The notes below the pieces were generated by a model. It saw only the letters and a list, made by a program, of their open reading frames with translations, ran no database searches and was not told the DNA's origin. Below are positions 1 to 64,000 of a stretch of 64,000 nucleotides of DNA, piece by piece. The translations under genes and the position numbers were made by a program. The stretch spans positions 8,727 to 72,726 of the forward strand of contig CAIRHC010000007.1 of the NCBI GenBank assembly GCA_903878275.1, written 5' to 3'. Source of the stretch: Candidatus Vogelbacteria bacterium (GTDB lineage Bacteria > Patescibacteriota > Minisyncoccia > Phycocordibacterales > XYD1-FULL-46-19). Position 1 is the first letter of the stretch; every line of letters begins with the position of its first letter.

Positions 1-1388
1 TCTGGTAATTCGGCTAATTTGACTGCTTTTTCTTCTAAATATTTTTTAGTGTTTAGTTCTGGGTTCTCAAGAACCTCTTCCATTAAGGCATTTAGAATAA
101 AACCAACTTTTGGCCCTGGTGTCTCACGTGTAACATCCATTATTTTTTTGCCGTCGATTTTCATCATTTTTACTGAAGTCGGCGCCCTCAATGCCTCTTC
201 GATCATTGATTCGTATTTTCTCAAGCGATAAGGCTCTTCTTTTGGACGACCCATTCCGATGCGGTCACAGAAGCGTAAATTCATCAAATCCCAAATGTAT
301 TCTGGCCCGACGTTTACGATAATCCGACGAACGGCTGATAAGGTGATTTTGTCCGGATCAGAGAAGAACATATGGTTTCTGACCAGTTTTACAACAATCT
401 CGGTTAGTTTCACGGGAAACTTTAACCTAGACATTATCTCCTTTACCATTCTTTCCCCTACTACGTCGTGACCGTAAAAGGTGTATTGCTTACCTTTTAC
501 TGATTCGCGTCTGGTTTTCATCTTACCAACGTCGTGTAACAAAGCCGAAAGTCTCACGTGAAACGGGTATTCCTTATCAGCTGAATACTGCAAAGCTCTC
601 AAGGAATGTTCCCAAACGTCATAAATATGCTCCCCTTTCTGCTCGACACCAATCCCCGTTTCTATCTCTGGTAAAATATACTGCAATAGCCCACATTTGT
701 GGCATAAAATAAGACCTTCTTGTGGATTTGGCGACATAATTATCTTAGAAAATTCATCTCGTATTCTTTCTATCGAAGTATTTTTTAATAACTTGGAGTT
801 TTTAAAGATACTTTTCTTGGTGTCGATGTTGCACGTGAAACCAAGCTCGCTGGCGAAACGAATGGCTCTAATAAGCCGTAAACTATCTTCTGTGAAGCGA
901 AGATCGGCTTCCCCTACCGTTTGTACTACTTTGTCCTTTATGTCCTTTATACCGCCGTATAAATCGATTATCTCTTCAGTGAAAGGATTATAAGCTAAAG
1001 CATTGATCGTAAAATCTCGCCGAGCCAAATCTTCTTCCAAACTTTTGCCAAATTTTACCTCATCCGGGTGTCTGTTGTCTGAATAACCAGATTCTAATCT
1101 GAAGGGGGTAATTTCTACAGCTTTTAATTTGGAATCCTCTATCTCTTCGTTGATTACGGTGACAGTGCCAAATTGATTTTCATAAACAGTTTTAGAATAT
1201 AGCGACACGATTTGTTCCGGCGTGGCATTTGTCGTTATATCCCAATCTTTTGGTTCCCGGCCGATTAAGCCGTCTCGGACACAACCGCCCACTAAAAAAG
1301 CCTCAAAACCGTTATTTTTCAAGGTTTTGGCGTTGTCCAAGATAATTTCTGGAATTTTTAATTTAATTTTCGGGTTATTTTCAGGCAT
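1..1388 (-). CDS. cca: CCA-adding enzyme / poly(A) polymerase family with HD domain (runs off window start)
   Basis: Manual translation from ATG 1388: MPENNPKIKLKIPEIILDNAKTLKNNGFEAFLVGGCVRDGLIGREPKDWDITTNATP; later DLARRDFTINA, RFTEDSLRLIRAIRF, LHDVGK motifs. Absent from the ORF track because it has no stop in the window. Confidence 0.92.
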   Translation of the reverse strand, partial: MPENNPKIKLKIPEIILDNAKTLKNNGFEAFLVGGCVRDGLIGREPKDWDITTNATPEQIVSLYSKTVYENQFGTVTVINEEIEDSKLKAVEITPFRLESGYSDNRHPDEVKFGKSLEEDLARRDFTINALAYNPFTEEIIDLYGGIKDIKDKVVQTVGEADLRFTEDSLRLIRAIRFASELGFTCNIDTKKSIFKNSKLLKNTSIERIRDEFSKIIMSPNPQEGLILCHKCGLLQYILPEIETGIGVEQKGEHIYDVWEHSLRALQYSADKEYPFHVRLSALLHDVGKMKTRRESVKGKQYTFYGHDVVGERMVKEIMSRLKFPVKLTEIVVKLVRNHMFFSDPDKITLSAVRRIIVNVGPEYIWDLMNLRFCDRIGMGRPKEEPYRLRKYESMIEEALRAPTSVKMMKIDGKKIMDVTRETPGPKVGFILNALMEEVLENPELNTKKYLEEKAVKLAELP

Positions 1389-1448
1389 TATTTTAATTTT
1401 AACTAAAATTTTGATATTTATCCAATTTTATGGTACTTTTTATCTATT

Positions 1449-1520
1449 GCCCTTGTAGTTTAATGGATAAAACGACGGTCTTCGGAACCGTTGATGTGGG
1501 TTCGATTCCTGCCAGGGGCA
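1449..1520 (+). tRNA. tRNA-Arg(TCG)
   Basis: Acceptor GCCCTTG/CAGGGGC, anticodon arm ACGGT-CTTCGGA-ACCGT, T-loop GTTCGATTC; no encoded CCA. Confidence 0.92.
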
Positions 1521-1680
1521 CACGAGTGAAACGAAGTGGGTCATTGGCAGGAATCGAACAGGAGTGGGGTCGGGAGAACATTTTGTTCTCCAGTGGAGGA
1601 AGGCAGGGAGTTCGTCTTCTGACGAACGACCGTCGGAAAACCGTGGGTTTCCGAGGAGTGAGATTTCCTCCATGGGCACA
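1521..1680. repeat. tRNA 3' trailer element (inverted T-arm copy, core, direct copy of tRNA 3' end)
   Basis: GGCAGGAATCGAAC is the reverse complement of the tRNA T-arm; ends ATTTCCTCCATGGGCACA, similar to tRNA 3' end ATTCCTGCCAGGGGCACA. Confidence 0.8.
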
Positions 1681-1696
1681 CGGTAAAAAATAATTA

Positions 1697-1782
1697 GGGC
1701 ACGTGGCGGAATCTGGTATACGCGTACGTCTCAGAAGCGTATGGAGTGATCCTTGGGAGTTCGAGTCTCCCCGTGCCCACCA
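1697..1782 (+). tRNA. tRNA-Leu(CAG)
   Basis: GGGCACG/CGTGCCC acceptor, TACGT-CTCAGAA-GCGTA anticodon arm, long variable arm, encoded CCA. Confidence 0.93.
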
Positions 1783-1960
1783 AATAATACTAGCTAGTGT
1801 TATTTGGTGGGCACGAGAAAGGCAACTGCTTGCCTTTTGTGGGAGACTCGAACAACGGAACGATATTTTTTCAGTAGAAAAAATTAGTGAGTTGGTGCCT
1901 AGACCAAGGTGAGCGACGGCGAACCTTGAGTCGAAGGAGAGTCGCTCCCCCGTGCCCACA
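1783..1960. repeat. tRNA 3' trailer element
   Basis: TGGTGGGCACG and GGGAGACTCGAAC are inverted copies of acceptor+CCA and T-arm; ends CTCCCCGTGCCCAC, a direct copy. Confidence 0.8.
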
Positions 1961-2026
1961 CTTACCTATTTGAATTTTTGTAATAATTTGGTAAAATAGT
2001 TTTTGTTGGATTAGGTAAATAAATGA

Positions 2027-2097
2027 GCGGGTATGGTTTAGTGGTAGAACACGACCTTGCCAAGGTTGAGACGGGAGTCCGATTCTCCCTACCCGCA
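2027..2097 (+). tRNA. tRNA-Gly(GCC)
   Basis: GCGGGTA/TACCCGC acceptor, anticodon loop TTGCCAA; T-loop reads GTCCGAT. Confidence 0.9.
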
Positions 2098-2455
2098 CAA
2101 AAGACTTGTTTCATAGAATCAAGAAAAGAAAAAAGGACGGCGTTTGCCGTCCTTTTTTTGGGTCGTTTAGTCACTTTTAAACCTTAAAAAAACCAAAAAC
2201 TGTGGATAAACCTGTGTCCAATGGGGATAAGAGACGGCTTTTAACTTCTTTGGTTGTCCTTTGATTCGTCCGTTGCCTTTTAAAATATGGCTTAAAATAA
2301 CGTTATTCTGTAATTTTGACCAGAAATAAGGGTTTTTCACCCCGAAAGTGTTTCTTAAGAAACACTTTCGGGGCATTTTTCAGAAAAATGTCTAAAAATA
2401 GACAAAGAATGTCCGGTTTGTGCTAAAATTAAATTGTTTAAATATCTCAAAAATA

Positions 2456-2893
2456 ATGTTTGGTAATTCTTCAAAAACAGACAATCGAACCGAAAAACAA
2501 ATTGTCGGTGCGAAAGGGGAGCAACTCGCTTGCGATTACTTAATAAAAAATGGTTATCGAATACTAAAACGAAATTATTGGAAACCGCAGGGCGAGATCG
2601 ATATCGTGGCTCAAAAGGGGAGCATTCTTTATTTTATCGAAGTAAAAACCGTTTCTTCGACACCGGAATTTGTCAAAATGTTGTCTGAAAATAGGGGAAT
2701 GTTTGATAATTATCAGCCTGAAGACAACATTCACCCTTGGAAAATAAAAAGATTATCGAGAGTTATTGAAATTTTCCTGTCCGAAAACCACATTGATGAC
2801 GATCAGGACTGGCAAGTCGATGCCATTTGCGTGTACTTAGAAAAGGGGAGCGACAAAATGCTGAAAATCGAGTATCTGGAAGATATTATGTAA
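2456..2893 (+). CDS. yraN: YraN family (UPF0102) endonuclease-like protein
   Basis: GAKGEQLACDYL..NGYRILKRNY..GEIDIVA..FIEVKT; start codon uncertain. Confidence 0.88.
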   Translation: MFGNSSKTDNRTEKQIVGAKGEQLACDYLIKNGYRILKRNYWKPQGEIDIVAQKGSILYFIEVKTVSSTPEFVKMLSENRGMFDNYQPEDNIHPWKIKRLSRVIEIFLSENHIDDDQDWQVDAICVYLEKGSDKMLKIEYLEDIM

Positions 2894-2947
2894 AAAATTA
2901 AAGGGGCAGGATACTTTTTGTATCTGCCCCTAAACCTTAAACCATTT

Positions 2948-4078
2948 TTACTCTCCTTTCTGCCGGAAGTTCCAGCAACCTTCGGTGTCGACGAAACCGT
3001 CGCGACACAGTTGTTCATTTGATAACTCCTTGGCACGACGACCAAGGCATGAGTTGCACTTGCCTTCGGCGAAGTTGGCACACTTTGTGCCACACTTTCC
3101 ACCATAACACCGAGAACGGACAATCCGCATCTCGGTCGACTCCCAAGCTTGGTCGAGAGTCTTGGTTTTTACACTTCCTAATTTCACCTCCTCTGCCCCA
3201 ATGCAAGGGCGGACATCACCGTACTGTGATATGTACATATGGTGCATGTATCTATCGCAGACGGTACCGACATAGCTCTGGGATAACTCCCAGCTTTGAC
3301 CGAACTCATCTTTGTCGATTTGTTGGAGCTCAAGAAGCGCCACTTTGATTCCCTCGCCGGGGATTTTCAAGTGACAACTTTGAGCACGTCCCACATCAAG
3401 GACGGAGTCGCAGTCAAAGATAATATTATTCTTGCGACAGAAGCGCAAAACTTCTGCCACGTCATTGACGTTTGACGGACCATCAGGCTCGTCCGACGCC
3501 ATTATTGAAGTCACGAGTGCCAACCGGCTTTCGCGACCAAATTTTCTGGCAATCTCATCCTCTGGGGAATTGAAGCCAGCGTTAATCAGTGCTTGAAGGG
3601 TGGCGTTTCTTTTTGCGCCGTAACCTTCAATGTTGCGTCCGTGAGCTGGGTCGCTCACGAACTTGTCTTGCTCTTCCGGGTCGAGTGTGTTGCCCTTGAG
3701 CATTAGCTCGACCGGCAGTTTTTTTAACTTGGCGATAAGTTCCTCTGTCAGGAACTCGCCGGTTGTGAATACCGTGACAAACATTCCCAACTCGGTTGCC
3801 CGAGTCAAGAACCACATTGTGAGCTCGAGGTTCCGTTCAATGAACGGTTCCCCAGCCCCGGGGATACCAAGAGAATCGACACCGATACTCTCGGCTTCGG
3901 CCAGAAGGCGATTGTAGTCGTCTTTTGACAACAAATCGTCTGGCCTGTTTGGCTTTCCTCCTCTGGCGTAGCAGTATGTGCACGCCAAGTTGCAGAAGCC
4001 GGGCAACTCAACCCACAGACTCTGTAGTCTGCCGGTATTTGCACGGCGGAGGCCGTGCTGCACTGCCGTATTCTTCAT
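2948..4078 (-). CDS. Radical SAM protein with C-terminal SPASM-like Cys-rich domain
   Basis: CNLACTYC (CxxxCxxC), GAGEP, C-terminal C..YISQYGDVRPC..CGTKC..CNSC; AGGAG RBS before ATG 4078; GC-richer than flanks. Confidence 0.88.
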   Translation of the reverse strand: MKNTAVQHGLRRANTGRLQSLWVELPGFCNLACTYCYARGGKPNRPDDLLSKDDYNRLLAEAESIGVDSLGIPGAGEPFIERNLELTMWFLTRATELGMFVTVFTTGEFLTEELIAKLKKLPVELMLKGNTLDPEEQDKFVSDPAHGRNIEGYGAKRNATLQALINAGFNSPEDEIARKFGRESRLALVTSIMASDEPDGPSNVNDVAEVLRFCRKNNIIFDCDSVLDVGRAQSCHLKIPGEGIKVALLELQQIDKDEFGQSWELSQSYVGTVCDRYMHHMYISQYGDVRPCIGAEEVKLGSVKTKTLDQAWESTEMRIVRSRCYGGKCGTKCANFAEGKCNSCLGRRAKELSNEQLCRDGFVDTEGCWNFRQKGE

Positions 4079-4118
4079 TTTTTTACTCCTTTTAATTTTC
4101 AACGTTCTTCTGGCGCTA

Positions 4119-4160
4119 AGTATACCAGATTATTGTAAATATGTCAATATAATTTCGTCA
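4119..4160 (-). promoter_or_regulatory. Sigma70 promoter of radical SAM gene with overlapping putative operator
   Basis: Minus strand TTGACA-17-TATACT; TGACGA-N7-TTGACA overlaps the -35. Confidence 0.65.
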
Positions 4161-4249
4161 CTTTTACATAAAATTATCATATAATATATCTTTATTTTGC
4201 TTAATAAAAATGACTTGACTATGTAAAATAAGAGTATAAAATATAATAG

Positions 4250-4268
4250 TGACGACATATGTTCGTCA
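4250..4268. promoter_or_regulatory. Palindromic putative TrmB operator TGACGA-N7-TCGTCA
   Basis: Inverted hexamer just downstream of the trmB promoter TTGACT-16-TAAAAT. Confidence 0.55.
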
Positions 4269-4278
4269 AAATAAAACT

Positions 4279-5046
4279 ATGGATATTCAATTTATTATCG
4301 AAAAATTGGGACTAGGGGAGAAGCAAGCTGGGGTTTACATGGCTCTTCTTCAGATGGGATCAGGCAACATTAAACAAATTGCCAAAAATTCTGATCTCAA
4401 GCGGACGACTGTCTATAGTGTGTTAGATAATTTGATTCAAAAAGGATTTGTGATCTTGGTTAAAAAAGGTGCTCATCGTGTGTATTTTGCCGAAGATCCC
4501 AAAAAACTTTCTATTCTCTATGATAACGAAATATTAAAAATAAAAGAACGTCAGAAAGCCATAGCTGAAGTTTTACCAGAACTCGGTTCGCTTTATAATG
4601 CCAACGCGGCTAAACCCGCCATTCGTTTTTATGAAGGGTTGGAGGCTTTGAAGCAAGTTTTTAATGAAACTCTGGAGTTAAAGAAAGGGGAAGAAATTTT
4701 AGTCTATTCTTCAGCTGAATCAATCCATACTTATTTAGGTGATGTATATGTCAAGAATTATCTAGCCCAAAGAAAACAAAAGGGGATAATTCAAAGAGCT
4801 ATTGCTGAAGACTCTCTCTCTGCTCAAGAGCATCTTAAACACGACAAAGAAGAATTACGCCAGACTAGACTGGTAAGTAAGGAATTTTTTCCGTTTTCTA
4901 ATGAGATAAATATTTTTCGTAATAAAATGTTGATTATTTCTTATAAAGATTTCTTTGGGGTTGTTATCGAGAGTGCTGAAATTGCTAAAACCCAAAAAGC
5001 GATTTTTGAATTGGCATGGATTGGGTCTAAAAATATCAAAAAGTAA
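4279..5046 (+). CDS. TrmB family transcriptional regulator
   Basis: LGLGEKQAGVYMALL..RTTVYSVLDNLIQKG HTH; IRFYEGLE; EINIFRNK..IES. Confidence 0.88.
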   Translation: MDIQFIIEKLGLGEKQAGVYMALLQMGSGNIKQIAKNSDLKRTTVYSVLDNLIQKGFVILVKKGAHRVYFAEDPKKLSILYDNEILKIKERQKAIAEVLPELGSLYNANAAKPAIRFYEGLEALKQVFNETLELKKGEEILVYSSAESIHTYLGDVYVKNYLAQRKQKGIIQRAIAEDSLSAQEHLKHDKEELRQTRLVSKEFFPFSNEINIFRNKMLIISYKDFFGVVIESAEIAKTQKAIFELAWIGSKNIKK

Positions 5047-5177
5047 TTTAGCTAGAGTTTTTGAAATATTCCTCCATAAAATTGACTTTTGTCTAAAATA
5101 TTGTATGATTGTAAAAGATTGGTCGGCTGTCGATCAATGAAACGAAGTTCTTTGTTTAATCTAGTTGGAGAAAAAAG

Positions 5178-5453
5178 ATGACCGAGCATAAAGTGAATGA
5201 AGAAGTGGAGTTGCGCATTTTGCGCAAATTATTCAAGAGACATATTTCGCAAGGTCGATTGATGTCGGCCAACGAGTTTAATCGCCATGTCACTAATCTG
5301 GCGAAAGAGCTCGGCGAGAATACAGATGATCTCCGTCAGTTGGCGGAAAAATTTCTGACCGAGATTGTTGGGGATATGCTCACACAATCTCTGAAAAAGT
5401 CAGTAACATCACAAATTCCCGAAGTCGAGCATTTTGGGAGTTCAGTGAAATAA
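5178..5453 (+). CDS. Hypothetical protein
   Basis: Own promoter TTGACT-16-TATGAT at ~5082, GGAG RBS; hairpin at ~5559-5588. Confidence 0.65.
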   Translation: MTEHKVNEEVELRILRKLFKRHISQGRLMSANEFNRHVTNLAKELGENTDDLRQLAEKFLTEIVGDMLTQSLKKSVTSQIPEVEHFGSSVK

Positions 5454-5669
5454 AGACGGCAAGGTCGAGCCCGCCCCGGCTCTCAAAGGGTAATTGAACC
5501 TCCTCGCTTGGCGAGCAAGGTTCAGAATAAGAACCCTCCTCCTGTCTTTGTTTTTTTGTAAGGCTAGGCGATTTGTCGCTTAGCCTTTTAATTTGGCTGG
5601 TTTTTCTTAGGTTTTTTAATATTTGAATTTAGATTGTTTTTAGGCTATAATTTTAGAGTTATTAAATAT

Positions 5670-5741
5670 CGGGGTGTAGTGCAACGGCTAGCACGAGTCC
5701 TTTGGGAGGATTTAATCCGAGTTCGAATCTCGGCACCCCGA
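5670..5741 (+). tRNA. tRNA-Pro(TGG)
   Basis: CGGGGTG/CACCCCG acceptor, AGTCC-TTTGGGA-GGATT anticodon arm, GTTCGAAT. Confidence 0.92.
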
Positions 5742-5917
5742 CAAAAAACAAAAGAGCTGGAAATTTCCAGTTCTTTGTTTTTTGTCTCGAGATTCGAACC
5801 AGAGGTGGGGTCGGGAGGACTGGGTGTCCTCCCGTGGAGGAAATTATTCAAAACCGAGGGGTTTGAAAGCGCAATTCGCTTTAGCGAATGAGCAGTGAGT
5901 GTTCTCGGCACCCCGAC
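5742..5917. repeat. tRNA 3' trailer element
   Basis: Hairpin, CGAGATTCGAAC (inverted T-arm), core shared with 1521 and 6756 copies, direct copy TCTCGGCACCCCGAC. Confidence 0.85.
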
Positions 5918-5978
5918 AAAATTTTTATATTCTCAACTTGTGTATTGACAAAGTAATTACATTGTCTATACTAGAATT

Positions 5979-6227
5979 ATGTCTACTTTAAGTATTAGGA
6001 TTGAAGATAAAACCAAAGCTGAAGCAAGTAAAACTCTGGCTCGTCTTGGGCTTGATATGTCTAGCGCGATCAAACTTTTTCTTTATCAGGTAGTAAAGGA
6101 AGACGGTCTGCCTTTTACTCCGACCAATAATCTGGCGATAATTAAAGCTCGCTTCGATACTCAAGTGCTTGAAGCCAAGAAAAACCGTGGTTTCAAGACG
6201 GCAAAAGAGGCGCTTGATGATTTATAA
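5979..6227 (+). CDS. dinJ: RelB/DinJ family antitoxin
   Basis: LSIRIEDKTKAEA..LGLDMSSAIKLFL..GLPF; promoter TTGACA-16-TATACT with internal palindrome. Confidence 0.88.
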   Translation: MSTLSIRIEDKTKAEASKTLARLGLDMSSAIKLFLYQVVKEDGLPFTPTNNLAIIKARFDTQVLEAKKNRGFKTAKEALDDL

Positions 6228-6230
6228 AAT

Positions 6231-6515
6231 ATGTACATTATCAAGCGGACTAAAGATTTTGAAAGGTCTTTTAAAAAACTTAAGCAGGCGGGACTTTCAA
6301 AAAATAAAAGAAATATCTTAGAATCTGTAATTGATATAATAGCTTTGGGTCAAAAACCGAGCGAGAAATATAAAGACCATCAATTAAAAGGGGAATTGAG
6401 GTTTTTTCGTGAATGTCATATTTTTAATGATCTTTTGGTGATTTACAAAATCGAAAAAGACGAGTTGATCCTAGTTTTGGTTGACATTGGTAGTCATGCT
6501 CAATTATTTGGATAA
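6231..6515 (+). CDS. yafQ: YafQ family mRNA interferase toxin
   Basis: KYKDHQLKG..RECHIFNDLLVIY..LVDIGSHAQLF. Confidence 0.9.
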   Translation: MYIIKRTKDFERSFKKLKQAGLSKNKRNILESVIDIIALGQKPSEKYKDHQLKGELRFFRECHIFNDLLVIYKIEKDELILVLVDIGSHAQLFG

Positions 6516-6563
6516 AACAGACGCATTTTGAATTAAGGTATTTTAAGTGGTAGGATAAAATAT

Positions 6564-6755
6564 CGGAGTGTAGTGTAACGGTAACATCCACGACACGCCC
6601 GCCTACCTTTTTATCGGGGCATAGTGTAACGGTAACATTTACGATTCGGGTTCGTAAGACTCAGGGTTCGAATCCCTGTGCCCCGACAAGAGAAGTGAGA
6701 AAAGGTGGGCAGGTGAAGGTTCGTGGGACTCAGGGTTCGAATCCCGGCACTCCGA
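6564..6755 (+). other. tRNA-Pro-like gene whose anticodon loop is replaced by an insertion holding a second tRNA
   Basis: CGGAGTG/CACTCCG acceptor + A73, D arm TAGTGTAACGGTAACAT, anticodon stem CCACGA/TCGTGG separated by ~125 nt, T arm CAGGGTTCGAATCCCGG. Confidence 0.85.
6615..6686 (+). tRNA. tRNA-Pro(CGG), nested
   Basis: CGGGGCA/TGCCCCG acceptor, TACGA-TTCGGGT-TCGTA, CAGGG-TTCGAAT-CCCTG. Confidence 0.92.
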
Positions 6756-6903
6756 CAAAACTGAAAAGTTTTTCGGAGTGCAGGGATTCGAACGGGAAGG
6801 GGTAGGGAAACGGGAGTTTCCCTTGGCGGAGTTATTCAAACCGAGGGGTTTGAAAGCGCAATTCGCTTTAGCGAATGAGCAGTGAGATTCCCGGCACTCC
6901 GAC
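6756..6903. repeat. tRNA 3' trailer element
   Basis: TCGGAGTGCAGGGATTCGAAC inverted copy; core CCGAGGGGTTTGAAAGCGCAATTCGCTTTAGCGAATGAGCAGTGAG identical to the 5742 copy; direct copy ATTCCCGGCACTCCGAC. Confidence 0.85.
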
Positions 6904-6936
6904 ACAACGAAAAATTAATAATTTAATTAAACAGTT

Positions 6937-7449
6937 ATGATCGAACAAAATTCAAGTGTGGAAAAAATTGAAAATGTGAGGAAATTTCTAATTAGGTCGA
7001 ATGAGGCTGGTTATGCTGGTGGGGAAGATAAGAAATGGATTAAGGAGGCGGATAGCTCGACCACGATCGCTTATGAAGATGGTGATTGGAAATTTAATGA
7101 TAACTTCTTCGGTGGTGAGCCGTATGGTGGGCGGGAAGTGATTTTTAAAGAGGGAAAGCCGGAATGGATGATGGTTTATTACGGTTTGATTAGCGATAAG
7201 GACTTGGATAAAAACAAGGTTTATGGTTTTTTGCGCTCGGCTCTGAAATTGGCGCCAGCCGAAATGCCTTTGCGTGGCCCAGATCTTTTTGTGCAGGAAA
7301 TTGATGGTCAAAAGTGGGTTTATGAAAATAAGGTTGGTGGCAAGATGGAAAATTTTTCTGGTAAAGAAACTATTAGTATCGATGGCCGGGAGATTTTTTA
7401 TACGGATTATTTCGGTGGCTTGGTGGATGTGGATAGGGAGGCTATTTAA
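6937..7449 (+). CDS. DUF5680-like protein
   Basis: GYAGG..DNFFGGEPYGGREV..WMMVYYG..PLRGP..FSGKE. Confidence 0.75.
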   Translation: MIEQNSSVEKIENVRKFLIRSNEAGYAGGEDKKWIKEADSSTTIAYEDGDWKFNDNFFGGEPYGGREVIFKEGKPEWMMVYYGLISDKDLDKNKVYGFLRSALKLAPAEMPLRGPDLFVQEIDGQKWVYENKVGGKMENFSGKETISIDGREIFYTDYFGGLVDVDREAI

Positions 7450-7484
7450 TCTTAAATTACGAAATTAGGTTTCCTATGCTTTTC

Positions 7485-7551
7485 TGTCATTCCCGCGTAG
7501 GCGGGAATCTAGGTTTTGTCGAGTTGGTCTAGATTCCCGGCGGGAATGACA
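7485..7551. repeat. GTCATTCCCGCG..GCGGGAAT palindromic repeat (dRS3/RPE-like)
   Basis: TGTCATTCCCGCGTAGGCGGGAATCTAG...CTAGATTCCCGGCGGGAATGACA; half copy at 63655. Confidence 0.75.
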
Positions 7552-7606
7552 ATCGTTAAGGTTATTAATTTGGGGGACTAGAACGCCAGGATTAAAATCT
7601 TAAACT

Positions 7607-7649
7607 AAAACCGTCCCGACTCAGCTAGCTGAGTCGGGACGGTTTTTTT
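7607..7649. terminator. Bidirectional intrinsic terminator
   Basis: AAAACCGTCCCGACTCAGCTAGCTGAGTCGGGACGGTTTTTTT between convergent genes. Confidence 0.7.
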
Positions 7650-7670
7650 AACCTTTCGCACGCTGGCGAG

Positions 7671-7943
7671 TTATTTTTTACCCCAGCTCTTTTTGTGAGC
7701 GTAGAAGTAGTAGATCATGTCTAAAATACCCATAGTGTTGACTAGGAGTAAAACGACAAACCAAACTTTGGCACCGTTTCTGGCGGCGCGCCATAAGGCG
7801 AGACCTTTCCAGACGATTGTCCAAACTATTATGACCGCTATTAATGTGGCTGCACCTATTACAGCCGCAGCTGCTGAGATGCCCCAGACCATGTCTGGCA
7901 GTTTGTCTGCCATGAAGGCTGGATTATTTATTAATTTATCCAT
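7671..7943 (-). CDS. DUF5652-like small membrane protein
   Basis: WKGLALWRAARN..WFVVLLLVNTMGIL. Confidence 0.82.
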   Translation of the reverse strand: MDKLINNPAFMADKLPDMVWGISAAAAVIGAATLIAVIIVWTIVWKGLALWRAARNGAKVWFVVLLLVNTMGILDMIYYFYAHKKSWGKK

Positions 7944-8011
7944 ATGCCATTTATTATAGCAAAATTTTTTGTAAAAAAATTATTAAAAAGAAATAGCTGT
8001 TGATAACTTTT

Positions 8012-8068
8012 TTTACCTGGTTAAATAAATTTGTTTTACAAATCTAGCTTTGCTATTTAACTGGGTGG
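8012..8068. mobile_element. Non-autonomous derivative of the GIY-YIG element
   Basis: TTTACCTGGTTAAATA...TATTTAACTGGGTGG matches the termini at 45231/45521 and 47311/47602. Confidence 0.65.
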
Positions 8069-8098
8069 ATGTAAAGTATAATCAGGTTTGGCTTAAAA

Positions 8099-8629
8099 AT
8101 GGAATTTAATTATCAAATCAAAAAAAGTAGAATCGCTCGGCGTCTGAAAATTACGATTCATCATGATGGGCGAGTGGTGGTCACTTCACCTTTTTACTTA
8201 CCGGCCATTTTGGCGCGAAAATTTGTCGATAAAAAAAGTGATTGGATAAGAAAGAAGTTGGAATTTTTCGCGCGGAAAAAATTGATTGCGCCGGAAATTA
8301 AGGTGGGGAGTTTTCGAAAAAATAAAGAAGCCGCGCGAGCACTGGTGCTCGCGCGGGTCGCTCACTTTAATCAATTTTATAATTTCCGTTTTCAAAAAAT
8401 TTTTATCAAAAATCAAAAAACGGTGTGGGGGAGTTGTTCGCGAAAAGGCAATTTAAATTTTAATTACAAAATTTTATTTTTACCAAAAAATTTACAAGAC
8501 TATATTATTGTTCACGAACTTTGTCATCTTGGTGAAATGAATCACTCGTCAAAATTTTGGGCACTGGTGGAAAAAACTTTACCAGATTATTTGGTTGTGC
8601 GAAAAAATTTAAAAAGAAGGATTTTATAA
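8099..8629 (+). CDS. YgjP/DUF45 family metallo-hydrolase
   Basis: WGSCS..LNFN..DYIIVHELCHL..NHSSKFW. Confidence 0.9.
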   Translation: MEFNYQIKKSRIARRLKITIHHDGRVVVTSPFYLPAILARKFVDKKSDWIRKKLEFFARKKLIAPEIKVGSFRKNKEAARALVLARVAHFNQFYNFRFQKIFIKNQKTVWGSCSRKGNLNFNYKILFLPKNLQDYIIVHELCHLGEMNHSSKFWALVEKTLPDYLVVRKNLKRRIL

Positions 8630-8692
8630 ATTTTGAACAAAAAACATTTTAGTGGGATAATGAGATTATTAAAAGTTTAACTAAATAATTTT

Positions 8693-9097
8693 ATGATTGG
8701 ATATGTAAATAATATTGAAGAACTAACTTTGGCAAATGAAAATTTTCGCCAAGTTTTATACACGGGCAAACATTGCCAATTGGTTTTAATGAGTTTAAAA
8801 CCAAGTGAAGATATTGGAATGGAGGTGCACGAAAATGTTGATCAGTTTTTTCGGATTGAAAAAGGGGAAGGCAGGGTAATTATTGATGATGTCGAACATT
8901 TGATCAAAGATGGTTCGGCGATTATTATTCCCGCCGGAGCAAATCACAATGTGATAAATTCTTCAGCTGTTGATTCGTTGAAACTTTACACAATTTATTC
9001 GCCAGCCAATCATCAAAAAGATATTGTTCATAAAACAAAAGCTGATGCGGAAGCCGATGAAGGGGTCGAACATTTTGATGGCGTAACTTCAGAATAA
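8693..9097 (+). CDS. Cupin domain protein
   Basis: NFRQVLYTG..EVH..DQFFRIE..IPAGANHNVIN. Confidence 0.88.
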   Translation: MIGYVNNIEELTLANENFRQVLYTGKHCQLVLMSLKPSEDIGMEVHENVDQFFRIEKGEGRVIIDDVEHLIKDGSAIIIPAGANHNVINSSAVDSLKLYTIYSPANHQKDIVHKTKADAEADEGVEHFDGVTSE

Positions 9098-9102
9098 TTT
9101 GT

Positions 9103-9513
9103 ATGTATTTTGTCGCTCAAAATTGGCAGGCTTGGTATGAAGCTTTGATCAAGCCGACTTGGACACCGAGTGCTGGAACTATCGGATTGATTTGGACGAT
9201 TCTTTACCCGATTATTTTAGGGAGTTATATTTACACTATTTATTTGTGGCGTAAAGGCAAGTTGCCGATTAAAGTTCCGCTAATTTTTTCCGTAAACGTT
9301 TTAGCTAATTTAATTTTTACGCCAATTCAATTTGGTTTGGAAAATCTCTGGCTCGCTAGTCTGGATATTTTGGTGGTTTGGACAACGATCGTTTTGCTGA
9401 TTTTTAGTGCTTGGCGTCACAATAAATTTTTAGCGCTAGTCCAGATCCCGTATCTTACATGGGTTTCAATTGCGACTGTTTTACAACTGACCGTCAACGC
9501 TTGGAATTTTTAG
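9103..9513 (+). CDS. TspO/MBR family protein
   Basis: WYEALIKPTWTP..IWTILY..IPYLTWVSIA. Confidence 0.88.
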   Translation: MYFVAQNWQAWYEALIKPTWTPSAGTIGLIWTILYPIILGSYIYTIYLWRKGKLPIKVPLIFSVNVLANLIFTPIQFGLENLWLASLDILVVWTTIVLLIFSAWRHNKFLALVQIPYLTWVSIATVLQLTVNAWNF

Positions 9514-9859
9514 AAATCATTTTAGCCAAGTAAAACAAGGGTTTCACACCGGCTAAGGCAAAAATTGGCAGCGGAAATCTGACGTTTCACAGACAAGAGA
9601 ATTGAAAAAGGTGGGTGCTTAATTACTAAAATAGTTTAAAATCAAAAATATCTAGCTGTTTAAATCTAGAAGTCCAAGGTTCGTCGGTGGCAAGATTTAA
9701 TATTTTACTCCTGTTTTGTTTCGGCTGGAAGTTTGGTTTGACTTTGATATTACTTTTTGTTTTAATGTTTGTGTGTAGTAAGTTTCCTAAATTATTTTGG
9801 GTCAAAAATAATTTAGGAAGGTCAGCTTACTCAATATTAGAATTGTTAATTTGTGTTAA

Positions 9860-10240
9860 ATGTCTAGCAAGTTATATGTCGGGGGTTTGCCATACAAAAC
9901 AAATGATGGCGAAATGCAACAGTTGTTTGCTCAAGCAGGAAGTGTGACTTCCTCACGAGTTATTATTGATAAAATGACCGGTCGTTCACGAGGTTTTGGT
10001 TTTATTGAAATGGCGTCTGATGAAGATGCGCAAAAAGCGATTTCAATGTTTAACGGTCAAGAATATGAAGGACGAAAATTGATCGTCAACGAAGCTCGTC
10101 CGATGGAAGATCGTCCTCCACGTCGTGAAGGTGGTTACAATAATAATCGCGGTGGCAATGGCGGAGGCTATGGCAGTAATGGCAGTGGTTATGGTGGCAA
10201 CAATAGTTATGGCGGAAACGGCGGAGGCAATCGCTACTAA
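9860..10240 (+). CDS. RRM RNA-binding protein with Gly-rich tail
   Basis: KLYVGGL (RNP2), RGFGFIEM (RNP1), VNEARP. Confidence 0.92.
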   Translation: MSSKLYVGGLPYKTNDGEMQQLFAQAGSVTSSRVIIDKMTGRSRGFGFIEMASDEDAQKAISMFNGQEYEGRKLIVNEARPMEDRPPRREGGYNNNRGGNGGGYGSNGSGYGGNNSYGGNGGGNRY

Positions 10241-10336
10241 TTTTATTTCTTGAATTTTTAATTAAATAAAACAAAAAATCTGGCAATCTTTGTCAGATTT
10301 TTTGTTTCTAAAATTTTATCGTGGTAAAATAAAACC

Positions 10337-10558
10337 ATGTTTTATGGTTTAGCAATTTTAGCTCTCGCCTGGTTGGTTCAACTTCTTTCTGTGTGGAAAG
10401 GAAGACACACTTTGCAACCATGGTTTCTTCGCTTATCGGTGGTCGGGTTTGTGCTGATCGTTCTGGAAACTTTTGATAAAAATAATTTGCCACACTCGTG
10501 GCCGGCGCTCGCTTCGCTCGCGATTATTTTGATTTTAACCTGGCGGTTTCGGAAATAG
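10337..10558 (+). CDS. Small membrane protein
   Basis: Three hydrophobic segments; followed by a terminator hairpin. Confidence 0.6.
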   Translation: MFYGLAILALAWLVQLLSVWKGRHTLQPWFLRLSVVGFVLIVLETFDKNNLPHSWPALASLAIILILTWRFRK

Positions 10559-10599
10559 GATCGCAAAATAAAAACCGGAAAAATCCGGTTTTTATTTTG

Positions 10600-10670
10600 T
10601 GCGGGATGGGAGAGTCGAACTCCCCACCACAGTTTGGAAAACTGTTATTTTACCGATAAACTAATCCCGC
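10600..10670 (-). tRNA. tRNA-Gly(TCC)
   Basis: Minus strand GCGGGAT/ATCCCGC, ACAGT-TTTCCAA-ACTGT, GTTCGACT. Confidence 0.92.
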
Positions 10671-10812
10671 CAAAATTCGCTGGAGCGAATTTTGGCGGGC
10701 AAATCCACCTCATTCGCATCTCAACAATCTTCAAAATCTTAGCAAAAAAAGTGACGAATGCCAAATCGATCAAAAATTTGAATACCATAAAAAATGGTGG
10801 TAGGATGGAAAA

Positions 10813-11643
10813 ATGAAAAAGTATTTTTATCTAAATGGCAAAATTTTACCGACGGCAAAGCCCGCTATTTTTATCAACGATCTTGGTTTGTTGCGTGGCT
10901 ATGGTGTCTTCGATTTTTTAAAAACTTACAATGGTAAACTTTTTGAGTTGTCCGAACATTACAAGCGATTTGTTAATTCGGCGAAAATGCTTGATTTGAA
11001 GGTGCCTGTGTCTGAAAAACAATTGGCCGAAATTTTATCTAAATTATTGAAAAAAAATAATTCTCGCGACGCTAGTTTCCGACTTTTGCTGACGCCTGGT
11101 CCGAGCGACAACGGTTTAAATTTTGGGACAGATAAAACCACGTTTGCTGTCTTGGTAGAGGATGTTTACGATTTACCGGCAAAACTTTTTACTCACGGCG
11201 GTAAATTGATGACTTGTGATTATCAACGAATGTTGCCGGAATCAAAGAATCTAAATTACATTCAAGCGGTCAAGCTGCAGAAAGAAAAAAACCGCAAAGG
11301 AGCGATTGAAATTCTTTATAAAAAAGAGGGTTTTATTACCGAGTGTACGACTAGTAATTTTTTCATTTTTAAAAAAGGTGTGCTGATCACCCCGAAAGAT
11401 AATATTCTCGGTGGAATTACGCGCAAAAAAGTTTTGGCTTTGGCAAAACATTTTTATCCGATTGAGGTTCGTGATTTGACCGAGAAAGAAATTTTTACTG
11501 CTGACGAAGCTTTTTTGACCGCGACCAATAAAAAAGTTTTACCAATTGTAATGATTGACGGGAAAAAGATTGGCAGTGGTAAAGTGGGTGAAGAGACCAA
11601 GAAGCTGATGAATTTGTTTGCTGATTATACTAATAATTATTAA
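10813..11643 (+). CDS. Aminotransferase class IV (PLP-dependent)
   Basis: DLGLLRGYGVFD, KNLNY, ECTTSNFF, LGGITR, ADEAFLT. Confidence 0.9.
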   Translation: MKKYFYLNGKILPTAKPAIFINDLGLLRGYGVFDFLKTYNGKLFELSEHYKRFVNSAKMLDLKVPVSEKQLAEILSKLLKKNNSRDASFRLLLTPGPSDNGLNFGTDKTTFAVLVEDVYDLPAKLFTHGGKLMTCDYQRMLPESKNLNYIQAVKLQKEKNRKGAIEILYKKEGFITECTTSNFFIFKKGVLITPKDNILGGITRKKVLALAKHFYPIEVRDLTEKEIFTADEAFLTATNKKVLPIVMIDGKKIGSGKVGEETKKLMNLFADYTNNY

Positions 11644-11692
11644 AACTAAAAATACCCCGCCGGCTACAAGCCGGCGGGGTATTTTTTATCAC

Positions 11693-11965
11693 TTATTTAA
11701 CCCCATCTTTTAAAGCTTTTCCCGCTTTAAATTTTGGTACGCGCATCGCTGGGACGTGGACCGTCTCGCCTGTGCGTGGGTTTCGCGCTTCACGCGCTTT
11801 ACGGACATTGGCAGTAAAGATACCAAGACCAGAAATTGAGACTTCGTCACCTTTTTTCAATGTAGAGATGATTGAATCGATGATGAGTTCCATTACTTTT
11901 TCGGCACCAGCCTTTGTCCCTCCGATATTTTCATGAATCAATTCGATAAGAGCTTGCTTATTCAT
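11693..11965 (-). CDS. hup: HU family DNA-binding protein
   Basis: MNKQALI..GLGIF..ARNPRTGE..VPKFKAGKALK. Confidence 0.95.
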   Translation of the reverse strand: MNKQALIELIHENIGGTKAGAEKVMELIIDSIISTLKKGDEVSISGLGIFTANVRKAREARNPRTGETVHVPAMRVPKFKAGKALKDGVK

Positions 11966-12079
11966 AGTTATAATAAATTTTATTTATTAATAAAAGCGAC
12001 CTGACTATTTGACCTGGGGCTATTATATTACAACGCTATTTTAAGCGCAACCAAATCGCAACTATTGACGAATATAATT

Positions 12080-12128
12080 TTATCTAGCGTAATCAATAAC
12101 GCGAGTTTCACGGATGATAGGGATTTTG
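12080..12128 (-). repeat. Duplicated 3' end of rny (att-like direct repeat)
   Basis: 44/49 nt identical to 13557-13605; still encodes IRETRVIDYAR-stop. Confidence 0.85.
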
Positions 12129-12198
12129 GCAGGATATTATTGTCACAGCGAACACATCGCTTTGTGGCAGTGTTATTTTTATGTATAATTAAAAGAAC

Positions 12199-12930
12199 AT
12201 GAAAAAATATTTTAATTCTTACTGCCTAATTTTTCCTATTTATTATATTATCTTCATAATCATTGGTGCTTTGGGGTACCTTTTTTTGTTTTCTAGTGGT
12301 GATTCTTTCGGTCAGGGGTTGGTATCAATATTAGGTATCCTGTTTTTCTTTTTCTGGCTTATCATCCCGCTCAATGTTTTTTTTCAATCACCACAGATTT
12401 CGGGTTATCTATCTTACTATCTGGTTGCTTTTTTGGTAAATGTGTTTATTTTATTCTATTTTGGTTTATGGTTAGATTTTTTTAGCCAAAGGAATAATCT
12501 AGAAACAAACAAGAAGGGTAATTATAAAACTAGATTAGTAATTTCTTCTTTTATCGTCATCCTTTTGATAATTAGCGCAGTATTTTCAAACATTTTTGGT
12601 TATGCTTGTGAAATCAATAAGAATTATGATAATTCTAATGACAAAGATGAGTGCTATTCCCAGCTAGGAAGTTCTCGAAAAGATATTTCGCTTTGTAACC
12701 GTATTGTTGAAGGTTCGCTTGATAGCAGAGCTTTTTATCATAAAGGATTGTGCTATGGGAAGATTGCCAAAGTCCGAAATGACGAATCTTTGTGTGGTAC
12801 ACTCAATAATAGTGGAGATCGAGATTCTTGTTACTTAATTTCTGGTTTCAGCAAAAATGATTGTTCTAAGTTGACAAGTCCAGTAGAGAAAAAATACTGC
12901 GAGTCTTCTTCCGCTGGAATTACTAGATAA
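12199..12930 (+). CDS. Membrane protein with extracellular Cys-repeat domain
   Basis: About four TM segments, then repeated C..I..D.CY motifs. Confidence 0.75.
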   Translation: MKKYFNSYCLIFPIYYIIFIIIGALGYLFLFSSGDSFGQGLVSILGILFFFFWLIIPLNVFFQSPQISGYLSYYLVAFLVNVFILFYFGLWLDFFSQRNNLETNKKGNYKTRLVISSFIVILLIISAVFSNIFGYACEINKNYDNSNDKDECYSQLGSSRKDISLCNRIVEGSLDSRAFYHKGLCYGKIAKVRNDESLCGTLNNSGDRDSCYLISGFSKNDCSKLTSPVEKKYCESSSAGITR

Positions 12931-12952
12931 AAAAAGTGGTAAAATTAAGAAG

Positions 12953-13477
12953 ATGAAAAAAGAAAACAACCTAGCTTTTATCGATGGGCAAAATTTGCAT
13001 CTTGGCACTAAATTAAACAATTGGGTCGTAGATTTATACAAATTTAGAATTTATTTAAAGGATAAGTATCACGTTACCGAGGCCTATTATTTTCTTGGCT
13101 GTGTCTCCGAAGCTGAACAAGATTTATACAATAACTTACAAAAAGCTGGTTTTATTATCGTTTTTAAAGAGCACATTACAACCTTAAAAGGAACAAAGAA
13201 GGGTAATGTGGATACTGATATTGTTTTTGAAATAATGAAAAATCTTATTGATAACAAAGATTTTGATAAAATTATTCTTGTTTCTTGCGATGGTGATTAT
13301 AAAAAGGTAGTTGATTATTCGATCAGAAAAAATCGGTTTAAAAAGATACTTTTTCCGAACCGGAAATTTGCCTCGTCTTTATATCGACATTTAGAATTGG
13401 CATTTTTTGATAATTTAGATAATCCCGATATTAGAGCAAAGATTGAATATTTACACCAAAAGAAAAGGGCTCCTTAG
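12953..13477 (+). CDS. NYN (LabA/DUF88) PIN-like ribonuclease
   Basis: AFIDGQNL, KGNVDTDIV, LVSCDGDY. Confidence 0.88.
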   Translation: MKKENNLAFIDGQNLHLGTKLNNWVVDLYKFRIYLKDKYHVTEAYYFLGCVSEAEQDLYNNLQKAGFIIVFKEHITTLKGTKKGNVDTDIVFEIMKNLIDNKDFDKIILVSCDGDYKKVVDYSIRKNRFKKILFPNRKFASSLYRHLELAFFDNLDNPDIRAKIEYLHQKKRAP

Positions 13478-13512
13478 GCACTTACACCGTTCGGATCCCT
13501 TTTCGTCTGAAT
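13461..13512 (-). ncRNA. Putative small RNA convergent on the NYN gene
   Basis: Minus-strand TTGACA-16-TATTAT at 13548-13521; nested hairpin ending in a U-tract; homolog at 33241. Confidence 0.6.
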
Positions 13513-13556
13513 ATATTAATATAATATACCCTTTTCTCTTTGTGTCAAGTGGATAA

Positions 13557-15086
13557 TTATCTCGCGTAATCAATGACGCGAGTTTCACGGATGACGGTGA
13601 TTTTGATTTCACCAGGGTATTTTAGTTCTTGTTCTATTCTCAAGGCGACATCTCGGGCTAGACGACGAGCTTCCATATCGGTCACTTGTTCTGGACTGAC
13701 GAAAACTCGAATCTCGCGTCCAGCTTGGATGGCATAAGTTTTTTCAATGCCAGGGAAAGAATTGGCGATATCCTCAAGCTCCTTCAATCGTTTTAGGTAA
13801 TTTTCAAGACTGTCACGACGAGCGCCAGGGCGAGAGCTGGAAATAGCATCGGCGACTTTCACGATAATCGACTCTAGCGTCTCAAATGGGTATTCTTCGT
13901 GGTGAGATTGCATCGCTTTGATGATATTTTCACTTGTTCCGAATTTTTCGAGAATACGGCGACCAATTTCAACGTGAGTGCCGGGAATTTCGTGATCAAC
14001 AGCTTTGCCGATATCGTGAAGCAAGCCACCAGCTTTGGCGGTTTGCGGGTCAGCCCCAAGCTCTTCGGCGAGCATTCCCGAGAGGTGAGCCACTTCGATT
14101 GAGTGTTGCAAGACGTTTTGACCATAACTCGAACGGAAATGGAGGCGACCAAGAATCAACAAAACTCGGGGGTCAAGGTTGAAAACGCCGGCTTCATAAG
14201 CGGCACGCTCACCTTTTTCTTTGATGGTCTTGGAGATTTCCTCTTTAGCTTTTTCGACAATCTCTTCAATTTTTGCTGGTTGAATACGACCGTCGGCAAT
14301 GAGGTTTTCCAGAGCGGTTTTAGCAATTTGGCGACGAACAGGGTCAAAAGACGATAAAACAATTGAGCCCGGAGTATCGTCAATTATTACCTCGACGCCC
14401 GTGGCTTTTTCAAAAGCGCGGATGTTGCGACCTTCTTTACCGATAATCTTACCCTTGATGTCGTCGGAAGTGATATCGACGGTGGTGGACATTACATCTG
14501 GTACGGTCGAGGTCGAAAGTCGTTGAATTACGGTCGAAATAATCTCTTTAGATTTTTGCTCTAAGCGGTCAGTGGCTTCCATCTCGAGTTTTTGAATTCG
14601 GACGGTGAGATCTTCTTCGTAATTTTTCTCAATAATCTTCATCATTTCACCTTTAGCCTCCTCGACAGACAGGCGAGAGACTTTTTGGAGCTCTTTTTCT
14701 TTTTCTTCTTCGATTTTTACAATTCGCTCTTTAATTTCACGAACACTTTCAATTTTTTTCTTGATCTCGTCAGCTTCTTTATCGATATCGACTTGGCGAC
14801 GATCCAAAAGCTCGTCTTTTTTGATCAGACGATCCTCTGTTTTTTTAAACTCTTTTTCTTTTTCATCTCCTTTTTCGCGAGCTTCTTGGATGATTTTTGA
14901 AGCTTCTTGTTCGGCTTCGCCGGTGGTATGCTGGGCTTTATCTTTGGCTTCTAACAGGATTTGTTTGACCTGCAACTCCATCGAACCTTTTTGGGCGGAC
15001 AAGAGGAGCCAGCGTAAAACATAGCCAATCGCCAAGCCTAAAACACCAGATGCTCCCATTAGGAGAAAGGCAATTTTTAAACTCAT
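13557..15086 (-). CDS. rny: Ribonuclease Y
   Basis: N-terminal TM, coiled coil, KH motif IIGKEGRNI, HD motif LLHDIGK, SSRPGARR. Confidence 0.96.
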   Translation of the reverse strand: MSLKIAFLLMGASGVLGLAIGYVLRWLLLSAQKGSMELQVKQILLEAKDKAQHTTGEAEQEASKIIQEAREKGDEKEKEFKKTEDRLIKKDELLDRRQVDIDKEADEIKKKIESVREIKERIVKIEEEKEKELQKVSRLSVEEAKGEMMKIIEKNYEEDLTVRIQKLEMEATDRLEQKSKEIISTVIQRLSTSTVPDVMSTTVDITSDDIKGKIIGKEGRNIRAFEKATGVEVIIDDTPGSIVLSSFDPVRRQIAKTALENLIADGRIQPAKIEEIVEKAKEEISKTIKEKGERAAYEAGVFNLDPRVLLILGRLHFRSSYGQNVLQHSIEVAHLSGMLAEELGADPQTAKAGGLLHDIGKAVDHEIPGTHVEIGRRILEKFGTSENIIKAMQSHHEEYPFETLESIIVKVADAISSSRPGARRDSLENYLKRLKELEDIANSFPGIEKTYAIQAGREIRVFVSPEQVTDMEARRLARDVALRIEQELKYPGEIKITVIRETRVIDYAR

Positions 15087-15402
15087 AAGCGTTTTGGAGT
15101 CGCTTAATATTTAGACGGTATATCTTTTTAGACAAAGAAAAATCAATTTTTCGGGCTTATTCTTGAATGATTTTTGAACATTTGTGATTTTTTTAAACAT
15201 AACCAGCTAAGTAGTAAGCAGACTTTAAATTAATATTTATAATAAAATCTTAAACTATCCTTTTTTATACGTAACATTATTATGATAGCAGACAAAAATA
15301 GGGTAGTCAAATTAGGCATAATATGGTAGAAATAAGGGTGGATAGGCTTGGTATCATTTCGGCATCAAGCTGGCTCTTTTTAAAATTAAGGAGGAAAAAA
15401 GA

Positions 15403-15672
15403 ATGAGTTCGAAAAAGAATAAGGTTGTGGTGCTCGGCGGTCACAAAATTGGTGCCGGTGACACCTTCCGGCTTTTAACGCCAAAAGAGATTTGGAAGCT
15501 TTCGCTCGAACTGGGCGAAAAAAATGCAAACTTAATTAAAAAATTTAGTGCGGTCCCTTTGGTTGTGTCGCGAGTTGAGCGGGCACCGGGTGGTCACGGA
15601 GTGGTACACTCGGAGTTTCAAGGAGAAGCCTTCTCGGTGATAAGTGGACTAGTCCGACCGACTAGCGGGTAG
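15403..15672 (+). CDS. Hypothetical protein
   Basis: AAGGAGG RBS; followed by GCCGGCGAAAC-TTC-GTTTCGCCGGC hairpin. Confidence 0.65.
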   Translation: MSSKKNKVVVLGGHKIGAGDTFRLLTPKEIWKLSLELGEKNANLIKKFSAVPLVVSRVERAPGGHGVVHSEFQGEAFSVISGLVRPTSG

Positions 15673-15835
15673 TATTTTTTTTGGCAATAAAACAGCCGGC
15701 GAAACTTCGTTTCGCCGGCTGTAATTTTTTATCTTTCCCCCCCCCTTTTTTTTTAGTTTAAAAAATAAAGCGAGGCTTCAAAAAATCTGTACCCTAAACA
15801 AGAAGATGGTGAGTGAGTATTTTTCAATCTAAATT

Positions 15836-16417
15836 TTACTTCTTTTTATTTATTATCTCATCAATAATCCCGTATTTTTTAGCTTCGTCGGCAGACATAT
15901 AGAAGTCACGGTCGAGGTCTTTTTCAATTTGGGCTTCTTTGCGTCCGGTATTTTCAGCCATAATTTTGGTCAGGTTTCTCTTTGTTTTCAAGATGTGTTC
16001 GGCCGTGATCGCAATATCCGAAGCTTGACCTTCGGTGCCACCAAGTGGCTGGTGGATCATTACTTCAGAATTTGGTAAAGCGTAGCGTTTGCCTTTAGCT
16101 CCAGCGGACAAAACCCAGGCGCCACCGGAGGCGGCAATGCCGACACAGACCGTCGAAACGTCTGGTTTGATATGACTCATCGTGTCCATTATGGCGAGAG
16201 TAGAAGAGACTGAACCGCCGGGGGAATTTACGTATAATGTGATGTCTTTTTTGTTGTCTTCGGATTCTAGAAAAAGTAGTTGGGCAATAATAATGTTGGC
16301 GACATTGTCGTCAATGGGACCGCCGAGGAAAATAATGCGATCTCGTAATAGTCGTGAATAAATATCATAGGCTCGCTCTCCGAATTGTGATTTTTCAATA
16401 ACTGTCGGTATTAACAT
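15836..16417 (-). CDS. clpP: ATP-dependent Clp protease proteolytic subunit
   Basis: [30 protein letters not shown]. Confidence 0.96.
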
Positions 16418-16510
16418 ATTTTTTAAGAATTAAGTAATAATTTTTATTAAAGCACGGAAATGGAAAAAAGGCAAAATTTAACCGGCAAAAATCTGTGATT
16501 TTTGCCGGTA

Positions 16511-16753
16511 CTAGCCCGAATACGGATTTGGCGGAGCATTTATTATCCAGTCCCGATAATCATTTTCGGATACTGATTTTTCTCCGATCTGGTGGAGTGT
16601 TTCGTTTAACTTATTCAAGGGTACTCCCATTTCCGAGAGAACTTGAACTATTGGCACATTGCGTCGGAATTGCCGAATTGTAGCTTCGCCAAGTTGATCG
16701 ATCGTGATAGCTCCGGCGACAACCAAGTCCGATCCGAGTGGGTCTTTTTTCAT
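16511..16753 (-). CDS. Hypothetical protein
   Basis: AAAGGAGG RBS; inserted between tig and clpP. Confidence 0.6.
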   Translation of the reverse strand: MKKDPLGSDLVVAGAITIDQLGEATIRQFRRNVPIVQVLSEMGVPLNKLNETLHQIGEKSVSENDYRDWIINAPPNPYSG

Positions 16754-16846
16754 TGCAACCTCCTTTCTGGGGGATTTTGTGCTAAACCTTTAAAATTATG
16801 TCGAAAAAAAACAATAAAAGCAACCACTAAAACGAGGATTATTCCA

Positions 16847-16980
16847 TTTTTAAACCCTTGCGGAATTGTCGCCAGCATGGTTTTCGCCCTTTGTTTTTTT
16901 GTTGCTTTAGCAACAAGGGCGAAATGGCGACTTGGAGCAGAGGAAAAAGCCCCGCTGGGGCTTTTTCTGTGGTTTTAAAA
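16847..16980 (-). ncRNA. Multi-stem structured element, copy 1 (after tig)
   Basis: Homologous to 59478-59626 with compensatory changes. Confidence 0.7.
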
Positions 16981-16989
16981 TGGAATTAA

Positions 16990-18048
16990 TCAGAGTGACT
17001 CTAAGAACTCAAAAACTTTTTCATTAATAATCAGATTTCCCGCATAGGATTTCAGCCGTCTTTCGTCTACTGTCGGATATTGTTTTTTCAAATAATCAAC
17101 TTCACGTTCCAATTCTTCTTCTGGTGCTCCAATTTGTTCGGTGCGAGCAATTTCATTTAAAATCAGACTAACCTCTACTCGGTACTTAGCGTCTTTGTCC
17201 CAGCCGGTCATCAATTCATCGCGAGTTTTTTTGAGATGATTTAGATAATCGTCAAAATTCAAACCCATTTGACCGATCTGCCCTTCCATTTCTGCCATCA
17301 TTTTGTCTTTTTCGGCCTCAACCAAAATTTTCGGGATAATCATTTCCGATTTTTTGTTTATTTCATCGACAATTTTCAAGCGTTTTTTCTCTTTGGCGCG
17401 ATATTTTTTTTCTAAATCAAGATTTTCTTGAACCTTTGCTTTCAATTCGTCGAGAGTTTGAAATTGTCCGAGAGCCTTGGCAAAATCATCATTTAATTCA
17501 GGCAATTCGCCAGCCGGGGAAGGTTCGTGATCACATTTTTCACCTTCTTTGTGTTCGTGTTCGGCGTGACTATTTGTGGCACGTTGTTTGCGTAAATTTT
17601 CCAAAACATCACTTATCTCTTGATCGGTAATTTTAATTTCTTCGGCTTTTTCGCTATTCACCTCTTTGGCGATAGTTTTGTAGTCAGCCAAAGTTATCTT
17701 TGGCATCGTGGCGGTCTTTATTTTAAAACCGAGTGGATTATCTTTGGCTAGTTTGGTAATCGAGACTTCTGGTCGCCCAATAGCGTCGATTTTATGGTCA
17801 CTTAAAATATCGGGATAAATTTGACCGATGGCAATTTCACCCATTTCCAGCAATATTTTTTCTTCGCCGACTTTTTCCACCAAAACTTTTTCTGGAATAT
17901 GACCTTTGCGAAAGCCGTCAATTTGGGCATTTTCACCTAAATTCTTAATCGCTTTGGCTCGAAAAGTCGCAAAATCTTCGCTATTTAATTCGCCGACAAT
18001 TTCAATTTCGGCATCTCCAATTTTATTTATTTTAATATCTGGCTTCAT
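16990..18048 (-). CDS. tig: Trigger factor (short form, FKBP domain largely absent)
   Basis: IDGFRKGHIP ribosome-binding motif, LPELNDDFAK; 352 aa. Confidence 0.92.
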   Translation of the reverse strand: MKPDIKINKIGDAEIEIVGELNSEDFATFRAKAIKNLGENAQIDGFRKGHIPEKVLVEKVGEEKILLEMGEIAIGQIYPDILSDHKIDAIGRPEVSITKLAKDNPLGFKIKTATMPKITLADYKTIAKEVNSEKAEEIKITDQEISDVLENLRKQRATNSHAEHEHKEGEKCDHEPSPAGELPELNDDFAKALGQFQTLDELKAKVQENLDLEKKYRAKEKKRLKIVDEINKKSEMIIPKILVEAEKDKMMAEMEGQIGQMGLNFDDYLNHLKKTRDELMTGWDKDAKYRVEVSLILNEIARTEQIGAPEEELEREVDYLKKQYPTVDERRLKSYAGNLIINEKVFEFLESL

Positions 18049-18051
18049 ATT

Positions 18052-18276
18052 TTATTCTGCTGGCGTAACTTCTGGTGAGGTTGTCGCTTCAATATTATTT
18101 TGGATAATTTCCGGATTTTTTTCGGTCGGAGTTACCTCGGAAGGTGGAGGAGTTGTCGGGCTAGTCGGGGCGACACCACCGTTGATGCCGTAAAACCAAA
18201 ACCAGCCACCAAAAAAGAGGATGGCGACAACGAGCGTAATAATAATGATTGGACCTTGAACGTCTTTGTTTTCCAT
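18052..18276 (-). CDS. Small membrane-anchored Pro/Thr-rich protein
   Basis: Single TM followed by a PT-rich tail. Confidence 0.7.
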   Translation of the reverse strand: MENKDVQGPIIIITLVVAILFFGGWFWFYGINGGVAPTSPTTPPPSEVTPTEKNPEIIQNNIEATTSPEVTPAE

Positions 18277-18339
18277 ATGATTTTACTTGGGCGAACATCC
18301 CGAAGGGATGTTTTAGCCTAGAATTAAACTATTAATTTT

Positions 18340-18960
18340 TTAAATAGCGTCTTTGATCGCCTTGTGAGCCTGACCAATTTCTTGATTGGCAATACGGATA
18401 TTTTTCACTGTATCTTTCACTAGTTCTTTTAGTTGTTTTAAGGTAATTGCTGATTTTGTTGGTTTTGAAGCTCCGTCTCTGGCGGAAATTATAACCAAAT
18501 TATTCTCGGCTTTTTCGATGGCTTCTCTGGCGGTATTCAAATGATTCGTCACTTCGGTTTTTTGGATTTGAGTTAGTGGTGAGCTGGTCGCTAGATTTTC
18601 GACTAATAGATAGTAGTTTTCAATTTTAATGATTGAAGTTTCCAAATTACTACCCATCATTCTGGAGTAACCATTGGCTTGAGTGTTGCCCCAAGCGTTA
18701 AACTTATTTTGCCAATAAGCTAGGCGATTGGTTAAAGCGGTTTTTTCTCGGCTCCAAAAATTTGGTTTGGCGACAAAAGTCGTACTGCTGGCTGGGTAAC
18801 CAAGCGTGGTAAAGCTGTTGGTTGGAACTTCTTCCGCCATAGACAAAACTGGCGAGAGGATAGCCAAGAGAATGATAATTTTTAGGGTTGTTTTTGACAC
18901 CCCGTCAGAAAAACACCCATCAGGGTAGCTATATTTACTGCTGTTTGATTTGCACATCAT
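18340..18960 (-). CDS. Hypothetical exported coiled-coil protein
   Basis: Signal-like hydrophobic segment, helical C-terminus. Confidence 0.65.
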   Translation of the reverse strand: MMCKSNSSKYSYPDGCFSDGVSKTTLKIIILLAILSPVLSMAEEVPTNSFTTLGYPASSTTFVAKPNFWSREKTALTNRLAYWQNKFNAWGNTQANGYSRMMGSNLETSIIKIENYYLLVENLATSSPLTQIQKTEVTNHLNTAREAIEKAENNLVIISARDGASKPTKSAITLKQLKELVKDTVKNIRIANQEIGQAHKAIKDAI

Positions 18961-19109
18961 ATTTTTGTTGGTTTTTTAAATTTAGCTTCTAACGGGGCAA
19001 GTATTTTCAGTGTAAACCTTTTGCAGGATAATACAACAATAGGGTTGGTTTGGGAAGAGGCAAACCGCCCGCCCCGCTTTTGGCGGGGCGGGCGGTTAAT
19101 CCCACCTTC

Positions 19110-21116
19110 CTAACCCATCAAACTCACCAACAAGCCAACCATCAACAAAGCTACAATGTTTAAAATCTTAATCATCGGGTTGATCGCCGGACCAGCGGTA
19201 TCTTTGTAGGGATCACCGACAGTATCACCGGTCACCGCTGCTTTGTGAGCGTCCGAACCTTTACCACCGTGATTTCCTAATTCAATATATTTTTTGGCGT
19301 TATCCCAAGCGCCACCACCAGAGGTCATCGAGACTGCCAGGAAGAAGCCCGTGATTATAGAGCCAACTAGGAGGCCTCCAAGGGCAACTGGGCCCAAGAT
19401 TAAGCCGACAAGAATAGGCGTAAGCACCGGAATAAGAGCTGGAACAATCATTTGGCGAATTGCCGCCACCGTCACGATGTCCACACACTTAGCGTAATCC
19501 GGTTTGCCGGTACCAGCCATAATGCCGGGAATTTCGCGGAATTGTCGTCGGACTTCGTCCACAATTTTGCCAGCCGATTTGCCAACTGCCTCCATACATA
19601 GAGCGGCGAAATAATAAGGCAAAAGACCGCCGATAAACAAACCGACAATCACATAAGGATCATTCAAGCTAAAAGTTAATTCTTTGCCAAGAGTAATAAA
19701 TTCTTGAGCATAAGCCGCAAACAAAACCAACGCCGCGAGAGCCGCCGAACCAATAGCGTAACCCTTGGTCACGGCTTTGGTGGTGTTGCCGACCGCATCA
19801 AGCGGGTCGGTGACATTACGGACTGATTCTGGCAGCCCTGCCATTTCGGCGATACCACCAGCGTTGTCAGTGATTGGACCATAAGAATCAATCGCGACAA
19901 TAATACCGGTCATCGAGAGCATTCCCATCGCGGCAATCGCAATACCGTAAAGTTCGGCGAAATAATAAGCGGCGAGAATACCGCCGACAATTGTGACGAG
20001 CGGTAAAGCCGTTGATTTCATTGAGATGGCGAGACCTTGAATTACGTTTGTGCCGTGACCAGATTCAGAGGCTTTGGCAATCGATTTTACTGGTGCGTAT
20101 TCAGTTGAAGTAAAGTATTCTGTAATATAGACAAGCAAACCAGTGACAATCAATCCGACAATCGCACAAGCGAAAAGATCGAGGGTGTCGTAAAGACCGT
20201 TACTCGCCATCAGCCAGTTAGTCAAAGGATAAAAAGCGACAGCCGACAAGACGCCAGCGGCGATTAAACCTTTATAAAGAGCACCCATAATATTCTGGCT
20301 TTTGCCAAGACGGACAAACCAGGTGCCAACAATAGAGCAGAGGATGGCGACACCGCCAAGAGCGAGCGGATAAATCAAAGCCGATTCGTTGCCTTTGAAA
20401 AGTAAAGAGCCGAGCAACATTGTGGCAATCAAGGTCACCGCGTAAGTTTCAAATAAGTCTGCCGCCATACCGGCACAGTCTCCGACATTGTCGCCCACGT
20501 TATCGGCAATTACGGCTGGATTTCGAGGATCGTCTTCGGGGATTCCGGCTTCGACTTTGCCGACCAAGTCTGCGCCGACGTCGGCCGCCTTAGTATAAAT
20601 ACCACCACCAAGACGAGCGAAGACCGAAATTAAACTGGCGCCAAAACCAAGACCGATCAAGGCTTTGACATCACCGGTTAAAGCAAAGAAAACACTAACG
20701 CCAAGTAAAGCCAAACCGACGACCAGCAAACCAGTCACCGAGCCACCACGAAAGGCGAGTTGTAAAGCGTCATTTAAACCATTTTTCGCCGCTTCGGTGG
20801 TGCGGACATTGGTGCGAACAGAAACGTTCATTCCCACATAACCAGCTAGAGCCGAGAAGACGGCACCGATGACGAAACCTAAAGCGGTAACTGGACCGAG
20901 AGCCAGCCATAAAATCGCAAACAAAATCACCGCAATACCGGCAATAGTTTTGTATTGACGATTCAAATAAGCACTGGCACCTTCTTGGATTGCCAAAGCA
21001 ATTTCTTGCATTTTGGCGTCGCCAGCTGGGCGTTTGATAATAAGGCTAATCAGGACTAGTCCGTAAGCGATAGCGATTAACGAACTGCCGATAGCAAACC
21101 AGATGTAGATACTCAT
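19110..21116 (-). CDS. hppA: Membrane-bound pyrophosphatase, K+-independent type
   Basis: [26 protein letters not shown] (Lys determinant), [11 protein letters not shown]. Confidence 0.95.
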
Positions 21117-21247
21117 AGATTATGTTTGTTAAAAAGTGATTATAATTTGATAATAAATAATGGCTGTATCATAGCATATTTTCATAAATTGGCTAGGAAG
21201 TAATACTTCTTGTTTATTTTTGGTTATACGAATGGTAAAATTAAAAA

Positions 21248-21640
21248 ATGGAACAAAAATTTGATTTGTGGAATGAAATAAAGAAAAAAATTGACAGCGA
21301 AGACAATCTCACCGAACGATTTCCAAAAGAAGGTGAGGTCTGGATGAGCTCGTTGGGAAAAAATGTCGGTTTTGAACAAAATGGTTCCAATGACAACTTT
21401 TCTCGTCCCGTTTTGATAATAAAAAAGTTTAATAATCAGATGTTCTGGACTATTCCATTGTCTACCAAAAAGAAAGCCTTTGATTTTTACCACAACTATA
21501 CCGATCCTAGCGGAGAGAAGGTGTCAGCAATCTTGGCTCAACTGAAGTTGTCAAGTGTTAAAAGATTAAAAAGAAAAATTTATGATTTACCAAGCCAGCA
21601 ACTCCCAGAAATTAAAGAAAAATTGAAAAAATTTCTCTAA
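21248..21640 (+). CDS. PemK/MazF family toxin with no adjacent protein antitoxin
   Basis: GEVW..LGKNVGFEQNG..FSRPVLIIKK..IPLST. Confidence 0.85.
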   Translation: MEQKFDLWNEIKKKIDSEDNLTERFPKEGEVWMSSLGKNVGFEQNGSNDNFSRPVLIIKKFNNQMFWTIPLSTKKKAFDFYHNYTDPSGEKVSAILAQLKLSSVKRLKRKIYDLPSQQLPEIKEKLKKFL

Positions 21641-21643
21641 AAT

Positions 21644-21696
21644 TCGAAACCCCGCCAATTGTGGCGGGGTTTCTCGGAGCCTTACGGCACTTTATA
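21644..21696 (-). ncRNA. Putative small RNA convergent on mazF
   Basis: Minus-strand TTGACT-16-TATTCT at 21729-21702; GCC-GTAA-GGC, TCCGA, GAAACCCCGCC hairpin. Confidence 0.6.
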
Positions 21697-21733
21697 TTCA
21701 AAGAATATCAATTATAAAGGAAAAGTCAAGTTT

Positions 21734-22909
21734 TTACACTGGCTCCCCATCAATGACTTCCGCAATTTCTTCACCTTTTTCTTCAATCGCCTCGCCTTCT
21801 GGCGTGCTGATATCAATTTTCCAGCCGGTCAATTTAGCAGCGAGGCGAGCATTTTGACCACCTTTGCCGACGGCGAGCGAAAATTGATCGGGGCTGACCG
21901 AAATTTGAGCCTCGTGATTTTCTTCGTCTAATTCAATACTCAAAACTTTGGCTGGTGAGAGAGCATTGCTGATGAAAGTTTTGGCATCGTCTGACCATTC
22001 GGTAATATCAATTTTTTCACCACCCAATTCGCTGATGACGGTCGAAACACGAGCGCCTTTTTGTCCGACACAAGAACCAACCGGGTCAATGCTGGGATTG
22101 TTGGAAGCGACGGCAATCTTGGTACGGGCGCCGGCCTCGCGGGCGATAGATTTTATTTCTACAATACCGCTGGCAATTTCTGGGGCTTCAGTTTCAAAAA
22201 GCTTGGCAATAAATTTCGGATGCGAACGAGACAGTCTCAAATTTATGCCACGTGGCGTTTCTTCCACTTGATACAAATAAGCGCGGATTCTCTCACCTTG
22301 GCGATAAAATTCGCCAGCGATCTGATCTTCGCGTAAAATAATCCCAATTGCCCGTCCCAAATCGACAAAGACATTCCCGCGGTCAATTTTTTGCACCGTG
22401 CCATTCATAATTTGCCCTTCTTTTTCTTTGTATTCTTCGAGCGTGGTCTCTTTTTCGGCTTCACGGATACGCTGAATGATCACTTGTTTGGCAGTTTGGG
22501 CGGCAATTCGTCCGTAATCGTCTTGGGTGTCGAGTGGAAAAATAATTTCATCATCCACCTGCGAGTCTTTTTTCATCTTTCGAGCGTCTTCGACGGTCAT
22601 ATGGTGCTCGTCATTAAAGCGCGGCCGAAGATCTTTTTCCTCGCCATCTTCTTCGTTTTCGTCCTCATTCTCCAATTCCTCCGGCATTTTGACGGTTGTC
22701 TCGTCGGCAACAATCTTGATTTGGCTAAAATCTACCTTTCCGCTGTCAACATCAAAATGCGCCCGAATAATCTGACCTTTTTTGCCGTAGTCTTTTTTGT
22801 AAGCGGCGACCAAAGCATCTTCGATCGCTTCGATAATTCGCTGTCTTGGAATGTGTTTTTCTTCCTCAAGCTGTTCCAAACCAGCTTTTAGGGCTTTTAA
22901 ATCCATCAT
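21734..22909 (-). CDS. nusA: Transcription termination factor NusA
   Basis: GRIAAQTAKQV, AREAGARTKIAV, GKGGQNARLA; an in-frame ATG at 22963 is an alternative start. Confidence 0.95.
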   Translation of the reverse strand: MMDLKALKAGLEQLEEEKHIPRQRIIEAIEDALVAAYKKDYGKKGQIIRAHFDVDSGKVDFSQIKIVADETTVKMPEELENEDENEEDGEEKDLRPRFNDEHHMTVEDARKMKKDSQVDDEIIFPLDTQDDYGRIAAQTAKQVIIQRIREAEKETTLEEYKEKEGQIMNGTVQKIDRGNVFVDLGRAIGIILREDQIAGEFYRQGERIRAYLYQVEETPRGINLRLSRSHPKFIAKLFETEAPEIASGIVEIKSIAREAGARTKIAVASNNPSIDPVGSCVGQKGARVSTVISELGGEKIDITEWSDDAKTFISNALSPAKVLSIELDEENHEAQISVSPDQFSLAVGKGGQNARLAAKLTGWKIDISTPEGEAIEEKGEEIAEVIDGEPV

Positions 22910-23291
22910 AATTTTGCTTGGGCGCCCGGTTTTTCTTGAAAATTCAAGAAAAACCGGGCGCATCCTATTTTATTAATTAATAATAGTGTCTATTTAAAAA
23001 AATGACCCGGTTGCAGTGAGCAATCAGGATTAAATACATGGTAAACTTTGAAAGTGAATTTGTCAATTTGGTTAATAAAAAAATTTTTTAAAAATACTCG
23101 GAATTTTTGCTTGCAAAAATTCCGAGTATTTCCTTTTCCAAAAAGTTATCAACAGTTTTAAAGAAATTTATTTTCGGTGCTGTCAATTTTATTGTATAAT
23201 AAAAACAAACTAAAAAGCGTTCTGCGAAATCTTTTTTTGTGTAATAAAATTATTATTAATAAATAACATAAAGCTAAAACATTCCTTTGGA

Positions 23292-23669
23292 ATGTTCGCT
23301 AAAAAAATTATGGATCAATTAGCTCCTTCGGTTCCATCCGAAAATGGGACAAAAAAAATCACTATTATTAGTGTCGTGGTTATTGTGTTACTTCTGGTCG
23401 TTGCTTTTGTACTTCTTTCAACTGGTGGTAATCAATCAGCTCCGGGTATCACTACTGGTGGTGCTCAAAAGATGACCGATGCCCAGCGTCAAGCGATTAT
23501 GGATTCATTAGCCAAGTCCGCCGCGACCGCGCCAAAAATGACCGACAAAGAACGCACCGCCATTATGGACTCACTGGCCAAGTCCGCTGCAACTGCGCCA
23601 AAAATGACCGACGCCGAACGTCAAGCCATTATGGATTCACTCGCCAAGTCCGCTGCCTCGGCTCAATAA
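23292..23669 (+). CDS. Membrane-anchored protein with three tandem ~22-aa repeats
   Basis: TM segment, then KMTD..R.AIMDSLAKSAA(TAP) x3. Confidence 0.75.
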   Translation: MFAKKIMDQLAPSVPSENGTKKITIISVVVIVLLLVVAFVLLSTGGNQSAPGITTGGAQKMTDAQRQAIMDSLAKSAATAPKMTDKERTAIMDSLAKSAATAPKMTDAERQAIMDSLAKSAASAQ

Positions 23670-23767
23670 ATATTATAAATAAACCCGCCGAAATTTTTCC
23701 CAAAAAAATTTCGGCGGCCAATCATCCCAAACATTAAAAACTAATCATTAAACATTAACCAACAACT

Positions 23768-26700
23768 ATGTCAAAATATCAAAAACTTATCCCAACCCTA
23801 AAAATGCTTCTCTTGGTCGTGGCCTTGCTGGCTAGTAGTACGGTGGCTCTGGCTGACTACTCTGCACCGACAGACTCGCCACCAACCTGTAATCCAAATA
23901 CTCCGGGCTGTTTGGTTCCGATAAATGTTGGGACAAGTTCGGCAAGCTCACAAGAAAAGAAGGGATTGTTGAGTCTTGGTGTTTTGAGTTTGATAAGTGG
24001 TTACGTTGATACAACACTGGAAGCTGCAAAAAATATGGTCGCAACGATTGTTTCTGATACCACCTCTTTGAATATTTTTGGTAGAGGCACTTTTCCTAAT
24101 CGAGTAACAAAGGTTTGGGACAACCTTTGGGTTACTGGCACTGCCTCTTCGACAAATGTCGTAACCACAAATCTCTATGCAACAAGCACGTACGCCACTC
24201 ACTATTATTGTGCCGATGGTGGTACAACTTGTGGAATAGGTGGTACCGCTGGCGTAAAAACAATAACTGGTAATACTGGTATTACCGCATCCTCTCCTGA
24301 TTCGTCTGGTAATGTCAATTTGACAAACACTGGAATCGTCGGAATAGAACCTGGTAATGGTATCGAAGTCTCCTCAAAAGATTCTAACGGTAAAGTGACC
24401 ATAACAAACAAAAATCCGAATGCTGGTGTTTCTCAAATAACTAGCACGGGTGGTACGGTGAAAATTACCCCAACCGATGGTGGGGGGAAAGGGATTGTTA
24501 ATCTTGAGGTTGATCCTACTAAAATCGTTACCGGAGTTTCTGGCTTAAAGAAAAGTGGTAGCATAACCTTGACTGGAACTGAAACTGACGGTGTGTACAC
24601 TGGCGAAGTCACGATCGGAGGCGGAGGTCCCGGCGAATCTGTCTGGGTTCCAAACTATAATGATCCTGATCAACAGGGGCATATTGGTGTTAATTATCCG
24701 GCAGGTGCTGTCGGCATCGGTGAACATAGCCCAAATCACCAACTAGAGTTGGGAACCAATTTTACTGGTTCCACAGCTGCGCAGGACGAGTTGTTCGGCG
24801 ATATGATGGCCTCTTTTCTCGTGCTTAATTATTTTGAGACCAACCCGATAAGTAGTGTTGCTTCGAGCCGTGTAATAAATGCTCTCTATTCTGTCAAAAG
24901 AGCTGGTACAGATGGAAATACTCCACCATATAAACAAACTGATCTATATTTTAACGAAAACAAAGTTGCCACGAATGAAAATATAAATAATATCATTCAG
25001 GAATGTATCAATGCTGGCAGTTGTTCAAGTTTTGGCGACAATCTATGGTCAGTTTCAACCGACGCCAACGGTAAAAAGACAATGGCTCCGAACGGTAATC
25101 CCGATATTATAAGTCTCGGCACTGTAAATACTGGTGAATTAGGTGCTACCGACATTAAAACTATCGGCGGTGGCTTAGGCAATATTACCGCTGGACGTTA
25201 TGTTTATGCCAATCAAGGACTTTACCTTGGAAAACCGGATCCGAGTGTGCTTGGACAAAGCTCTGTCAGTCAGCTTATTGGTGATGAAAGGATTCTAAAG
25301 TGGGAAGATAGTCCGGTTTTGACTTTAAAAAACTATGCTGATTATATTACCAATTTGGGCGATAACTCTTGGATTGTTGGAGATGGTACTATTTCTCTAA
25401 AAACTCCAGCAAATAAAGTTAACATCGACTCAAAAGACATCACTATCGGTAAAATGACAGCTGACAACGTTTCCGATGGCACAGTCACTGTTCTTAGCAA
25501 TCTTGTAACAAAGAATATAGACACACCTAATGATATTACTGCTGGGAACATCAATGCTGTTTACGATGTTAAAGCAAACAGAGTTATAACTGGCCAAGAT
25601 CTTCAACTTGGTCTCGCCAACTCGATCATCCGTCAACAAAAAATTGGTGACACTGACGCTTCAGCTTTGACATTCTTAACTGGCGGACAAGCTGCCGCCA
25701 ACATTTATTCTGGCGGTCTATCTGTCGCCACTCAATACACCGCGGCGTCAATTCCTCCAAACAAAGGTGCTTATATCGAAGGTTCTGTCGGCATCGGCAC
25801 ACAGCCAGCTACCGATATGAAACTCGACGTTGTTGGTAATATCAAAGCCTCGGATAAAGTATTAGCTTCAAATCTATGTACCGTAGATGGGGCAAATTGT
25901 AAATCAACCGGAGATATTATAAACAATTTCGGCGGCACCAACGTCTGGGAGACTTCTTCTTATCCTAATGCTGTAACTGGTCCAAACATCCAAGCTGAAT
26001 ATTCTGATGCTCGAGCTGGAAATACTGGTGTTGTCGCGAAGAATATGAACGCTCTGGGTTCTTCGGGCTTTGGAGCTATTAAGGACTATGATCCCACCAA
26101 GCAGGCACCAGGAGCGCCTTATGTCGGAGATCCTTTCCGAGATTCGATCCGCTTTATGGCTTATGGAAGTAGTATTAGCGAGGGTTTGGATTCGATAAAA
26201 AAGAGCGGTGCGGAAATAATGTCTGGTGTAAATATGACCGGCGGTTTGTCTATTACTGCTGGTGCGCCTGCCGGTGATATTCGTTTCTATGCCGGCGGAC
26301 GTAAAGCTGAAAACAGGATAATGACTCTGACGAAGGCTAATGGTAAACAATATATTCAGGCTCCTTCTGCGACCTTGGGAGTAAAGGATATTACAGCAGA
26401 CTCTGTCGGCATCGGCACAGCTGCTCCCCGTGGCAGTCTAGACATCAACAAAGGTTCAGCAATGTGGTCCAGCTACAACTATGGCAAACAGCTTGTTCTT
26501 GATGCTGGTACCGGACAAAACACCGGTATGGCAATTGTCGGAGACGATGCAAAAAGCAAAAACTGGGGAATTACCGCTGGCTCTGACGGTGAGAGCTTGA
26601 CCATAAGTGCAATGCCTAAATTAGACGATTTTAGTACACCACCCGATGGTTTTATGAGTTTTAATAGAGCAACCGGTGTCTCTTTCAACAAAAATGTCGG

Positions 26701-29700
26701 TGTTAATGGGAATATTCAAGGCATTGGTGTCTTGGCTGATAATGTCACAGCAAATTCTGTACAACTAGCCGGCAATGGGGGTGGCGACGGTCTTACCTCC
26801 GATTCCAATAATAAACTTCTCTGGAATAATACTCCGGTTGGAGGCAATAATACTTTTATTGGTGGTGATAGCTCCTGGGCTTCGACTACTGATTTCTTAT
26901 ATCCAAATAGTGATCAATTCAGTAAAAACGTCGGCATCGGCACCCAATCTCCGTCCGAAAAACTAGAAGTTGCTGGAAATATTAAAGCCACTGGGAATAT
27001 CAGTGCTCAAGAAGGTTATTTCAATAAACTAGCCACATTTGGTGCCGGAGCTGTTACTTTTGGAAAACATGTTGTTAGTAGTATCTTGCAAGTCAACGGT
27101 GGTGTCGATCTGGCTGTTCACACAGGCAACGTCGGCATCGGGTTGCCTAAGATTATGCAGGCTGGAGACTCTCCCGGTAACCCCTCCGCTCCTGGCATAC
27201 CAACCGCTAAGTTAGATGTCGGCGGGGATATCAAGTCAAATTCTCTGATTTTAAATTCAAAAAATAGCGCTACTGACAACAGTGGAGCTCTTGAGGTTGT
27301 AAGGATTGGTGGAGTGCCAACTGTCCCACCTTCAGACGCAGTGACGGTTTCCAGTTGTCAGTCCTGGAGGAATGGTTACCCCACAAACTTTTTTACCGCT
27401 TACGATGATGTACAAGGTTGTAATGCCGCTGTTGATGCTGGCGATTTGGTTTTCCCTCATGAGATCATTCCTGCCTCTGGCGGGACTCCAGCTTCGGGCG
27501 GATCGGTCAGTCTCTATTTCGACGGCAAACCAGTCGGCGACAATGCGTGGACCAAAAACGGTAACGATATCACCAACAGTAATACTGGCAATGTTAATAT
27601 AAATTCAAATAACATAACGATCGGACGAATGAAAAGTGATGGCTATACCCCCGACGGTACAACACTCATCTTGAGTAATCTCGAAACAAAAAATCTTTTT
27701 TCCTATGGAGGTATTTCAAACCTAGGCAATATTACTACTCAAGGCAACGTCGGTATCGTCAATAATATCACTGGATATGTTCCCCGTGGCAGTCTAGACA
27801 TCAACAAAGGTTCAGCAATGTGGTCTGGCTCCAACTACGGCAAACAACTTGTTCTAGATGCTGGTGTCGGACAAAACACCGGTATGGCAATCGTCGGAGA
27901 TAATGGGGCTGGCAAAAACTGGGGAATTACTACCACTGGTAGTGGTGACAACCTGGTTATAAGTGCAATGCCTGGCTTGGAATATAGCGATACTGGTCAT
28001 CAACCTGATAATTTTATGAATTTTAGTAGAACAACCGGTGTATCCTTCAACAAAAATGTCAGTATCACTGGCAATGTAAATGCCAGCGGAAATATCACCG
28101 GAAACGATGTCGCCGCAAATACTCTGAATGTCCCGACAATCACGACGACCAACCTTATCGCTTCTGGTTCAGTCATCTCTCCTGTTGTCGCCTTAACTAA
28201 TAATTCTGCCAACCCCGTGTATAAAAGTCTCACTATGGACAATAGTGGAAAGCTGTTGTTTGGCGGCAAACCAGTCGGCGATAACAATTGGACAAAAGAT
28301 GCCCGGGAAAATATTAGTAACAGTAATACTGGCCTAGTCTCTGTCGGTCCAGTTAAAGATTATCTTTCGAGTTCGAACATTAAATTTGCTGTTAATGGTG
28401 GTAGTATGGTGGTAAGTGATGATCTGTATGTTGGTAGTGGAGGTTCTGACCCGAAGGGTGAGCTTATTTTGCAAGGGAAGAAGGGGATTCAGTTTTTAAA
28501 TTCGCTCGAAATTAGTGATACTGCCGCGCCTAATTCTTTGTACACAAAAAACTCCGGGTCGGACCTATACTACAATGGCCTACAGATAAATACCCCACCG
28601 TCTTGGAATCCAAGTGGCAATAATATCTCATATGCTGATACCGGCAACGTCGGCATCGGCACCAATGCTCCGCTTGGAAAATTAGATATTACTGGTGGAG
28701 CATCTTCTATCCCCCCTTCTTCAGGAGTTGCCCCGGCGACATCGCTTGCTCTTCGTTTGCACGACAACTCTAATGTCGTTTTAGATTTTGGTCTGAACAA
28801 CAGTAACGGTTCGTGGTTGCAAACAGCCAACAAAACAGACTTGAATGCAAACTATCCATTATCATTAAATCCAAACGGTGGAGGCGTCATTATTGGAAAA
28901 AACCCAATAAATGGTACCATCACTGCTGGATTGACATTGGATGTAGCCGGAGCCATAAAAGGTACCGATGTTTTTGCAACTCACTTGAATGTTGCTAATA
29001 ATGATTTTAATCCACTCGAACCAGCTATCAAGGCTGCTTCATATGTCTCTGGTCGATATGGTGGAGGATATGTTATGCGGGATAATACTAATAATTATGC
29101 GGGTATGTGGACAGACAACAACGGAAATACATTGAAGTTGTCCGCTGGCGGGTCGGCAGATAGTGGTAAATTGAATACGACCAACATAATGTCCTTAAAC
29201 TACAATGGAGATGTTGATGCGACAAATTTCTGTATAACCAGAGGTACCAAACGGAAATGTCTTTCTGACCTATTATTCACAAATTCTTCAATAAAGTTGG
29301 ATTCTCTTGGTGTAGATAAGAATACTGTTTCTTTTAAGATATCTTGGGGAAAGGTAGTCGTCTCGGATACTGTTAACTGGCGAGTTGCATACAAAGACAA
29401 CACCGGGGTGGAGAAAGAAAAATACAACATACCAATCACTGAGGCTGCCGGTGAGTACTCTGGAAGTTTTGAAGTTACTGGTGCGACCGGTAACTTTGTG
29501 TTGACAGCGTCTCTTGTTTCAGGTGGGGGTATTGATGATAGTGTTTTTGCACAATTTTATATTACCCCACCACCAACACCTAGTGTTAACATTGTGTATG
29601 CTGCCTCTGAAAAATGCCCTGCACCTATTACAGATCCAAATTGTTTCTTGCCTAAGTTTCGGTTTGACTACGCAAACATTCCTGATCACTATAAAGCGAT

Positions 29701-30898
29701 TGTCAACACTACTGGTCAATGGTTGTTTCCTGCGCCAAAACCAGGCGAGGGTGCAACTCACGGACCAGTCACCGGGGAAGGGATAGACGTTGTTGGCACC
29801 AACGTATTCAATAATGATGGTTTATCTCAACCTACTTACAGTGGCGTAGGTACGAAAGAGATGACGGTTCAAATAGTATCAGAATATGACATGGAAAATG
29901 TTCTCGTGAGTGACACGGTGCAATACAATTCTGACGGTACGATAAATGTCGATAAAGGAAGAATGGTATTTGAAGCTAACGGTATCCCGAAACAAGATGC
30001 TAACGGAAATGTGACTTGGGGCGTAGGTCTCTTTAATGACGGTGATTTTGACTGGAGTAGTGGTTACAAAATTGTTTGGTCTGAAAGCCGCAATCCTACT
30101 CTTTGGTACACTTTGGCCACTCTTGACAATCTATCTCTTACAAAAGGTGCTTCGGCGAGCTTGTATGACTACAGTGCTGGTCAAAGTACTTTCAATCCAT
30201 ACACCTCCCAGGGTCTCGTTGGTGGTCTTAGTTATGACATGAGTTTTAAAATTGTGAACGGTTCTGGGGTGGCAGTGTCACCTGTCGTGAGAGAGAACGT
30301 GACTATTTTAAAGAAAGATGGCGCTTGCGGTCCTAGTAATACTGCTTCAGGAGTTGTGCCAAATCACGTGTATTCAGTAGCTGGCTATAATAATGAAATT
30401 CGAGCAGATTCTGATTCCTGTTCAGTCGGTACTGTGGCGAGCACATTTACTCTCAATCCTGGTGGTGAACCTGGTTGGACTTGTGGCGGCTCTGGTAGTG
30501 GAACAATCAACCCGTCTCCTGACTGTAAGGGTTACTTTGCTCCGACTGCAAAGAGAGCCCCAACATATACTGTCCCATGGAGGCATACTAATAATGGCTA
30601 TTATGTAAATGTATATGATAATCAACAAATCGACCATGTAAATACTGCCACAGGGGGAGGGCTACCTTGTGTAATACGAGCATTATCAGAATTAGGGAGT
30701 GATCAGATATCTTGGATTGCTGCTAGACTTAACGCCTATGGTGCGAATAGCGGCGGGGCGCTAGAGTTAAAAATAGCTGAACCGGCATACGGGATGAGCA
30801 AGGTAACACTGGCATGGCTGTGTATGGGTGTGGACGAGAACTGGTATGAGGTTCCTAATGCTGGGCAGGTTTATAACCCTCCATTGACCACAGATTAG
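23768..30898 (+). CDS. Giant secreted surface/fibre-like protein (2376 aa)
   Basis: Signal peptide, APT..PP..PINVG N-terminal motif, repeated (GN)VGIG modules, internal ~90-aa duplication, C-terminal DGACG..WTCGG Cys motif. Confidence 0.88.
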   Translation: MSKYQKLIPTLKMLLLVVALLASSTVALADYSAPTDSPPTCNPNTPGCLVPINVGTSSASSQEKKGLLSLGVLSLISGYVDTTLEAAKNMVATIVSDTTSLNIFGRGTFPNRVTKVWDNLWVTGTASSTNVVTTNLYATSTYATHYYCADGGTTCGIGGTAGVKTITGNTGITASSPDSSGNVNLTNTGIVGIEPGNGIEVSSKDSNGKVTITNKNPNAGVSQITSTGGTVKITPTDGGGKGIVNLEVDPTKIVTGVSGLKKSGSITLTGTETDGVYTGEVTIGGGGPGESVWVPNYNDPDQQGHIGVNYPAGAVGIGEHSPNHQLELGTNFTGSTAAQDELFGDMMASFLVLNYFETNPISSVASSRVINALYSVKRAGTDGNTPPYKQTDLYFNENKVATNENINNIIQECINAGSCSSFGDNLWSVSTDANGKKTMAPNGNPDIISLGTVNTGELGATDIKTIGGGLGNITAGRYVYANQGLYLGKPDPSVLGQSSVSQLIGDERILKWEDSPVLTLKNYADYITNLGDNSWIVGDGTISLKTPANKVNIDSKDITIGKMTADNVSDGTVTVLSNLVTKNIDTPNDITAGNINAVYDVKANRVITGQDLQLGLANSIIRQQKIGDTDASALTFLTGGQAAANIYSGGLSVATQYTAASIPPNKGAYIEGSVGIGTQPATDMKLDVVGNIKASDKVLASNLCTVDGANCKSTGDIINNFGGTNVWETSSYPNAVTGPNIQAEYSDARAGNTGVVAKNMNALGSSGFGAIKDYDPTKQAPGAPYVGDPFRDSIRFMAYGSSISEGLDSIKKSGAEIMSGVNMTGGLSITAGAPAGDIRFYAGGRKAENRIMTLTKANGKQYIQAPSATLGVKDITADSVGIGTAAPRGSLDINKGSAMWSSYNYGKQLVLDAGTGQNTGMAIVGDDAKSKNWGITAGSDGESLTISAMPKLDDFSTPPDGFMSFNRATGVSFNKNVGVNGNIQGIGVLADNVTANSVQLAGNGGGDGLTSDSNNKLLWNNTPVGGNNTFIGGDSSWASTTDFLYPNSDQFSKNVGIGTQSPSEKLEVAGNIKATGNISAQEGYFNKLATFGAGAVTFGKHVVSSILQVNGGVDLAVHTGNVGIGLPKIMQAGDSPGNPSAPGIPTAKLDVGGDIKSNSLILNSKNSATDNSGALEVVRIGGVPTVPPSDAVTVSSCQSWRNGYPTNFFTAYDDVQGCNAAVDAGDLVFPHEIIPASGGTPASGGSVSLYFDGKPVGDNAWTKNGNDITNSNTGNVNINSNNITIGRMKSDGYTPDGTTLILSNLETKNLFSYGGISNLGNITTQGNVGIVNNITGYVPRGSLDINKGSAMWSGSNYGKQLVLDAGVGQNTGMAIVGDNGAGKNWGITTTGSGDNLVISAMPGLEYSDTGHQPDNFMNFSRTTGVSFNKNVSITGNVNASGNITGNDVAANTLNVPTITTTNLIASGSVISPVVALTNNSANPVYKSLTMDNSGKLLFGGKPVGDNNWTKDARENISNSNTGLVSVGPVKDYLSSSNIKFAVNGGSMVVSDDLYVGSGGSDPKGELILQGKKGIQFLNSLEISDTAAPNSLYTKNSGSDLYYNGLQINTPPSWNPSGNNISYADTGNVGIGTNAPLGKLDITGGASSIPPSSGVAPATSLALRLHDNSNVVLDFGLNNSNGSWLQTANKTDLNANYPLSLNPNGGGVIIGKNPINGTITAGLTLDVAGAIKGTDVFATHLNVANNDFNPLEPAIKAASYVSGRYGGGYVMRDNTNNYAGMWTDNNGNTLKLSAGGSADSGKLNTTNIMSLNYNGDVDATNFCITRGTKRKCLSDLLFTNSSIKLDSLGVDKNTVSFKISWGKVVVSDTVNWRVAYKDNTGVEKEKYNIPITEAAGEYSGSFEVTGATGNFVLTASLVSGGGIDDSVFAQFYITPPPTPSVNIVYAASEKCPAPITDPNCFLPKFRFDYANIPDHYKAIVNTTGQWLFPAPKPGEGATHGPVTGEGIDVVGTNVFNNDGLSQPTYSGVGTKEMTVQIVSEYDMENVLVSDTVQYNSDGTINVDKGRMVFEANGIPKQDANGNVTWGVGLFNDGDFDWSSGYKIVWSESRNPTLWYTLATLDNLSLTKGASASLYDYSAGQSTFNPYTSQGLVGGLSYDMSFKIVNGSGVAVSPVVRENVTILKKDGACGPSNTASGVVPNHVYSVAGYNNEIRADSDSCSVGTVASTFTLNPGGEPGWTCGGSGSGTINPSPDCKGYFAPTAKRAPTYTVPWRHTNNGYYVNVYDNQQIDHVNTATGGGLPCVIRALSELGSDQISWIAARLNAYGANSGGALELKIAEPAYGMSKVTLAWLCMGVDENWYEVPNAGQVYNPPLTTD

Positions 30899-30935
30899 TA
30901 GCCGGAGGAGGCGAAGCCTTCGCTCTGGGTGCCAC

Positions 30936-31005
30936 AATAGGGGGAGGTCGAACCTCACCTCAAGGTGCCAAATAGGGGGAGGTCGAACCTCACCTCAAGG
31001 TGCCA
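30936..31005 (+). repeat. 35-bp tandem repeat x2 containing the GAGGTCGAACCTC palindrome
   Basis: AATAGGGGGAGGTCGAACCTCACCTCAAGGTGCCA twice; core recurs at ~31728 and ~32865. Confidence 0.88.
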
Positions 31006-31035
31006 AATGTGTTGTAATATAATTTGTTAACGAGG

Positions 31036-31203
31036 CGGGAAAAATGTGTTGTAATTTGCTGACGATAGGATAATTAAAAAAGAAAAAACCACCCCAGGAA
31101 TTTCGCCTAGCAAAATTCCTGGGGTGGTTTAGTTTTCCGGTTTTTGTTTTTTCTCTTTTTTTTACAAAAGACTTCGTTTGGAAATAATGTTTGTGATATA
31201 ATC
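31036..31203 (+). repeat. Cassette-boundary repeat, copy 1
   Basis: AAATGTGTTGTAATTT..GAAAAAACCACCCCAGGAATTT..AAATTCCTGGGGTGGTTT followed by a promoter-like block. Confidence 0.85.
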
Positions 31204-31211
31204 TTCTCAAG

Positions 31212-31601
31212 ATGATAAAAAGATTTTTGGAGTGGCTGGAGTTAAAAGTAAAACTTAATGATTTAGAAAGCGAGCCACCAATCGTTCATGAAAGAGAGCT
31301 TTGGTGGATTAGTTTTGGTGAAAATATTGGTTCGGAAATTGACGGGAAAAGTCAATTGTTTTCTCGTCCCGGTTTAATTCTCAAGAAACTATCCCGTAGT
31401 TTCTATCTTGTTGCTCCGACGACATCTCAAATAAAAACCGGTTCTTGGTATTCAACGATAAAACACAAGGGTAAAGAGATGTCTGTTTGTTTACATCAGG
31501 TCAGAACGGTTGATTGTCGACGTTTATCTAGCTTAATGGGGCAAGTTGACGAAAAAGATTTTACCGTAATCAAAGAGTCATTTTTCAAATTATATCGGTA
31601 A
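31212..31601 (+). CDS. PemK/MazF family toxin with no protein antitoxin
   Basis: ELWWISFGENIGSEIDGK..FSRPGLILKK..APTTS..QVRTVD. Confidence 0.85.
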   Translation: MIKRFLEWLELKVKLNDLESEPPIVHERELWWISFGENIGSEIDGKSQLFSRPGLILKKLSRSFYLVAPTTSQIKTGSWYSTIKHKGKEMSVCLHQVRTVDCRRLSSLMGQVDEKDFTVIKESFFKLYR

Positions 31602-31620
31602 AGTTACTTGAAAAAAATAT

Positions 31621-31665
31621 TCCTCACCTTTTTATGGGTGAGGCCGTGGCTAAATGCCGAATGTA
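31621..31665 (-). ncRNA. Putative small RNA convergent on mazF
   Basis: Minus-strand TTGACT-16-TATACT at 31698-31671; GGC-ATTTA-GCC then CCTCACC/GGTGAGG hairpin. Confidence 0.55.
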
Positions 31666-31745
31666 TTTTTAGTATAGACCTTATTTAAAAAAAGTCAAAT
31701 TTTACTGTTTTAACTCCTCCGAAAGTCGAGGTCGAACCTCATATT

Positions 31746-31837
31746 CGGGAAAAATGTGTTGTAATTTGTCGATGGTAGGCTAATCAAAAAAGAAAAAACC
31801 ACCCAAGGAATTTCGCTAGACGAAATTCCTTGGGTGG
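31746..31837 (+). repeat. Cassette-boundary repeat, copy 2
   Basis: Same motif with a compensatory C-G to A-T change (CCACCCAAGG/CCTTGGGTGG). Confidence 0.85.
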
Positions 31838-31920
31838 AGTTGTTTTTTGGTCAGTTTTATCAACTTTATAAACTTACAGTATTTTGACAAACTTTATAAA
31901 GTTTGCTAATATCAGTTTTA

Positions 31921-32844
31921 ATGACGATTAAAGAAAAATTACAAATTATCAAACAAACTACCGGTTTAACTCAAACCAAACTGGCAGAGCGCTTAGGCGT
32001 GTCTTTTGTCACCTTTAATAGTTGGTGGACGGGGAAAACCTTGCCTCGTTTGAAAAAGCAGGTTCTTATTGGCGAGTTGTTTCTAACCTTAACTGGTCAG
32101 AAAATTATCCCGACCGAACAACTGCTCGCGAAGAAGCAAGCTCTACAAAAAAAATCAGCTGAACACAAGAGTGTTATTTCTGAAATATTAAATAATCCAG
32201 ATCTTCGAGATAGTTTCCTGTTAAAACTTACTTACAATAGTAATAAAATTGAAGGGAGCACTTTGTCTGAATCAGAGACTGCCGCGATTCTTTTTGATAA
32301 CACCGCTTTACCAGACAAAAGTTTAATCGAACAATTAGAAGCCAAAAATCACCAGACTGCTCTTAATTATCTTTTTGATTATATCGCAAAAAATGATGAG
32401 TTGACTGAAAAATTGGTGTTAAAACTTCACAGTATTTTAATGAATGGCATTCGTGATGATGCTGGGGTTTATCGTAACCATGGCGTCAGAATTCTTGGGG
32501 TTGATTTGCCGACCGCTAATTATTTGAAAGTCCCCGAATTGATTCCCGGTATAATTAGGAGGGCGAATAGTAAATCTAAAGATGTCGTGGCTTTGTCGGC
32601 AGAAATTCATAGTCGGTTTGAACAAATCCACCCTTTTTCTGACGGTAACGGTCGGATCGGACGGATTTTGATGACCGCGATGTTGCTTCGGGCAAACATG
32701 GCGCCAGCGATAGTTAAACAGGAAGACAAACAGTTTTATTATGCTTGTCTTTATGGGGCTCAAGTCAAAGAAAACTATAACCAGTTAGAAGATTTTTTGT
32801 GTGATGCCATAACAAACGGTTTTAAAGTCTTGGAGCGAGATTAA
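31921..32844 (+). CDS. Fic family protein with N-terminal XRE-type HTH
   Basis: GLTQTKLAERLGVS; SNKIEGS; HPFSDGNGRIGR; palindrome CAAACTTTATAAAGTTTG in the promoter spacer. Confidence 0.92.
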   Translation: MTIKEKLQIIKQTTGLTQTKLAERLGVSFVTFNSWWTGKTLPRLKKQVLIGELFLTLTGQKIIPTEQLLAKKQALQKKSAEHKSVISEILNNPDLRDSFLLKLTYNSNKIEGSTLSESETAAILFDNTALPDKSLIEQLEAKNHQTALNYLFDYIAKNDELTEKLVLKLHSILMNGIRDDAGVYRNHGVRILGVDLPTANYLKVPELIPGIIRRANSKSKDVVALSAEIHSRFEQIHPFSDGNGRIGRILMTAMLLRANMAPAIVKQEDKQFYYACLYGAQVKENYNQLEDFLCDAITNGFKVLERD

Positions 32845-32890
32845 ACCGAAAGTCGCCGAAAGTCGAGGTCGAACCTCACCTCAAGGTGCC

Positions 32891-33055
32891 AAATGTGTTG
32901 TAATTTCCTGACGGTAGGATAATCAAAAACGAAAAAACCACCCCAGGAATTTCGCTTAGCGAAATTCCTGGGGTGGTTTTAGTCCTCTGGTTTTTATAAT
33001 ATTTTTTCTTTTTTTACAGGAGACTTCGTTTGGAAATAATGTTTGTGCTATAATC
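32891..33055 (+). repeat. Cassette-boundary repeat, copy 3
   Basis: Same hairpin plus GACTTCGTTTGGAAATAATGTTTGTG.TATAATC block shared with copy 1. Confidence 0.85.
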
Positions 33056-33061
33056 AGAAAA

Positions 33062-33241
33062 ATGAAGAAAGAAAATAACTATGCCTTTATTGATAGTCAG
33101 AATTTGAATTTGGCAATTAGATATTTAGGGTGGGAATTGGATTTTGCTAAGTTTCGAATTTATCTAAAAGATTGTTTTGGCGTAGATAAAGCCTATCTTT
33201 TTATCGGTTTTGTAAACGACAATCAACCGCTTTATACTTAA
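33062..33241 (+). pseudogene. Truncated NYN ribonuclease (internal deletion)
   Basis: MKKENNYAFIDSQNL..KFRIYLKD..AYLFIG matches the N-terminus of 12953..13477; stops after 59 aa. Confidence 0.85.
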
Positions 33242-33297
33242 GAAAAAGAGGCATAACCTAGGGACGAAACCCTTCGGGCAGCCTCTTTATCGTGATA
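33241..33297 (-). ncRNA. Putative NYN-associated small RNA, copy 2
   Basis: Minus-strand TTGACA-16-TATTAT at 33330-33303; same fold as the 13461 copy. Confidence 0.6.
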
Positions 33298-33349
33298 GTT
33301 TAATAATAGCAAATATGGCTGATGTGTCAACGTAAGCTTAGTTAAAACA

Positions 33350-33398
33350 TCGAAACCCCACATTGCTGTGGGGTTTCTCGGAGGCCGAAGCCATAATA
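33350..33398 (-). ncRNA. Orphan MazF-type small RNA
   Basis: GGC-TTCG-GCC, TCCGAGAAACCCC hairpin, homologous to the 21644 copy; TTGCTT-16-TATTAT promoter; no mazF ORF beside it. Confidence 0.6.
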
Positions 33399-33509
33399 CT
33401 TATTATAATATACCACTTATTTTTTTAAGCAAGGGCGGGGGCGGTTTAGTTTCCGGTTTTTCTGATCTTTTCTAGCCACATTTCTTGTTTTATGCTAAAA
33501 TTACAGTAT

Positions 33510-33920
33510 ATGGTTATCGATGTGGAAAAAAGAGATGAAATCATTGAATACTGGCGGGAAGGAGCGGGAGAAGCGCTTGAAAACGCTGAATATTTAATGG
33601 AGAAGAAAAGTTTTTCCTATGCTTTATTTTTTGCTCATTTAGCGACAGAAAAAATTCTTAAATCTCTGGTGATTAAGAAAACCAACGACCATGCTCCTCG
33701 GACTCATGATTTACTCTATTTGGTCGGGTTGTCGGGGGTTGATTTATCAAAAAGCCAAGAGAATCTGTTGTTAGAAATTGGTAAATTCAATATTGAAGGT
33801 CGTTATCCAGAAGAAAAACAAGAAGCTTCAAAAAAAATTAACCAAGCAATGGTAGAAAATTATCTAATTAAAATTAAAGAATTATATTTATGGTTATCGT
33901 CGGAGCAGAAAGAAAAATAA
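33510..33920 (+). CDS. HEPN domain protein
   Basis: ALFFAHLATEKILKS..RTHDLLYL..IEGRYP. Confidence 0.88.
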   Translation: MVIDVEKRDEIIEYWREGAGEALENAEYLMEKKSFSYALFFAHLATEKILKSLVIKKTNDHAPRTHDLLYLVGLSGVDLSKSQENLLLEIGKFNIEGRYPEEKQEASKKINQAMVENYLIKIKELYLWLSSEQKEK

Positions 33921-34231
33921 TTAGTAGCGAGGAAATTAAAAAAATCCTGGCTCTTTTTAAAGAAAAGTTGGTGGCAGAAAAAGTGCCTTTTGCGAGCATT
34001 TATCTTTTTGGTTCTTATGCGACAGGCGAGGCTGACCGTGATAGTGATATTGATATTGCGGTGGTGATTTCGCCAAAGGCGAAAATTGACGAGGAGCTCG
34101 TTGACCATTGGCGTTGGTTAGCTAAAGAGATAAATGTTAAGACTGAAGTGCATATTATCAAAACTGAAGATTTTGATAATCGCTATCTATCTTTACCCGC
34201 TTATATTAAAAAAGACGGGATTGTTGTTTAG
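33890..34231 (+). CDS. Minimal nucleotidyltransferase (MNT), HEPN-MNT pair
   Basis: YLFGSYATG..SDIDIAV. Confidence 0.88.
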   Translation: MVIVGAERKIISSEEIKKILALFKEKLVAEKVPFASIYLFGSYATGEADRDSDIDIAVVISPKAKIDEELVDHWRWLAKEINVKTEVHIIKTEDFDNRYLSLPAYIKKDGIVV

Positions 34232-34232
34232 G

Positions 34233-34340
34233 GTAATATAATTTGCTGACGAGAAAATAATCAAAAACGAAAAAACCACCCCAGGAATTTCGCTTAGCGA
34301 AATTCCTGGGGTGGTTTTAGATTTCTGGTTTTTCTGATTT
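34233..34340 (+). repeat. Cassette-boundary repeat, copy 4
   Basis: AATTTGCTGACG..TAATCAAAAACGAAAAAACCACCCCAGGAATTTCGCTTAGCGAAATTCCTGGGGTGGTTTT. Confidence 0.85.
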
Positions 34341-34386
34341 TTTTCTTTCTCTTTTTCTGTTGTTCTGTTAAAATTAAATAAGTTTT

Positions 34387-36141
34387 ATGCCTATCGAAGT
34401 TGGACCACTAAAAAAGTTTTTACTTGATGCTCGCTTGATTTCCAAAAGTGATTTGGAAATTGCCGAGCAGGAATCGATCGAGAAAAAAACTCGACTCGAG
34501 GATGTTTTATTGAACAAGGGGCTTTTATCGGAAGACGATATTCGTCAGGTCAAAGCTTATGTTGGCGGTATTCCGTTTGTCGATTTAAAAAACCAAAAAA
34601 TTCCGAAAGATATTTTGTTTATCGTGCCCGAACCACTCGCTCGCAAGCACAACATAATTGCCTACAACAAGACACCGGCTGGTTTGGAGGTGGCGATGCT
34701 TGATCCGCTTGATCTCGAGCACATTGATTTCATCCGCAAAAGTTCTGGTCTGAAAATTTTACCTCGTCTGACCGACACCGAATCAATCAAAAAAACTTTA
34801 CTGCTCTATCAAAAAAGTTTGAAAGCCGAGTTTGGCGATATTATCCAAAAGGAAACTCTGGCGATTAAAAATTTGGCCAACACTAAAAGTGGTGAAGAAG
34901 TGAGTGCAGTTGAGTTACAAAAGCTTGCTGAAGATTTACCGGTTATTCGCATCGTCGATACGGTTTTGTCGCACGCCATTATGCAAAAAGCGTCGGATAT
35001 TCATATCGAGCCATTTGAAAAAGAAGTTTTGATTCGTTATCGGCTTGACGGCGTGCTTTACGACGCAATGGTCTTACCGAAAGAGACGGCTTCCGGCTTG
35101 GTCGCACGCATAAAAGTGCTGACCAATCTTCGTCTCGATGAAAAAAGATTGCCACAAGACGGGCGTTTCAAAATTCAAAACAAGGATCAGAATGTATCTT
35201 TTCGTGTTTCGACTTTGCCGACCAGCTTTGGTGAAAAGATTGTAATGCGTCTTTTGCCTGATGCGACCAGCGATCTGACGCTCGAGAGTATGGGTTTTCA
35301 CGGGACTGATTTGGAAAAAATCCAGGAAGCGCTCAAACAAACGACCGGGATGGTCTTGGTCACTGGTCCGACCGGTTCGGGAAAATCGACCACAGTTTAT
35401 ACGATTTTAAATATTTTAAATACGCCAGGGGTTAATATTTCCACTATTGAAGATCCGATCGAATATCAGATGCCGAGGATTAACCAAACTCAAGTCAAAC
35501 CAGAAATTGGTCTAACCTTTGCTGGCGGTTTGCGTGCCCTCGTCCGCCAAGATCCAGATATTATTATGGTTGGGGAAATTCGCGATCGTGAGACGGCGGG
35601 GCTGGCTATCAATGCCGCTTTGACTGGCCACTTGGTTTTATCGACCTTGCACACCAATTCGGCGGCGGGCACTTTGCCTCGTTTGCTTGATATGGGTGTC
35701 GAGCCATTTTTGGTGACCTCGACCATTAAAATTGTCATTGCTCAAAGACTGGTTCGACGCTTGACCGACGAAAAAGAAGAATACAAATTGACCGAAGCGG
35801 AACTGGCGGACATTGGCAAACACGCTGATTTGACGGCGGTGCTTGCTTTGCTAAAAAAAGAAAGAATTTTAAAAATGACCGACACTTGGCAAGATGTTAG
35901 TTTTTATCGACCGAAAGCTGGCGTTGATGAAAAAGAAGCCTATACTGGTCGGATTTGTATTACGGAAATTTTAACAATGAATCGGGCGTTGCGCGATTTG
36001 ATTACCGAAAACAAAACCGCCGACGAGCTAGAAGAGTTTGCCAAAAAAGCCGGAATGATCTCGATGCTCGAAGATGGTATTTTTAAAGCGGCACAAGGTA
36101 TTACGTCCATTGAAGAAGTTTTTCGAGCGGTAAGTGAATAA
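34387..36141 (+). CDS. pilB: Type IV pilus / T2SS assembly ATPase (PilB/GspE)
   Basis: ASDIHIEP, RLPQDGRF, GPTGSGKST, RQDPDIIMVGEIRD, TGHLVLSTLHTN. Confidence 0.95.
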   Translation: MPIEVGPLKKFLLDARLISKSDLEIAEQESIEKKTRLEDVLLNKGLLSEDDIRQVKAYVGGIPFVDLKNQKIPKDILFIVPEPLARKHNIIAYNKTPAGLEVAMLDPLDLEHIDFIRKSSGLKILPRLTDTESIKKTLLLYQKSLKAEFGDIIQKETLAIKNLANTKSGEEVSAVELQKLAEDLPVIRIVDTVLSHAIMQKASDIHIEPFEKEVLIRYRLDGVLYDAMVLPKETASGLVARIKVLTNLRLDEKRLPQDGRFKIQNKDQNVSFRVSTLPTSFGEKIVMRLLPDATSDLTLESMGFHGTDLEKIQEALKQTTGMVLVTGPTGSGKSTTVYTILNILNTPGVNISTIEDPIEYQMPRINQTQVKPEIGLTFAGGLRALVRQDPDIIMVGEIRDRETAGLAINAALTGHLVLSTLHTNSAAGTLPRLLDMGVEPFLVTSTIKIVIAQRLVRRLTDEKEEYKLTEAELADIGKHADLTAVLALLKKERILKMTDTWQDVSFYRPKAGVDEKEAYTGRICITEILTMNRALRDLITENKTADELEEFAKKAGMISMLEDGIFKAAQGITSIEEVFRAVSE

Positions 36142-37372
36142 TAAAATGAAGCTTTATTATCGAGCAAAAAAACCAAATGGTGAAGAGGTGACCGGCATTC
36201 GCGATTCGGCAGATCGTTTTGCTTTGGCGCGCGAGCTTCGCGACCAAAATTTAACCGTCTTTTTTGTTAGTGAAGATATCCGAGGGGCTAGTCAGCAAGG
36301 GCGTTTGTCTTTTATTAATTCATTGACTAAACACATCAGCCTGAAAGAAAAAATTATTTTTATCAAAAATCTGGGCGCAATGATTGGTGCGGGCTTGTCG
36401 CTTATTCGGACATTGTCGGTTTTGGAGCGGCAGAGTGGTAGCGGTTATCTGAAAAAAATTATTGCTGATTTGGCGGATAAAATAAATAGTGGGCAAAATT
36501 TAAGTTCGGCGCTAGCAAGTTATCCAAAAGTTTTTTCGGAAATTTTAGTCTCAATGACGGCGGTGGGGGAAGAGACCGGCAAATTGCCCGAGACTTTAAA
36601 AACTGTCAGTGAACAACTGGCGAAAAATTATGATCTTCGACGCAAAGTGTCGGGGGCGTTGATTTATCCGGCGATTGTTATTTTTGCCATCATTGTCATC
36701 GGAATTTTAATGATGGTTTATCTCGTGCCATCTTTGACAGCGACCTTTAAAGATATGAAAGTGGCGTTGCCTTTTTCGACGCAAGCAATGATTTGGTTGA
36801 GCGATTTTTTTGTTAATAATCTCTATTATATTTTAGGAATGATGGCGGTTTCTTTTATCGCTTTTGGCGTTTGCCTGCGTTCGGCCACGGGGCGAATTAT
36901 TTTGGACCGTTTTATTTTAAGTTTGCCGTTTTTTGGGAAAATTACTCGTTGGTTTAATAGCGCGATTATTATGCGCAACGTATCCTCGCTCGTCAGCTCG
37001 GGAGTGAGTATGGTCAAGACGATTGAGATTACCGAACGTGTGACGCAAAATCATTATTACAAAAAAGTGATGAAAGAGGCTTTTGTCAAAGTGCAAAAAG
37101 GGACATCGTTATCTTCTATTTTTAATGATAACCAAAACTTGTTTCCGGTTTTTGTGATTGAATTGACGGCAGTCGGGGAAGAGACTGGTAAATTGCCGGA
37201 GATGCTTTTGCAAGGCGCATTTTTTTATGAAGAGGAGGTGGAGCAGGTGACCAAAAATATTTCGTCGGTGATTGAGCCAATTTTGATGATTGTGATTGGT
37301 GTTGCTGTCGGCTTTTTTGCGGTGTCGATGCTCGGACCGATGTATTCTTTAAGCAGCGCGATTAGTAAATAA
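36134..37372 (+). CDS. pilC: Type IV pilus platform protein (PilC/GspF)
   Basis: Two VGEETGKLPE repeats, ALIYP, IEP. Confidence 0.92.
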   Translation: MNNKMKLYYRAKKPNGEEVTGIRDSADRFALARELRDQNLTVFFVSEDIRGASQQGRLSFINSLTKHISLKEKIIFIKNLGAMIGAGLSLIRTLSVLERQSGSGYLKKIIADLADKINSGQNLSSALASYPKVFSEILVSMTAVGEETGKLPETLKTVSEQLAKNYDLRRKVSGALIYPAIVIFAIIVIGILMMVYLVPSLTATFKDMKVALPFSTQAMIWLSDFFVNNLYYILGMMAVSFIAFGVCLRSATGRIILDRFILSLPFFGKITRWFNSAIIMRNVSSLVSSGVSMVKTIEITERVTQNHYYKKVMKEAFVKVQKGTSLSSIFNDNQNLFPVFVIELTAVGEETGKLPEMLLQGAFFYEEEVEQVTKNISSVIEPILMIVIGVAVGFFAVSMLGPMYSLSSAISK

Positions 37373-37378
37373 AAAAAC

Positions 37379-39193
37379 TTGTTTTTTTTACGTTCAAATC
37401 AAAACCTACAATCTACAACCTACAACCTACAAACTAGTTGGGTGTCCGGGTTCACTTTGGTTGAGACGCTGGTGGCGGTGGCGATTTTTGGCATTATTGC
37501 ACTCGCGGTTTACGATGGTTTCGCCAGTGTCAGTGTTTTATCGAATGCGTCTCAATTAAAATCTCAAGCTTTGGCGCTCGCGACCGAGCAGATCGAAGTA
37601 ATACGAAATTTGCCTTATTCTGATGTCGGACTTATTGATGGTTTGCCAGCGGGGAAAATTCCCAATACTCAAAATCTAACACGTGGTGGTAAAACTTTTT
37701 TGGTGACGACGGCTATCCGCAACATCGATGACCCATTTGATGGCACAATCGGTGGTACACCAAACGATCTTAGTCCGGCTGATTACAAACAAGCGGAAGT
37801 TACGGTGGAATGTCAGAGTTGTCGCAATTTTAGTCTGGTTGTTTCGGACACGATTGTTGGGCCTGGTGGTCTGGAGACGAGTACTGGTAATGGCGCTTTG
37901 TTTGTTAAAGTTTTTGATGCCAATGGTCAGCCGGTGATGAATGCGAACGTTCATATTGAAAATCTGACTAATTCTCCCAAGATTATTATCAATGACGTGT
38001 CCGACAAAAATGGTTTGCTCGCGGTTGTTGATGCTCCACCCGGTAATTTTGCTTATAAAATAACTGTCAGTAAAGATGGCTATTCTAGCGCTCAAACTTA
38101 TGCCAGTGGCGAAAATGGTTTGACCAACCCTGCTGATCCCAACGCGACAGTGGTGGCGGGGCAGGTGACGCAAGTCAGCTTGGTGATTGATAAATTGAGC
38201 CAGATCAAAGTGACGGCTTCTAATGCGCTTTGTCAGCCACTTGGACCGTTCAATTTTAGTTTGGCGGGTGATAAGTATTTGTCGGTTGATCCCGCGATTT
38301 TGAAATATCAAAAAGATTTGGTAGTTGATTCTTCCGGCTTGCTTAATTTGACTGGTCTGGAGTGGGGAACCTACACTCTTGAATCAAAAGATAATGTTTA
38401 TGATGTGGCTGGCTCGTTCCCACTTTTTTCGGTACCGGTGGCGCCTGGTTCGACCAACGAAGTGACTTTAGTTTTGACGCCGAAAATTCCCAAAGGGCTC
38501 TTGGTTTCAGTTAAAGATGGCGTGACGGGATTACCTTTGTCTGGTGCCAGCGTGAATTTGTCTGGTGAAAGCACCAACGATACATTGATGACCAACCAAG
38601 GTTTTTTTAATGATACTGACTGGTCGACCGGTTCTTTTGAAACTGATGGCAAAATCGAAACAGTAAGTCCCGCCGGTGAAATTAAATTAAAAAAACCGTT
38701 TGCGGTTTACGAGACGAGCGGGCAATTAATTTCCGGCATTTTTGATACCGGCACCAGCTCGGTTTCGTATTATAATATTTCTTGGACACCGACCGACCAG
38801 GCAACTTCAACTGGTGCTGATGCGGTGCGATTGCAGATTGCTTCAAGCGCCTCGTCGTCGCCAGATTCTTGGGACTTTACTGGGCCAGATGGCACAGCCA
38901 ATACTTTTTATACGGTCGGCAATAGTAATGTCAGCACCAATCATAATGGTCATCGCTATTTGCGCTATAAAGTTTTCTTACGTACGGCGGATGAAAATTT
39001 CACACCAAACGTGTCCGATATCTCTATTACTTACAGTTCGGCGTGTGTGCCGTTTGGACAAGTTTTTTTCAAAGGTCTGGCTAGTGGGACTTATAATTTA
39101 ACCGCCAGTTTATCTGGCTATCAGCCGTTTAATGGGCAAGTCAGTATCGCGAACAACTGGCAAAGTTATGAAATAATTTTAAATCCACAATAG
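37379..39193 (+). CDS. Large prepilin-type protein with beta-sandwich domains
   Basis: G|FTLVETLVAV class III signal; start codon uncertain. Confidence 0.85.
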   Translation: MFFLRSNQNLQSTTYNLQTSWVSGFTLVETLVAVAIFGIIALAVYDGFASVSVLSNASQLKSQALALATEQIEVIRNLPYSDVGLIDGLPAGKIPNTQNLTRGGKTFLVTTAIRNIDDPFDGTIGGTPNDLSPADYKQAEVTVECQSCRNFSLVVSDTIVGPGGLETSTGNGALFVKVFDANGQPVMNANVHIENLTNSPKIIINDVSDKNGLLAVVDAPPGNFAYKITVSKDGYSSAQTYASGENGLTNPADPNATVVAGQVTQVSLVIDKLSQIKVTASNALCQPLGPFNFSLAGDKYLSVDPAILKYQKDLVVDSSGLLNLTGLEWGTYTLESKDNVYDVAGSFPLFSVPVAPGSTNEVTLVLTPKIPKGLLVSVKDGVTGLPLSGASVNLSGESTNDTLMTNQGFFNDTDWSTGSFETDGKIETVSPAGEIKLKKPFAVYETSGQLISGIFDTGTSSVSYYNISWTPTDQATSTGADAVRLQIASSASSSPDSWDFTGPDGTANTFYTVGNSNVSTNHNGHRYLRYKVFLRTADENFTPNVSDISITYSSACVPFGQVFFKGLASGTYNLTASLSGYQPFNGQVSIANNWQSYEIILNPQ

Positions 39194-39195
39194 TT

Positions 39196-39801
39196 ATGAA
39201 AAAAGGTTTTACTTTGATAGAAATTTTGGTAGTGATGGGAATCATCGTTTTAATCGGCGGGGCGATTATGCGTTTTGGTAGTGATATTTTTATCAATAAT
39301 CTTCGTCAGCAAAAAACTTTTAATAACGAAAGTGAAGCCAAATTGGCTTTGAGTCAACTGGTTACCGAATTGCGGACGATGTCCCAGTCAAACACTGGCA
39401 CTTATCCGATTGAAGCCGTTTCGACCAGCTCGCTAATTTTTTACAGTGACATTAATAAAGATAATTTAAAAGAGCGAGTTAGATATTTTCGTGATGGTGT
39501 TGTTTTTAAAAAAGGTTTGGTTGTTCCGACTGGTCAGCCGTATGTTTATAATTTAAGTAATGAAAAAGTTTCGACTTTGATTTCTTCGCTTGCTTCGACG
39601 ACCGAGCCAATTTTTTCTTTTTATGATCATTCTTATGCTGGCAGTACGACGACCGAGGCGCTGGCTGATCCGGTTTCAATTCAAAATATCCGGTTGATTA
39701 AAATTAATTTTTCAGTTGGTAGCACTGATTCATTTGCTAAACCGGTGACGATTAATTTGACCAGTCAGGTGACACCACGGAACTTGAAAGATAATTTGTA
39801 A
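39196..39801 (+). CDS. Prepilin-type minor pilin
   Basis: MKKG|FTLIEILVV. Confidence 0.9.
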   Translation: MKKGFTLIEILVVMGIIVLIGGAIMRFGSDIFINNLRQQKTFNNESEAKLALSQLVTELRTMSQSNTGTYPIEAVSTSSLIFYSDINKDNLKERVRYFRDGVVFKKGLVVPTGQPYVYNLSNEKVSTLISSLASTTEPIFSFYDHSYAGSTTTEALADPVSIQNIRLIKINFSVGSTDSFAKPVTINLTSQVTPRNLKDNL

Positions 39802-39808
39802 AATCAAA

Positions 39809-41281
39809 ATGATAAATAAAAAATTAGAGAATTTAAACCGCCAAAATTTTTCAAGGAAAAATTTTGGCGGTCAAGAAAAAACTCAAGGCTACTTACTAAT
39901 CCAAGTCTTAGTTTTTGGCTCGATTGGCGTGATGATTGTCGGAGCGCTGATTGGTTGGGGGAACACCGCTTTTAAGTTGTCTGATTTTTTGGTTGCTAGG
40001 GAAAGAGCATTTCAGGTTGCCGAAGCTGGCATTGATTATTATCGTTGGCATTTGGCACATTCGCCAAAAGATTTTCAAGATGGCACCGCCACCTCTGGAC
40101 CATACATTCATATTTTCGAAGACAAACTTGGAAATCAGATTGGTAAATTTACTTTAAATATTATTCCACCAATGGTCGGTTCGACTATCGTGACCGTACA
40201 ATCAAATGGTTTGATTGATGGTTATCCGAATGTAAAAAGAACAATCGAAGCCAAATATGCGATTCCGTCACTGGCTAAATATGCGTTTGTTGCTAATTCA
40301 GCGATGCGTTTTGGCGAAGGGACTGAAGTGTTTGGACCAATCCATTCTAATGGCGGGATTCGTTTTGATGGTTTGGCTCACAACTTGGTGACGAGCGCTC
40401 AAGCGAGTTATCACGATCCCGACCAAGATACTGGTTTGGAATATGGCGTGCACACACACAAATTACCAGTTGATACTTTTCCGCCTACTTCGGTGCCGAG
40501 CAGAACGGATGTCTTTGCGACGGGGCGACAATTCCCGGTGCCGGCAGTAGATTTTACTGGTTTTACTGCTGATCTAGCGCAAATCAAAGCTGATGCCAAG
40601 ACGGCGGGTAAATACTTTGCGAGTTCGGGCGGTCTTGGTTATCGTGTTCTTCTAAAAATTGATAAAACTTTTGATTTGTACAAAGTAAATTCTTTTACCT
40701 CGGTCGATCGTAATTGTACAAATAGTGGCAATCAAACCGGTTGGGGGAGTTGGAGCGTCGATCGGGAAACAAAAATTGGCAACTATCCATTTCCGGTTAA
40801 CGGTCTAATCTTCCTGGAGGATAATGTTTGGGTTGAAGGGAAAATTAATGAATCTCGCTTGACGATTGCCTCGGGCGTTTTTCCGGAAAGTGCCAATACG
40901 AATACGAGTATTACGGTCAATAAGGATTTATTGTACACAAATTATGACGGTCGGGATGTTTTATCTTTAATTGCCCAAAATAATATAAATGTCGGCTTGT
41001 TTAGCGATGATGATTTAGAAATTGATGGGGCGCTGGTGGCAAAAACGGGTCGGGTTGGGCGATATTATTACACTAGTAGTTGCGGAAGCTCTTACAAGCG
41101 GTCAAAGCTGACTTTGTTTGGAATGATCGCCACCAATTTGCGTTATGGTTTTGCCTATACTGATGGCACTGGTTATAATGTTCGAAATATTACTTACGAT
41201 GGCAATATGCTCTATGGTCCGCCACCGTCTTTTCCTTTGACCTCGGATAAGTATCAGATTTTATCGTGGAGAGAAATATAG
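39809..41281 (+). CDS. PilX-like minor pilin
   Basis: QG|YLLIQVL; AFQVAEAGIDYYRWHLAH. Confidence 0.8.
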   Translation: MINKKLENLNRQNFSRKNFGGQEKTQGYLLIQVLVFGSIGVMIVGALIGWGNTAFKLSDFLVARERAFQVAEAGIDYYRWHLAHSPKDFQDGTATSGPYIHIFEDKLGNQIGKFTLNIIPPMVGSTIVTVQSNGLIDGYPNVKRTIEAKYAIPSLAKYAFVANSAMRFGEGTEVFGPIHSNGGIRFDGLAHNLVTSAQASYHDPDQDTGLEYGVHTHKLPVDTFPPTSVPSRTDVFATGRQFPVPAVDFTGFTADLAQIKADAKTAGKYFASSGGLGYRVLLKIDKTFDLYKVNSFTSVDRNCTNSGNQTGWGSWSVDRETKIGNYPFPVNGLIFLEDNVWVEGKINESRLTIASGVFPESANTNTSITVNKDLLYTNYDGRDVLSLIAQNNINVGLFSDDDLEIDGALVAKTGRVGRYYYTSSCGSSYKRSKLTLFGMIATNLRYGFAYTDGTGYNVRNITYDGNMLYGPPPSFPLTSDKYQILSWREI

Positions 41282-41351
41282 GGCTCAACTTTTTGCTTTT
41301 AAAAACCACAAAAAATTTCCCCCGAGCGACTTTGTCGCTCGGGGGATGATT

Positions 41352-41549
41352 CTAGCTAATTTTTTGTATTTCACCTTTGGCCACGTATGGGCAAAGTTTT
41401 CCAACTTTTAGCACGGAACAGTGCCGGTGTGTCGTCGGGTCTGGTGTAAAATTGCATAAGCAGAAACACCCAACTAGTTGACCAGCTAAACGATTTATAT
41501 TAATGGTCGGTTCATATTCGCACTTTGTGTGAACAAGGTTTTTGGTCAT
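41352..41549 (-). CDS. Small Cys-rich hypothetical protein
   Basis: GAGGAG RBS before ATG 41549; 6 Cys in 65 aa. Confidence 0.6.
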   Translation of the reverse strand: MTKNLVHTKCEYEPTININRLAGQLVGCFCLCNFTPDPTTHRHCSVLKVGKLCPYVAKGEIQKIS

Positions 41550-41563
41550 TTTTTTCTCCTCAT

Positions 41564-41755
41564 TTAGTCCATCTGGAATGGACAACCTCTGTTCTTGGTA
41601 ATGTGTGGGCACTTAAGATTAATTGGGCAAGAGTACAGTGTTCTCTTGCCGTTCTTGTCGGCTGGTGAAGTGGTGATTGCCACTTGGCCATACTGACAGC
41701 GTACGTACTGGGAATTGATGTGTCGCCGATCAGCGACGGTTGCTGCGTTGCTCAT
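41564..41755 (-). CDS. Small Cys-rich hypothetical protein
   Basis: GGAGG RBS; 4 Cys in 63 aa. Confidence 0.6.
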   Translation of the reverse strand: MSNAATVADRRHINSQYVRCQYGQVAITTSPADKNGKRTLYSCPINLKCPHITKNRGCPFQMD

Positions 41756-41819
41756 AATTTTAACCTCCGTTTGTTGTTAGTGAAATTACTCTTACTTTGA
41801 CAAGGAACAAATTAAATTA

Positions 41820-41949
41820 AACGAAAACCGGTTCGCCGTTGGGCGAACCGGTTTATTCGAAGAATTTTGAAATATCAACGAAATTAACCAATCGCCCGAG
41901 GCGAGTTGGTAAACCAAAAATAAAAACTGGTAATTCGTTGACTTATCAT
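41820..41949 (-). promoter_or_regulatory. Putative leader-peptide attenuator (uORF MISQRITSFYFWFTNSPRAIG, 41949-41884)
   Basis: Promoter TTGCCA-17-TAAACT; alternative hairpins 1:2, 2:3 and 3:4 plus U-tract. Confidence 0.65.
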
Positions 41950-42018
41950 CCTGTTTTTAGTTTAGCAAAAACTTAAATTGATGGCAATGTCCAACAAATT
42001 TTGCTAAAATCTAGACAT

Positions 42019-42789
42019 ATGGCTACAAAAAAAATAATTGCGGGTAATTGGAAAATGAATCCCGTCAGCACAAAAGAAGCATTAGCACTTTATTCGGGGA
42101 TTAAAAAAAATTCAGCTCGCTTAAAACAAACAACCGCGGTAGTTTTTCCGCCGGCGGTATTTTTGGCAACTTTGCGTGATAAAGGTGTAAGTATCAAACT
42201 CGATTTGGGGGCGCAAAATGTTTTTTACGAAGAAATAGGAGCTTTTACGGGGCAAATTTCACCGTTGATGTTGAAAAATGTCGGAGCCAAATGGGTAATT
42301 ATTGGTCACTCGGAAGCTCGGGCGTCTGGTGATACGGATTTAGAAATAAACGTCAAGATTTTGTCGGCGTTAAAAAATGGTTTCAAGATAATTTTGTGTA
42401 TTGGTGAAAAAACTCGTGACGCTCAAGGAAAATATCTCGCGGTTTTGCAAGAGCAATTGGAGAAAGCACTGGTAAATTTTCCGGCTAAGAAACTAGGGCA
42501 GTTGGCTATTGCTTATGAACCGGTTTGGGCGATTGGTAAAGATGCGACTGGCGTAGAAACCCCAGATGGATTTTTACATAATTCAATTGTGATCAAAAAA
42601 ACTTTAAGTCAGATTTTTGACCCTAAAAAGGCAAAAACGGTGCCAATTTTATATGGCGGTTCGGTTGGTGTAAAAAACGCCGAGAGTTTTCTGGTGGCAG
42701 GGCATGCTGATGGTCTTTTAGTGGGACGAGAATCTCTGGATATTGCCAGTTTTAGCGAAATTTTAAAAATTGCAGAAAAGGTAAAATAG
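42019..42789 (+). CDS. tpiA: Triosephosphate isomerase
   Basis: IAGNWKMN, IIGHSE, AYEPVWAIG, LYGGSV. Confidence 0.96.
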   Translation: MATKKIIAGNWKMNPVSTKEALALYSGIKKNSARLKQTTAVVFPPAVFLATLRDKGVSIKLDLGAQNVFYEEIGAFTGQISPLMLKNVGAKWVIIGHSEARASGDTDLEINVKILSALKNGFKIILCIGEKTRDAQGKYLAVLQEQLEKALVNFPAKKLGQLAIAYEPVWAIGKDATGVETPDGFLHNSIVIKKTLSQIFDPKKAKTVPILYGGSVGVKNAESFLVAGHADGLLVGRESLDIASFSEILKIAEKVK

Positions 42790-42857
42790 TCTAGAAAAAG
42801 TTTTAAAAACCGCCAGAACTCACAAGTGAGTTCTGGCGGTGGGCTTTCTGGTCAGCG

Positions 42858-43091
42858 CTAGGCGCTTTCCAGAAAAAATTCTAAAGCGCGCATATCGGCT
42901 TCGACTTTGCAGTCGAGCCGACAAAACGGGCCAGAAGAGTGTTTACTTTTTCTCCGGACAAACCAGGCTTTAGTTTGAGGCGCTATAGGCGCTTCACAAC
43001 AAAGGCAAACCGTCGGCAAACCGACTGGCTTTTTTTCTACTTTGCCAAGCAAAAAGTCTTTTGCCGACTTTCGGCAATTAATTTTAGTCAT
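42858..43091 (-). CDS. Small putative zinc-finger protein
   Basis: AGGAGG RBS; CLCC...FCRLDC. Confidence 0.6.
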   Translation of the reverse strand: MTKINCRKSAKDFLLGKVEKKPVGLPTVCLCCEAPIAPQTKAWFVRRKSKHSSGPFCRLDCKVEADMRALEFFLESA

Positions 43092-43214
43092 TCAATGTCC
43101 TCCTTTCTGTTTTTATACTAACATCTTTTGAAATTTACGTCAAAAAAATTGGCAAGGTTTGGCAAAAAAATGACTGTGCTATAATGAAAGCATTAATAAA
43201 CTAATAAGTAATTT

Positions 43215-44336
43215 ATGAAATTTATCAGACAATTAAAAAAGAAAGATTTATCAGGAAAAACTGTTTTGCTTCGGGCTGATTTTAATGTGCCAATTAAAAA
43301 TGGAAAAGTGGAAGAAGATTATCGTATCGAGCATACTTTGCCGACGATAAATTATTTACAAAAAAATGGTGCGCGAATTATTTTGATGAGCCATTTGGGT
43401 GACGATGGTTCGGCGACCTTGGCACCAGTGGCAAAATATTTAACTAAGTTTTTTCCAACAAAATTAGAAAAAACACTCGAAAAAGATAAAATTTCGGCGA
43501 TTTTAGCTAAAAATGAGGTTGTTTTACTAGAAAATCTTCGTGGCAATGATGGTGAGAAAAAAAATGATTTGGTTTTTGCTAAAAAATTAGCTAGCTTAGC
43601 CGATCTTTACGTTAACGATGCTTTCGCTGTTTGTCACCGAGCTCACGCTTCGGTTGTCGGCGTACCGAAATTTTTGCCAAGCTGTGCTGGTTTTCGTTTA
43701 GAAAAAGAAATCAGTAATTTGGCGAAAGTGTTTAAACCAAAATTACCGTTTGTCGTGATTTTAGGTGGCATAAAATTTCAGACGAAAATTCCGTTGATTA
43801 AAAAATTAGAGAAAAATGCTGATAAAATTTTCTTGGGTGGAGCGCTCGCTAATTCTTTTTATAAAGCCAAAGGTTTTGAGGTCGGGCAATCGACCGCCGA
43901 GGACGAGGTGGCTTATTTGAAACCTTTTTTGAAAAATAAAAAACTGGTTTTGCCAGTTGATGTGGAAGTGCTAAATAAAAAAACCAACAAAAAAGCTTTT
44001 AAAAAGGCAGAAGAGGTGACTAAAGATGAAATGATTGTCGATGTTGGTTCCGAGGGCTTAAAAGCTATTGCCGAAGGGGTGAAAAAAGCCAAAACGATTC
44101 TCTGGAATGGTCCATTTGGTTGGTTTGAGCTTGGTTATAAAAAAGGCACACTGGAAATCGCCAAAATTTTGGCGAGCAGTAAAGCTTTTTCGGTGGTGGG
44201 TGGTGGTGATACCTTGGCGTCAATTAAAACTTTGAAATTGATGGATAAATTTGGTTTTGTCTCGACTGGTGGCGGTGCGATGCTTGATTTTATTGGTAGC
44301 GGGGGAAACTTGCCAGGGATTAAAGCTCTAAAATAA
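43215..44336 (+). CDS. pgk: Phosphoglycerate kinase
   Basis: RADFNVP, LLENLR, VNDAF..HRAHAS, STGGGA. Confidence 0.96.
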   Translation: MKFIRQLKKKDLSGKTVLLRADFNVPIKNGKVEEDYRIEHTLPTINYLQKNGARIILMSHLGDDGSATLAPVAKYLTKFFPTKLEKTLEKDKISAILAKNEVVLLENLRGNDGEKKNDLVFAKKLASLADLYVNDAFAVCHRAHASVVGVPKFLPSCAGFRLEKEISNLAKVFKPKLPFVVILGGIKFQTKIPLIKKLEKNADKIFLGGALANSFYKAKGFEVGQSTAEDEVAYLKPFLKNKKLVLPVDVEVLNKKTNKKAFKKAEEVTKDEMIVDVGSEGLKAIAEGVKKAKTILWNGPFGWFELGYKKGTLEIAKILASSKAFSVVGGGDTLASIKTLKLMDKFGFVSTGGGAMLDFIGSGGNLPGIKALK

Positions 44337-44340
44337 AAAA

Positions 44341-44818
44341 ATGGAAAATAGTAAGAAATTTTTTTGTGGACGAAGAGCGACAATTTCTATTGGATTTTTC
44401 ATGGCTGTTTTCGGTGGTCTGTTGGTTTATTCTGTTTTTTTGGGCAAAACCAATGATTTTTTCGGAGTAATTTTAATGTTCACATTTTTTTCATTAATCG
44501 TTTTTCCGTTATCATATTTTAGTTTTCGTTGGTATGAAGTTTTAGAAAAAGAGATTACGATTAAATATCTTTTTGGCTATCGGACGGAATTTTTTTTTAC
44601 CAAGGTTCTTGGGACGTCGTTTTCCGTCTGTTATTAAGTTGGAAGAAATAAAAACAATAGAAACGTTAAATGCTTACTTTTCGGAGAGCATTTATCGTGA
44701 TTTTGTTAAAATCATCACAAATAATAGGCAGATTTTTTATCTAGTATTTGACAAACAAATAGAAGCGATAAATTTTAAATTTATTGTTGAACAAAATTTA
44801 CTTAAGATGAGAGATTAA
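44341..44818 (+). pseudogene. Membrane protein split by a frameshift in a T9 run
   Basis: ORFs 44341..44637 and 44573..44818 join if T9 at 44590-44598 is read as T8. Confidence 0.55.
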
Positions 44819-45229
44819 GTTTTCTTTAATCGAGATTTGAATATTCTTAAATTCTTGTTCGGTTTCCCCACCTTTGCCTTTCCAGTTTTGGAAACCGTCA
44901 TTTTCAAATCTTGGGACTAGGTGGATGTGAGAGTGGTCGATGAGCTGTCCTCCGGCACGGTTGTTGTTCATAATAATATTCAAACCGTCGGCATTAGTGC
45001 CGATTTTGACGGCTTCGGCTAATTTTTTAATTATTTCGCCAACAAAAGGGAAGATTTCTATCGGCGCATCAAAAATATTTACGAAATGTTTTTTAGGAAT
45101 AATGAGTGTGTGCCCGAGATTGACCGGATTGATGTCTAAGATTGATAAAAAATTTTCATCCTCGTAGACCTTGTAAGCGGGGATTTCCCCAGCGATTATT
45201 TTGCAAAAAAGACAATTATTGTTTTCCAT
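44798..45229 (-). CDS. HIT family protein
   Basis: CLFCKII, GHTLIIPK, HSHIHLVPR. Confidence 0.93.
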   Translation of the reverse strand: MENNNCLFCKIIAGEIPAYKVYEDENFLSILDINPVNLGHTLIIPKKHFVNIFDAPIEIFPFVGEIIKKLAEAVKIGTNADGLNIIMNNNRAGGQLIDHSHIHLVPRFENDGFQNWKGKGGETEQEFKNIQISIKENLISHLK

Positions 45230-45230
45230 A

Positions 45231-45521
45231 TTTACCCGGTTAAATAAGATTTGATACGACGCTTGATAAACATTCGACCGTGGTATGTTTTAAAATATTT
45301 TTCTCGGTGGGTAGCATCATCTCTATTTAAACATGATTCATAGTAGACAAGCAATAGGGGACGGCGATCTTTTGTAGATTCGACTAACCCTCGACAGTGT
45401 TTATCAAATCTTAATTTTAAATCTTTGGTGTAACCAGTGTAGAAATTGTGATCTTTTTGAGATAGTAAAATATAAGTATAAAACATTGATATTTAGATTT
45501 AAAATTATTTAACTGGGTAAA
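45231..45521 (-). mobile_element. Inverted-repeat-flanked GIY-YIG element, copy 1
   Basis: Termini TTTACCC(A/G)GTTAAATA / TATTTAAC(C/T)GGGTAAA. Confidence 0.7.
45232..45486 (-). CDS. GIY-YIG nuclease family protein
   Basis: YTYIL..FYTGYT.DL..R..H..STK..P..LVYYE..A..RE.Y.K. Confidence 0.9.
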   Translation of the reverse strand: MFYTYILLSQKDHNFYTGYTKDLKLRFDKHCRGLVESTKDRRPLLLVYYESCLNRDDATHREKYFKTYHGRMFIKRRIKSYLTG

Positions 45522-45557
45522 TTATAGCTTATCTTGGTGGTGTGCTACAATATTTTA

Positions 45558-47327
45558 ATGTCAATAAAAAAATGGGCGTTAAAAAAGCCAATTAGTAAGA
45601 AAATTGCGGAAAATTTAAAAAATTACCCAGAATTAACGCAAAAATTACTCTTTTATCGGGGGATTAAAACAATTGAAGAAGCGGAAATTTATCTTAATCC
45701 AAATTTTGAGCGAGATGTGCTCGATCCATTTTTATTTGCCGATATGGACAAAGCGGTGGATCGTATTATCGAAGCGATTCATAAAAAAGAAAAAATAATT
45801 ATTTTTGGTGATTATGATGCAGATGGCGTGCCGGGGGCGGCGATTTTGGCATCGTTTTTTGAACGGATTGGGTATTCTGATTTTGATGTTTATATTCCCG
45901 ATCGTCACCTTGAAGCCTATGGTTTGAGCGAAAAAAGTGTCAAACAATTTATTGCGGATAAAATTGATTTGGTGATTACTGTCGATTGTGGGGTGACCAA
46001 TAACGAAGACATTGCTTTGGCGAAAGAAAATGGTTTGGATGTGATTGTGACTGATCACCATCTGACAGGCGAGACTTTGCCAGATGCTGTGGCGATTGTT
46101 GATGCGAAAAGAATCGATGACAAATATCCGTTTAAATCTTTGGCAGGTTCTGGCGTCGCTTTTAAGTTGGTCTGTGCGATTTTGACTCGAGATCGTTTTA
46201 ATGTGCCGGTCGGCTGGGAGAAGTGGCTTCTTGATTTGGTGGCGATTGCGACGGTGTCGGATATGGTGCCCTTGGTTGGCGAGAATCGCGTGCTGACTTA
46301 TTTTGGTCTGAAAGTGCTTCGACAGACGAGGCGACTTGGAATGATTGCTTTACTTCACGAATTGAAAATTAAACCAGAAAATGTAATGGAAGATGATATT
46401 GGTTTCATGATTGGACCGCGGCTAAATTCGGCGGGGCGAATGTCTCACGCCTCGCAAGCTTATTTTTTACTGCAAACAAAAGACGGTATTGAAGCGGTGA
46501 CGATCGCTAAGCATTTGGAAGAAAAAAATAAAGAGCGGAAAGATTCAGTGGATGTCATTTTGCGAGGAGCGGAAGAAAAATTGTTGGGTAAAAATTTGCC
46601 ACCGGTTATTGTGGTCGGGAGTGTCGATTGGAGCTTGGGAGTTTTAGGTTTGACCAGTAGTCGTTTGGTGGAAAAATATAATCGCCCAGTTTTTTTGTGG
46701 GGTAAAAATGGTAACGGCGAAATAAAAGGTTCTTGTCGGTCTGATGGTACGGTTAATTTGGTTGAATTGATGAAAGAAGCCGGCGGGGAAGATTATTTTA
46801 TAAATTTTGGTGGGCACATCATGGCGGGTGGTTTTTCGATTACCGAAGATAAAGTTGGTGAGTTGGCAGAGAGAATAAATAAGGCGTATGAAAAAATAGA
46901 GAAAAAAGACGTAGCCGTGTCTATCGAGGTTGATGAGCAATTAAGTTTGGACGAGGTGACCTGGGATAATTATTATCAAGTGGAAAAACTAGGACCATTT
47001 GGAATAGAAAATACGAAACCGGTTTTTTTGCTGGCGGGGGTTGATATTTTTTCAGCCAAAACTTTTGGTAATGGCGGAATTCATTTGGAATTGGCTTTTA
47101 AGAACAGTAAAGGCAAAGTCATTCCGGCAATTGGTTTTTTTGTTTGCCCGCCAAGTTTGGTTGGCGAAAATTTTGATGGTCAAAATGGGCATCATTTTCC
47201 CGAAGTTAATCTGACCGCTGGTCAGAAAGTAGATATTTTAGTGAATTTGGAAAAATCAACATTTAAGAATTTCCCCGAACTCCGGATGAGGATTGTCGAC
47301 ATTAAAAAAGTTCACCCAGTTAAATAA
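45558..47327 (+). CDS. recJ: ssDNA exonuclease RecJ
   Basis: GDYDADG, TVDCG, TDHH, GPRLNSAGR, GSCRS, GGH. Confidence 0.95.
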   Translation: MSIKKWALKKPISKKIAENLKNYPELTQKLLFYRGIKTIEEAEIYLNPNFERDVLDPFLFADMDKAVDRIIEAIHKKEKIIIFGDYDADGVPGAAILASFFERIGYSDFDVYIPDRHLEAYGLSEKSVKQFIADKIDLVITVDCGVTNNEDIALAKENGLDVIVTDHHLTGETLPDAVAIVDAKRIDDKYPFKSLAGSGVAFKLVCAILTRDRFNVPVGWEKWLLDLVAIATVSDMVPLVGENRVLTYFGLKVLRQTRRLGMIALLHELKIKPENVMEDDIGFMIGPRLNSAGRMSHASQAYFLLQTKDGIEAVTIAKHLEEKNKERKDSVDVILRGAEEKLLGKNLPPVIVVGSVDWSLGVLGLTSSRLVEKYNRPVFLWGKNGNGEIKGSCRSDGTVNLVELMKEAGGEDYFINFGGHIMAGGFSITEDKVGELAERINKAYEKIEKKDVAVSIEVDEQLSLDEVTWDNYYQVEKLGPFGIENTKPVFLLAGVDIFSAKTFGNGGIHLELAFKNSKGKVIPAIGFFVCPPSLVGENFDGQNGHHFPEVNLTAGQKVDILVNLEKSTFKNFPELRMRIVDIKKVHPVK

Positions 47328-47602
47328 TTTTAAATCTAAATGACAATGTTCTATACCTACGTTCTATTATCAAAGAAAGATAACCAATTCTATACTGGTT
47401 ACACCAAAGATTTAAAATTAAGATTTGATAAGCACAATAAAGGTTTAGTAGAATCCACAAAAAAATCTTCGTCCACTATTGCTTGTGTACTATGAGTCGT
47501 GCTTAAATAGAGATGATGCTACTCATCGTGAGAAGTATTTAAAGACATATCACGGTCGAATGTTTATCAAACGTCGTATCAAATCTTATTTAACCGGGTA
47601 AA
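47311..47602 (+). mobile_element. Inverted-repeat-flanked GIY-YIG element, copy 2; nuclease 47346-47601 frameshifted
   Basis: Closely similar to copy 1; one extra A in the A7 run at 47459-47465. Confidence 0.8.
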
Positions 47603-48048
47603 TGGAAAAAATTTATTTAAATACTGATGGCGGGTCACGAGGTAATCCCGGTCCGGCGGGAGCGGGAGCTTTTATTTATAATGAAAAAGGGGAGATGGTG
47701 CGTAAGGCGCACTTGTTTCTCGGGGTGATGACCAACAACGAAGCGGAGTATCAGGCGGTGATTCTTGGTTTGGAGACTTTGAAAAAAGTTTTTGGCAAAG
47801 AAAAAATAAAAGATTTGGACGTGACCATCAGGTTGGATAGCGAACTGGTTTGTCGGCAACTAAAAAACGAATATCAAATTAAAGAAGAAAAACTAATTCC
47901 ACTTTTTATTAAAGTCCACAATTTGCAAGTGTCAGAATTTAAACATTTAAATTTTGAGGCGATTCCGCGTGAGAAAAATTTTGAAGCGGATAAACTGGCG
48001 AACGAAGCGATGGATTTGGGTAGTAGTCAGCCGGCCGGTCTCTTTTAA
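47602..48048 (+). CDS. rnhA: Ribonuclease HI family
   Basis: TDGGSRGNPG, TNNEAEY, DSELV, ADKLAN. Confidence 0.93.
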   Translation: MEKIYLNTDGGSRGNPGPAGAGAFIYNEKGEMVRKAHLFLGVMTNNEAEYQAVILGLETLKKVFGKEKIKDLDVTIRLDSELVCRQLKNEYQIKEEKLIPLFIKVHNLQVSEFKHLNFEAIPREKNFEADKLANEAMDLGSSQPAGLF

Positions 48049-48052
48049 AAAA

Positions 48053-49585
48053 ATGTTGGAGAAAATAAGAAAAACCGCTACGTTTTTAATTGGCGGTTTT
48101 TTCTTGGGTGTCTTTCTGCAATCTTTAATTGACTTTGGCTGGTCATTTTTTTATTTGGCGATTTTGTTGGCGTTGGCTTTTTTATTTTTATTTTTAATTT
48201 TTAAAAAATCTGGTTATTTAATTTTGGCTATTATTTTTTGTGGGTTAGCTCTTGGTGGTGGGCGATTGGAAATGACCAATCCGCAGATCGAGAAAATTCC
48301 GGTTGGTCAAACTTTTATTTTAAAAGCGAAAATAATTGAAGAACCGGATGAGCGGGAAGCTAAAACGCGATTGATTGTCTCGGAAAATAAAACTGGGACA
48401 AAAATTTTAATTAGCACCGAACGTTTTCCGAAATATAATCTTGGCGATGAAATAAAAGTGACCGGCAAATTAGCTAAGCCGGCGAATTTTTTAACGACCA
48501 TTGGTAAAGAATTTGATTATCAAAATTATTTGGCGACAAGTGAAATTTATTATCAAATGTTTAGTCCGCAAATTGAGCTTTTAAAAACGGGAGGAGTATC
48601 TTTAACTGGTCTATTGATTGGCATAAAAAATAATTTCTTAACCGCTTTGGCAAAAGTTTTGCCGGAACCACAAAATTCTTTGATGGGCGGTTTGGTTTTG
48701 GGTTTGAAATCGGGCTTGGGTACGGAAATAGAAAATAATTTTCGTCGTACCGGCTTGTCACATATGATTGTGTTGTCTGGTTACAATATTACTATCATTT
48801 CGGCGGGAATAATGAGCGCGTTGTTTTTCTTGCCGAGAATTATTTCTTTTGGTGGGGGAATTATCGGGATTATTTTATTTATTTTAATGGTCGGCAGTGG
48901 TGCCTCGGCGGTGCGAGCGGCGACGATGGCGATATTGGCGCTTTTAGCTCGTGGTTATGGTCGGCTGTACGATGCGGGACTCGCTTTAATCATCGCCGGT
49001 TTTTTTATGGTCGTTTGGAATCCGCGGTTGCTGGTTTTTGATTTTGGTTTTCAGTTGTCGTTTTTGGCGACGCTCGGTATTATTTTTTTAGCTCCAGTGA
49101 TTGAAGATTTTTTATGTTTTCTCCCCCAAGTTTGGACACGTTTGGGTTCACCAAATATTAATATCGTTAATTTGAAACCGAAAAATAAAATGGAAAAAGG
49201 TTTCCGCGAACTAGTCGCGACTACACTTGGCGCGCAAATTATGGTGTTTCCGTGGATTTTGTACAAAATGGGAAACTTGTCGATTGTCGGTTTATTGGCG
49301 AATATCATTGTTTTGCCGATTGTGCCGATCGCAATGTTTTTTGGATTTATTACTGGTGCCCTTGGTATTATTTCAACAACAGTTTCAATGCCTTTTGCTT
49401 ACATTTCCCATTTTTTACTTAGTTATATTTTGTTTGCGGCAGAAAAATTTGCCCAAATTCCGTTCGCCTCTTTGGAGCTTAAAAATTTTCCGTTAGTATT
49501 GGTTCTCTTAGTCTATATTTTAATTTTGGTCTTTTTGCTAAAATACCAAGCAAATGTGGCCAAGAATCAGATGGATAATAATTAG
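48053..49585 (+). CDS. comEC: ComEC/Rec2 competence membrane protein
   Basis: TGLSHMIVLSGYN, SAVRA, GFQLSFLAT. Confidence 0.92.
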   Translation: MLEKIRKTATFLIGGFFLGVFLQSLIDFGWSFFYLAILLALAFLFLFLIFKKSGYLILAIIFCGLALGGGRLEMTNPQIEKIPVGQTFILKAKIIEEPDEREAKTRLIVSENKTGTKILISTERFPKYNLGDEIKVTGKLAKPANFLTTIGKEFDYQNYLATSEIYYQMFSPQIELLKTGGVSLTGLLIGIKNNFLTALAKVLPEPQNSLMGGLVLGLKSGLGTEIENNFRRTGLSHMIVLSGYNITIISAGIMSALFFLPRIISFGGGIIGIILFILMVGSGASAVRAATMAILALLARGYGRLYDAGLALIIAGFFMVVWNPRLLVFDFGFQLSFLATLGIIFLAPVIEDFLCFLPQVWTRLGSPNINIVNLKPKNKMEKGFRELVATTLGAQIMVFPWILYKMGNLSIVGLLANIIVLPIVPIAMFFGFITGALGIISTTVSMPFAYISHFLLSYILFAAEKFAQIPFASLELKNFPLVLVLLVYILILVFLLKYQANVAKNQMDNN

Positions 49586-50399
49586 CGTTTTCGTTTTGGT
49601 GACCGTTTTGGTCTGGGTGACTGTTTGGCTGGAAATGCCGAGTAAATTTTTGACGGTGGCTTTTCTCGATGTCGGGCAAGGTGATGCGATTTTAATTACG
49701 ACGCCAAATAAAAATCAGGTGTTGATTGATGGCGGACCAGATAAAAAAATTTTACGAGCTCTTGGATCGGCAATGCCATTTTTTGATCATTCGCTTGATC
49801 TGGTGATGGAGTCTCATCCTGATGCGGATCACATTAATGGCTTGCCAGATGTTTTTCAGCGATTTTCGGTCGGGGCATTTATGGAGCCGCCAATTTCGGG
49901 TAAGACGAATATTTATCAAGCTTTAAAAACCGAGGTGAAAAATGAACCAGCTCCAGATATTATTGCTCAAAAAGGGACGAGAATTGTTTTAGATAACAAT
50001 GTTTATCTTGACGTTCTGTGGACTAATGCCGGCGGTAAAAAAGCGGATACCAACGAAGCCTCAATCGTCGCCAAACTAACTTATGGTCAAAATTCTTTTT
50101 TGTTTACGGGTGATTCGCCAGAAAGCGTCGAAAGCTACATGGCTTATCCGGCTGGCGATAAATTAAAAGCTGATGTGTTGAAGGTAAGTCACCACGGCTC
50201 GAAAAATTCTAATCCGGAAATTTTTCTAAAAAAAGTAAAACCAGAATTTGCCGTGATTTCGGTCGGGGCGAAAAATAAATACGGTCATCCAAATCAAGAG
50301 GTGGTTGATCGGCTGAACAGTATTAAAGCCCAAATTTTGATGACGAAAGATCTGGGAACGATTACTTTAAAATCGGATGGGGAAAGTGTAGGGTTTTAA
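49554..50399 (+). CDS. ComEC-type MBL-fold hydrolase (separate gene)
   Basis: DVGQGDA, SHPDADH, FTGD, KVSHHGS, YGHP. Confidence 0.92.
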   Translation: MWPRIRWIIISVFVLVTVLVWVTVWLEMPSKFLTVAFLDVGQGDAILITTPNKNQVLIDGGPDKKILRALGSAMPFFDHSLDLVMESHPDADHINGLPDVFQRFSVGAFMEPPISGKTNIYQALKTEVKNEPAPDIIAQKGTRIVLDNNVYLDVLWTNAGGKKADTNEASIVAKLTYGQNSFLFTGDSPESVESYMAYPAGDKLKADVLKVSHHGSKNSNPEIFLKKVKPEFAVISVGAKNKYGHPNQEVVDRLNSIKAQILMTKDLGTITLKSDGESVGF

Positions 50400-50551
50400 C
50401 CCTTACAAAATAAAGCTTATTTTCGTCGAAACTTAGTTTCGATTTTTTTAATTTTCAAATATTGACTAATCTAGATAATGCTTGTATAGTCAAAAATAGA
50501 TAATGATCTGGGTAAATGGTTACCTGGTTAACTTAAAGAAGGAGTTTTGTT

Positions 50552-50725
50552 ATGAAGAAGTTTTTAGTTGGGGCGTTGTTGGCGATCTTTGTGTTTGGAT
50601 TGTCTGGGTGCCTGTCTCTTTCTTTTGGGACAAAGACTGTGTACGTTTGTCATCCAGAACCAGCTCCGACAACCTGTATCGTCGAGATGAAGATTCCGAT
50701 TGAACCGAAACCTCAATCGCAATAA
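50552..50725 (+). CDS. Small lipoprotein (57 aa, below ORF-track cutoff)
   Basis: AAGGAG RBS; MKKFLVGALLAIFVFGLSG|C lipobox; promoter TTGACT-17-TATAGT; terminator hairpin at ~50747. Confidence 0.7.
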   Translation: MKKFLVGALLAIFVFGLSGCLSLSFGTKTVYVCHPEPAPTTCIVEMKIPIEPKPQSQ

Positions 50726-50784
50726 AAATGATTGAGGAGAAAAAATGCCCGGCGGAACGAAGTTCCGCCGGGCATTCTATTTAA

Positions 50785-51048
50785 TTATTTAACCGTAACC
50801 ACTTTTTCTTGCGGGCGAACAGCTTTAGCTGTTTTAGCCTTGGTCACCTTAGATTTAACCAAAAGATTTTTTCCACCTTTTAAGCATCTGGTGCAAACCA
50901 TAATTCGGCTACCATCGGCGGTTTTACCCCACTGTAAATTTGGCTTCTTGCGAAGTTTTGGAATTGGATTATATTTGGTGGCGCGGACGCGGTTTGAGTA
51001 ACCACCGACCACACTGGAACCTTTATCGCAGATTGGGCAAGTTTTCAT
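50785..51048 (-). CDS. rpmB: 50S ribosomal protein L28
   Basis: CPIC..KPNLQ..VCTRCLK. Confidence 0.88.
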   Translation of the reverse strand: MKTCPICDKGSSVVGGYSNRVRATKYNPIPKLRKKPNLQWGKTADGSRIMVCTRCLKGGKNLLVKSKVTKAKTAKAVRPQEKVVTVK

Positions 51049-51113
51049 ATAAGTGTTCTTATGTTATCATAAAAATCAGTTTTAGCAAGTTTTTGCTTAA
51101 AATCAAATATAAA

Positions 51114-51728
51114 ATGGATACTACTATTATTTTTTCTATAGCGGTCTTGGTAATGTCGGTCGTTGTTCACGAAGTGGCTCACGGCTCAATTGCTTACGCG
51201 TTAGGCGATCCGACTGCCAAAATGGCCGGACGTTTGACTTTGAACCCGATTAAACACATTGACCCATTCGGCTCGATTATTGTGCCACTTATTCTCGCGA
51301 TGATTCCGGGGGGGATGATTTTTGGTTGGGCAAAGCCGGTCCCTTACAATCCTTACAATTTAAAAGCCGGCAAGTATGGTCCGGCTTATGTCGCTCTGGC
51401 TGGACCAGTGTCAAATTTTTTTCTCGCTCTGATCTTCGGCTTGTTTGTTCGGTTTGGAGCGCTGGCAGTATCTTTAAATACTCAAACTATCTCTCTTCTA
51501 TCGATGATTGTAATGATCAATATAATGCTGGGGCTATTTAACCTTATTCCGGTACCGCCCCTCGATGGTTCGACCGTGCTTTTTTCGGTTTTACCGTATC
51601 GTTTTCAGAAATGGTATGACGAAATGGCGCGCTACCAACTTGTCTTTATTGTCGTCATTATTTTTAGTGCCGGCTTTTTTATTGATAAATTGTCCTTAAT
51701 TTTCTTTCATCTCCTGACTGGACTCTAA
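51114..51728 (+). CDS. Site-2 protease (M50)
   Basis: HEVAHG, GRLTLNP, AGP, FNLIPVPPLDGS. Confidence 0.93.
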   Translation: MDTTIIFSIAVLVMSVVVHEVAHGSIAYALGDPTAKMAGRLTLNPIKHIDPFGSIIVPLILAMIPGGMIFGWAKPVPYNPYNLKAGKYGPAYVALAGPVSNFFLALIFGLFVRFGALAVSLNTQTISLLSMIVMINIMLGLFNLIPVPPLDGSTVLFSVLPYRFQKWYDEMARYQLVFIVVIIFSAGFFIDKLSLIFFHLLTGL

Positions 51729-51776
51729 ACGATATTTATTGTCAAAATCCTCGGGAAAGAGGTATAATGCAAAAGT

Positions 51777-52004
51777 ATGAAAAATATCGCTCAATTTAGA
51801 ATTACTCAAGAAGACGGTTATTATACTGCCAGCGGAATGGATTTGCCGATTGTAACCCAGGGTAAAAGTTGGGATAAATTGGTGAACAATATTCGCGAGG
51901 CAGTTGAGCTGACCTTGGAAGGTGAAGACCTTGCCGATTTTGGTTTTGCCAGTAAACCCTCACTCCTAATGAGTTTCGAGTTGTCTACGGCTTGCCATGC
52001 CTAA
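51777..52004 (+). CDS. HicB-like antitoxin
   Basis: IVTQGKSWDKLVNNIREAVEL. Confidence 0.8.
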   Translation: MKNIAQFRITQEDGYYTASGMDLPIVTQGKSWDKLVNNIREAVELTLEGEDLADFGFASKPSLLMSFELSTACHA

Positions 52005-52242
52005 CAAGTTGAAGGTTTTATCTAGACCGGATATAGTTAAAATTCTGACTGTTTTTGGTTTCAATTTTTACTCACAGAGAGGTAGTCATATAAAATTAAG
52101 AAGAACAAAAAATGGTCACAATCAGGTTTTGACTGTTCCTGCCCACAAAGAATTAGTCAAAAGCACGACTAAGGCCGTTTATGAACAAGCCTTGAAATAT
52201 ATTCCAGCAGAAGACTTGAAAGAGTATTTTTATAACAAATAA
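51997..52242 (+). CDS. HicA family toxin
   Basis: GF..SQRGSHIKL..LTVPAH. Confidence 0.85.
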   Translation: MPNKLKVLSRPDIVKILTVFGFNFYSQRGSHIKLRRTKNGHNQVLTVPAHKELVKSTTKAVYEQALKYIPAEDLKEYFYNK

Positions 52243-52383
52243 ACCATTATTTTTAATCTATGGTGGGGTGTTGCACTCACTTGTCGAACTAACGGGTTGC
52301 ATTTTCTCTCGGTTTATATTAAAGTACTAATTGCTAGCTTCAAACGCTTTTTCTGTTTGGGTTGGTGATATTTTTTTCTAAAA

Positions 52384-52821
52384 ATGCCTACAATTAATCA
52401 ATTAGTCAAAAGACCAAGAAAGTTGATCCGAAAAAAGTCTCGTTCGGTAGCTTTAGCGCGTGGTTTTAACTCTTTATTAAACAAGCCGATTCTTTACCCA
52501 TCTCCTTTTAAGAGAGGCGTTTGTCTGCAAGTCAAAACTACTACTCCAAAGAAACCAAACTCCGCTTTGCGTAAAATTGCTCGTGTTCGCTTGACTAATG
52601 GAATGGAAGTAACCGCCTATATTCCCGGTGAAGGTCACAATTTACAAGAACACTCGGTCGTGATGCTTCGTGGTGGTCGCGTGAAAGACTTGCCCGGTGT
52701 GCGTTATCACATTGTCCGTGGTGTGCTCGATGCGTCTGGTGTAGAGAAGCGCCGACAAGGTAGAAGCTTGTATGGTAACAAACGACCGAAGGCTGGAGCG
52801 GTAACGGCTAAGAAAAAATAA
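52384..52821 (+). CDS. rpsL: 30S ribosomal protein S12
   Basis: [27 protein letters not shown]. Confidence 0.98.
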
Positions 52822-52827
52822 AATACT

Positions 52828-53307
52828 ATGCGACGACCAATCAAAAGAACAAACAGACTAAAGCCTGATTTTGAATACAAATCTCTAAAAGTTGAGAAGC
52901 TTATCAACTATATTATGGAACGAGGCAAGAAAAATGCTGCTCGGAAGATTGTTTATGGTGCTTTTGATATTATCAAGAAAGATACCAAAGAAGACTCGCT
53001 TGAAATTTTTGAAACTGCCATTCGTAATATCTCGCCGGTAATGGAAATTCGTTCTCGCCGTATTGGTGGTGCCAACTATCAAGTGCCTCACGAAGTTCGC
53101 CCAGAACGAAAATTAGCTTTGGCTTACCGTTGGATTATTGAAGCCGCCAAATCAAAGAAAGGCAAGCCAATGGCACAAAAATTGGCGACCGAACTTATCT
53201 TGTCTAGCAAAAACGAAGGTGACGCGTTCAAAAAGCGTGAGAATGTCCACAAGATGGCGGAAGCCAACCGAGCTTTTGCGCACTTTGCTTTTGCTAAGAG
53301 TAAATAG
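52828..53307 (+). CDS. rpsG: 30S ribosomal protein S7
   Basis: RRIGGANYQVP, HKMAEANRAFAH. Confidence 0.98.
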   Translation: MRRPIKRTNRLKPDFEYKSLKVEKLINYIMERGKKNAARKIVYGAFDIIKKDTKEDSLEIFETAIRNISPVMEIRSRRIGGANYQVPHEVRPERKLALAYRWIIEAAKSKKGKPMAQKLATELILSSKNEGDAFKKRENVHKMAEANRAFAHFAFAKSK

Positions 53308-53442
53308 GAAGCACAAAGCTTAAAGCCCAAAAACACAAAGCTTAAGCTTTAAGTTAAAAACTTGCCGAATCTAGTTTTGAGCTAGTAGTTTAAGTTTTAA
53401 GTTAAAATAAAATTAATAGAATTAAATTTAAATATTTTTAAA

Positions 53443-55587
53443 ATGGCACGTGATTATCCATTAGAGAAAGTAAGAAATATTGGAATTATTGCTCACATTG
53501 ACGCGGGGAAAACTACCACCTCGGAACGCGTTCTTTTTTATACAGGTGTTTCTCATAAAATTGGTGAAGTCCACGAAGGAGAGGCGACAATGGACTGGAT
53601 GGAACAAGAACGAGAGCGTGGTATTACGATTACTTCAGCCGCGACCACGGCTTTTTGGACGCCAACTTATGACAATGGCAATCCTGACCGAAAACATCGT
53701 CTTAATATTATTGATACACCGGGACACATTGACTTTACTGTGGAAGTCAAACGAAGTCTTCGCGTGCTCGATGGCGCGGTGGTGGTTTTTGACGGTGTCG
53801 CTGGTGTAGAACCACAATCAGAAACTAACTGGCGTTATGCCGACGAAGGCAAAGTGCCACGAATTTGTTTCATCAACAAGCTCGATCGTATGGGTGCGTC
53901 TTTTGATCACTCTTATAAAACCATTCTTGATCGTCTATCGAAAAAAGCCGTGCGTATTCAAATTCCGATTGGTGTTGATTCTGAACACGAAGGCGTGATT
54001 GATTTGATCAAAATGAAAGGATATCACTTTGAGGGCGATAAGGGTAAAGACATTGTCGAGATTGAAATCCCAGCGAACTTGCTCGAAGATGCCAAGGCTG
54101 TTCGCGCGGAAATGGTAGAAAAAATTGTCGAGCACGATGACAAGACGATGGCCGATTATTTGGATGGCAAAGAAATTTCTGTTGATGATTTGAAACGAGT
54201 TTTACGCAAAGCGGTTATTCATAATGAAATTTTCCCGGTTATGTGTGGTTCGGCTTTGAAAAACAAAGGTGTCCAATTGATGCTCGATGCGGTCGTTGAT
54301 TATTTAACATCACCACTTGATATGCCAGAAATTCACGGTGTAAATCCTACAACTGGGGAAGAAGAAACTCGGAAAATGACTGATGATGAATCTTTTGCGG
54401 CCTTGGCTTTTAAAATGCAAGCCGATCCATTTGTTGGGCAATTAACTTTCTTTCGTGTTTACTCGGGGATGATTAGCTCTGGTTCTTATGTTTACAACTC
54501 GGTCAATGGTGAGCGAGAGCGTGTCGGACGTATCGTGCGTTTGCATGCGAATCACCGTGAAGAAGTATCCGAAGCCTACGCTGGTGAAATTGCGGCGATC
54601 GTGGGTTTGAAAAGCACCAAAACTGGAAATACGCTTTGTGATGAAAATCACCCAATCATTTTGGAAGGTATTAAAGTGCCGGAACCGGTGGTGGAAATGC
54701 GAATTGAACCAAAGACCAAGGCGGATCAAGAAAAGATGGGCCTTGCGATGAAGAAATTGTCTGACGAAGATCCAACTTTCAAAATCAAAACTGATCCAGA
54801 AACGATGGAAACGATTATCGCTGGTATGGGCGAATTGCACCTAGAGGTTCTAGTAGAAAGAATGAAGCGTGAATTTAATGTCGAAGCGAATGTTGGTAAA
54901 CCGCAAGTGGCTTACAAAGAAACCATCACTGGCGAAGCGGAAGCGGAAGGTAAATATATCAAACAGTCTGGTGGTCGTGGTCAGTATGGTCACGTGCGGA
55001 TTCGGGTTAAACCATTGGAGAAAAATATTGATCCCGAAGCTAAAGTCGCCAAGAATATTAAACGTGAAGCTAATTTTGAATTTATTAACAGCATCAAAGG
55101 TGGCGCGATTCCTGGTGAATTTATCCCGCCAGCCGAAAAAGGTATTCGCGAAGGTTTGAGCCGTGGTATTTTGGCTGGTTTCGAAGTGGTGGATGTGTCC
55201 GTCGAGCTTTACGATGGTTCTTATCACGATGTTGACTCGTCAGAAATGGCGTTCAAAATGGCGGGTTCGATGGCGGTACAAGATGCCGCTCGCCGAGCGA
55301 AACCAGTATTGCTTGAACCATTGATGAAAGTAGAAGTGACGGTGCCGGAGAAATTTATGGGTGATATCACTGGGCACATTTCTTCAAAGCGCGGTCAAAT
55401 CGAATCAATGGGAGAAAGAGGTGAACTTAAGGTCATTACTGCCAAAGTTCCGCTCGCCGAAATGTTCGGCTATGTGACCACTCTTCGCTCGATGACCGAA
55501 GGTCGCGGCAACTACACAATGGAATTTTCCGAATACGCGATCATCCCAAACAATGTCGCTTTGGGAATTATTGAAGCGAGAAAATAA
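53443..55587 (+). CDS. fusA: Elongation factor G
   Basis: [26 protein letters not shown]. Confidence 0.98.
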
Positions 55588-55646
55588 CTAAAAACAAAAA
55601 AGTTTACTCAAAAAATCCGCCTCTGGCGGATTTTTCTGATAAGTTT

Positions 55647-55668
55647 TATCAAACACCGGGTGTTGATA
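55647..55668. repeat. REP-like palindrome (RAYT-associated), copy 1
   Basis: TATCAAACACCGGGTGTTGATA. Confidence 0.8.
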
Positions 55669-55773
55669 GTCTCTGGTGTCGGACATTTTTGTGCTGTGTT
55701 ATCCACCTATTTACCTTGCCAACTTGCCTTGGGGGGGGGTATTATTAGGGGATTAGAAGTTAATCATAAAAAT

Positions 55774-56589
55774 ATGGAAGGAGATAAAAATTACAAAAAC
55801 ACAAGAGAAGACTACGCTGAAATAGAAAAATTTGGTCCAGAGTTCGAAGAAAAGATTCAAGAAGGGTCTTTGGAAAAAAAAGATCTTGTTGCTAAAATAA
55901 TTGGTGATATTGAAAATATTGTTAAAGAAACAGGTGAAGACTTGTCACTTGAAAATGGCACGAAGAGGGAAATAGAGGAACTTTCTTTGATTTTGTCGAA
56001 GATGGAGTTGCTTGAAATCATAGATCCAGAAAATTTAAGTAATTTGAAAGAAAAGATTACCTCTTTTTATAACTTACGGCTGGAATACTTAACTTTAGGT
56101 AAATTCGATAAAACATTAGAAGAGAGAGATGGTATCTATTCAAGAATGCCACCTCAATTTCGAGCACCGATATCGAAAGGGACAGAATTAAGACACCGCT
56201 TGTTTTCGGAGAGTAATGATTTTGTCAAAGAATTAAGAGGAGCTCTTCTCTTAGAATTAAAAGCGGACGATGTTGAAAATGACGAAGATTTTTCTGGGAA
56301 ATTGGAAATGTTTGAGGAAAATATGAAGTTGTTAAAATCTTTAAAGGAGGGGGATTTGATAAAAATAACACATAATAAGGGAGAGAAGTTAAAAAAAGAA
56401 AAGTCTGATGTGGTTGTGAGAACTGTTCGTTTCTGTGAATTTAAACCAGCTTTTCGCGGTTCTTTTCAGGGAGATCTAGTGTCTCCAGAGGTATTTTTTA
56501 GCGAAGATATTAAAGGGAAAAAACCATTTTTTTATACCGATAGTGTTAGCCTTGGGCAACTTTTGCGAGTCGAGATAGCCACGGAATAA
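55774..56589 (+). CDS. Hypothetical acidic protein
   Basis: Long E/K-rich ORF between two REP copies. Confidence 0.7.
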   Translation: MEGDKNYKNTREDYAEIEKFGPEFEEKIQEGSLEKKDLVAKIIGDIENIVKETGEDLSLENGTKREIEELSLILSKMELLEIIDPENLSNLKEKITSFYNLRLEYLTLGKFDKTLEERDGIYSRMPPQFRAPISKGTELRHRLFSESNDFVKELRGALLLELKADDVENDEDFSGKLEMFEENMKLLKSLKEGDLIKITHNKGEKLKKEKSDVVVRTVRFCEFKPAFRGSFQGDLVSPEVFFSEDIKGKKPFFYTDSVSLGQLLRVEIATE

Positions 56590-56623
56590 CGGAATAATTG
56601 CGACTAGGGGTTTTTATGTCTTA

Positions 56624-56645
56624 TGTCAAACACCGGGCGTTGATA
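56624..56645. repeat. REP-like palindrome, copy 2
   Basis: TGTCAAACACCGGGCGTTGATA. Confidence 0.75.
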
Positions 56646-56672
56646 ATTACCCGGGTATTTGGTAGTTTTGGG

Positions 56673-57350
56673 TTATTCAAAATCTAATTCGTCATCTTTA
56701 TCTTTAATTTCTTTGGCACCACTTTCCTCAACCCATTTTTGGTAATCATCACCATTTTCTTTTATTTGCTCTAAAATAATACTTGAATCAAGTAACCGAT
56801 CCCAGCGATTTTGACCGACAAAATCACCAAAGCTTGACCAGCGGTATTTAGTTTCTTTTCCCTGTTGACCAATTTCCATGGGGTTTAGATGAATATAAGC
56901 CGAAGTACAAAGTAATTGTTCGTTATCTTTAACGTGAACAGCACGAAATGGTCCTTGAAATAAGTGTCCAGATTGTTGGTATTTGGCATTAAAATATTTA
57001 GTATAACCGTTAAGAACTTTTTGCATATAAATTGAAACTCCATTGTCTACTGCCGACTGAACTAAAATATGAAAATGATTAGGCATTAAAGAAAAGGCGA
57101 TAATTTTTACTATTTGATTGTCGGTAATTTCTTTTGTCTCTTTATCGCTAATCCCGAAATCATTAGTTTGAAGAAAATTTTTTGTATGAAATCCAATATT
57201 ATTAATACTTTTTAGCGACTGGAAATAGAGAAGATAAAACATAAACCTTGCTCGATCTTTATCGTCTTTAAAAATTTCACACTTTAAATTCCCGCGATTA
57301 ACTAGGTGAAAATATTCTCCAGCGACAAACGGAACTTGACGGTAGGGCAT
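56673..57350 (-). CDS. REP-associated tyrosine transposase (RAYT, Y1 HUH)
   Basis: YFHLVNRG, LMPNHFHIL (HUH), GHLFQGPF, YIHLNP, YRWSS. Confidence 0.9.
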   Translation of the reverse strand: MPYRQVPFVAGEYFHLVNRGNLKCEIFKDDKDRARFMFYLLYFQSLKSINNIGFHTKNFLQTNDFGISDKETKEITDNQIVKIIAFSLMPNHFHILVQSAVDNGVSIYMQKVLNGYTKYFNAKYQQSGHLFQGPFRAVHVKDNEQLLCTSAYIHLNPMEIGQQGKETKYRWSSFGDFVGQNRWDRLLDSSIILEQIKENGDDYQKWVEESGAKEIKDKDDELDFE

Positions 57351-57377
57351 AGCGTTATTATACCACATAAATCTTAT

Positions 57378-57399
57378 TATCAAACACCGGGTGTTGATA
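57378..57399. repeat. REP-like palindrome, copy 3
   Basis: TATCAAACACCGGGTGTTGATA. Confidence 0.8.
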
Positions 57400-57526
57400 A
57401 CGTTGTGATTGTTCCCAATAATGTGGTGTGGAGCTTGGATTTTTTGATGCTGGTGATCACTGTGTTACAATAGAAGTATTATAAAATATCGTGAAATTTC
57501 AGATCTTAAAATTTATTTAAAATAAT

Positions 57527-57691
57527 ATGCTACAAAATACAACAGAAGAATCATCTGGCGAGTTGGAAAAAGAAGATGCTAAAAATACTGAAGACCTTCC
57601 ATTGGAAGCTTTCGGTCTTGATGAGAAAGAAGCCGCAGATATATCCAAAAATTCTGACGAGGTGGAAGATATGAAAAATTTTCTAAATTAA
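57527..57691 (+). CDS. Small acidic hypothetical protein (54 aa)
   Basis: MLQNTTEESSGELEKEDAK...NFLN; could be a remnant. Confidence 0.45.
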   Translation: MLQNTTEESSGELEKEDAKNTEDLPLEAFGLDEKEAADISKNSDEVEDMKNFLN

Positions 57692-57873
57692 TCAAAAAAG
57701 TATCTAAGCAAATTATTGACTGGGAGGGGAAAATTTCCCTGCGTTTCTGCTACCCGGTTGACTTATCTAGTCATTTTGTTATGATAATTACTACGTTCGT
57801 TGCCTGCATTTTGTGGGTGTCGCGTTTTGTTTTTTAATTAAAAATTATTACTAGTTAGCTAATTTTAAATAAT

Positions 57874-59067
57874 ATGGCAGAGAAATTTGATCGGTCTAAG
57901 CCACACTTGAATGTGGGCACCATCGGCCACGTAGACCACGGCAAAACAACATTAACAGCGGCTATTTTGCATGTCTTGAATCTTGCGGGAAACAAGGTGA
58001 AAATGCGAGGCGTCAATGAAATCGACAACGCTCCAGAAGAACGAGAGCGTGGTATTACGATTGCTTTGTCTCACAATGAATACGAGACTGGAAAGCGTCA
58101 CTATGCTCACATCGATGCTCCTGGTCACGCTGACTACATTAAAAATATGATTACCGGTGCTGCTCAAATGGACGGTGCGGTTATCGTCGTTGCCGCGACT
58201 GATGGTCTTATGCCTCAAACTCGCGAGCACGTTCTTTTGGCTCGTCAGGTTGGTGTGCCAAAAATCATTGTTTTCATCAATAAAGTTGATATGGTTGATG
58301 ATCCCGAATTGATAGATTTAGTAGAAGAAGAAATTCGTGAACTTTTGACCAAGCAAGAATACGATGGTGCCAACGCCCCAGTTATTCGTGGCTCGGCTTT
58401 GAAAGCTCTTGATACCAAGTCTGTTGATGATGAATGGGCAAAACCAATTTTGGCTTTGGCTCAAGCGATGGACGATTATTTCCCAGATCCTGTCCGTGAG
58501 ACAGATAAGCCTTTCCTTATGCCGGTCGAAGACATTTTCTCAATTGAAGGTCGTGGTACTGTTGTCACTGGCCGTATCGAACGAGGTATCGTGAAGGTTG
58601 GTGAAGAAATCGAAATTGTCGGTCTTAAACCAACTCAAAAAACTACCGTTACTGGTATCGAAATGTTCAACAAGCAACTCGATGAAGGTATGGCTGGCGA
58701 CAATGCCGGTATCTTGATTCGCGGTTTGAAGAAAGACGATGTGACTCGTGGTCAAGTCTTGGCAAAACCAGGGACGATCACTCCTCATACCGATTTTACA
58801 GCTGAAGTTTACATCTTGAGCAAGGAAGATGGTGGACGACACACTCCATTCTTCAACGGTTACAAACCACAATTCTACATCCGAACCACCGACGTCACTG
58901 GTGAAGTCCAATTAGCTGAAGACGTAAAAATGGTTATGCCAGGTGATACCGTCACTTTCACTGTTAAATTGATTGCTCCGGTTGCGATGGATGAAAAACT
59001 ACGTTTCGCTATTCGTGAAGGCGGGCGCACTGTCGGGGCGGGTGTTGTTACTAAAATTCTTGCCTAA
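57874..59067 (+). CDS. tuf: Elongation factor Tu
   Basis: [21 protein letters not shown]. Confidence 0.98.
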
Positions 59068-59099
59068 TCCAGATTTTATCTAGCATTTTGTAAATTAAT

Positions 59100-59459
59100 A
59101 TGGCCACTACCACTAAAACAAAAAAGACTGTCAAAAAAGAAGACGCCAAAGAAACTTCTCGTTTACGCATCAAAGTTTCGGCTTACGAGCACAAACTTTT
59201 AGATGCTAGTATCAAGCAAATTGTTGATACGGCGATGCGTCACGATGCCAAGCTTCTTGGTCCGATTCCTTTGCCAACAGAAATTAAGAAATATACGGTC
59301 AATCGTAGCTCTTTCATTGATAAAAACTCTCGCGAGCAATTTGAAATGAGAGTACACAAGCGATTGATTGATATTGTCAGTCCTTCTCCAAAAATTATCG
59401 AGAGCCTAACAAATCTAAATTTGCCTAGTGGGGTGAATATTGATGTGAAGATGCTGTAG
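59100..59459 (+). CDS. rpsJ: 30S ribosomal protein S10
   Basis: GPIPLPT, SREQFEMRVHKRLIDI. Confidence 0.97.
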   Translation: MATTTKTKKTVKKEDAKETSRLRIKVSAYEHKLLDASIKQIVDTAMRHDAKLLGPIPLPTEIKKYTVNRSSFIDKNSREQFEMRVHKRLIDIVSPSPKIIESLTNLNLPSGVNIDVKML

Positions 59460-59477
59460 AGAGGCTCAACCTTTTAT

Positions 59478-59626
59478 TTTTTGAAACCACAGAAAACCCC
59501 TCCCGCGAGGGGTTTTCCTCTGCTTCGTATCTGGCCGTTCCGCCTTTGTTGCACTAAAAGTGCAACACGACCAAAGGTCAAAAGGCGGAAACCATGCCGG
59601 CCAGCTCTCCGCAAGGGTTTCAAAAA
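59478..59626 (+). ncRNA. Multi-stem structured element, copy 2 (after rpsJ)
   Basis: Homologous to 16847-16980 with compensatory changes. Confidence 0.7.
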
Positions 59627-59746
59627 GCAAAAGGTCTCGCCTTGATGGCAAGAATGAACCTTTTTTGATAATTCGCAGATTTACCCGCCTTAATTTTGCT
59701 TTGCAAAATTAAGGCGGGGGTTTTGGGTCGAGATTTTTTACTTTAT

Positions 59747-60244
59747 TTAACTATTCTGTTTTTTTTTAAATAAAGAAGAAATATTTTTATTGAAGCATAA
59801 AATTAGAACAGCGAGACTCCACCCGATAGGTATTAGCGTGGGGATTAATATAAGAAGAATAGCGGTTATCGATGGTTTCATAAGAAAAATACCAAATGGG
59901 CCAATTAAGAATATTATTACGGTAAATAAACCACCTCCCGAAGGTATCAGGGAAAAAATTCCATAAACAATGGCAAGAGTTCTAGCCCATTTTTTAGTTT
60001 TTAAAAGACCAAAACTAACAAATAATGGGATTATGATGGCGACGATTGCTATTATAAAAATAAATACTCCCATTTTTAGGATTATTTCATAAAAAGTCAT
60101 GGGAATCGGTGCTGGGACAATGGAACCACCCGGTGGCGACATTAACTCCCTAATTGAGGTAAAAAGGTACCATGAGGAAAAGACCGGAAGAATAAAAAAA
60201 AGAAGCGAAAGAATTTTTAAACCAAGAGGTTTAGAATCATTCAT
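59747..60244 (-). CDS. Hypothetical membrane protein
   Basis: Four to five TM segments, GLLKTKKWAR. Confidence 0.7.
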   Translation of the reverse strand: MNDSKPLGLKILSLLFFILPVFSSWYLFTSIRELMSPPGGSIVPAPIPMTFYEIILKMGVFIFIIAIVAIIIPLFVSFGLLKTKKWARTLAIVYGIFSLIPSGGGLFTVIIFLIGPFGIFLMKPSITAILLILIPTLIPIGWSLAVLILCFNKNISSLFKKKQNS

Positions 60245-60367
60245 ATTTTTATGATTAAAATAATAATTTATCTAAACTTATTGTAACATAATCGGCATAT
60301 TTCTTTGCTATTATCTTTGCCAAGACGTATAATTAAGGTATTAAAAATTATTAATAATAAATATCTT

Positions 60368-60799
60368 ATGGATCAATTTATAAAAACTCTTGATGAATAT
60401 TTTGGCAAGAAGGCACCCCAACTGCCAGTCAAAGCCAAAGAAATTATTGTAAAGGTTAGCCCATACTTGGCGATTTTGGGGATTGTTTTTATGGTTATGA
60501 GTATTGTCCCGTTGATGATGCTAGTGTTTGGTTTGGGGGCGGTCAGTGTTTTGGCTGGTTATGTTCCGATGCAAAATGCCTATATTTCTATCGCGGTAAT
60601 GCTGGCAACCGGAATTATCTGTGCGATGGCAATTCCTGGTTTATTTAAAAGAACAAAATATGCTTGGAATCTAATGTTTTATTCCCAGCTTGTTTCGGCG
60701 GTTGGTAGTCTTTTGTCTCTAAATATCATCAGCTTGATTATTGGTTTGGCTATCGGATTCTATATTCTTTTCCAGGTTAAATCTTATTACGTGAATTAA
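60368..60799 (+). CDS. Conserved membrane protein
   Basis: KAPQLP..KEIIVK..PGLF..W..FY..YILFQVKSYY. Confidence 0.75.
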   Translation: MDQFIKTLDEYFGKKAPQLPVKAKEIIVKVSPYLAILGIVFMVMSIVPLMMLVFGLGAVSVLAGYVPMQNAYISIAVMLATGIICAMAIPGLFKRTKYAWNLMFYSQLVSAVGSLLSLNIISLIIGLAIGFYILFQVKSYYVN

Positions 60800-60945
60800 G
60801 TGAAATTTTAAGGGGAAACTCCCGCCGGCGACTTGTCGCCGGCGGGAGTTTGATTTCTGCCAATTCTAAGCCAACCTCAATTTGACTTTTGGCTGTTATC
60901 TGATAATATACTTTGGAGCTCGGGTCGAGCTATTTTTATCTTTTT

Positions 60946-61572
60946 ATGAAATTTATACTCGGAAAAAAGGAGGGAATGTCACAAATTTTCGATGAATCAG
61001 GCAAAGTTATTGCCGGGACGGTTGTTTTGGCTGGTCCAGTGATTGTGACGAAACTTAAGACTGAAAACGAGACGATCAAAGCTATTCAGGTTGGTTATGG
61101 CGAGCGAAAGCTTAAAAATGTTGCCAAGCCACAGCGAACCATTGCCAAGAAATATGGCAAAGACGGCTTCGGTTTTACTTACTTAAAAGAATTTTCGACT
61201 AAAAAAGGTGTTTTGCCAGAAGTCCAGCTTGGTGACTCGATCGATGTGTCCACTTTTGCTGAAGGTGATACTGTCGAAGTCAGTGCTATTTCCAAAGGTA
61301 AGGGTTTCCAGGGTGTAGTCAAAAGACATGGTTTCAAAGGTGGTCGTCGTAGCCACGGTCAAAAACATTCCGAACGTGAACCAGGTTCTATTGGTGCTGG
61401 TGGTAAGCAAAAAGTTTTGAAAGGTCTCCGAATGGGTGGACGAATGGGTGGCGATCGCATTACGGTCCGTAATTTGAAAGTGGTAAAAATCGACCAAGCT
61501 GGCAATCAGTTATTCATAAGTGGTGCCATTCCTGGACGAAAGGGAACTTTAATCGAGATCGTTAGTCGGTAG
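60946..61572 (+). CDS. rplC: 50S ribosomal protein L3
   Basis: GKKEGMSQIF, SKGKGFQGVVKRHGF. Confidence 0.97.
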   Translation: MKFILGKKEGMSQIFDESGKVIAGTVVLAGPVIVTKLKTENETIKAIQVGYGERKLKNVAKPQRTIAKKYGKDGFGFTYLKEFSTKKGVLPEVQLGDSIDVSTFAEGDTVEVSAISKGKGFQGVVKRHGFKGGRRSHGQKHSEREPGSIGAGGKQKVLKGLRMGGRMGGDRITVRNLKVVKIDQAGNQLFISGAIPGRKGTLIEIVSR

Positions 61573-61607
61573 TTTGTAGTGAGTAGACAGAAAAAATCAA
61601 AAATATC

Positions 61608-62348
61608 ATGGAAACAAAAACCAAAAAAATCAAAGAAAACTTAACTACTGAAAAGAAAGTGGTTGTTCCTGTGGAAGTCAAAATTTACAACACTGACGGT
61701 AAAGAAAAAGGCGTTTTGGATTTACCAAACAATCTTTTTGGTTTGAAGTGGAATGCCGACTTGGTCCACCAAGTAGTCAACTCAATGCTCTCAAGCGCCA
61801 GGACAGTCATTGCCGATACTAAAGGCCGTGGCGAAGTCCGTGGAGGTGGTAAGAAGCCTTGGCGTCAGAAAGGGACCGGCCGGGCTCGTCACGGCTCATC
61901 TCGTTCGCCGATCTGGAAAGGTGGCGGTGCGACTCACGGTCCTCACGCCGAAAAAAACTACGACAAAAAGGTCAACAAAAAAATGAAGACCAAAGCTTTT
62001 TTCACGGTTTTGTCTCGCAAGCTAAAAGATGGCGAAATTGTTTTTGTGGAGTCTTTAGGATTAGATAAACCAAAAACCAAAGAAGCCCAAATTTATTTAA
62101 ACAATCTCTCAAAAGTGGCTGGTTTGGAAAAAATTAATTTCAAGTCTGGCAAACGAGCTTTGGTGTCTGTTCCGGCCAAGAGTGAAATTGCCGAAAAAAG
62201 TTTTAAAAATATCAAAAGTGCGCACGTTGTTGACCTTCGCAATTTGAACCCTGTCGATCTTTTAACTTATAAATATCTTGTCGTCGCTTCACCAGTCGAA
62301 AGTCTTGGTGTGTTGACCGAGAGAGCAAAAACGATATGTCAAAAATAG
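61608..62348 (+). CDS. rplD: 50S ribosomal protein L4
   Basis: GGGKKPWRQKGTGRARHGS. Confidence 0.97.
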   Translation: METKTKKIKENLTTEKKVVVPVEVKIYNTDGKEKGVLDLPNNLFGLKWNADLVHQVVNSMLSSARTVIADTKGRGEVRGGGKKPWRQKGTGRARHGSSRSPIWKGGGATHGPHAEKNYDKKVNKKMKTKAFFTVLSRKLKDGEIVFVESLGLDKPKTKEAQIYLNNLSKVAGLEKINFKSGKRALVSVPAKSEIAEKSFKNIKSAHVVDLRNLNPVDLLTYKYLVVASPVESLGVLTERAKTICQK

Positions 62349-62641
62349 GTAATCAATTAAAAAATGGCATCATCTTGATGGCGCCAAGAATCACCGAGAA
62401 ATCGACTGATTTAGCTGAAGGAGGCAAAAGTGCCACTTACGTTTTCGAGGTGGCAAAAGGTAGCACCAAGACGGAAATCAAACAAGCTTTCATTGCTAAA
62501 TACAAAGCGAAGCCGGTCAAAATCAACGTCATCAATTTGCCATCAAAGACCGTCGTTCGTCGTGGCAAAAAAGGGGTGAAATCTGGTGTCCGCAAAGCCC
62601 TGGTCTTTTTAAAAGCCGGTGAAAAAATTGAAATAATGTAA
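62336..62641 (+). CDS. rplW: 50S ribosomal protein L23
   Basis: PRITEKS..YVFEV..TKTEIK..RKALV. Confidence 0.95.
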   Translation: MSKIGNQLKNGIILMAPRITEKSTDLAEGGKSATYVFEVAKGSTKTEIKQAFIAKYKAKPVKINVINLPSKTVVRRGKKGVKSGVRKALVFLKAGEKIEIM

Positions 62642-62642
62642 T

Positions 62643-63482
62643 ATGAAAAAGTACGCTCCTACAACTCCATCACAAAGAAATACTTTGACCGTGACTTACA
62701 AAGGTGTTTTGACGACCAACGAACCACACAAAGCTTTGGTTCGCGGGGCGCAAAGACACGTCGGACGAAACAATCAGGGACGAATTACCGTCAGACACAA
62801 GGGTGGTGGTCACAAGCGATTGGAGCGAGATGTTGATTTTCTATACAACAAAATAAATATTCCGGCCAAAGTGGAGACTGTCGAATACGATCCAAATCGT
62901 TCTGGCTTTATTACTTTGGTTTGTTATCGTGATGGCGAACGACGCTATCACTTGATGCCAAAAAACATCAAAGTTGGCGATACTTTTCTGGCTTCCGAAG
63001 AGGCTGATATCAAAGCTGGTAATCGTTTACCTCTTAAAAAAATTCCGGTTGGAACTTTCATCTACAATCTCGAAATCAAACCTCGTGGTGGTGCCAAGAT
63101 GATCCGTTCGGCGGGGAACTATGGTGAAGTGTTGTCGCACGACGCTGGCTATACTTCCGTCAAAATGCCTTCGACCGAAGTCCGCAAAATTACTGATGAT
63201 TCTTGGGCGTCAATTGGTGAAGTTTCCAACGAAGAACACAAATTAGTCAAATTCGGTAAAGCTGGTCGCTCTCGCTGGATGGGTATCCGCCCAACCGTCC
63301 GAGGTACCGCTATGAACCCTGTCGATCACCCATACGGAGGTGGAGAAGGAAGTCAAGGTCGTGGTACCAAGAGACCAAAGACAATGTGGGGTAAGATTAC
63401 TGGTGGTCGCAAGACTCGAACACCAAAAAAATACTCAAACCACTTGGTGGTATCTCGCCGAAAAGTGGGCAAGAGACGATAG
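62643..63482 (+). CDS. rplB: 50S ribosomal protein L2
   Basis: GRNNQGRIT, EYDPNRS, RPTVRG.AMNPVDHP. Confidence 0.98.
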   Translation: MKKYAPTTPSQRNTLTVTYKGVLTTNEPHKALVRGAQRHVGRNNQGRITVRHKGGGHKRLERDVDFLYNKINIPAKVETVEYDPNRSGFITLVCYRDGERRYHLMPKNIKVGDTFLASEEADIKAGNRLPLKKIPVGTFIYNLEIKPRGGAKMIRSAGNYGEVLSHDAGYTSVKMPSTEVRKITDDSWASIGEVSNEEHKLVKFGKAGRSRWMGIRPTVRGTAMNPVDHPYGGGEGSQGRGTKRPKTMWGKITGGRKTRTPKKYSNHLVVSRRKVGKRR

Positions 63483-63654
63483 TAAATTAAAAAGCAAAAA
63501 GCAAATATCAAAAATTATAAACAAAAAATCCCCAGAGCTTGTCGAAGGGGATTTTTTGTTTAAACTATTTTTTTGCCACCTACTCAATCGTGCGACCGCA
63601 CGATTGAGTAGGTGCAGATTTTATAAAAATATTTACCATAATGCATATTCCGGC

Positions 63655-63682
63655 CTAGATTCCCGCCTGCGCGGGAATGACA
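63655..63682. repeat. Half copy of the dRS3/RPE-like repeat
   Basis: CTAGATTCCCGCCTGCGCGGGAATGACA. Confidence 0.7.
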
Positions 63683-63880
63683 AAAAGAGTTTTTGTTATA
63701 AATCCCTTTGTTTGAGCTATTTTAGAGTTTTTGGATTCACGGTCGGTGGTCTTGACTAAATATTAAAACCGTGATACAGTCAAAGCAGATACCCTTGTCT
63801 GGGTTTTTGGTCGGTTGCGGGACGCATTGGGCGTTTCCGTGACTTTTGTCAAAAAATGAGAGAAAAAAAGGAGAAGTACA

Positions 63881-64000
63881 ATGAAGAAGATGGCAGTAGT
63901 TGTCGCAGTGTCGTTGTTTGCTGTGGTGTTGGTTGGTTGTCCAAACGGAAATCTGGGCAGTGGTAATTTACCCACTCCGGAAGTCGGGACGAACCAACCA
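63881..64000 (+). CDS. Putative lipoprotein (runs off window end)
   Basis: AAGGAG RBS; MKKMAVVVAVSLFAVVLVG|C lipobox; promoter TTGACT-17-TACAGT at ~63752. Confidence 0.65.
   Translation, partial: MKKMAVVVAVSLFAVVLVGCPNGNLGSGNLPTPEVGTNQP

Follow-up and report, generated by a model that had tools for sequence, protein, structure and literature searches.

The window analysed here, a stretch of 64,000 nucleotides from Candidatus Vogelbacteria bacterium, contains four tRNA genes that are each followed by a short unit in which the end of the local tRNA is present twice, as one inverted and one direct copy. Three of the host genes, tRNA-Arg(tcg) (1449..1521), tRNA-Leu(cag) (1697..1782) and tRNA-Pro(tgg) (5670..5742), are called by both ARAGORN and Rfam, and the fourth is an outer Pro-like gene (6564..6757); all genes and units lie on the plus strand. 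The Arg unit (1522..1680) begins with a spacer and has an inverted arm at 1536-1559, composed of a degenerate acceptor complement (1536-1544) and a complement of the T-arm and T-loop (1545-1559). Its core, designated type A, starts at 1566 and includes a second hairpin (1638-1650), followed by an altered T-loop (1656-1663) and a degenerate direct copy (1665-1679). The Leu unit (1783..1960) starts with a spacer hairpin, and between its acceptor complement (1805-1815) and its T-arm complement (1841-1853) lies a conserved side hairpin (1816-1838); the core (1854-1938) is of a second type and is followed by the direct copy (1939-1959). The Pro-TGG unit (5743..5918, type A) consists of a terminator-like hairpin (5744-5783), an inverted arm (5788-5799), a core from 5807 with its second hairpin at 5851-5863, and a direct copy (5903-5917). 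The Pro-like unit (6758..6904, type A) has its inverted arm at 6773-6793, its core from 6799, its second hairpin at 6838-6850 and its direct copy at 6888-6903.

This layout, and its occurrence in these four places, had been described in a first-pass annotation of the window and is confirmed by comparison with 100 random 300-nt windows of the genome: none of these equalled the inverted-arm score of any unit, and the direct-copy score was equalled by none for Leu, Pro-TGG and Pro-like and by one for the degenerate Arg copy. The direct copies in the window measure about 12-18 nt. The flanks match the local tRNA as had been claimed, since all eight arms score best against their own tRNA among 49 ends. 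When these 49 ends of the genome were tested, four had the complete layout. Elsewhere in the genome, the Phe and Lys(ctt) ends have an inverted copy without a direct copy, and the Ser(gct) end has direct copies in tandem that flank a short core of another kind. The gene annotated as Pro-like is indeed the host of the fourth unit; it is probably orthologous to the tRNA-Pro(cgg) of a relative, with its anticodon loop split by an insert that lies between complementary arms (6598-6607 and 6704-6713) and holds an intact tRNA-Pro(cgg) (6615..6687; ARAGORN and Rfam). Contigs from public DNA runs span the Pro-TGG unit (5686-5943) with zero differences as well as the nested Pro junctions (6445-6724); among the contig pieces listed, none spans the Arg or Leu unit.

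The cores of the Arg and Pro-TGG units share 79% identity over 43 nt, and the 3′ halves of the two Pro cores contain an identical block of 49 nt (5851..5899, plus strand, and 6838-6886), slightly longer than the approximately 45 nt first noted. The Leu core, previously described as divergent, does represent another core type, yet it is not unique, as its side hairpin, located at the acceptor/T-stem junction, and its core motifs recur in relatives (loci L312, L314 and L320). No Rfam family matches the units of the window at the gathering score, and nothing credible appears up to E≤10. Covariation is seen across genomes, with two-sided changes at four of the eight pairs of hairpin 1, where the Pro-like unit has a compensatory A-T at the first pair, and with a covarying hairpin 2. 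The top strand has 208 GNRA-type loops and the bottom strand 21, G.T mismatches outnumber A.C mismatches (19 versus 7), and predicted folds are more stable for the plus than for the minus strand in all seven segments tried. These patterns show that one strand of the unit folds, and they place the family's strand signature on the plus strand; the loop types (GNRA 113/273, GNYA 30/273) do not discriminate DNA from RNA structure. Palindromes of other kinds sit inside some cores. The earlier suggestion that the Leu copy is tRNA-like on the minus strand does not hold: neither ARAGORN nor Rfam calls a tRNA there, and the resemblance arises because the two arms are complementary.

The units belong to a widespread family of Patescibacteria, about 150-250 bp in length, which is found at the ends of tRNA, tmRNA and protein-coding genes. 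A core pattern detects 40 matches in 21 of 401 genomes of the phylum, against one control match, and is present in 48 of 301 genomes at the class level, with zero control matches. In a non-redundant set of 118 metagenome cores, 66 follow a tRNA or tmRNA (35 kinds) at a distance of up to 140 nt, and a direct copy was found at 44 of these 66; the others have no called tRNA (44), lie farther away (1) or are on sequences that are too short (7). A scan of the whole collection with a loose pattern gave at least 122 matches, mostly chance occurrences in GC-rich genomes, and the true ones among the matches listed come from records named as Patescibacteria-type or as unclassified "bacterium". With the patterns used, the core was not found in IMG/VR viral contigs, where the four inspected among 3 + 2 pattern matches were due to chance.

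Orthologous tRNA loci occur both with and without the unit, and the junctions are clean. As read by eye, filled alleles are present at 4 of 21 Arg(tcg) and 4 of 13 Leu(cag) loci, with differing core types, and empty alleles (Asp, Ser and Leu) run on into the sequence that is otherwise located 3′ of the direct copy. The notion that "orphan" cores form a cassette system was rejected, as two of them (L157 and L160) match tRNAs 6.5 and 15.6 kb upstream and are thus trailers displaced by insertions at the very end of the tRNA. Recombinase-like genes next to some orphan cores, judged from translations read by eye, appear to be part of separate islands at the tRNA's very end.

Cores also flank many protein-gene ends, including 5′ ends in antisense orientation, and the two gene-end copies could be compared at the codon level for 25 units, which come from 24 loci out of 26 picked by hand; 15 of these units lie antisense at a 5′ end and 10 at a 3′ end. 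Here, 187 codons are shared, 116 are silently different and 61 differ in the amino acid, and third positions hold 156 of the 250 base differences (p=6e-21), in a hand-picked set in which one locus (L242) was read in the wrong frame. This bias towards silent change indicates that both end copies at protein genes are working alleles. The nusG copies are near-identical (18 codons the same, 2 silently different), as would be expected of a fresh copy. At rpsI, the codons and terminator of the empty allele in genome G701 resemble the downstream copy in the filled genomes G684 and G350, and at rplK the empty allele of G270 matches the downstream side of the filled G701; in these congeneric genomes the empty allele thus equals the downstream copy. 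Empty alleles could also come from deletion between the repeats, so that any single locus may reflect the loss of a unit rather than its gain. Three rpsI ends are stacked in G525, the same proximal rpsI allele accompanies the core in three genomes, and an identical junction change arose at both typA and lepA.

The inverted arm and the downstream copy differ in how they relate to the gene. Over positions 1-7 the arm mismatches the gene at 10/308 (tRNA) and 3/161 (other) positions and the direct copy at 165/308 and 69/161, and over positions 8-15 the mismatches with the direct copy fall to 58/263 and 19/134, in 67 automatic alignments of which about 10 are mis-registered; some of the agreement between arm and gene is inherent in the method, since the limits of the arm were set by its match to the gene. 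The arm tracks the working gene, with the downstream copy mismatched over the first seven or so bases. The end point of the arm is fixed about 6 nt before the core and local variants are followed exactly; some duplications extend through the spacer (L039, L295 and L406), which also fits decayed tandem units.

We lean towards the view that the units are non-autonomous, non-coding integrative mini-elements that replace gene ends, probably by way of a folded single strand. Each unit would consist of a replacement gene end from about base 8 onwards, a spacer that is often a terminator-like hairpin, the inverted arm, a two-hairpin core and about seven mismatched bases; it would supply a functional gene end of its own and displace the resident one downstream. 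In the folded single-stranded DNA form the inverted arm is predicted to act as a guide that recognises the target, with catalysis provided by some enzyme. The arm would pair imperfectly with the unit's own junction in the free form, so that pairing with a fully complementary target would be favoured. Insertion could then be completed by a single strand exchange about seven bases from the end of the arm and resolved by replication, as for attC and CTX phage DNA. The apparent tailoring to each host gene would reflect unit lineages that are specialised on one gene end and have been repeatedly retargeted, and new units would join next to the gene while older ones decay. Among the observations that count against this reading, units at dnaX occur in four of five congeners, which suggests long vertical residence, and in one genus most cores lie within REP-type palindromes without any gene end.

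An alternative that we consider unlikely is that the units are attL/attR scars, each being the att site left behind when a tyrosine-integrase island lost its interior by deletion. The overlap of tyrosine recombinases is typically 7 bases, like the offset seen here, and attP sites are close to these units in length. Islands and prophages of this type are known (10.1101/2020.11.02.365908 and PMC4482086) to integrate within the tRNA T-loop or at the 5′ end of dusA, near a gene end that the element replaces while the original end becomes the outer boundary, and the filled and empty alleles of rpsI and rplK and the silent-site bias show the same trait. Against this, the CPR units are only about 150-250 bp long with neither integrase nor cargo, and a single conserved core serves 35 kinds of tRNA/tmRNA and more than 10 protein genes. 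The identical overlap of about 7 bp is absent, as arm and downstream copy disagree at roughly half of the first seven positions, and the structure is single-stranded. We know of no att site with an inverted arm at a fixed distance, no integrase-bearing version was found beside 93 cores, and the inspected viral-contig matches were due to chance.

It is rather improbable that the units act primarily as an RNA switch or tRNA-mimic trailer, in which the arm of a read-through RNA pairs with either the tRNA T-arm or the downstream copy and so tunes tRNA folding and processing, or frees a small RNA like the E. coli RtT. The greater stability of the plus strand, GNRA loops on the transcribed strand at tRNA loci, the ability of the arm to capture the T-arm in RNA folds and the side hairpin of the second core type all fit such a switch, and repeats of the same layout in E. 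coli are transcribed and processed, according to PMC8144298. As a general explanation, which the first-pass annotation had offered, it fails: protein-gene ends carry the same core in the same layout, and in the 15 units at 5′ ends it is the antisense strand of the mRNA that folds. Moreover, 44 of the 118 metagenome sites have no called tRNA, only 4 of 49 ends in the source genome carry units and orthologs are mostly empty, and RNA pairing leaves the silent-site divergence of the downstream copy unexplained; a switch may exist as a side effect.

The same annotation had also proposed an element that copies the tRNA end on insertion, and here the non-autonomous element agrees with the presence/absence pattern and clean junctions, whereas copying does not fit most protein-gene cases because the two copies are diverged working alleles. 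In its explicit form, a nick with fold-back on the terminator hairpin would generate the arm, a polymerase or RT would move over to the core and then return, and a long target-site duplication would appear as the direct copy. The fixed arm end, the exactly followed local variants and the duplications that pass through the spacer are in its favour, and retargeting is easily explained, yet a newly made duplicate would be expected to decay at all codon positions alike, unlike the mostly silent differences seen, the proximal rpsI allele travels with the core, RT is missing from the source genome and from 27 of 47 core-positive genomes, and decayed tandem units also account for the long duplications. 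We therefore give it little chance as the general mechanism, although new target specificities may originate in this way. Very unlikely, finally, is the absence of any dedicated mobility, with a REP-like hairpin core that aids the host as terminator or 3′ stabiliser and filled alleles that are passed on through transformation and homologous recombination and disappear when the repeats slip: the partner enzyme sought among the cores' neighbours, IS110, RT and Y1 was not found, cores and other palindromes are nested in one another and units persist across congeners, but the fixed 7-base mismatch zone, the shared typA/lepA change and purifying selection on a never-expressed downstream copy are left unexplained.

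As to the enzyme that the mini-element reading calls for, no mobilising gene recurs next to 93 cores, which have one DDE transposase and one GIY-YIG beside them and no integrase as the closest frame downstream. IS110 was rejected as a partner, since the PF02371 DEDD transposase is absent from the source genome (0/1) and from all 47 core-positive genomes, and so was RT, which is lacking in the source genome and present in 20 of 47 core-positives and in 2 of 11 genomes of the highest-copy genus. Y1 transposases were likewise rejected, occurring in 21 of 44 core-positives versus 28 of 36 core-negatives, the latter being defined by the type-A pattern, so that they may contain other core types, and kin not being independent; the five Y1 genes of the source genome are flanked by palindromes of other kinds. 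A retroelement (TPRT or DGR) is likewise not indicated: differences between the repeats lie at third codon positions, adenine bias having been judged by eye at one locus. Empty alleles exist in relatives, and neither a circle nor an excision joint skipping a unit was seen in four low-depth contig sets from one study, a result that carries no weight either way.

Several known systems resemble the units in part. Integron attC and CTX phage attP are strand-specific folded substrates with unpaired bases in which one strand is exchanged and replication resolves the product, and CTX borrows the host XerCD (PMC4792948). The CPR units are similar in having a strand-specific fold with unpaired bases, but their targets are gene ends rather than attI or dif, there is no conserved AAC/GTT crossover triplet across targets, the start bases vary at protein genes and no partner gene lies beside the 93 cores. 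IS200/IS605 and REP/RAYT elements choose their target by a short base-pairing guide beside a hairpin. These HUH Y1 systems have subterminal hairpins and single-strand intermediates (PMC6006769); unlike the CPR units they carry no gene end, and Y1 genes do not track the core. The tRNA-associated theta (HDV-like) ribozymes, which were also considered, have a fold that begins at the tRNA 3′ end; the core begins 40-70 nt after the tRNA, and no ribozyme family is among the Rfam matches up to E≤10 in the window. In the bridge and seek RNAs of IS110/IS1111 the scaffold is conserved, while the segments that match the target in sense and antisense vary, an arrangement comparable to that of the units; the IS110 transposase is absent from the source genome and the 47 core-positive genomes, and to our knowledge these elements make no long gene-end duplication.

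A close parallel is found in the E. coli tRNA-linked repeats (TLRs; rttR/RtT, Rfam RF00391, and rrA/rrB/rrF). As summarised in PMC8144298, these are short units behind tRNA genes whose 3′ end repeats 18-19 bp of the 3′ end of the upstream tRNA or rRNA gene, described since 1978 with a function that is still unknown; the word "inverted" is absent from that paper. At tyrT/tyrV and lysT/W/Y/Z/Q an inverted arm is followed by a hairpin-rich core and a direct copy that starts late in the T-loop, and several lys units share with the CPR units a short motif ahead of the direct copy. The TLRs thus share with the CPR units the order of inverted arm, core and direct copy, and the copying of the upstream gene end, but differ in core sequence, and the range of the CPR units extends to the ends of protein genes. 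The RF00391 model recovers nine E. coli places as a positive control and gives no match in the window, at the gathering score or E≤10, or at nine CPR loci. The first-pass remark that no description of this layout is known accordingly holds for the CPR family, for which no describing paper was found in the openly readable literature, and not for the layout itself.

A broader and more tentative possibility is that the units are a programmable, guide-directed minimal integration system, in which a single-stranded scaffold of about 100 nt and an inverted arm of 10-20 nt direct an enzyme, possibly of the host, to swap strands at any arm-complementary sequence and replace the gene end seamlessly, and that the TLRs of E. 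coli, together with archaeal units like them, belong to the same overlooked class. A testable mechanism would then follow for the TLRs. Displaced gene-end copies can mislead callers of att sites and islands. The family would show that streamlined genomes carry mobile units of about 150 bp that exchange the ends of essential genes (rpsI, rpmG, rplK, fusA, lepA, dnaX and tRNAs) between alleles without breakage. If the arm is a true guide, the enzyme would be an integrase programmable by base pairing, and the constant scaffold with its variable arm suggests a direct test.

Within window positions 1 to 7000 five tRNAs and nothing else were called by ARAGORN and Rfam, and the Rfam search proposed in the first-pass annotation returned no credible family in the window at E ≤ 10. 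The observation is real: as had been described, tRNA-Arg(tcg), Leu(cag) and Pro(tgg), and also a Pro-like gene, are each followed by two copies of their own last bases, one inverted and one direct. All eight arms find their best match in their own tRNA among the 49 tRNA ends compared, and in 100 random windows of the genome inverted arms were reached 0 times and direct copies 0-1 times; the full layout occurs at only 4 of the 49 ends. The sequence of the Pro-TGG unit and of the nested Pro junctions recurs in public contigs. The core resemblances reported at first reading also held, the Arg and Pro cores being 79% identical over 43 nt and the identical block in the two Pro cores, put at about 45 nt, measuring 49 nt. 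The Leu core had been called divergent, and it does differ from these type-A cores, but it does not stand alone, being a member of a second core type, whose arm carries a conserved side hairpin. The window also holds a RelB/YafQ toxin-antitoxin pair after the Pro-TGG unit (5979-6515); in the relative G324 the Pro(ggg) unit, too, is followed by a similar antitoxin start. Upstream of yraN lies a perfect 34-bp palindrome (2340-2373), and after the DUF5680 gene a REP-like inverted pair (7487-7545).

The Pro-like gene (window 6564-6757) is apparently the ortholog of tRNA-Pro(cgg) in a relative; an insert bounded by complementary arms interrupts its anticodon loop and contains a second, intact tRNA-Pro(cgg). 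No Pro(ggg) was called in the window's own genome, G000, and G324 has one at the Pro-like locus. Elsewhere in G000, tRNA-Ser(gct) (contig C7, 118484-118573, minus strand) has two units in tandem behind it, made up of a degenerate inverted arm, a core that is very short and different, and a direct copy; they may represent a third core type. Downstream of tRNA-Phe (C9, 68800-68873) and tRNA-Lys(ctt) (C2, 85244-85317) there is a hairpin and an inverted copy of the gene's own end with neither core nor direct copy, and both may be truncated units. Two tRNA-Thr-like genes (C7, 147243-147508, and C9, near 9600-9800) carry an intron-like insert, one of them being called with an intron by ARAGORN, and each adjoins a tyrosine recombinase gene; a second tRNA-Ala(ggc)-like copy (C6, 27687-27762) has a palindrome in its D-loop.

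A phylum-wide search pattern derived from the three type-A cores gave 40 matches in 21 of 401 genomes, against 1 match for the reversed pattern used as control, and a core-only pattern was found in 48 of 301 genomes of the class (control matches, 0), with one genus positive in 11 of 11 genomes at 3-16 copies each; genus g373 is positive in 11 of 11 where the sister genera g404/g547 show 0 of 2. Among the matches listed, true named matches are Patescibacteria-type or unclassified records, so that the window probably comes from that phylum. Among the metagenome loci listed, of which there are at least 120, the 118 non-redundant cores comprise 66 that lie within 140 nt behind a tRNA or tmRNA, of 35 kinds, 44 without a called tRNA, 1 farther away and 7 too short; by our own thresholds, the 66 linked cores have an arm in 54 cases, a direct copy in 44 and both in 38. 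In genus g373 (loci L371-L427), where genomes have up to 16 core copies, few Y1 transposase or reverse transcriptase (RT) genes and no IS110, most type-A cores occupy the central loop of REP-type palindromes and lie away from gene ends. Cores of the second type are inserted inside type-A core hairpins at L164, L167 and L260, and small palindromes inside cores at L008 and L027, a nesting of hairpin elements. At L164 (2289-9500), L163 (1800-5720) and L156 (9900-12586) a pair of near-identical units flanks 2.5-7 kb of cargo in the manner of a composite element, with restriction-modification and AbiEii genes, a LexA-methylase fusion and oxidoreductases. Insertions of 6-16 kb, several of them carrying serine-recombinase-like genes, have entered the last bases of tRNA-Gln or (likely) tRNA-Asn at L157, L158, L159 and L160, and separate the trailer unit from the tRNA to which it belongs.

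The layout recurs in many cores away from tRNAs, at the ends of conserved genes: over the last codons of rpsI, rpmG, nusG, rplK and a PHP/PolX gene and, in antisense units, over the first codons of fusA, typA, lepA, rplK, dnaX and glycosyltransferases, gene names here being our own reading of the translations. Codons were compared between the proximal copy, in the working gene, and the distal copy beyond the core in 25 units (15 at 5′ ends, 10 at 3′ ends) from 24 of 26 hand-picked loci, two being left out and one read in the wrong frame. The copies share 187 codons and differ silently at 116 and in the amino acid at 61, with 156 of 250 base differences in third codon positions (p = 6e-21), and this silent, third-position excess means that both copies have served as working gene ends. 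Near-identical pairs, such as that of nusG, count against a simple story of the mechanism.

Alleles with and without a unit can be compared directly. At rpsI of genus g17 the filled alleles of G684 and G350 share one proximal and one distal allele, and the empty allele of G701 has the distal-copy codons and a similar terminator; rpsI is also empty in G270 (mixed codons) and G608 (other codons), and in G525 three rpsI ends are stacked. The empty rplK of G270 matches the distal side of the filled G701, and empty alleles of Asp, Ser and Leu in genus g373 run on into the sequence found after the direct copy; truncated older units are often found on the distal side. Because empty alleles match the distal side, the distal copy would be the displaced resident gene end, as is likewise reported for dusA islands (PMC4482086). 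An empty allele of this kind would also result from loss, through recombination between the repeats, so that gain versus loss is not proven for each locus. Within the family and order of the window, 4 of 21 Arg(tcg) loci and 4 of 13 Leu(cag) loci are filled, and the core types differ (by eye). Units at dnaX in 4 of 5 congeners count against the simple story.

In 67 three-way alignments, about 10 of them mis-registered and with hairpin insertions scored as mismatches, the arm stops about 6 nt short of the core. Over positions 1-7 it disagrees with the working gene at 10/308 sites for tRNAs and 3/161 for other targets, a low figure that is partly built in, and with the distal copy at 165/308 and 69/161; mismatches to the distal copy then drop to 58/263 and 19/134 over positions 8-15. 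An identical junction change, His to Gln, is found in typA and lepA. In the set of 273 cores, 4 of the 8 pairs of hairpin 1 have changed on both sides (67-sequence alignment), and hairpin 2 covaries. GNRA-type loops (208 vs 21) and GCGAAGC (46 vs 2) mark one strand over the other, and the excess of G.T over A.C mismatches (19 vs 7) marks the same strand. Loop type alone is indecisive between RNA and DNA; a folded single-stranded DNA is favoured because antisense 5′ units keep the loops on the signature strand (by eye).

Beyond the observed layout, spread, presence and absence, two working alleles, gene-tracking arm and strand-specific fold, we infer a mobile unit that would consist of the replacement end, spacer, arm, core and about 7 mismatched bases and would move as a folded single strand. 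Pairing of the arm would be imperfect at the unit's own junction and complete at an empty target, thereby favouring target capture; a single strand exchange near base 7/8, then replication, would complete insertion, as is likewise described for attC and CTX DNA (PMC4792948). Integrases are known to use the T-loop as a sublocation (10.1101/2020.11.02.365908). REP-type palindromes that hold a core but no gene end count against the simple story. As to the mobilising enzyme, no neighbouring gene recurs beside 93 cores. IS110 is present in 0 of 47 core-positive genomes, RT in 20 of 47, and Y1 in 21 of 44 core-positive versus 28 of 36 core-negative genomes. The 0.77-Mb G000 has three tyrosine recombinases, no IS110, no RT and five RAYT-like Y1 genes (C10:82111, C7:65615, C7:131495, C3:19514 and C9:14829), each with its own distinct, other palindrome pair. 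Our leading guess is a tyrosine recombinase acting in trans.

The layout had been thought undescribed. No account of the family in the Patescibacteria (CPR), or of gene-end replacement by units so small, was found in the openly accessible literature covered, but the layout itself is that of the tRNA-linked repeats (TLRs) of E. coli. Of these, 22 are reported; what defines them is 18-19 bp copied from the end of the upstream gene, and they have no known function (PMC8144298). At the tyrT/tyrV and lys loci, which our reading covers (rrfB is not clear-cut), the order is that of the CPR units: inverted arm, hairpin core, then a direct copy that begins late in the T-loop. Raised mobilome coverage of the tyrT/rttR region does not support mobility, because such RNA-gene signals are ascribed to RNA/DNA hybrids (10.1101/2024.07.17.603846). 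The RtT model RF00391 matched 9 places in E. coli and none of 9 CPR loci, and with the shared layout it follows that the CPR units are built like TLRs without being RtT members. The CPR units thus combine known kinds, a TLR layout with an island-like replacement of the gene end.

Follow-up and report, generated by a model that had tools for sequence, protein, structure and literature searches.

How does a bacterial genome come to carry one intact tRNA gene inside the anticodon loop of another, and what has become of the outer gene? The locus that raises this question lies at positions 6564-6755 of the window, the 64,000-nt stretch of DNA analyzed here, within a 769-kb genome (G000) that is 100% complete in 11 contigs and has 47 tRNAs called by ARAGORN. 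A sequence-only reading of the window had described an intact tRNA-Pro(CGG) inside a second tRNA-Pro-like gene, and the sequence, ARAGORN and Rfam agree that an intact tRNA-Pro(CGG) is nested within the split halves of a second tRNA-Pro. The locus is likely a selfish, non-autonomous cassette with palindromic arms, which interrupts a tRNA gene and brings along its replacement, and for which we infer a mobiliser and a mechanism; at the nested locus there is probably neither an intron nor a split tRNA.

Anatomy of the nested locus and identity of its shell

All parts of the locus lie on the + strand. The outer gene, or shell, begins with a 5′ half (6564-6593) that runs through anticodon-stem position 31 and is identical at 30/30 positions to the plain Pro(CGG) genes of two relatives (G018 and G035) and to the shell of another (G032). 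This half is followed by a CACG left junction (6594-6597; family consensus CNYG), which junction comparison places at loop positions 32-35 of the intact gene, and by a left cassette arm (6598-6614) that begins CCC, includes the stem strand 6601-6611 and belongs by sequence and fold to the same arm family as stand-alone palindromes of G000. The inner tRNA-Pro(CGG) (6615-6686; called by ARAGORN, Rfam 62.5 bits) does not encode its CCA end and is the sole Pro(CGG) that ARAGORN calls in G000. A spacer and right arm (6687-6717) include the stem strand 6700-6710 and terminate in AGGTGAA, one decay change from the family consensus GGGTGAA, after which the shell resumes with a 3′ half (6718-6755) that extends from G36 to A73, contains an A50 × G64 T-stem mismatch and matches the plain gene of G018 at 37/38 positions. 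The insert between the shell halves measures 124 nt and the anticodon-stem strands are separated by 127 nt (6594-6720), in line with the roughly 125 nt originally described; the inner gene is flanked by 21-nt left and 31-nt right segments, 52 nt in total outside the inner tRNA. The arms form the 11-bp stem noted before (6601-6611 with 6700-6710), with one G-U pair.

Every shell feature reported earlier is present in the sequence, including a 7-pair acceptor with C1-G72 and A73, a 6-pair anticodon stem, a D arm identical to that of the inner gene and a T arm with one mismatch, A50 × G64 (window 6732/6746). Shell and inner gene differ at 11/68 positions, comprising among others five both-side changes (three acceptor pairs and two anticodon-stem pairs) and the T-arm mismatch. 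These differences bear out the claim that the locus is no simple tandem or assembly duplication, as do two Logan contigs identical to the window with 0 differences (X1 over 6445-6724 and X3 over 6443-6631). The contigs were assembled separately and therefore argue against misassembly; they come from two runs of one study, perhaps the source campaign, and are not independent biology. Spanning sequence of this kind bridges the left junction and exceeds the right one by 7 letters only. The predicted nested cloverleaf fold is unusually stable (z -3.75; 0/200 shuffles equally stable), with both acceptor stems pairing at p of at least 0.96 and cross-pairing absent from the prediction. ARAGORN run in intron mode left the outer gene uncalled, Rfam at E ≤ 1 returned only sub-threshold matches besides tRNA, and a promoter scan of the + strand found no consensus site.

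Comparison with 109 distinct tRNA-Pro sequences identified the uninterrupted Pro(CGG) genes of G018 and G035 as the nearest matches of the shell, with 1 and 2 differences in 68 positions. The single difference from the G018 gene breaks a T-stem pair, and the downstream flank in G018 starts like that of the G000 locus. Because of this match to plain genes, because none of the possible single excisions (0/8) yields a 7-nt loop with U33, as the sequence-only reading had anticipated, and because no splicing enzymes were found in G000, sequence comparison identifies the shell as the resident Pro(CGG) gene, disrupted at 35/36, and the inner gene as another allele. The shell was also considered as the missing Pro(GGG) gene, a candidate that we rejected since both shell halves correspond to the plain Pro(CGG) of the relatives. 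The suspicion that Pro(GGG) is missing held as far as gene calls go: Pro(GGG) and Ile(GAT) are uncalled by ARAGORN in G000, which has called Pro(TGG), Pro(CGG), two Ile(TAT) and two Trp(CCA) genes. A Pro(GGG) anticodon arm was not found in G000, but a gene may have escaped assembly in this 11-contig genome. Of the Pro codons in its long ORFs, CCC is used least (961/7471). Plain and nested Pro(CGG) both occur within genus g19, a presence/absence polymorphism at an orthologous site; no pair of empty and filled sites was seen within one species. The shells of G000 and G032 are 67/68 identical while their arms agree at only 16/21 and 23/31 positions and RelB at 80%, and this shell constancy with drifted arms would fit either young independent insertions or selection on the shell.

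Recurrence, junctions and repeated invasion

The same nesting is found in other genomes of the family and beyond, and the prospect raised earlier that the shell might prove unconserved is contradicted by a layout that recurs widely. For relatives, 61 genomes were searched at the DNA level and all 43 genomes of the family with a pattern. Matches occur in 7/43 family genomes including G000, at 11 sites in Pro-CGG, Pro-GGG, Arg-CCG and Ile-GAT genes: Pro(CGG) is nested in G032, G027, G024, G029 and G011 and has a 5′-only form in G015, Pro(GGG) and Arg(CCG) are nested in G011 and G024, and Ile(GAT) is nested in G018. Hairpin inserts or indels damage 3/6 family shells.

A GTDB-wide search for the pattern T loop, GGGTGAAG, T loop returned at least 124 matches. 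Among the matches listed, 88/124 combine a called inner tRNA with a right arm and a tRNA 3′ part; the remainder are 5 flagged as tandem (3 of them nested by eye) and 31 without an inner call (3 nested by eye, the others chance). The 88 cassettes among the matches listed represent 18 anticodons, split evenly between insertions at Pro anticodons and insertions that separate G18 from G19 in the D loop, and the titles of the matches listed, which are record labels only, name mostly Patescibacteria with several Bdellovibrionales, Gammaproteobacteria, Bacteroidetes and 'bacterium'. At D-loop sites among the matches listed, a script found the shell anticodon equal to the inner anticodon in 39/44 cases after 3 mis-sorted Pro rows were moved; the other five comprise two unreadable cases, two that are the same by eye and one that is mutated. 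The left-arm and site-sorting scripts mis-assigned some rows, a caveat carried by all junction and arm counts given here, and counts from different surveys overlap and are not additive.

Since the right-end motif is imposed by the GTDB pattern, we ran a motif-free search at Pro tRNAs, which matched 30/401 class genomes with a 5′ stub visible by eye in about 25 of the 30 loci listed. Several further kinds of ends are found at these loci, among them a palindrome of the same type in opposite orientation, and this diversity of sequence suggests several cassette families, with more than a single family or mechanism at work. Loci L200, L207, L215, L218, L220, L221 and L224 carry nested Pro tRNAs whose arms end differently, in an opposite-strand palindrome, AAAATTCCC, CTTTT/AAAAG or no clear end motif. 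A phylum-wide sample held the motif pattern in 4/401 genomes, one of them a false positive, so that the nested feature is patchy. A metagenome scan gave 33 matches, with a Pro tRNA directly inside in 27 of the 29 distinct ones. Viral contigs yielded at least 120 loci, where 106 are two complete tandem tRNAs and 6 others inspected are not nested; 8 further loci had no first tRNA call.

Sequence alignment of insertion sites shows that cassette junctions are stereotyped. Among the matches listed, the left junction reads CTTG in 43/83 cassettes and mostly conforms to CNYG; it replaces a two-base YG in 18/21 well-aligned D-loop and 4/4 Pro(TGG) cases, and TTCG in 14/14 well-aligned Pro(CGG) cases. 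Most D-loop and UGG junctions lack 2 target bases, and at UGG and GGG anticodon sites the junction leaves extra bases. Readings of the junctions as products of a hairpin ribozyme, IS110 or IS200/605 were dropped, as comparison with their consensus features revealed no duplicated core and no ribozyme core.

The metagenomic and genomic loci further contain shells at several depths and stages of decay. Locus L385 has an outermost shell like that of G000, with the same T-stem mismatch and a similar downstream flank, and in it the window's inner allele (30/30 and 36/38 identity) is itself split at the same site by a second cassette holding a third allele. No other sequence evidence speaks as strongly as this locus for shells having once been working genes and for a process that recurs: an inner gene of today can be the shell of tomorrow, the re-invasion of inner genes means that the carried tRNA copy is not immune, and the T-stem mismatch common to the L385 and G000 shells indicates that the shell lineage is not brand new. 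Multi-level nests also occur in L112, L137, L365, L392 and L394. We observed at least two shell levels with partial collapse in L392, L365, L394 and L112, and at least three levels in L392. One-sided forms lack the 5′ shell (L047 and L065) or the 3′ shell (G015). Among the matches listed, the T stem is perfect in 77/88 shells and the acceptor pairs 7/7 in 54/82; 13 T-stem pairs are broken in shells and 0 in inner genes, which ARAGORN had selected as intact, and 119 both-side changes separate shells from inner genes versus these 13 broken pairs.

Palindromic arms, a candidate mobiliser and competing explanations

The consensus cassette consists of a CNYG-CCC arm, a tRNA of the same anticodon and an arm ending in GGGTGAA. 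Stand-alone CCC...GGG-TRAA hairpins are also present in G000, two of which begin CTTG-CCC and end GGG-TGAA, and paired inverted arms recur through the genome in the manner of REP/REPIN elements. TRAA comes next in 22/294 GGG-closed hairpins of G000 versus a 2.7% background (p 2e-5, with sites not independent). Among the matches listed, arms pair with their own partner at 0.89 versus 0.50 when swapped, a contrast inflated by the choice of left arms through pairing.

Arms of the same kind bracket nuclease genes in the window. An intact 84-aa GIY-YIG gene (45232-45486 within the interval 45231-45521, − strand; Pfam PF01541, E 3e-14) lies within CCC...GGG-TRAA palindromic arms, and arm comparison identified a second, frameshifted GIY-YIG cassette with the same arms (47311-47602, + strand) between genes that we take from their motifs to be recJ-like and RNase H-like. 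This second cassette is absent at the same junction in G027 and G024, the only two of five relatives compared that have that gene order. The cassette insert at the nested locus contains no ORF and no nuclease gene, and the 45231-45521 GIY-YIG gene is a candidate mobiliser that would act in trans. L079 and L111 have a GIY-YIG ORF enclosed by the arms and preceding the inner tRNA-Gln, and in L129, L147 and L152, where the left end is out of view, such an ORF immediately precedes the inner tRNA; in-cassette nucleases were seen only at Gln (D-loop) cassettes. Among the matches listed, 9/87 survey loci have a GIY-YIG ORF anywhere in their flanks, and 0/33 metagenome Pro(CGG/GGG) loci have one within 700 nt. 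G000 also encodes 5 Y1/HUH transposase matches, one of which has a GGGTAAA-ended hairpin at a distance of 1.2-2 kb on each side, both hairpins having other stems. Elsewhere in G000, C6:27345-27762 contains a GIY-YIG gene, then a tRNA-Ala(GGC), then a second Ala(GGC) that is 5′-truncated and whose D loop holds a palindrome of 36 nt, and C7:102384-102730 contains a GIY-YIG gene between tmRNA and a gene that, from its motif, is presumably smpB-like.

These observations must be weighed against the view that the shell is kept for an RNA-level job, either as a tRNA-shaped scaffold or decoy or as a processing stalk that sets maturation of the inner tRNA. Such a role would suit the stable nested fold, the mostly well-paired shells (119 both-side changes against 13 broken T-stem pairs among the matches listed), a shell nearly constant between the two genera of G000 and G032 while the arms diverge, the pairing of arms with their own partners (inflated, and again among the matches listed), the presence of RNase III and RNase P and a RelB/YafQ pair just upstream. 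However, both-side changes are expected if shell and inner gene are two once-functional alleles, and we consider such a role unlikely given that shells of close relatives have hairpin inserts, indels or a lost half, that G018 and G035 carry plain alleles in a genus that also has nested ones, that inner genes are invaded again, and that many unrelated tRNAs are affected at two different loops. An assembly or library artefact is extremely unlikely: all sources are apparently short-read metagenome assemblies and L045 and L137 carry repeated identical units that are possibly assembler loops, but the junctions are unique sequence, inner and outer genes differ at 11 positions, the separately assembled Logan contigs match exactly, and nested loci with other arms are present in records that, judging by their contig names, come from different assemblers.

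Two further readings invoke introns. The cassette right end GGGTGAAG equals the P8′-J8/7 stretch of the phylum's group I introns, a pattern present in 27/251 genomes with one coding false positive, and the cassette could on this basis be a group I remnant in which the catalytic core was lost and P8 survives with a tRNA, sometimes also a nuclease gene, in its loop. In the Rfam-confirmed L172 intron the P8 stem is closely similar to the cassette arms, and introns of group I-like type occur in G000 itself, among them one in tRNA-Thr(GGT). We nevertheless judge a remnant very unlikely, as the cassette has no P7, P4-P6 or P9, the interval 6450-6950 has no RF00028 match at E ≤ 1, 0/30 intron loci carry a tRNA inside P8, two exact deletions would be needed again and again, at dozens of sites, and the same ends occur on stand-alone hairpins and in opposite orientation. 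With no catalytic core in the cassette, at most the arms share an origin with P8, and by sequence a common ancestry of arms and P8 is possible. The other reading, a protein-spliced intron or trans-spliced split tRNA giving a second mature tRNA such as the missing Pro-GGG, draws on the lack of a plain Pro(GGG) among the 47 tRNAs of this complete, 11-contig genome, on a helix with a 3-nt GAA bulge formed by the arm and the 3′ half, and on one relative, G011, where exact removal would restore the loop. It is extremely unlikely: EndA (PF01974) and RtcB (PF01139) were not found in G000 (controls positive in 4/14 and 10/14 genomes), none of the eight 7-nt excisions gives U33 or a GGG anticodon, the single 3-nt bulge has no second one to complete a bulge-helix-bulge, the shell is a Pro(CGG) allele, and relatives have separate Pro(GGG) genes, some nested likewise. 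What stands of the intron-like insertion first proposed is an insertion that carries a tRNA; neither its splicing nor the split tRNA proposed alongside it is supported, given the missing U33 loop and enzymes and the extra bases left by UGG and GGG junctions. As separate observations, the introns at L172:1289-1538 and in the G000 C8 23S rRNA are group I introns with P8 and J8/7 matching the cassette right end, and at G000 C7:147243-147508 a tRNA-Thr(GGT) is split by an insert of 192 nt that contains an S element of group I-like type, with no plain Thr(GGT) called. Group I introns in Patescibacteria tRNA genes are reportedly the subject of an earlier study.

Proposed mechanism, known systems and neighboring elements

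Under the preferred reading of a palindrome-armed selfish cassette, two palindromic arms (CCC...GGG-TGAA) around a complete tRNA gene would insert into the resident tRNA-Pro(CGG) gene at 35/36, a YG|G site, and so destroy that gene; a working copy with the same anticodon is supplied, so that insertion would be tolerated. A small GIY-YIG nuclease, in-cassette in some Gln cases and in trans here, would cut the tRNA gene, and break repair guided by tRNA homology would then copy the cassette in, accounting for the matching anticodons. The inner tRNA would be transcribed through the shell from the resident promoter; its release could proceed by RNase P together with a 3′ or stalk cut, possibly by RNase III. 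G000 has RNase P RNA, RNase III and a CCA/poly(A) polymerase family gene, and RNase Z was below cut-off there. The shell would finally decay or be lost by recombination between repeats, one tRNA allele thereby replacing another.

A broader proposal, which we offer tentatively and think more doubtful than the cassette itself, is a minimal mobile element in which the tRNA copy picks the target by homology and rescues the host, and a GIY-YIG protein of about 85 aa acting on palindromic arms drives serial horizontal replacement of tRNA alleles across Patescibacteria. If true, this would amount to a gene drive for tRNA genes without integrase, transposase or intron splicing. The nested genes represent a recurring third tRNA-gene architecture in bacteria besides uniform genes and self-splicing introns, one that tRNA finders miss because only the inner gene is called. 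They point to a route for tRNA-allele swaps in streamlined genomes and to a possible role for the many tiny GIY-YIG genes and palindromes of Patescibacteria, and offer a very small testable system of one short nuclease, two arms and one tRNA gene.

Several known systems share parts of this design. Integrase-type islands and prophages target tRNA genes and restore them with a partial copy, in the order gene, element, fragment and with an integrase. The cassette resembles them in that element-borne tRNA sequence makes insertion harmless; unlike them, it places a whole gene between two dead halves in an insert of about 100-130 nt, and in the window this insert has no ORF, no integrase gene and no direct att repeats restoring the target, which is left split. 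REP/REPIN elements are short inverted-arm hairpins, present in many copies per genome, non-autonomous and mobilised by RAYT (HUH Y1) transposases. Recurrent non-autonomous hairpin arms and the Y1 matches in G000 recall these elements, whereas a tRNA or GIY-YIG gene as cargo, targets inside tRNA genes and arms that bracket GIY-YIG genes set the cassette apart.

Available parts of published accounts describe three further points of comparison. T4 SegB is a free-standing GIY-YIG homing endonuclease between phage tRNA genes that recognises a conserved tRNA T-loop motif, spreads itself and neighboring tRNA genes by cleavage and repair, and leaves mostly 2-nt 3′ overhangs (PMC2330249). Like SegB, the cassette would tie a GIY-YIG nuclease to tRNA genes, and as a lead only, by analogy, the 2-nt overhangs would fit the two-base loss at cassette junctions; unlike SegB, the cassette is located within a tRNA gene, bears palindromic arms, contains a complete replacement gene and in most cases lacks an ORF. 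CPR rRNA genes contain non-intron GIY-YIG insertion sequences and many short uncharacterised inserts (PMC11270868, as available in part), which share with the cassettes the phylum and GIY-YIG ORFs in inserts that are neither group I nor group II introns. In contrast, the accessible parts of that account concern rRNA only and do not describe a replacement copy, and its main text contains 'tRNA' and 'palindrom' 0 times each. Intron-containing, split and permuted tRNAs mature either through EndA and a ligase acting at BHB motifs or, in the case of group I/II introns, through self-splicing, and split tRNAs likewise have two halves that pair through an extended anticodon helix (PMC4033280 and PMC3218864, in the parts available). 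Bacterial tRNA genes are there called uniform apart from group I/II introns (PMC4033280), and 'nested' has 0 occurrences in the available text of PMC4033280 or PMC3218864. No description of tRNA-in-tRNA cassettes was found in the accessible parts of the literature searched, which includes PMC4033280, PMC3218864, PMC11270868 and bioRxiv 10.64898/2026.10.13.758758 and has most subscription journals outside it; the nested architecture is real, recurrent and apparently unpublished. New here are the match of the shell to a plain orthologue, serial replacement in the same lineage, the junction rule and the motif-free count.

Other tRNA-linked elements surround the locus. Repeat search revealed a tRNA-associated repeat (6769-6905, strand not assigned) composed of an inverted tRNA 3′-end copy (6769-6793), a mosaic core and a direct 3′-end copy (from 6886), with a sister after Pro(TGG) that has 49 identical nt in common with it. 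Mosaic elements of this type lie downstream of tRNA genes at window 5743-5920 and 6769-6905 and after 1521 and 1782, each with an inverted tRNA 3′-end copy and often also a direct copy; the inverted copy at 6769-6793 has an intact T-stem base, and the direct copy at 6886 has the mismatch of the shell. A RelB/YafQ toxin-antitoxin pair (5979-6515) lies between Pro(TGG) and the nested gene, and RelB/YafQ also adjoins Pro tRNA genes in G032, G027 and G018. Between the 23S and 5S rRNA genes of G000 (C8:15031-15194, − strand) is a Lys-like tRNA with an 8-nt anticodon loop, beside a second tRNA-Trp with an unusual acceptor and pyrimidine-rich flanks.

Follow-up and report, generated by a model that had tools for sequence, protein, structure and literature searches.

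ERIC, Correia and other MITEs carry a long terminal stem and are placed after stop codons. Integron attC sites likewise follow stop codons; they fold from the bottom strand, with a variable terminal structure and AAC/GTT R boxes, and accompany cassettes. The non-autonomous, PATE-like derivatives of IS200/IS605 are a further case. REP, BIME and REPIN repeats, with their RAYT proteins, are extragenic, lie mostly downstream of genes, are lineage-specific and fold as single-stranded DNA, or ssDNA (PMC3733652, PMC6006769); IS200/IS605 prefers the lagging-strand template (PMC6006769). NTS/SRM ssDNA hairpin repeats of 20-50 nt flank the genes of Ssn GIY-YIG nucleases (PMC11893778). The element family described here bears on how REP-like repeats spread and on the reason for their closeness to stop codons.

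Extent and fold of the window copies

The window, i.e., the whole stretch of 64,000 nt analysed here, was predicted to carry a multi-stem element of ~140 nt after tig and after rpsJ. The element is indeed present behind both genes, and all the stems originally listed were found in both copies, but its true length is ~185 nt (~182-195; 16821-17002 on the minus strand and 59457-59651 on the plus strand), because the closing stem runs on for ~20 more variable base pairs. Its parts and the related features are listed below, with coordinates and strands of copies in the sense of the upstream gene.

16821..17002, minus strand: full copy after tig (model score 177.5 bits)
16971..16997, minus strand: P1 5' arm of the tig copy, pairing with the 3' arm 16831-16856
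16943..16967, minus strand: P2 hairpin of the tig copy (A-tract, T-tract and, at 16953-16958, the conserved CCAGCG tip)
16856..16942, minus strand: long arm of the tig copy (P3-P6 plus the ACCATGC bulge)
16937-16942 with 16856-16861, minus strand: P3 of the tig copy
16925-16931 with 16868-16874, minus strand: P4 of the tig copy
16915-16924 with 16882-16891, minus strand: P5 of the tig copy
16901-16914, minus strand: variable P6 hairpin of the tig copy
16875-16881, minus strand: conserved ACCATGC bulge of the tig copy
59457..59651, plus strand: full copy after rpsJ (model score 158.1 bits)
59463-59488, plus strand: 5' arm of the rpsJ copy
59492-59517, plus strand: P2 of the rpsJ copy
59591-59597, plus strand: ACCATGC of the rpsJ copy
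59616-59641, plus strand: 3' arm of the rpsJ copy
59642-59649, plus strand: tail of the rpsJ copy
59672..59724, plus strand: 3' remnant candidate (P3 3' strand and an inserted hairpin, 59684-59718), recognised by eye, without a profile score
41282..41345, plus strand: 5' fragment, directly behind the stop codon 41279-41281
59747..60799, no strand assigned: two ORFs between the rpsJ copy and rplC, outside the element

In the sense of the gene, the closing stem P1 (20-27 bp, with a TC/TC loop close to its base) is followed by a short linker, the P2 hairpin with its A- and T-tracts and CCAGCG tip, and a long arm that runs through P3, a 3x3 loop, P4, an ACC(N)NGC bulge, P5 and the variable P6, the whole being a branched fold with a three-way junction. 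The tig stop codon (16990-16992) falls within the 5' arm of its copy, and the rpsJ copy begins at the rpsJ stop codon (59457-59459). Both copies out-fold shuffled sequence on either strand, with folding z-scores, for tig and rpsJ respectively, of -7.5 and -7.9 as RNA and of -8.0 and -9.1 as DNA (0 of 200 shuffles as good in each case). P2 presents a GC-rich hairpin and T-tract pattern after the stop codon; it looks like a bidirectional intrinsic terminator in the tig copy, where only the antisense strand scores as a terminator, and has no such score in the rpsJ copy. Downstream genes start only 5-60 nt beyond some copies, and P2 is therefore not a full terminator there.

A model was built from 23 copies, and 84 distinct copies were aligned to it. 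Cells that pair amount to 92.8% in these copies versus 69.9% in shuffles, a figure that is not a probability because related sequences were aligned by fitting them to the model, and 48 of the 51 pairs change on both sides. With more homologs, covariation grew stronger rather than weaker, and the outer arms vary between copies of one genome while remaining paired. The swapped base pairs had been taken as a sign of selection on structure: the covariation itself is confirmed, but arm-to-arm copying at imperfect palindromes can yield paired changes without selection, and the swapping of whole element alleles as blocks is a second caveat on this reading. A better sign of selection is the conservation of unpaired motifs across phyla. 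CCAGCG and ACCATGC recur in four phyla; the CCAGCG tip of P2 is kept in 62 of the 84 copies, and the 2x2 and 3x3 loops and the bulge are likewise retained (72, 67 and 74-78 of 84). ACCATGC, although conserved, is not the invariant sequence first supposed, since it reads so in only 30 of 84 copies (ACCCTGC in 22, ACCGGC in 15). Nor is TCCGCAAGG a GNRA loop, as had been proposed: its GCAAGG pairs with CTCTGC in the P3 junction helix, where double changes are found (one pair is UA in 47 copies and CG in 36), and it is unchanged in just 26 of 84 copies. The view that the element goes beyond a terminator is supported. A kissing or pseudoknot contact of the P2 tip with the bulge or the P6 loop is not supported, as by eye it fits one subfamily and not the others.

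The 5' fragment suspected near 41298 proved real (41282-41321, E 3.9e-5 with the 5'-half profile). It is interrupted in P2 by an unrelated hairpin (41319-41345), and three family genomes have a copy at this site, upstream of tpi. The segment at 59672..59724 is a probable 3' remnant of an older, longer variant of the element, and resembles, by eye, the junction hairpin of two other copies of this genome (C2 and C5). Interruption of an operon by inserted genes, predicted for both copies, holds for rpsJ, where the two ORFs before rplC had no Pfam or NCBIfam match, but not for tig, whose copy is separated from clpP only by a ~400-nt spacer with an 80-codon ORF that matches nothing.

The window holds further repeats. 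Long perfect palindromes of several kinds stand behind stop codons (59684-59718, 60816-60851 and 41319-41345), and two palindromes are NTS/SRM-like (7481-7513 and 63654-63686). At 30944-34353, upstream of pilB, four ~115-nt repeats with a long perfect hairpin, plus REP-like units, surround a PemK/MazF-like gene and a Fic gene. Another repeat, of 49 nt, is a near-duplicate of the RNase Y gene 3' end, from which it lies 1.5 kb away (12080-12128 and 13557-13605), and two small GIY-YIG genes (45230-45521 and 47311-47603), one of them broken, bracket recJ in inverted orientation and are 84-88% alike.

Range, placement and turnover of the family

Rather than two copies, the genome (769 kb) holds 11 full ones, among which the secY copy shares 89.7% identity over 136 nt with that of tig, together with two 5' fragments (one at 41282) and one head-to-head fusion. 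The latter joins two 5' ends via P2 between convergent genes (C10:88625-88728) into a perfect bidirectional hairpin, and suggests an inversion through recombination between copies. Strong full-length copies (best E <= 1e-24) occur in 21 of 43 family genomes, patchily by genus, and matches at E 0.001 in 27 of 43; several near-complete family genomes are without any copy, and close relatives have from 0 to 15 copies per genome. In the class, 28 of 151 genomes have a match, mostly to a 155-165-nt form, with 17 candidates scored per genome. A pattern scan gave at least 118 loci; among those listed, the P2 stem is present in 60, and scoring 100 of them with the model produced 50 matches. Besides other Patescibacteria, this shorter form is represented in Omnitrophota, Planctomycetia and Aminicenantes. 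Five non-CPR genomes have 1-4 pattern matches each, for 0 in the reversed control. Viral contigs gave 0 matches to the strict pattern, and in the part of the viral data searched with two looser patterns the P2 stem was found in 0 of 208 loci. Rfam scans of the window, the rpsJ copy and 20 plus 7 other loci hit no known family, returning only tRNAs or sub-threshold chance matches, and no description of the family was found in the literature covered, largely open-access papers and the main texts of REP surveys. The element is a real, uncatalogued family.

Two related arrangements were observed. Clostridia records (L173, L165, L207, L210, L217, L220, L251 and L262) have a different, looser fold with the same CCAGCG and ACCATGC, which there pair with each other; this element lies among small unknown genes, often behind stops, and had no Rfam match in five records scanned. 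In one Omnitrophota genome (L541, L546, L549 and L551), an extra layer of pairing, with TC/TC loops, encloses the core; one copy is behind rpoD, with an IS110 gene 430 nt downstream of it, and a 1.7-kb segment lies between two copies that are inverted relative to each other.

Placement is strongly constrained. A same-strand stop, counted if its reading frame has at least 60 codons or is open, lies upstream of 78 of the 84 copies, and in 64 of the 84 the stop is 26-30 nt from the P1 anchor, i.e., a few bases before the element starts, a placement expected by chance for ~2% of intergenic positions and orientations. TAG makes up 42 of these 78 stops, versus 136 of 548 genome-wide in this genome. 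At tig and some other copies, the 5' arm overlaps the last codons and provides the stop. Readthrough of the stop codon into the element was rejected, the spacing covering all three frames. Pfam-identified upstream genes are rnc, hisS, rplL, rodA, secY, rpoD, ftsZ, rpsR, smc, rplE, gyrB, argS and efp; nrd, rpmB and pilin-region genes are candidate additions from our own reading of the sequence, outside the Pfam identifications. In distant genomes, a same-strand stop precedes just 22 of 36 copies among the matches listed. In this genome, 11 of the 13 sites lie on the leading strand; the other two are those of the lagging-strand genes tig and hisS, where both copies are oriented as the gene. After rpsJ, 30 genomes have the element (5), a plain hairpin (18, by eye), neither (6) or an unreadable sequence (1), the plain hairpins that alternate with the element being terminator-like. 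Behind 105 of the 545 genes of this genome, a perfect hairpin of 9 bp or more begins no further than 40 nt from the stop.

By sequence similarity, copies group by genome or genus, not by gene. Of 68 copies, 60 have their nearest neighbour at another gene, and identity is 63% at the same gene across genera, 62% between unrelated sites and 76% within one genome. Two metagenome contigs, L527 and L530, have 3,034 nt identical save 15 differences, every one inside the element, and each allele has self-matching arms; as these strain variants differ inside the element only, the element was rewritten as a block. A third contig of this locus, L534, has half of each allele and could be an assembly chimera. 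Outside the element, the three contigs display sharp mosaic tracts, 10-30% divergent, beside identical stretches, as expected from frequent recombination. In a sister species, arms and core at hisS both differ from those of this genome's copy, and an element lies between lepB and pth, where this genome has none. That copy follows a TAA in a promoter region rather than a gene end; this single empty/filled pair shows no target duplication, with a 3' side that fails to align, and the difference may be a gain or a loss. Metagenome contigs at a depth of 2-4 yielded other copies and no empty site. Duplication of the stop codon as a target duplication was rejected, since the 5' stop and the 3' TRR triplets often differ. 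At 9 loci a full copy is followed by extra 3' halves, 5'-only copies that retain P2 persist behind stops, and foreign hairpins are lodged within P6, P2 and at the junction.

Folding strand, mechanism and alternative explanations

The loop sequences suggest that the element likely folds as ssDNA on the template strand of the gene, the folding strand of the tig copy thus likely being the opposite (plus) one. C-GNA-G triloops number 18 on the antisense versus 1 on the sense strand in 78 arms, and 11 versus 0 in 59 distant copies among the matches listed. GNA triloops closed by a C-G pair are described as very stable in DNA (PMC3201870, PMC13037366). On the antisense strand, the internal loops are GA/GA and GNA/GNA, the 3x3 loop reading GNA in 74 and 78 of 84 copies. 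GNA/GNA internal loops are a DNA motif. RNA tetraloops are without bias (GNRA: 11 sense, 10 antisense), and the sense strand has no GNRA or UNCG excess. The 18:1 triloop bias therefore favours an ssDNA fold over an RNA or a ribozyme. Against an antisense fold, sense G-T cells outnumber A-C cells at paired columns (134 versus 80), two columns supplying 77 of the G-T cells. The strand predicted to fold is the leading-strand template at 11 of the 13 sites of this genome.

Slightly favoured over all other explanations combined is a non-autonomous ssDNA-folding repeat that occupies the terminator slot and is exchanged between sites as a block. Established are the multi-copy state, the covariation of the fold, position and orientation, filled and empty sites, block replacement, 3' remnants and lodged hairpins. 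Among the possibilities raised by the original prediction, an ssDNA-folded mobile element fits best, while a novel ncRNA or ribozyme has gained no positive support. The element is likely spread by a putative structure-recognising ssDNA nuclease, to which the conserved P2 tip, the ACC(N)NGC bulge and the GNA/GNA loops would provide a binding site. Nicking and recombination of the folded element would put new copies in the place of older ones or of plain hairpins, and arm-to-arm template switching would keep the outer stem matched. The P2 hairpin and T-tract may act as a partial terminator, which is the proposed reason for the host tolerating the element in that slot, and the fixed orientation would reflect transcription-linked targeting or survival.

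Within this preferred reading, the leading guess for the enzyme, a tentative one, is a resident RAYT-like Y1 nuclease; one such gene, a weak candidate, is present in the window.

56673..57383, minus strand: RAYT-like Y1 HUH nuclease gene, adjoining no copy, weak candidate partner
55649-55665, 56626-56642 and 57380-57396: short repeats flanking this gene

This genome has five RAYT-like genes, each with its own short flanking repeats. In 5 of 78 arms, P6 contains a repeat of this kind, and one near-identical to that of the gene above lies within the P6 arm of a relative's copy (L055). Among family genomes, which as kin are not independent, Y1 genes occur in 19 of the 21 that bear the element and in 12 of the 22 others; they also occur in 5 of 5 element-bearing non-CPR genomes, for 6 of 14 controls; one genome (G005, 99% complete, 9 model matches) is without a Y1 match. 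No element half lies within 1.5 kb of 34 Y1 loci, 54 Y1 loci gave two isolated motif matches only, no recurring mobility gene was seen among downstream ORFs read by eye, and neither an autonomous copy nor an adjacent enzyme was found. Other partners were rejected: a reverse transcriptase (PF00078) and DUF559, with no match in this genome (100% complete by markers); IS110, with no match in this genome and near just 1 of 4 copies of the Omnitrophota genome; and small GIY-YIG genes (6 matches) and three tyrosine recombinases, none of which adjoins a copy. The RAYT-like gene of the window lies between fusA and tuf beside an unknown 309-codon ORF, three copies of a short palindrome bounding this region (55649-57396).

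A rival explanation is a cis-acting RNA at mRNA 3' ends, i.e., a terminator with a stem for stabilisation or RNase III-type processing; operon junctions would retain it, and gene conversion between sites, with no dedicated enzyme, would homogenise it. The sense orientation is fixed and follows the gene in both lagging-strand cases, the slot is shared with plain terminator-like hairpins after rpsJ, 14 genes have copies in more than one genus, G-T is in excess on the sense strand, and 5'-only copies with P2 persist behind stops. This explanation is nevertheless unlikely: the loop signature is of the DNA type and on the opposite strand, GNRA or UNCG excess is lacking on the sense strand, the remainder would go untranscribed if P2 terminates, many complete relatives do without the element, and stacked remnants occur, as do both filled and empty sites. 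An independently transcribed small RNA or ribozyme, from either strand, is most unlikely, its positions and copy number being variable, its loops being triloops rather than RNA tetraloops, Rfam giving no match, and the two window copies having no recurring promoter at a fixed distance. This holds despite the strong covariation, an antisense strand that ends with P2 and a T-tract like an sRNA plus terminator, and an antisense RNA folding energy that is lower in 22 of 23 copies, a difference confounded by base composition.

The element may resemble plasmid single-strand origins, and could be an ssDNA signal that the host uses for priming or recombination on the template strand at gene ends, its spread being a side effect. 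The branched ssDNA-type fold with two unpaired motifs conserved across phyla, the location mostly on the leading-strand template and the head-to-head fusion of 5' ends between convergent genes, which shows recombination through P2, agree with such a role; it is quite unlikely given 0 to 15 copies among close relatives, sites that differ between sister species and no consistent link with replication genes. Near-neutral palindrome dynamics, in which terminator hairpins expand, become nested and are made perfect through template switching while ectopic recombination spreads them with no dedicated protein, is very unlikely. Template switching at quasipalindromes is a known process (PMC7202029), outer arms are sometimes perfect complements and in 5 of 115 copies (null, 15 of 1500) extend over the stop codon and coding bases, layers are nested in one Omnitrophota genome, and foreign hairpins are lodged in P2, P6 and the junction. 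Template switching erases mismatches, however, and here both internal loops (2x2 and 3x3) persist along with the bulge, as do CCAGCG and ACCATGC in four phyla.

Beyond the preferred reading of a block-exchanged ssDNA repeat, it is possible, though doubtful, that the family is a new, transcription-targeted class of mobile DNA: a branched ssDNA module that would enter or overwrite the terminator slot directly behind a stop codon on the template strand, swap cores and matched arm pairs with other copies while folded, and offer nuclease repeats and cargo genes a landing pad in the reduced genomes of at least four phyla. If so, the enzyme behind it would amount to a new tool for structure-guided ssDNA insertion; a host nuclease that inserts the element strand-specifically behind stops would likewise mean a new targeting rule and a possible tool. 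Compact Patescibacteria genomes keep and renew up to 15 copies of 160-190 nt at the ends of core genes, including rpsJ, secY, rpoD, gyrB and smc. The family is directly testable, because it offers a defined substrate, conserved motifs, a predicted strand, allelic replacements and an empty site.

Comparison with known systems

Retrons and their msDNA are set apart by the absence of a reverse transcriptase (PF00078) from this genome. With integron attC sites, the element shares its location behind stops, a bottom-strand fold and a variable terminal structure; unlike them, it has no AAC/GTT boxes, ends in GCTC and TCGC, follows core genes rather than cassettes and has a three-way junction. The NTS/SRM of Ssn nucleases are similar as ssDNA hairpin repeats (PMC11893778), and this genome has small GIY-YIG genes, but the SRM motif was found in 0 of 142 elements, with five matches elsewhere in this genome. 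ERIC, Correia and other MITEs are alike in length, long terminal stem and site behind stops; the arms of the element, in contrast, provide no constant terminal inverted repeats or transposase site, and the one empty/filled pair shows no TA or other target duplication.

With the IS200/IS605 derivatives, the element has in common a strand-specific ssDNA structure, no target duplication seen, and a 5' junction with TAA/TAG that is present at some non-coding sites too. Its spacing from the stop varies by several bases, unlike theirs, no parent IS with the same ends was found as a split or gene-bearing copy in the family loci and 13 metagenome loci, and its folding strand, if correctly predicted, is mostly the leading-strand template, contrary to the IS200/IS605 preference. 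Like REP, BIME and REPIN repeats, the element is extragenic, mostly downstream of genes, lineage-specific and folded as ssDNA, RAYT-like genes are present in most of the same genomes, and RAYT-flanking repeats are sometimes within it. However, it is a three-way branched structure of 185 nt, where REPs are palindromes of 20-40 nt or dimers of these; its outer arms vary freely, its orientation at stop codons is fixed, and it never flanks a RAYT gene (34 Y1 loci, 1.5 kb). Its flanks contain no constant tag of the REP type (GTAG/GTGG or CGTC), GTAG occurring only where a TAG stop follows G. On the best reading, the element works in the manner of REPIN and PATE repeats but does not show the features that define them.

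Follow-up and report, generated by a model that had tools for sequence, protein, structure and literature searches.

In G000, the genome of an ultra-small (CPR) bacterium (11 contigs, marker completeness 100%), pilB is preceded by a row of four toxin-antitoxin (TA)-type gene modules, and the separators between them are imperfect copies of the DNA that lies directly upstream of pilB. These modules were probably stacked one by one, by serial insertion with long target duplication at the pilB upstream region, and the insertions are likely homology-anchored and made without a dedicated integrase. Although CPR genomes are of small size and have few mobile elements, TA and defence genes are scattered through them in large numbers, and the locus would offer a route for the pile-up and turnover of such genes without an integrase.

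The array is anchored by two genes on the forward strand. On the left is a giant secreted surface-protein gene (23768..30898, an ORF of 2376 aa), and in family relatives a comparably large gene likewise immediately precedes a hairpin and pilB. On the right is pilB itself, encoding the type IV pilus ATPase (34387..36141, PF00437 and MshEN). The insert of 3.4 kb (<20 kb) contains TA-type genes only and no mobility gene. Within the window, the whole stretch of 64,000 nucleotides that was analysed, a 77-200 bp unit occurs in four full copies and once in part, and these copies separate, in order, a PemK/MazF gene with a candidate sRNA, an HTH-Fic gene, a truncated NYN gene with a candidate sRNA, an orphan candidate sRNA, and a HEPN-MNT pair. 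The first-pass annotation had described four repeat copies separating toxin or defence modules, the last copy being the pilB upstream region. All three points were borne out: the copies form one family (D1, at 31042, 31752, 32891 and 34229), Pfam domains were found between them (PemK 31212, HTH and Fic 31921, HEPN 33510, NTP_transf_2 33890, PilB-type ATPase 34387), and copy 4 abuts the pilB ATG at 34387.

The module genes are all on the forward strand. The PemK/MazF-family toxin gene (31212..31601, PF02452 6e-9) has no protein antitoxin. The HTH-Fic module (31860..32844, ATG at 31921; PF02661 6e-19, PADLOC PDC-S04 3.5e-42) has its own promoter and an operator-like palindrome, and this upstream motif and palindrome are also found in the relatives L234, L236 and L238. 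The truncated NYN-family gene (33062..33241) encodes 59 aa, with 56% identity to the N-terminal 59 aa encoded by the NYN gene at 12953; by itself, the ORF has no Pfam match. The last module consists of a HEPN gene (33510..33920, PF05168 5e-17) and a minimal nucleotidyltransferase (MNT) gene (33890..34231, PF01909 1e-12, PDC-S09). The modules likely persist as putative addiction or anti-phage units.

Judged from its letters, the unit is shown to be local host DNA, namely a RAYT-type REP module adjoining a predicted terminator hairpin and promoter. Before the first copy lies a REP cluster (D6, 30899..31023, forward strand) with two 35-bp REP copies in tandem that end in a TGTGTTGTAATATAAT tail; the cluster is similar to the left flank of the RAYT gene at C7:131294. 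Copy 1 (31036..31203) contains the tail, a terminator-like hairpin (31086-31130), a T-rich stretch and a promoter in common with copy 3; copy 2 (31719..31848) contains REP, tail and hairpin, its left end being copy-3-like and its middle copy-1-like; and copy 3 (32856..33055) contains REP, tail, hairpin and the promoter in common with copy 1, to which it is 88% identical over 165 nt. The partial copy, previously noticed near 33440, is present at 33438..33503 and consists of the hairpin right arm and a pilB-type promoter stretch, 75% identical to 34308-34376 in copy 4 over 69 nt. Copy 4 (34233..34386) is the resident pilB terminator and promoter region and has a 64-nt identity run with copy 3; all five lie on the forward strand. 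The sequence GAGGTCGAACCTC, said to precede three copies, was seen before copies 1 (twice, at 30944 and 30979), 2 and 3, but the claim that all copies begin with AAATGTGTT fails for copy 4, which lacks that start. The hairpins are near-perfect palindromes with folding z-scores of -7.8 to -11.3 (0/200 shuffles as good), and the compensatory change reported for them was found in copy 2, where C-G is replaced by A-T.

Compared with each other, the full copies align over 72-165 nt at 83-90%, thus forming direct repeats of >30 bp, and a 77-nt core block is identical at 62-72 of 77 positions. Overall the copies are 73-90% alike and are a mosaic of one another; they vary in length and ends, and the ends coincide exactly with the point where the promoter or -10 box belonging to a module starts. 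As to a genome-wide search, no full unit was found elsewhere in G000, consistent with a locus-bound repeat, but both halves of the unit belong to recurring genome families, the hairpin core being a member of a family of 24 palindromes spread over the genome.

For the preferred reading, serial insertion with target duplication, DNA from related strains would enter through the ComEC/pilus machinery; recA and comEC are present in G000, with comEC-type DNA uptake genes at 47954..50399 (forward strand; PF03772, DUF4131 and Lactamase_B). A segment of the resident terminator-promoter DNA would serve as anchor for the incoming module, which would leave a second copy of that segment. For the catalytic step of insertion, which we infer, the module and its anchor stretch would be integrated by one RecA-type crossover, either from a small circle or with one homologous and one microhomology end. 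Every event would add one unit copy, and since each insertion copies the landing site, a handle would be built for the next gain or loss, recombination between copies removing modules again. The copies also provide the modules with predicted terminators and, in the case of mazF and NYN, with a promoter.

Insertions with long target duplication are known for restriction-modification genes (2010, PMC2853133), and single crossovers produced duplications of 109-950 bp (PMC3240628). In the part of PMC2853133 drawn on here, the enzyme behind the described cases is not established. As in that part, selfish or defence genes lie in the array between direct repeats >30 bp of host target DNA with no mobility gene inside; the repeats described there are likewise commoner than around average genes, mostly in species with natural competence. 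The literature searched, which omits most subscription papers, yielded no report of TA arrays with duplicated targets in CPR bacteria. The array differs from those cases in its cargo (PemK, Fic, NYN and HEPN-MNT, some with candidate sRNAs, and no restriction-modification pair), in having apparently four to five events at one site, in copies that are diverged and mosaic (73-90% alike) on a target containing REP, and in an empty allele known here only from distant relatives with unrelated hairpins. Since the cargo is not restriction-modification, the array is classed as a variant of long target duplication and not as a member of the restriction-modification class.

The footprint appears, on sequence grounds, to be a general one, found with other, local repeats at TA-type genes of related bacteria. 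Among order-level relatives, close direct repeats bracket 12 of 98 TA-type genes versus 0 of 122 housekeeping genes (Fisher p 4e-5, with thresholds fixed after earlier results had been seen, kin that are not independent and controls more often within operons), 86 of the 98 being without such a repeat. The 12 pairs of repeats are 36-148 bp long and 83-100% identical; each pair has a sequence of its own, and some consist of the beginning or end of a gene (pheS-like in L215, tatD-like in L224, and L236). A first, looser test had given 7/40 versus 1/46 (p 0.02), where two of the positives are doubtful and the control match is due to chance. In G000, spaced intergenic direct repeats occur at 6 loci, 5 of which touch a TA-type gene. 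The comparison of 12/98 with 0/122 suggests that insertion by this route happens commonly in the order, and it provides many junctions, so that the origin of long target duplications becomes more testable.

Another order of events is that the REP-terminator-promoter segment was first duplicated locally (the triple REP at C7:139815 being an example) and that the ready-made repeats later received modules between them or had parts of them replaced by modules. REP modules do form tandem arrays in G000, the slot tends to duplicate in relatives, which have surface-protein genes in tandem and recurring hairpins there, and chance insertion between repeats is a separate class in the part of PMC2853133 considered. 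However, the exact ends of the copies at the module promoters or -10 boxes and their mutual mosaicism speak against it, and elsewhere TA genes are flanked by duplicates of otherwise single-copy coding sequence, so that no repeat can have been there beforehand; this order of events is distinctly unlikely.

Comparison with relatives and with population data bears on how the array has changed. No other genome searched has the unit, which is confined to one locus of G000. Copy 3 had no match outside G000 in 352 loci, including those of mazF, Fic, HEPN and NYN relatives, and unit 1 gave weak matches of 22-53 nt, mostly in the T-rich part, in 12 other genomes among 401 of the order. The hairpin pattern had 0 matches in metagenome contigs; 2 half-matches in GTDB contigs and 6 in viral contigs, all 8 without the second arm, were set aside as chance, these three scans being ones that may omit very near genomes. 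In the closest pilB relative (L091, 78%) the slot is empty, as it is in the family genomes, each having an unrelated hairpin, a comparison that covers relatives beyond genus level; among them, no clean cassette-free allele carrying a single copy of the unit was seen. In another relative (L118), AbiE pairs and AAA_14/DUF4143 ATPases lie before pilB and are split by copies of that genome's own pilB promoter region. The pilB upstream regions of relatives were partly read by eye and screened by tblastn, which gave a TA-like match in 4 of 91 slots, a result counted against serial insertion, as is the finding that no circle of modules was seen. As to vectors, mazF relatives were not confirmed in any viral contig and gave 15 distant matches (<60% identity) in plasmids, so no vector was found.

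In the lake run X2, one contig joins 31196 to 33049, running from copy 1 directly to NYN and skipping 31197-33048 with two cassettes (a single contig of depth 3 from one study); the same run also contains copy 3 in the window arrangement. The joint retains the copy-1 letter at 31196, which places the exchange point in the last 7 shared letters and not in the 27-nt identical run, so plain homologous recombination would need heteroduplex extension or a later substitution. The bin 31209-31509, uncovered in 4/4 runs, was not counted as a loss, cover being patchy (20-26 of 30 bins) and run X3 having 31564-31865. The earlier proposal that cassettes are gained and lost agrees in part with these data: the empty slot in relatives, the two-cassette skip and the decayed modules favour it; a conserved recombination site is not supported.

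Three of the four full copies carry a REP owned by RAYT genes, which raises the reading that the RAYT owning the AGGTYSRACCT REP (C7:131294 or C3:19313) nicks the REP module and initiates insertions or duplications, the site perhaps being an emptied REPtron that TA genes have since occupied. The same REP and tail bracket both RAYT genes as inverted pairs (C3:19245/20018 and C7:131249/132007), of the 10 exact REP and tail copies in G000, 3 belong to the array and another 3 are directed at a hicAB-like pair, 30899-31023 looks like the left flank of the C7 RAYT, and copy 4 starts inside the tail. In the consulted part of PMC6006769, TnpA(REP) cleaves and rejoins REPs, and TA operons have replaced REPtrons of E. 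coli. Against this, no Y1 gene is present in 30899-34386 and the array REPs are all on one strand, in direct and not inverted order; the repeats found at the 12 further TA genes and in L118 and L137 differ in sequence from those of the array, and several are coding. The REP and tail pattern was found in 3 of 301 genomes, G000 included. In G250, the same module sits at 4 gene ends, 3 adjoining terminator-like hairpins, with no TA gene recognised, indicating that REP before a terminator is the module's ordinary habitat. According to the same part of PMC6006769, REPtrons seem not to be mobile as whole units, and the word 'cargo' is absent from its main text. The array thus resembles the REPtron/RAYT system in the left part of its unit, a palindrome and tail that bracket two RAYT genes of G000 and are also scattered and tandem, but it differs in having no RAYT gene and direct REPs, and cargo capture is not described in that part of the source. 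RAYT-assisted insertion is therefore judged unlikely, and serial homology-anchored insertion treats the REP as a passenger. The RAYT-like Y1 HUH gene at 56673..57383 (reverse strand, PF01797), formerly put forward as a speculative catalyst, is rejected in that role, its REP type and flanking palindrome being different from those of the array. A bolder version, in which an emptied REPtron serves as a cassette-capture platform, a REP-associated HUH nuclease nicking the REP tail before the pilB terminator and driving serial capture and release of modules in the manner of an integron, but with a domesticated Y1 transposase in place of a tyrosine recombinase, is quite improbable. If a RAYT were the trigger, this would be a long-sought host function for domesticated transposases.

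The array, by the evidence of its sequence, is not an integron.

Integrons and CALINs are attC cassette arrays with RYYYAAC ... GTTRRRY cores and IntI. The array is similar to them in its ordered, small, TA-rich modules with hairpin-forming repeats between and in signs of gain, loss and decay, but it has neither attC cores nor IntI, its repeat is not taken elsewhere by cassettes, and its modules own or borrow promoters. As the first-pass annotation had stated, the hairpins lack attC ends (0 RYYYAAC or GTTRRRY in 4/4 units, both strands) and no integrase is tied to the site; its integron-like system was not upheld, the unit being locus-bound, the cassette genes occurring elsewhere without it, and other TA genes having their own repeats, several of them host coding pieces. 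That the hairpin is a dedicated recombination site at which a site-specific recombinase acting in trans shuffles one-site cassettes is highly improbable. The layout and TA cargo, the strong conserved hairpin with its compensatory change, the X2 joint at a 7-letter boundary and the three tyrosine recombinases of G000 are in its favour; but those recombinases score 135.6, 61.8 and 106.6 bits with TIGR02249 (cut-off 265), so that no IntI integron integrase was found in G000, the near-perfect palindromes lack attC cores, their core belongs to the 24-member genome-wide family, the copies are unequal in length and ends, and the site does not travel with cassettes, no copy-3 match being found at the loci of mazF, Fic, HEPN and NYN relatives among the 352. 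A dif/Xer-type reading was also considered and set aside, the candidate stretch not being kept in copies 2-4.

Three candidate sRNA stretches lie on the reverse strand of the array. One is behind mazF (31605..31698), with its own convergent promoter found by promoter scan, and is kept behind mazF relatives in an alignment of 6 loci; the second is associated with NYN (33245..33330), with an 11/12 match to a convergent promoter at 33330 and a similar layout behind the NYN gene at 12953, so that sigma70-like promoters face both mazF (31698) and NYN (33330). The third is an orphan mazF-type stretch (33350..33432) whose toxin gene is missing; its part 33350-33385 shares 83% identity across 36 nt with 21644-21679, which follows the mazF gene at 21248. 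An Rfam scan gave 25 matches up to E 5, none reaching the gathering score, and the consensus fold of the mazF candidate is merely a 4-pair helix and uninformative. AbiF-AbiFr, as characterised in the excerpt of PMC12737573 used, is a type III-like TA system with a cis-encoded ncRNA. The likeness is a solitary ribonuclease gene beside a conserved non-coding element, but the array toxins have PemK and NYN folds, and their element is downstream on the opposite strand and matches no Rfam family. The reverse promoter and motif are kept in 6/6 aligned mazF loci, which were chosen because the motif was visible, and the conserved candidate sRNA behind solitary mazF genes represents a separate lead.

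The array of TA-type modules ahead of pilB lies between a gene for a 2376-aa secreted protein (end 30898) and pilB (start 34387), in a genome of 769 kb and 11 contigs whose size, gene content and relatives suggest that the host is a CPR bacterium. Four copies of the repeat unit (31042, 31752, 32891 and 34229) were found in a repeat search of the window, and a partial one is present at 33438-33503; the copies are identical at 62-72 of the 77 nt of their core, the hairpin of every copy folds far better than its shuffled versions, and copy 4 directly adjoins the pilB start. The copies keep apart four modules: PemK/MazF, HTH-Fic, an NYN fragment of 59 aa, and HEPN paired with MNT. The repeats, the cassette contents and the identity of the last copy as the pilB upstream region, all proposed in the first-pass annotation, were thus confirmed.

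A candidate sRNA element is located behind mazF (31605-31698, reverse strand; also at loci L187, L188, L190, L194 and L196 of related bacteria), predicted reverse-strand promoters point toward mazF and NYN, and an orphan stretch (33350-33432) resembles the DNA behind the mazF gene at 21248. Behind solitary mazF genes, CPR bacteria conserve an element of hairpin plus motif whose convergent promoter is close to consensus, and NYN genes carry an analogous element. The mazF element, which had no match in Rfam, is a candidate class of RNA antitoxin; AbiF RNA antitoxins are covered in PMC12737573.

The repeat unit is a composite of three parts. The left part (AGGTYSRACCT, ~17 nt, then TGTGTYRTAAT) has 10 exact matches across the genome, of which three are in the array. 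Since this motif flanks the RAYT genes C3:19313 and C7:131294 (contig:position) as an inverted pair, and the left end of the array is similar to the left flank of the latter, the left part is identified as a REP of these two RAYTs. The RAYT at 56673, earlier suggested as the catalyst, was rejected as the owner of this REP because another palindrome is present on both of its sides. In the middle is a near-perfect hairpin that belongs to a genome-wide family of 24 palindromes; it lies downstream of the surface-protein gene and ahead of pilB, at the position taken by a terminator-like hairpin in family relatives (L031, L032, L033, L038, L040, L041, L043, L044 and L045 among the matches listed, and L091). 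A REP beside a terminator is ordinary, since in another genome (G250) this REP module stands at four gene ends, three adjoining terminator-like hairpins, where no TA gene was recognised. The right part is promoter DNA: one promoter is common to copies 1 and 3 up to the -10 box, a second is common to copy 4 and the partial copy, and the Fic module has a promoter of its own that is kept in Fic relatives.

Capture triggered by a RAYT that owns this REP would be consistent with the presence of the REP in three full copies, with the start of copy 4 inside the REP tail, and with the replacement of REPtrons (RAYT genes with their REPs) by TA operons in E. coli, as described in part of PMC6006769, but is considered unlikely; a RAYT-driven reading of the array is judged quite improbable. 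The genome holds five intact-looking RAYT-like genes (C7:65429, equal to window 56673, C9:14622, C10:81871, C3:19313 and C7:131294) with four flanking palindrome types, and a pseudogene (C3:18952). On C7, three tandem REP modules directed at a hicAB-like pair (139815-140490), a single REP module ahead of a lone 73-aa antitoxin-like gene (100266-100544), and a pilin cluster (129323-134655) that has recurring REP and hairpin segments as well as a pair of small coiled-coil paralogues were also observed.

The array stretch was present in four lake metagenome runs of one study. In run X2, a contig of depth 3 equals copy 1 over 30995-31196 with no difference and resumes at 33049 into NYN, omitting mazF and HTH-Fic, while a second X2 contig has copy 3 as in the window. 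Such assemblies use 31-letter words, and the longest identical run between the promoters of copies 1 and 3 is 27 nt, so an assembly chimera is unlikely; the joint may be a library chimera. Because the copy-1 letter at 31196 is kept, the exchange point falls in the final 7 letters common to both copies. Losses are also suggested by the truncated NYN, the orphan candidate sRNA and the half hairpin, in line with the turnover first proposed. In X4, a contig runs from the left part of copy 3 (32928) into the REP cluster (30970) via 13 other REP-like letters, which may reflect a different allele of that cluster; one contig each in X3 and X4 departs from the window at 31187, with 31 and 24 unplaced letters beyond, and may represent a third allele after copy 1.

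The array resembles an integron in outcome but not in its components. No attC core was found in any unit, as the first-pass annotation had noted for the hairpin ends, and on the model for integron integrases, which has a cut-off of 265 bits, the three tyrosine recombinases reached 135.6, 61.8 and 106.6. In addition, mazF with its candidate sRNA and reverse promoter is present at unrelated places in other CPR genomes, and copy 3 had no match outside the source genome among 352 loci compared, indicating that the site is not carried along with the cargo. The array hairpin was absent from metagenome, GTDB and viral scans, in which very close genomes may be lacking. The integron-like system proposed earlier was therefore not supported, and a dedicated system of this type is highly improbable.

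Order-level relatives of the cargo genes and five housekeeping genes were compared for direct repeats (at least 35 nt, at least 78%) lying no more than 500 nt upstream of the gene in one copy and no more than 900 nt downstream in the other, leaving out 8 TA and 29 control loci with short flanks or no match. Repeats bracketed 12 of 98 TA-type genes (mazF 5/64, HEPN 1/2, Fic 1/5, NYN 5/27) and none of 122 housekeeping genes (HIT, RNase H, ClpP, trigger factor, NusA); the Fisher p of 4e-5 overstates the difference, because thresholds were picked after earlier tests, independence does not hold for kin or tandem neighbours, and control genes are more often in operons. All 12 repeats differ in sequence; the duplicated stretch is 92 nt of a pheS-like start around mazF at L215, with different DNA upstream of each copy, 76 nt from the start of a tatD-like gene at L224 (both named from translations), and a gene end at L236. 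The footprint, a TA gene between local direct repeats, is general, and the repeat sequence is not.

Serial insertion with long target duplication is the best reading and is considered more likely than not. The available text of PMC2853133 describes a class of restriction-modification genes between repeats of >30 bp with no mobility gene, mostly in competent species, where the enzyme behind insertion is not known. The array has such repeats and no mobility gene, whereas its cargo is of TA type, and would be a variant of this kind that differs in cargo. On the empty allele, the material available is the X2 contig that omits two modules, and vacant slots with unrelated hairpins in distant relatives. 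According to part of PMC3240628, single crossovers of a circle give 109-950 bp duplications and homology-facilitated illegitimate recombination predicts deletion instead, which favours a circle with a module and a piece of the anchor. After DNA uptake by the cell, such a circle would integrate in a RecA-dependent manner; recA and comEC are present in the genome. Prior tandem duplication of the unit, with insertions later, is rather unlikely. Searches of a limited literature collection turned up no account of comparable TA arrays in CPR bacteria; the accessible portion of PMC13617665 describes TA turnover at chromosomal spots via mobile elements and does not contain the term 'direct repeat'.

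At the pilB slot, a TA-like match was found in 4 of 91 loci with enough DNA. Directly before pilB, L118 (Ga0302320_10004960, 775-8030) carries two pairs of AbiEi/AbiEii genes and three genes for ATPases, of which two were confirmed as AAA_14-DUF4143 (PDC-S01). Between these genes stand copies of the L118 pilB promoter, first codons included, and copies of another local repeat; this array is independent of the one described here. At L137, hicBA-like genes are separated by a duplicated gene end, and at L047 one MNT gene is flanked by two related palindromes. The near-identical contigs L109 and L110 differ before pilB, where one has a Dam-replacing-like nuclease region and the other a DNA methyltransferase (names from translations).

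Six loci of the source genome have spaced direct repeats in intergenic DNA, and TA-type genes are touched at five: the pilB-upstream array, an MNT-HEPN pair (C7:87354-88272), a RelB/RelE-like pair situated among repeated tRNA ends (window 5791-6907), a mazF gene on C2, whose repeat could simply reflect paralogy, and the duplicated end of a hicA gene on C11. Outside the window, at C7:86622-91167, the MNT-HEPN pair and two surface-protein paralogues are separated from one another by a different hairpin in four copies, and at window 5667-6914 the RelB/RelE-like pair and tRNA genes lie among duplicated tRNA-end/palindrome repeats (131 nt, 83%). A recJ-like gene is situated between two adjacent inverted repeats of 144-152 nt with 84-88% identity (window 45230-45521 and 47311-47603).
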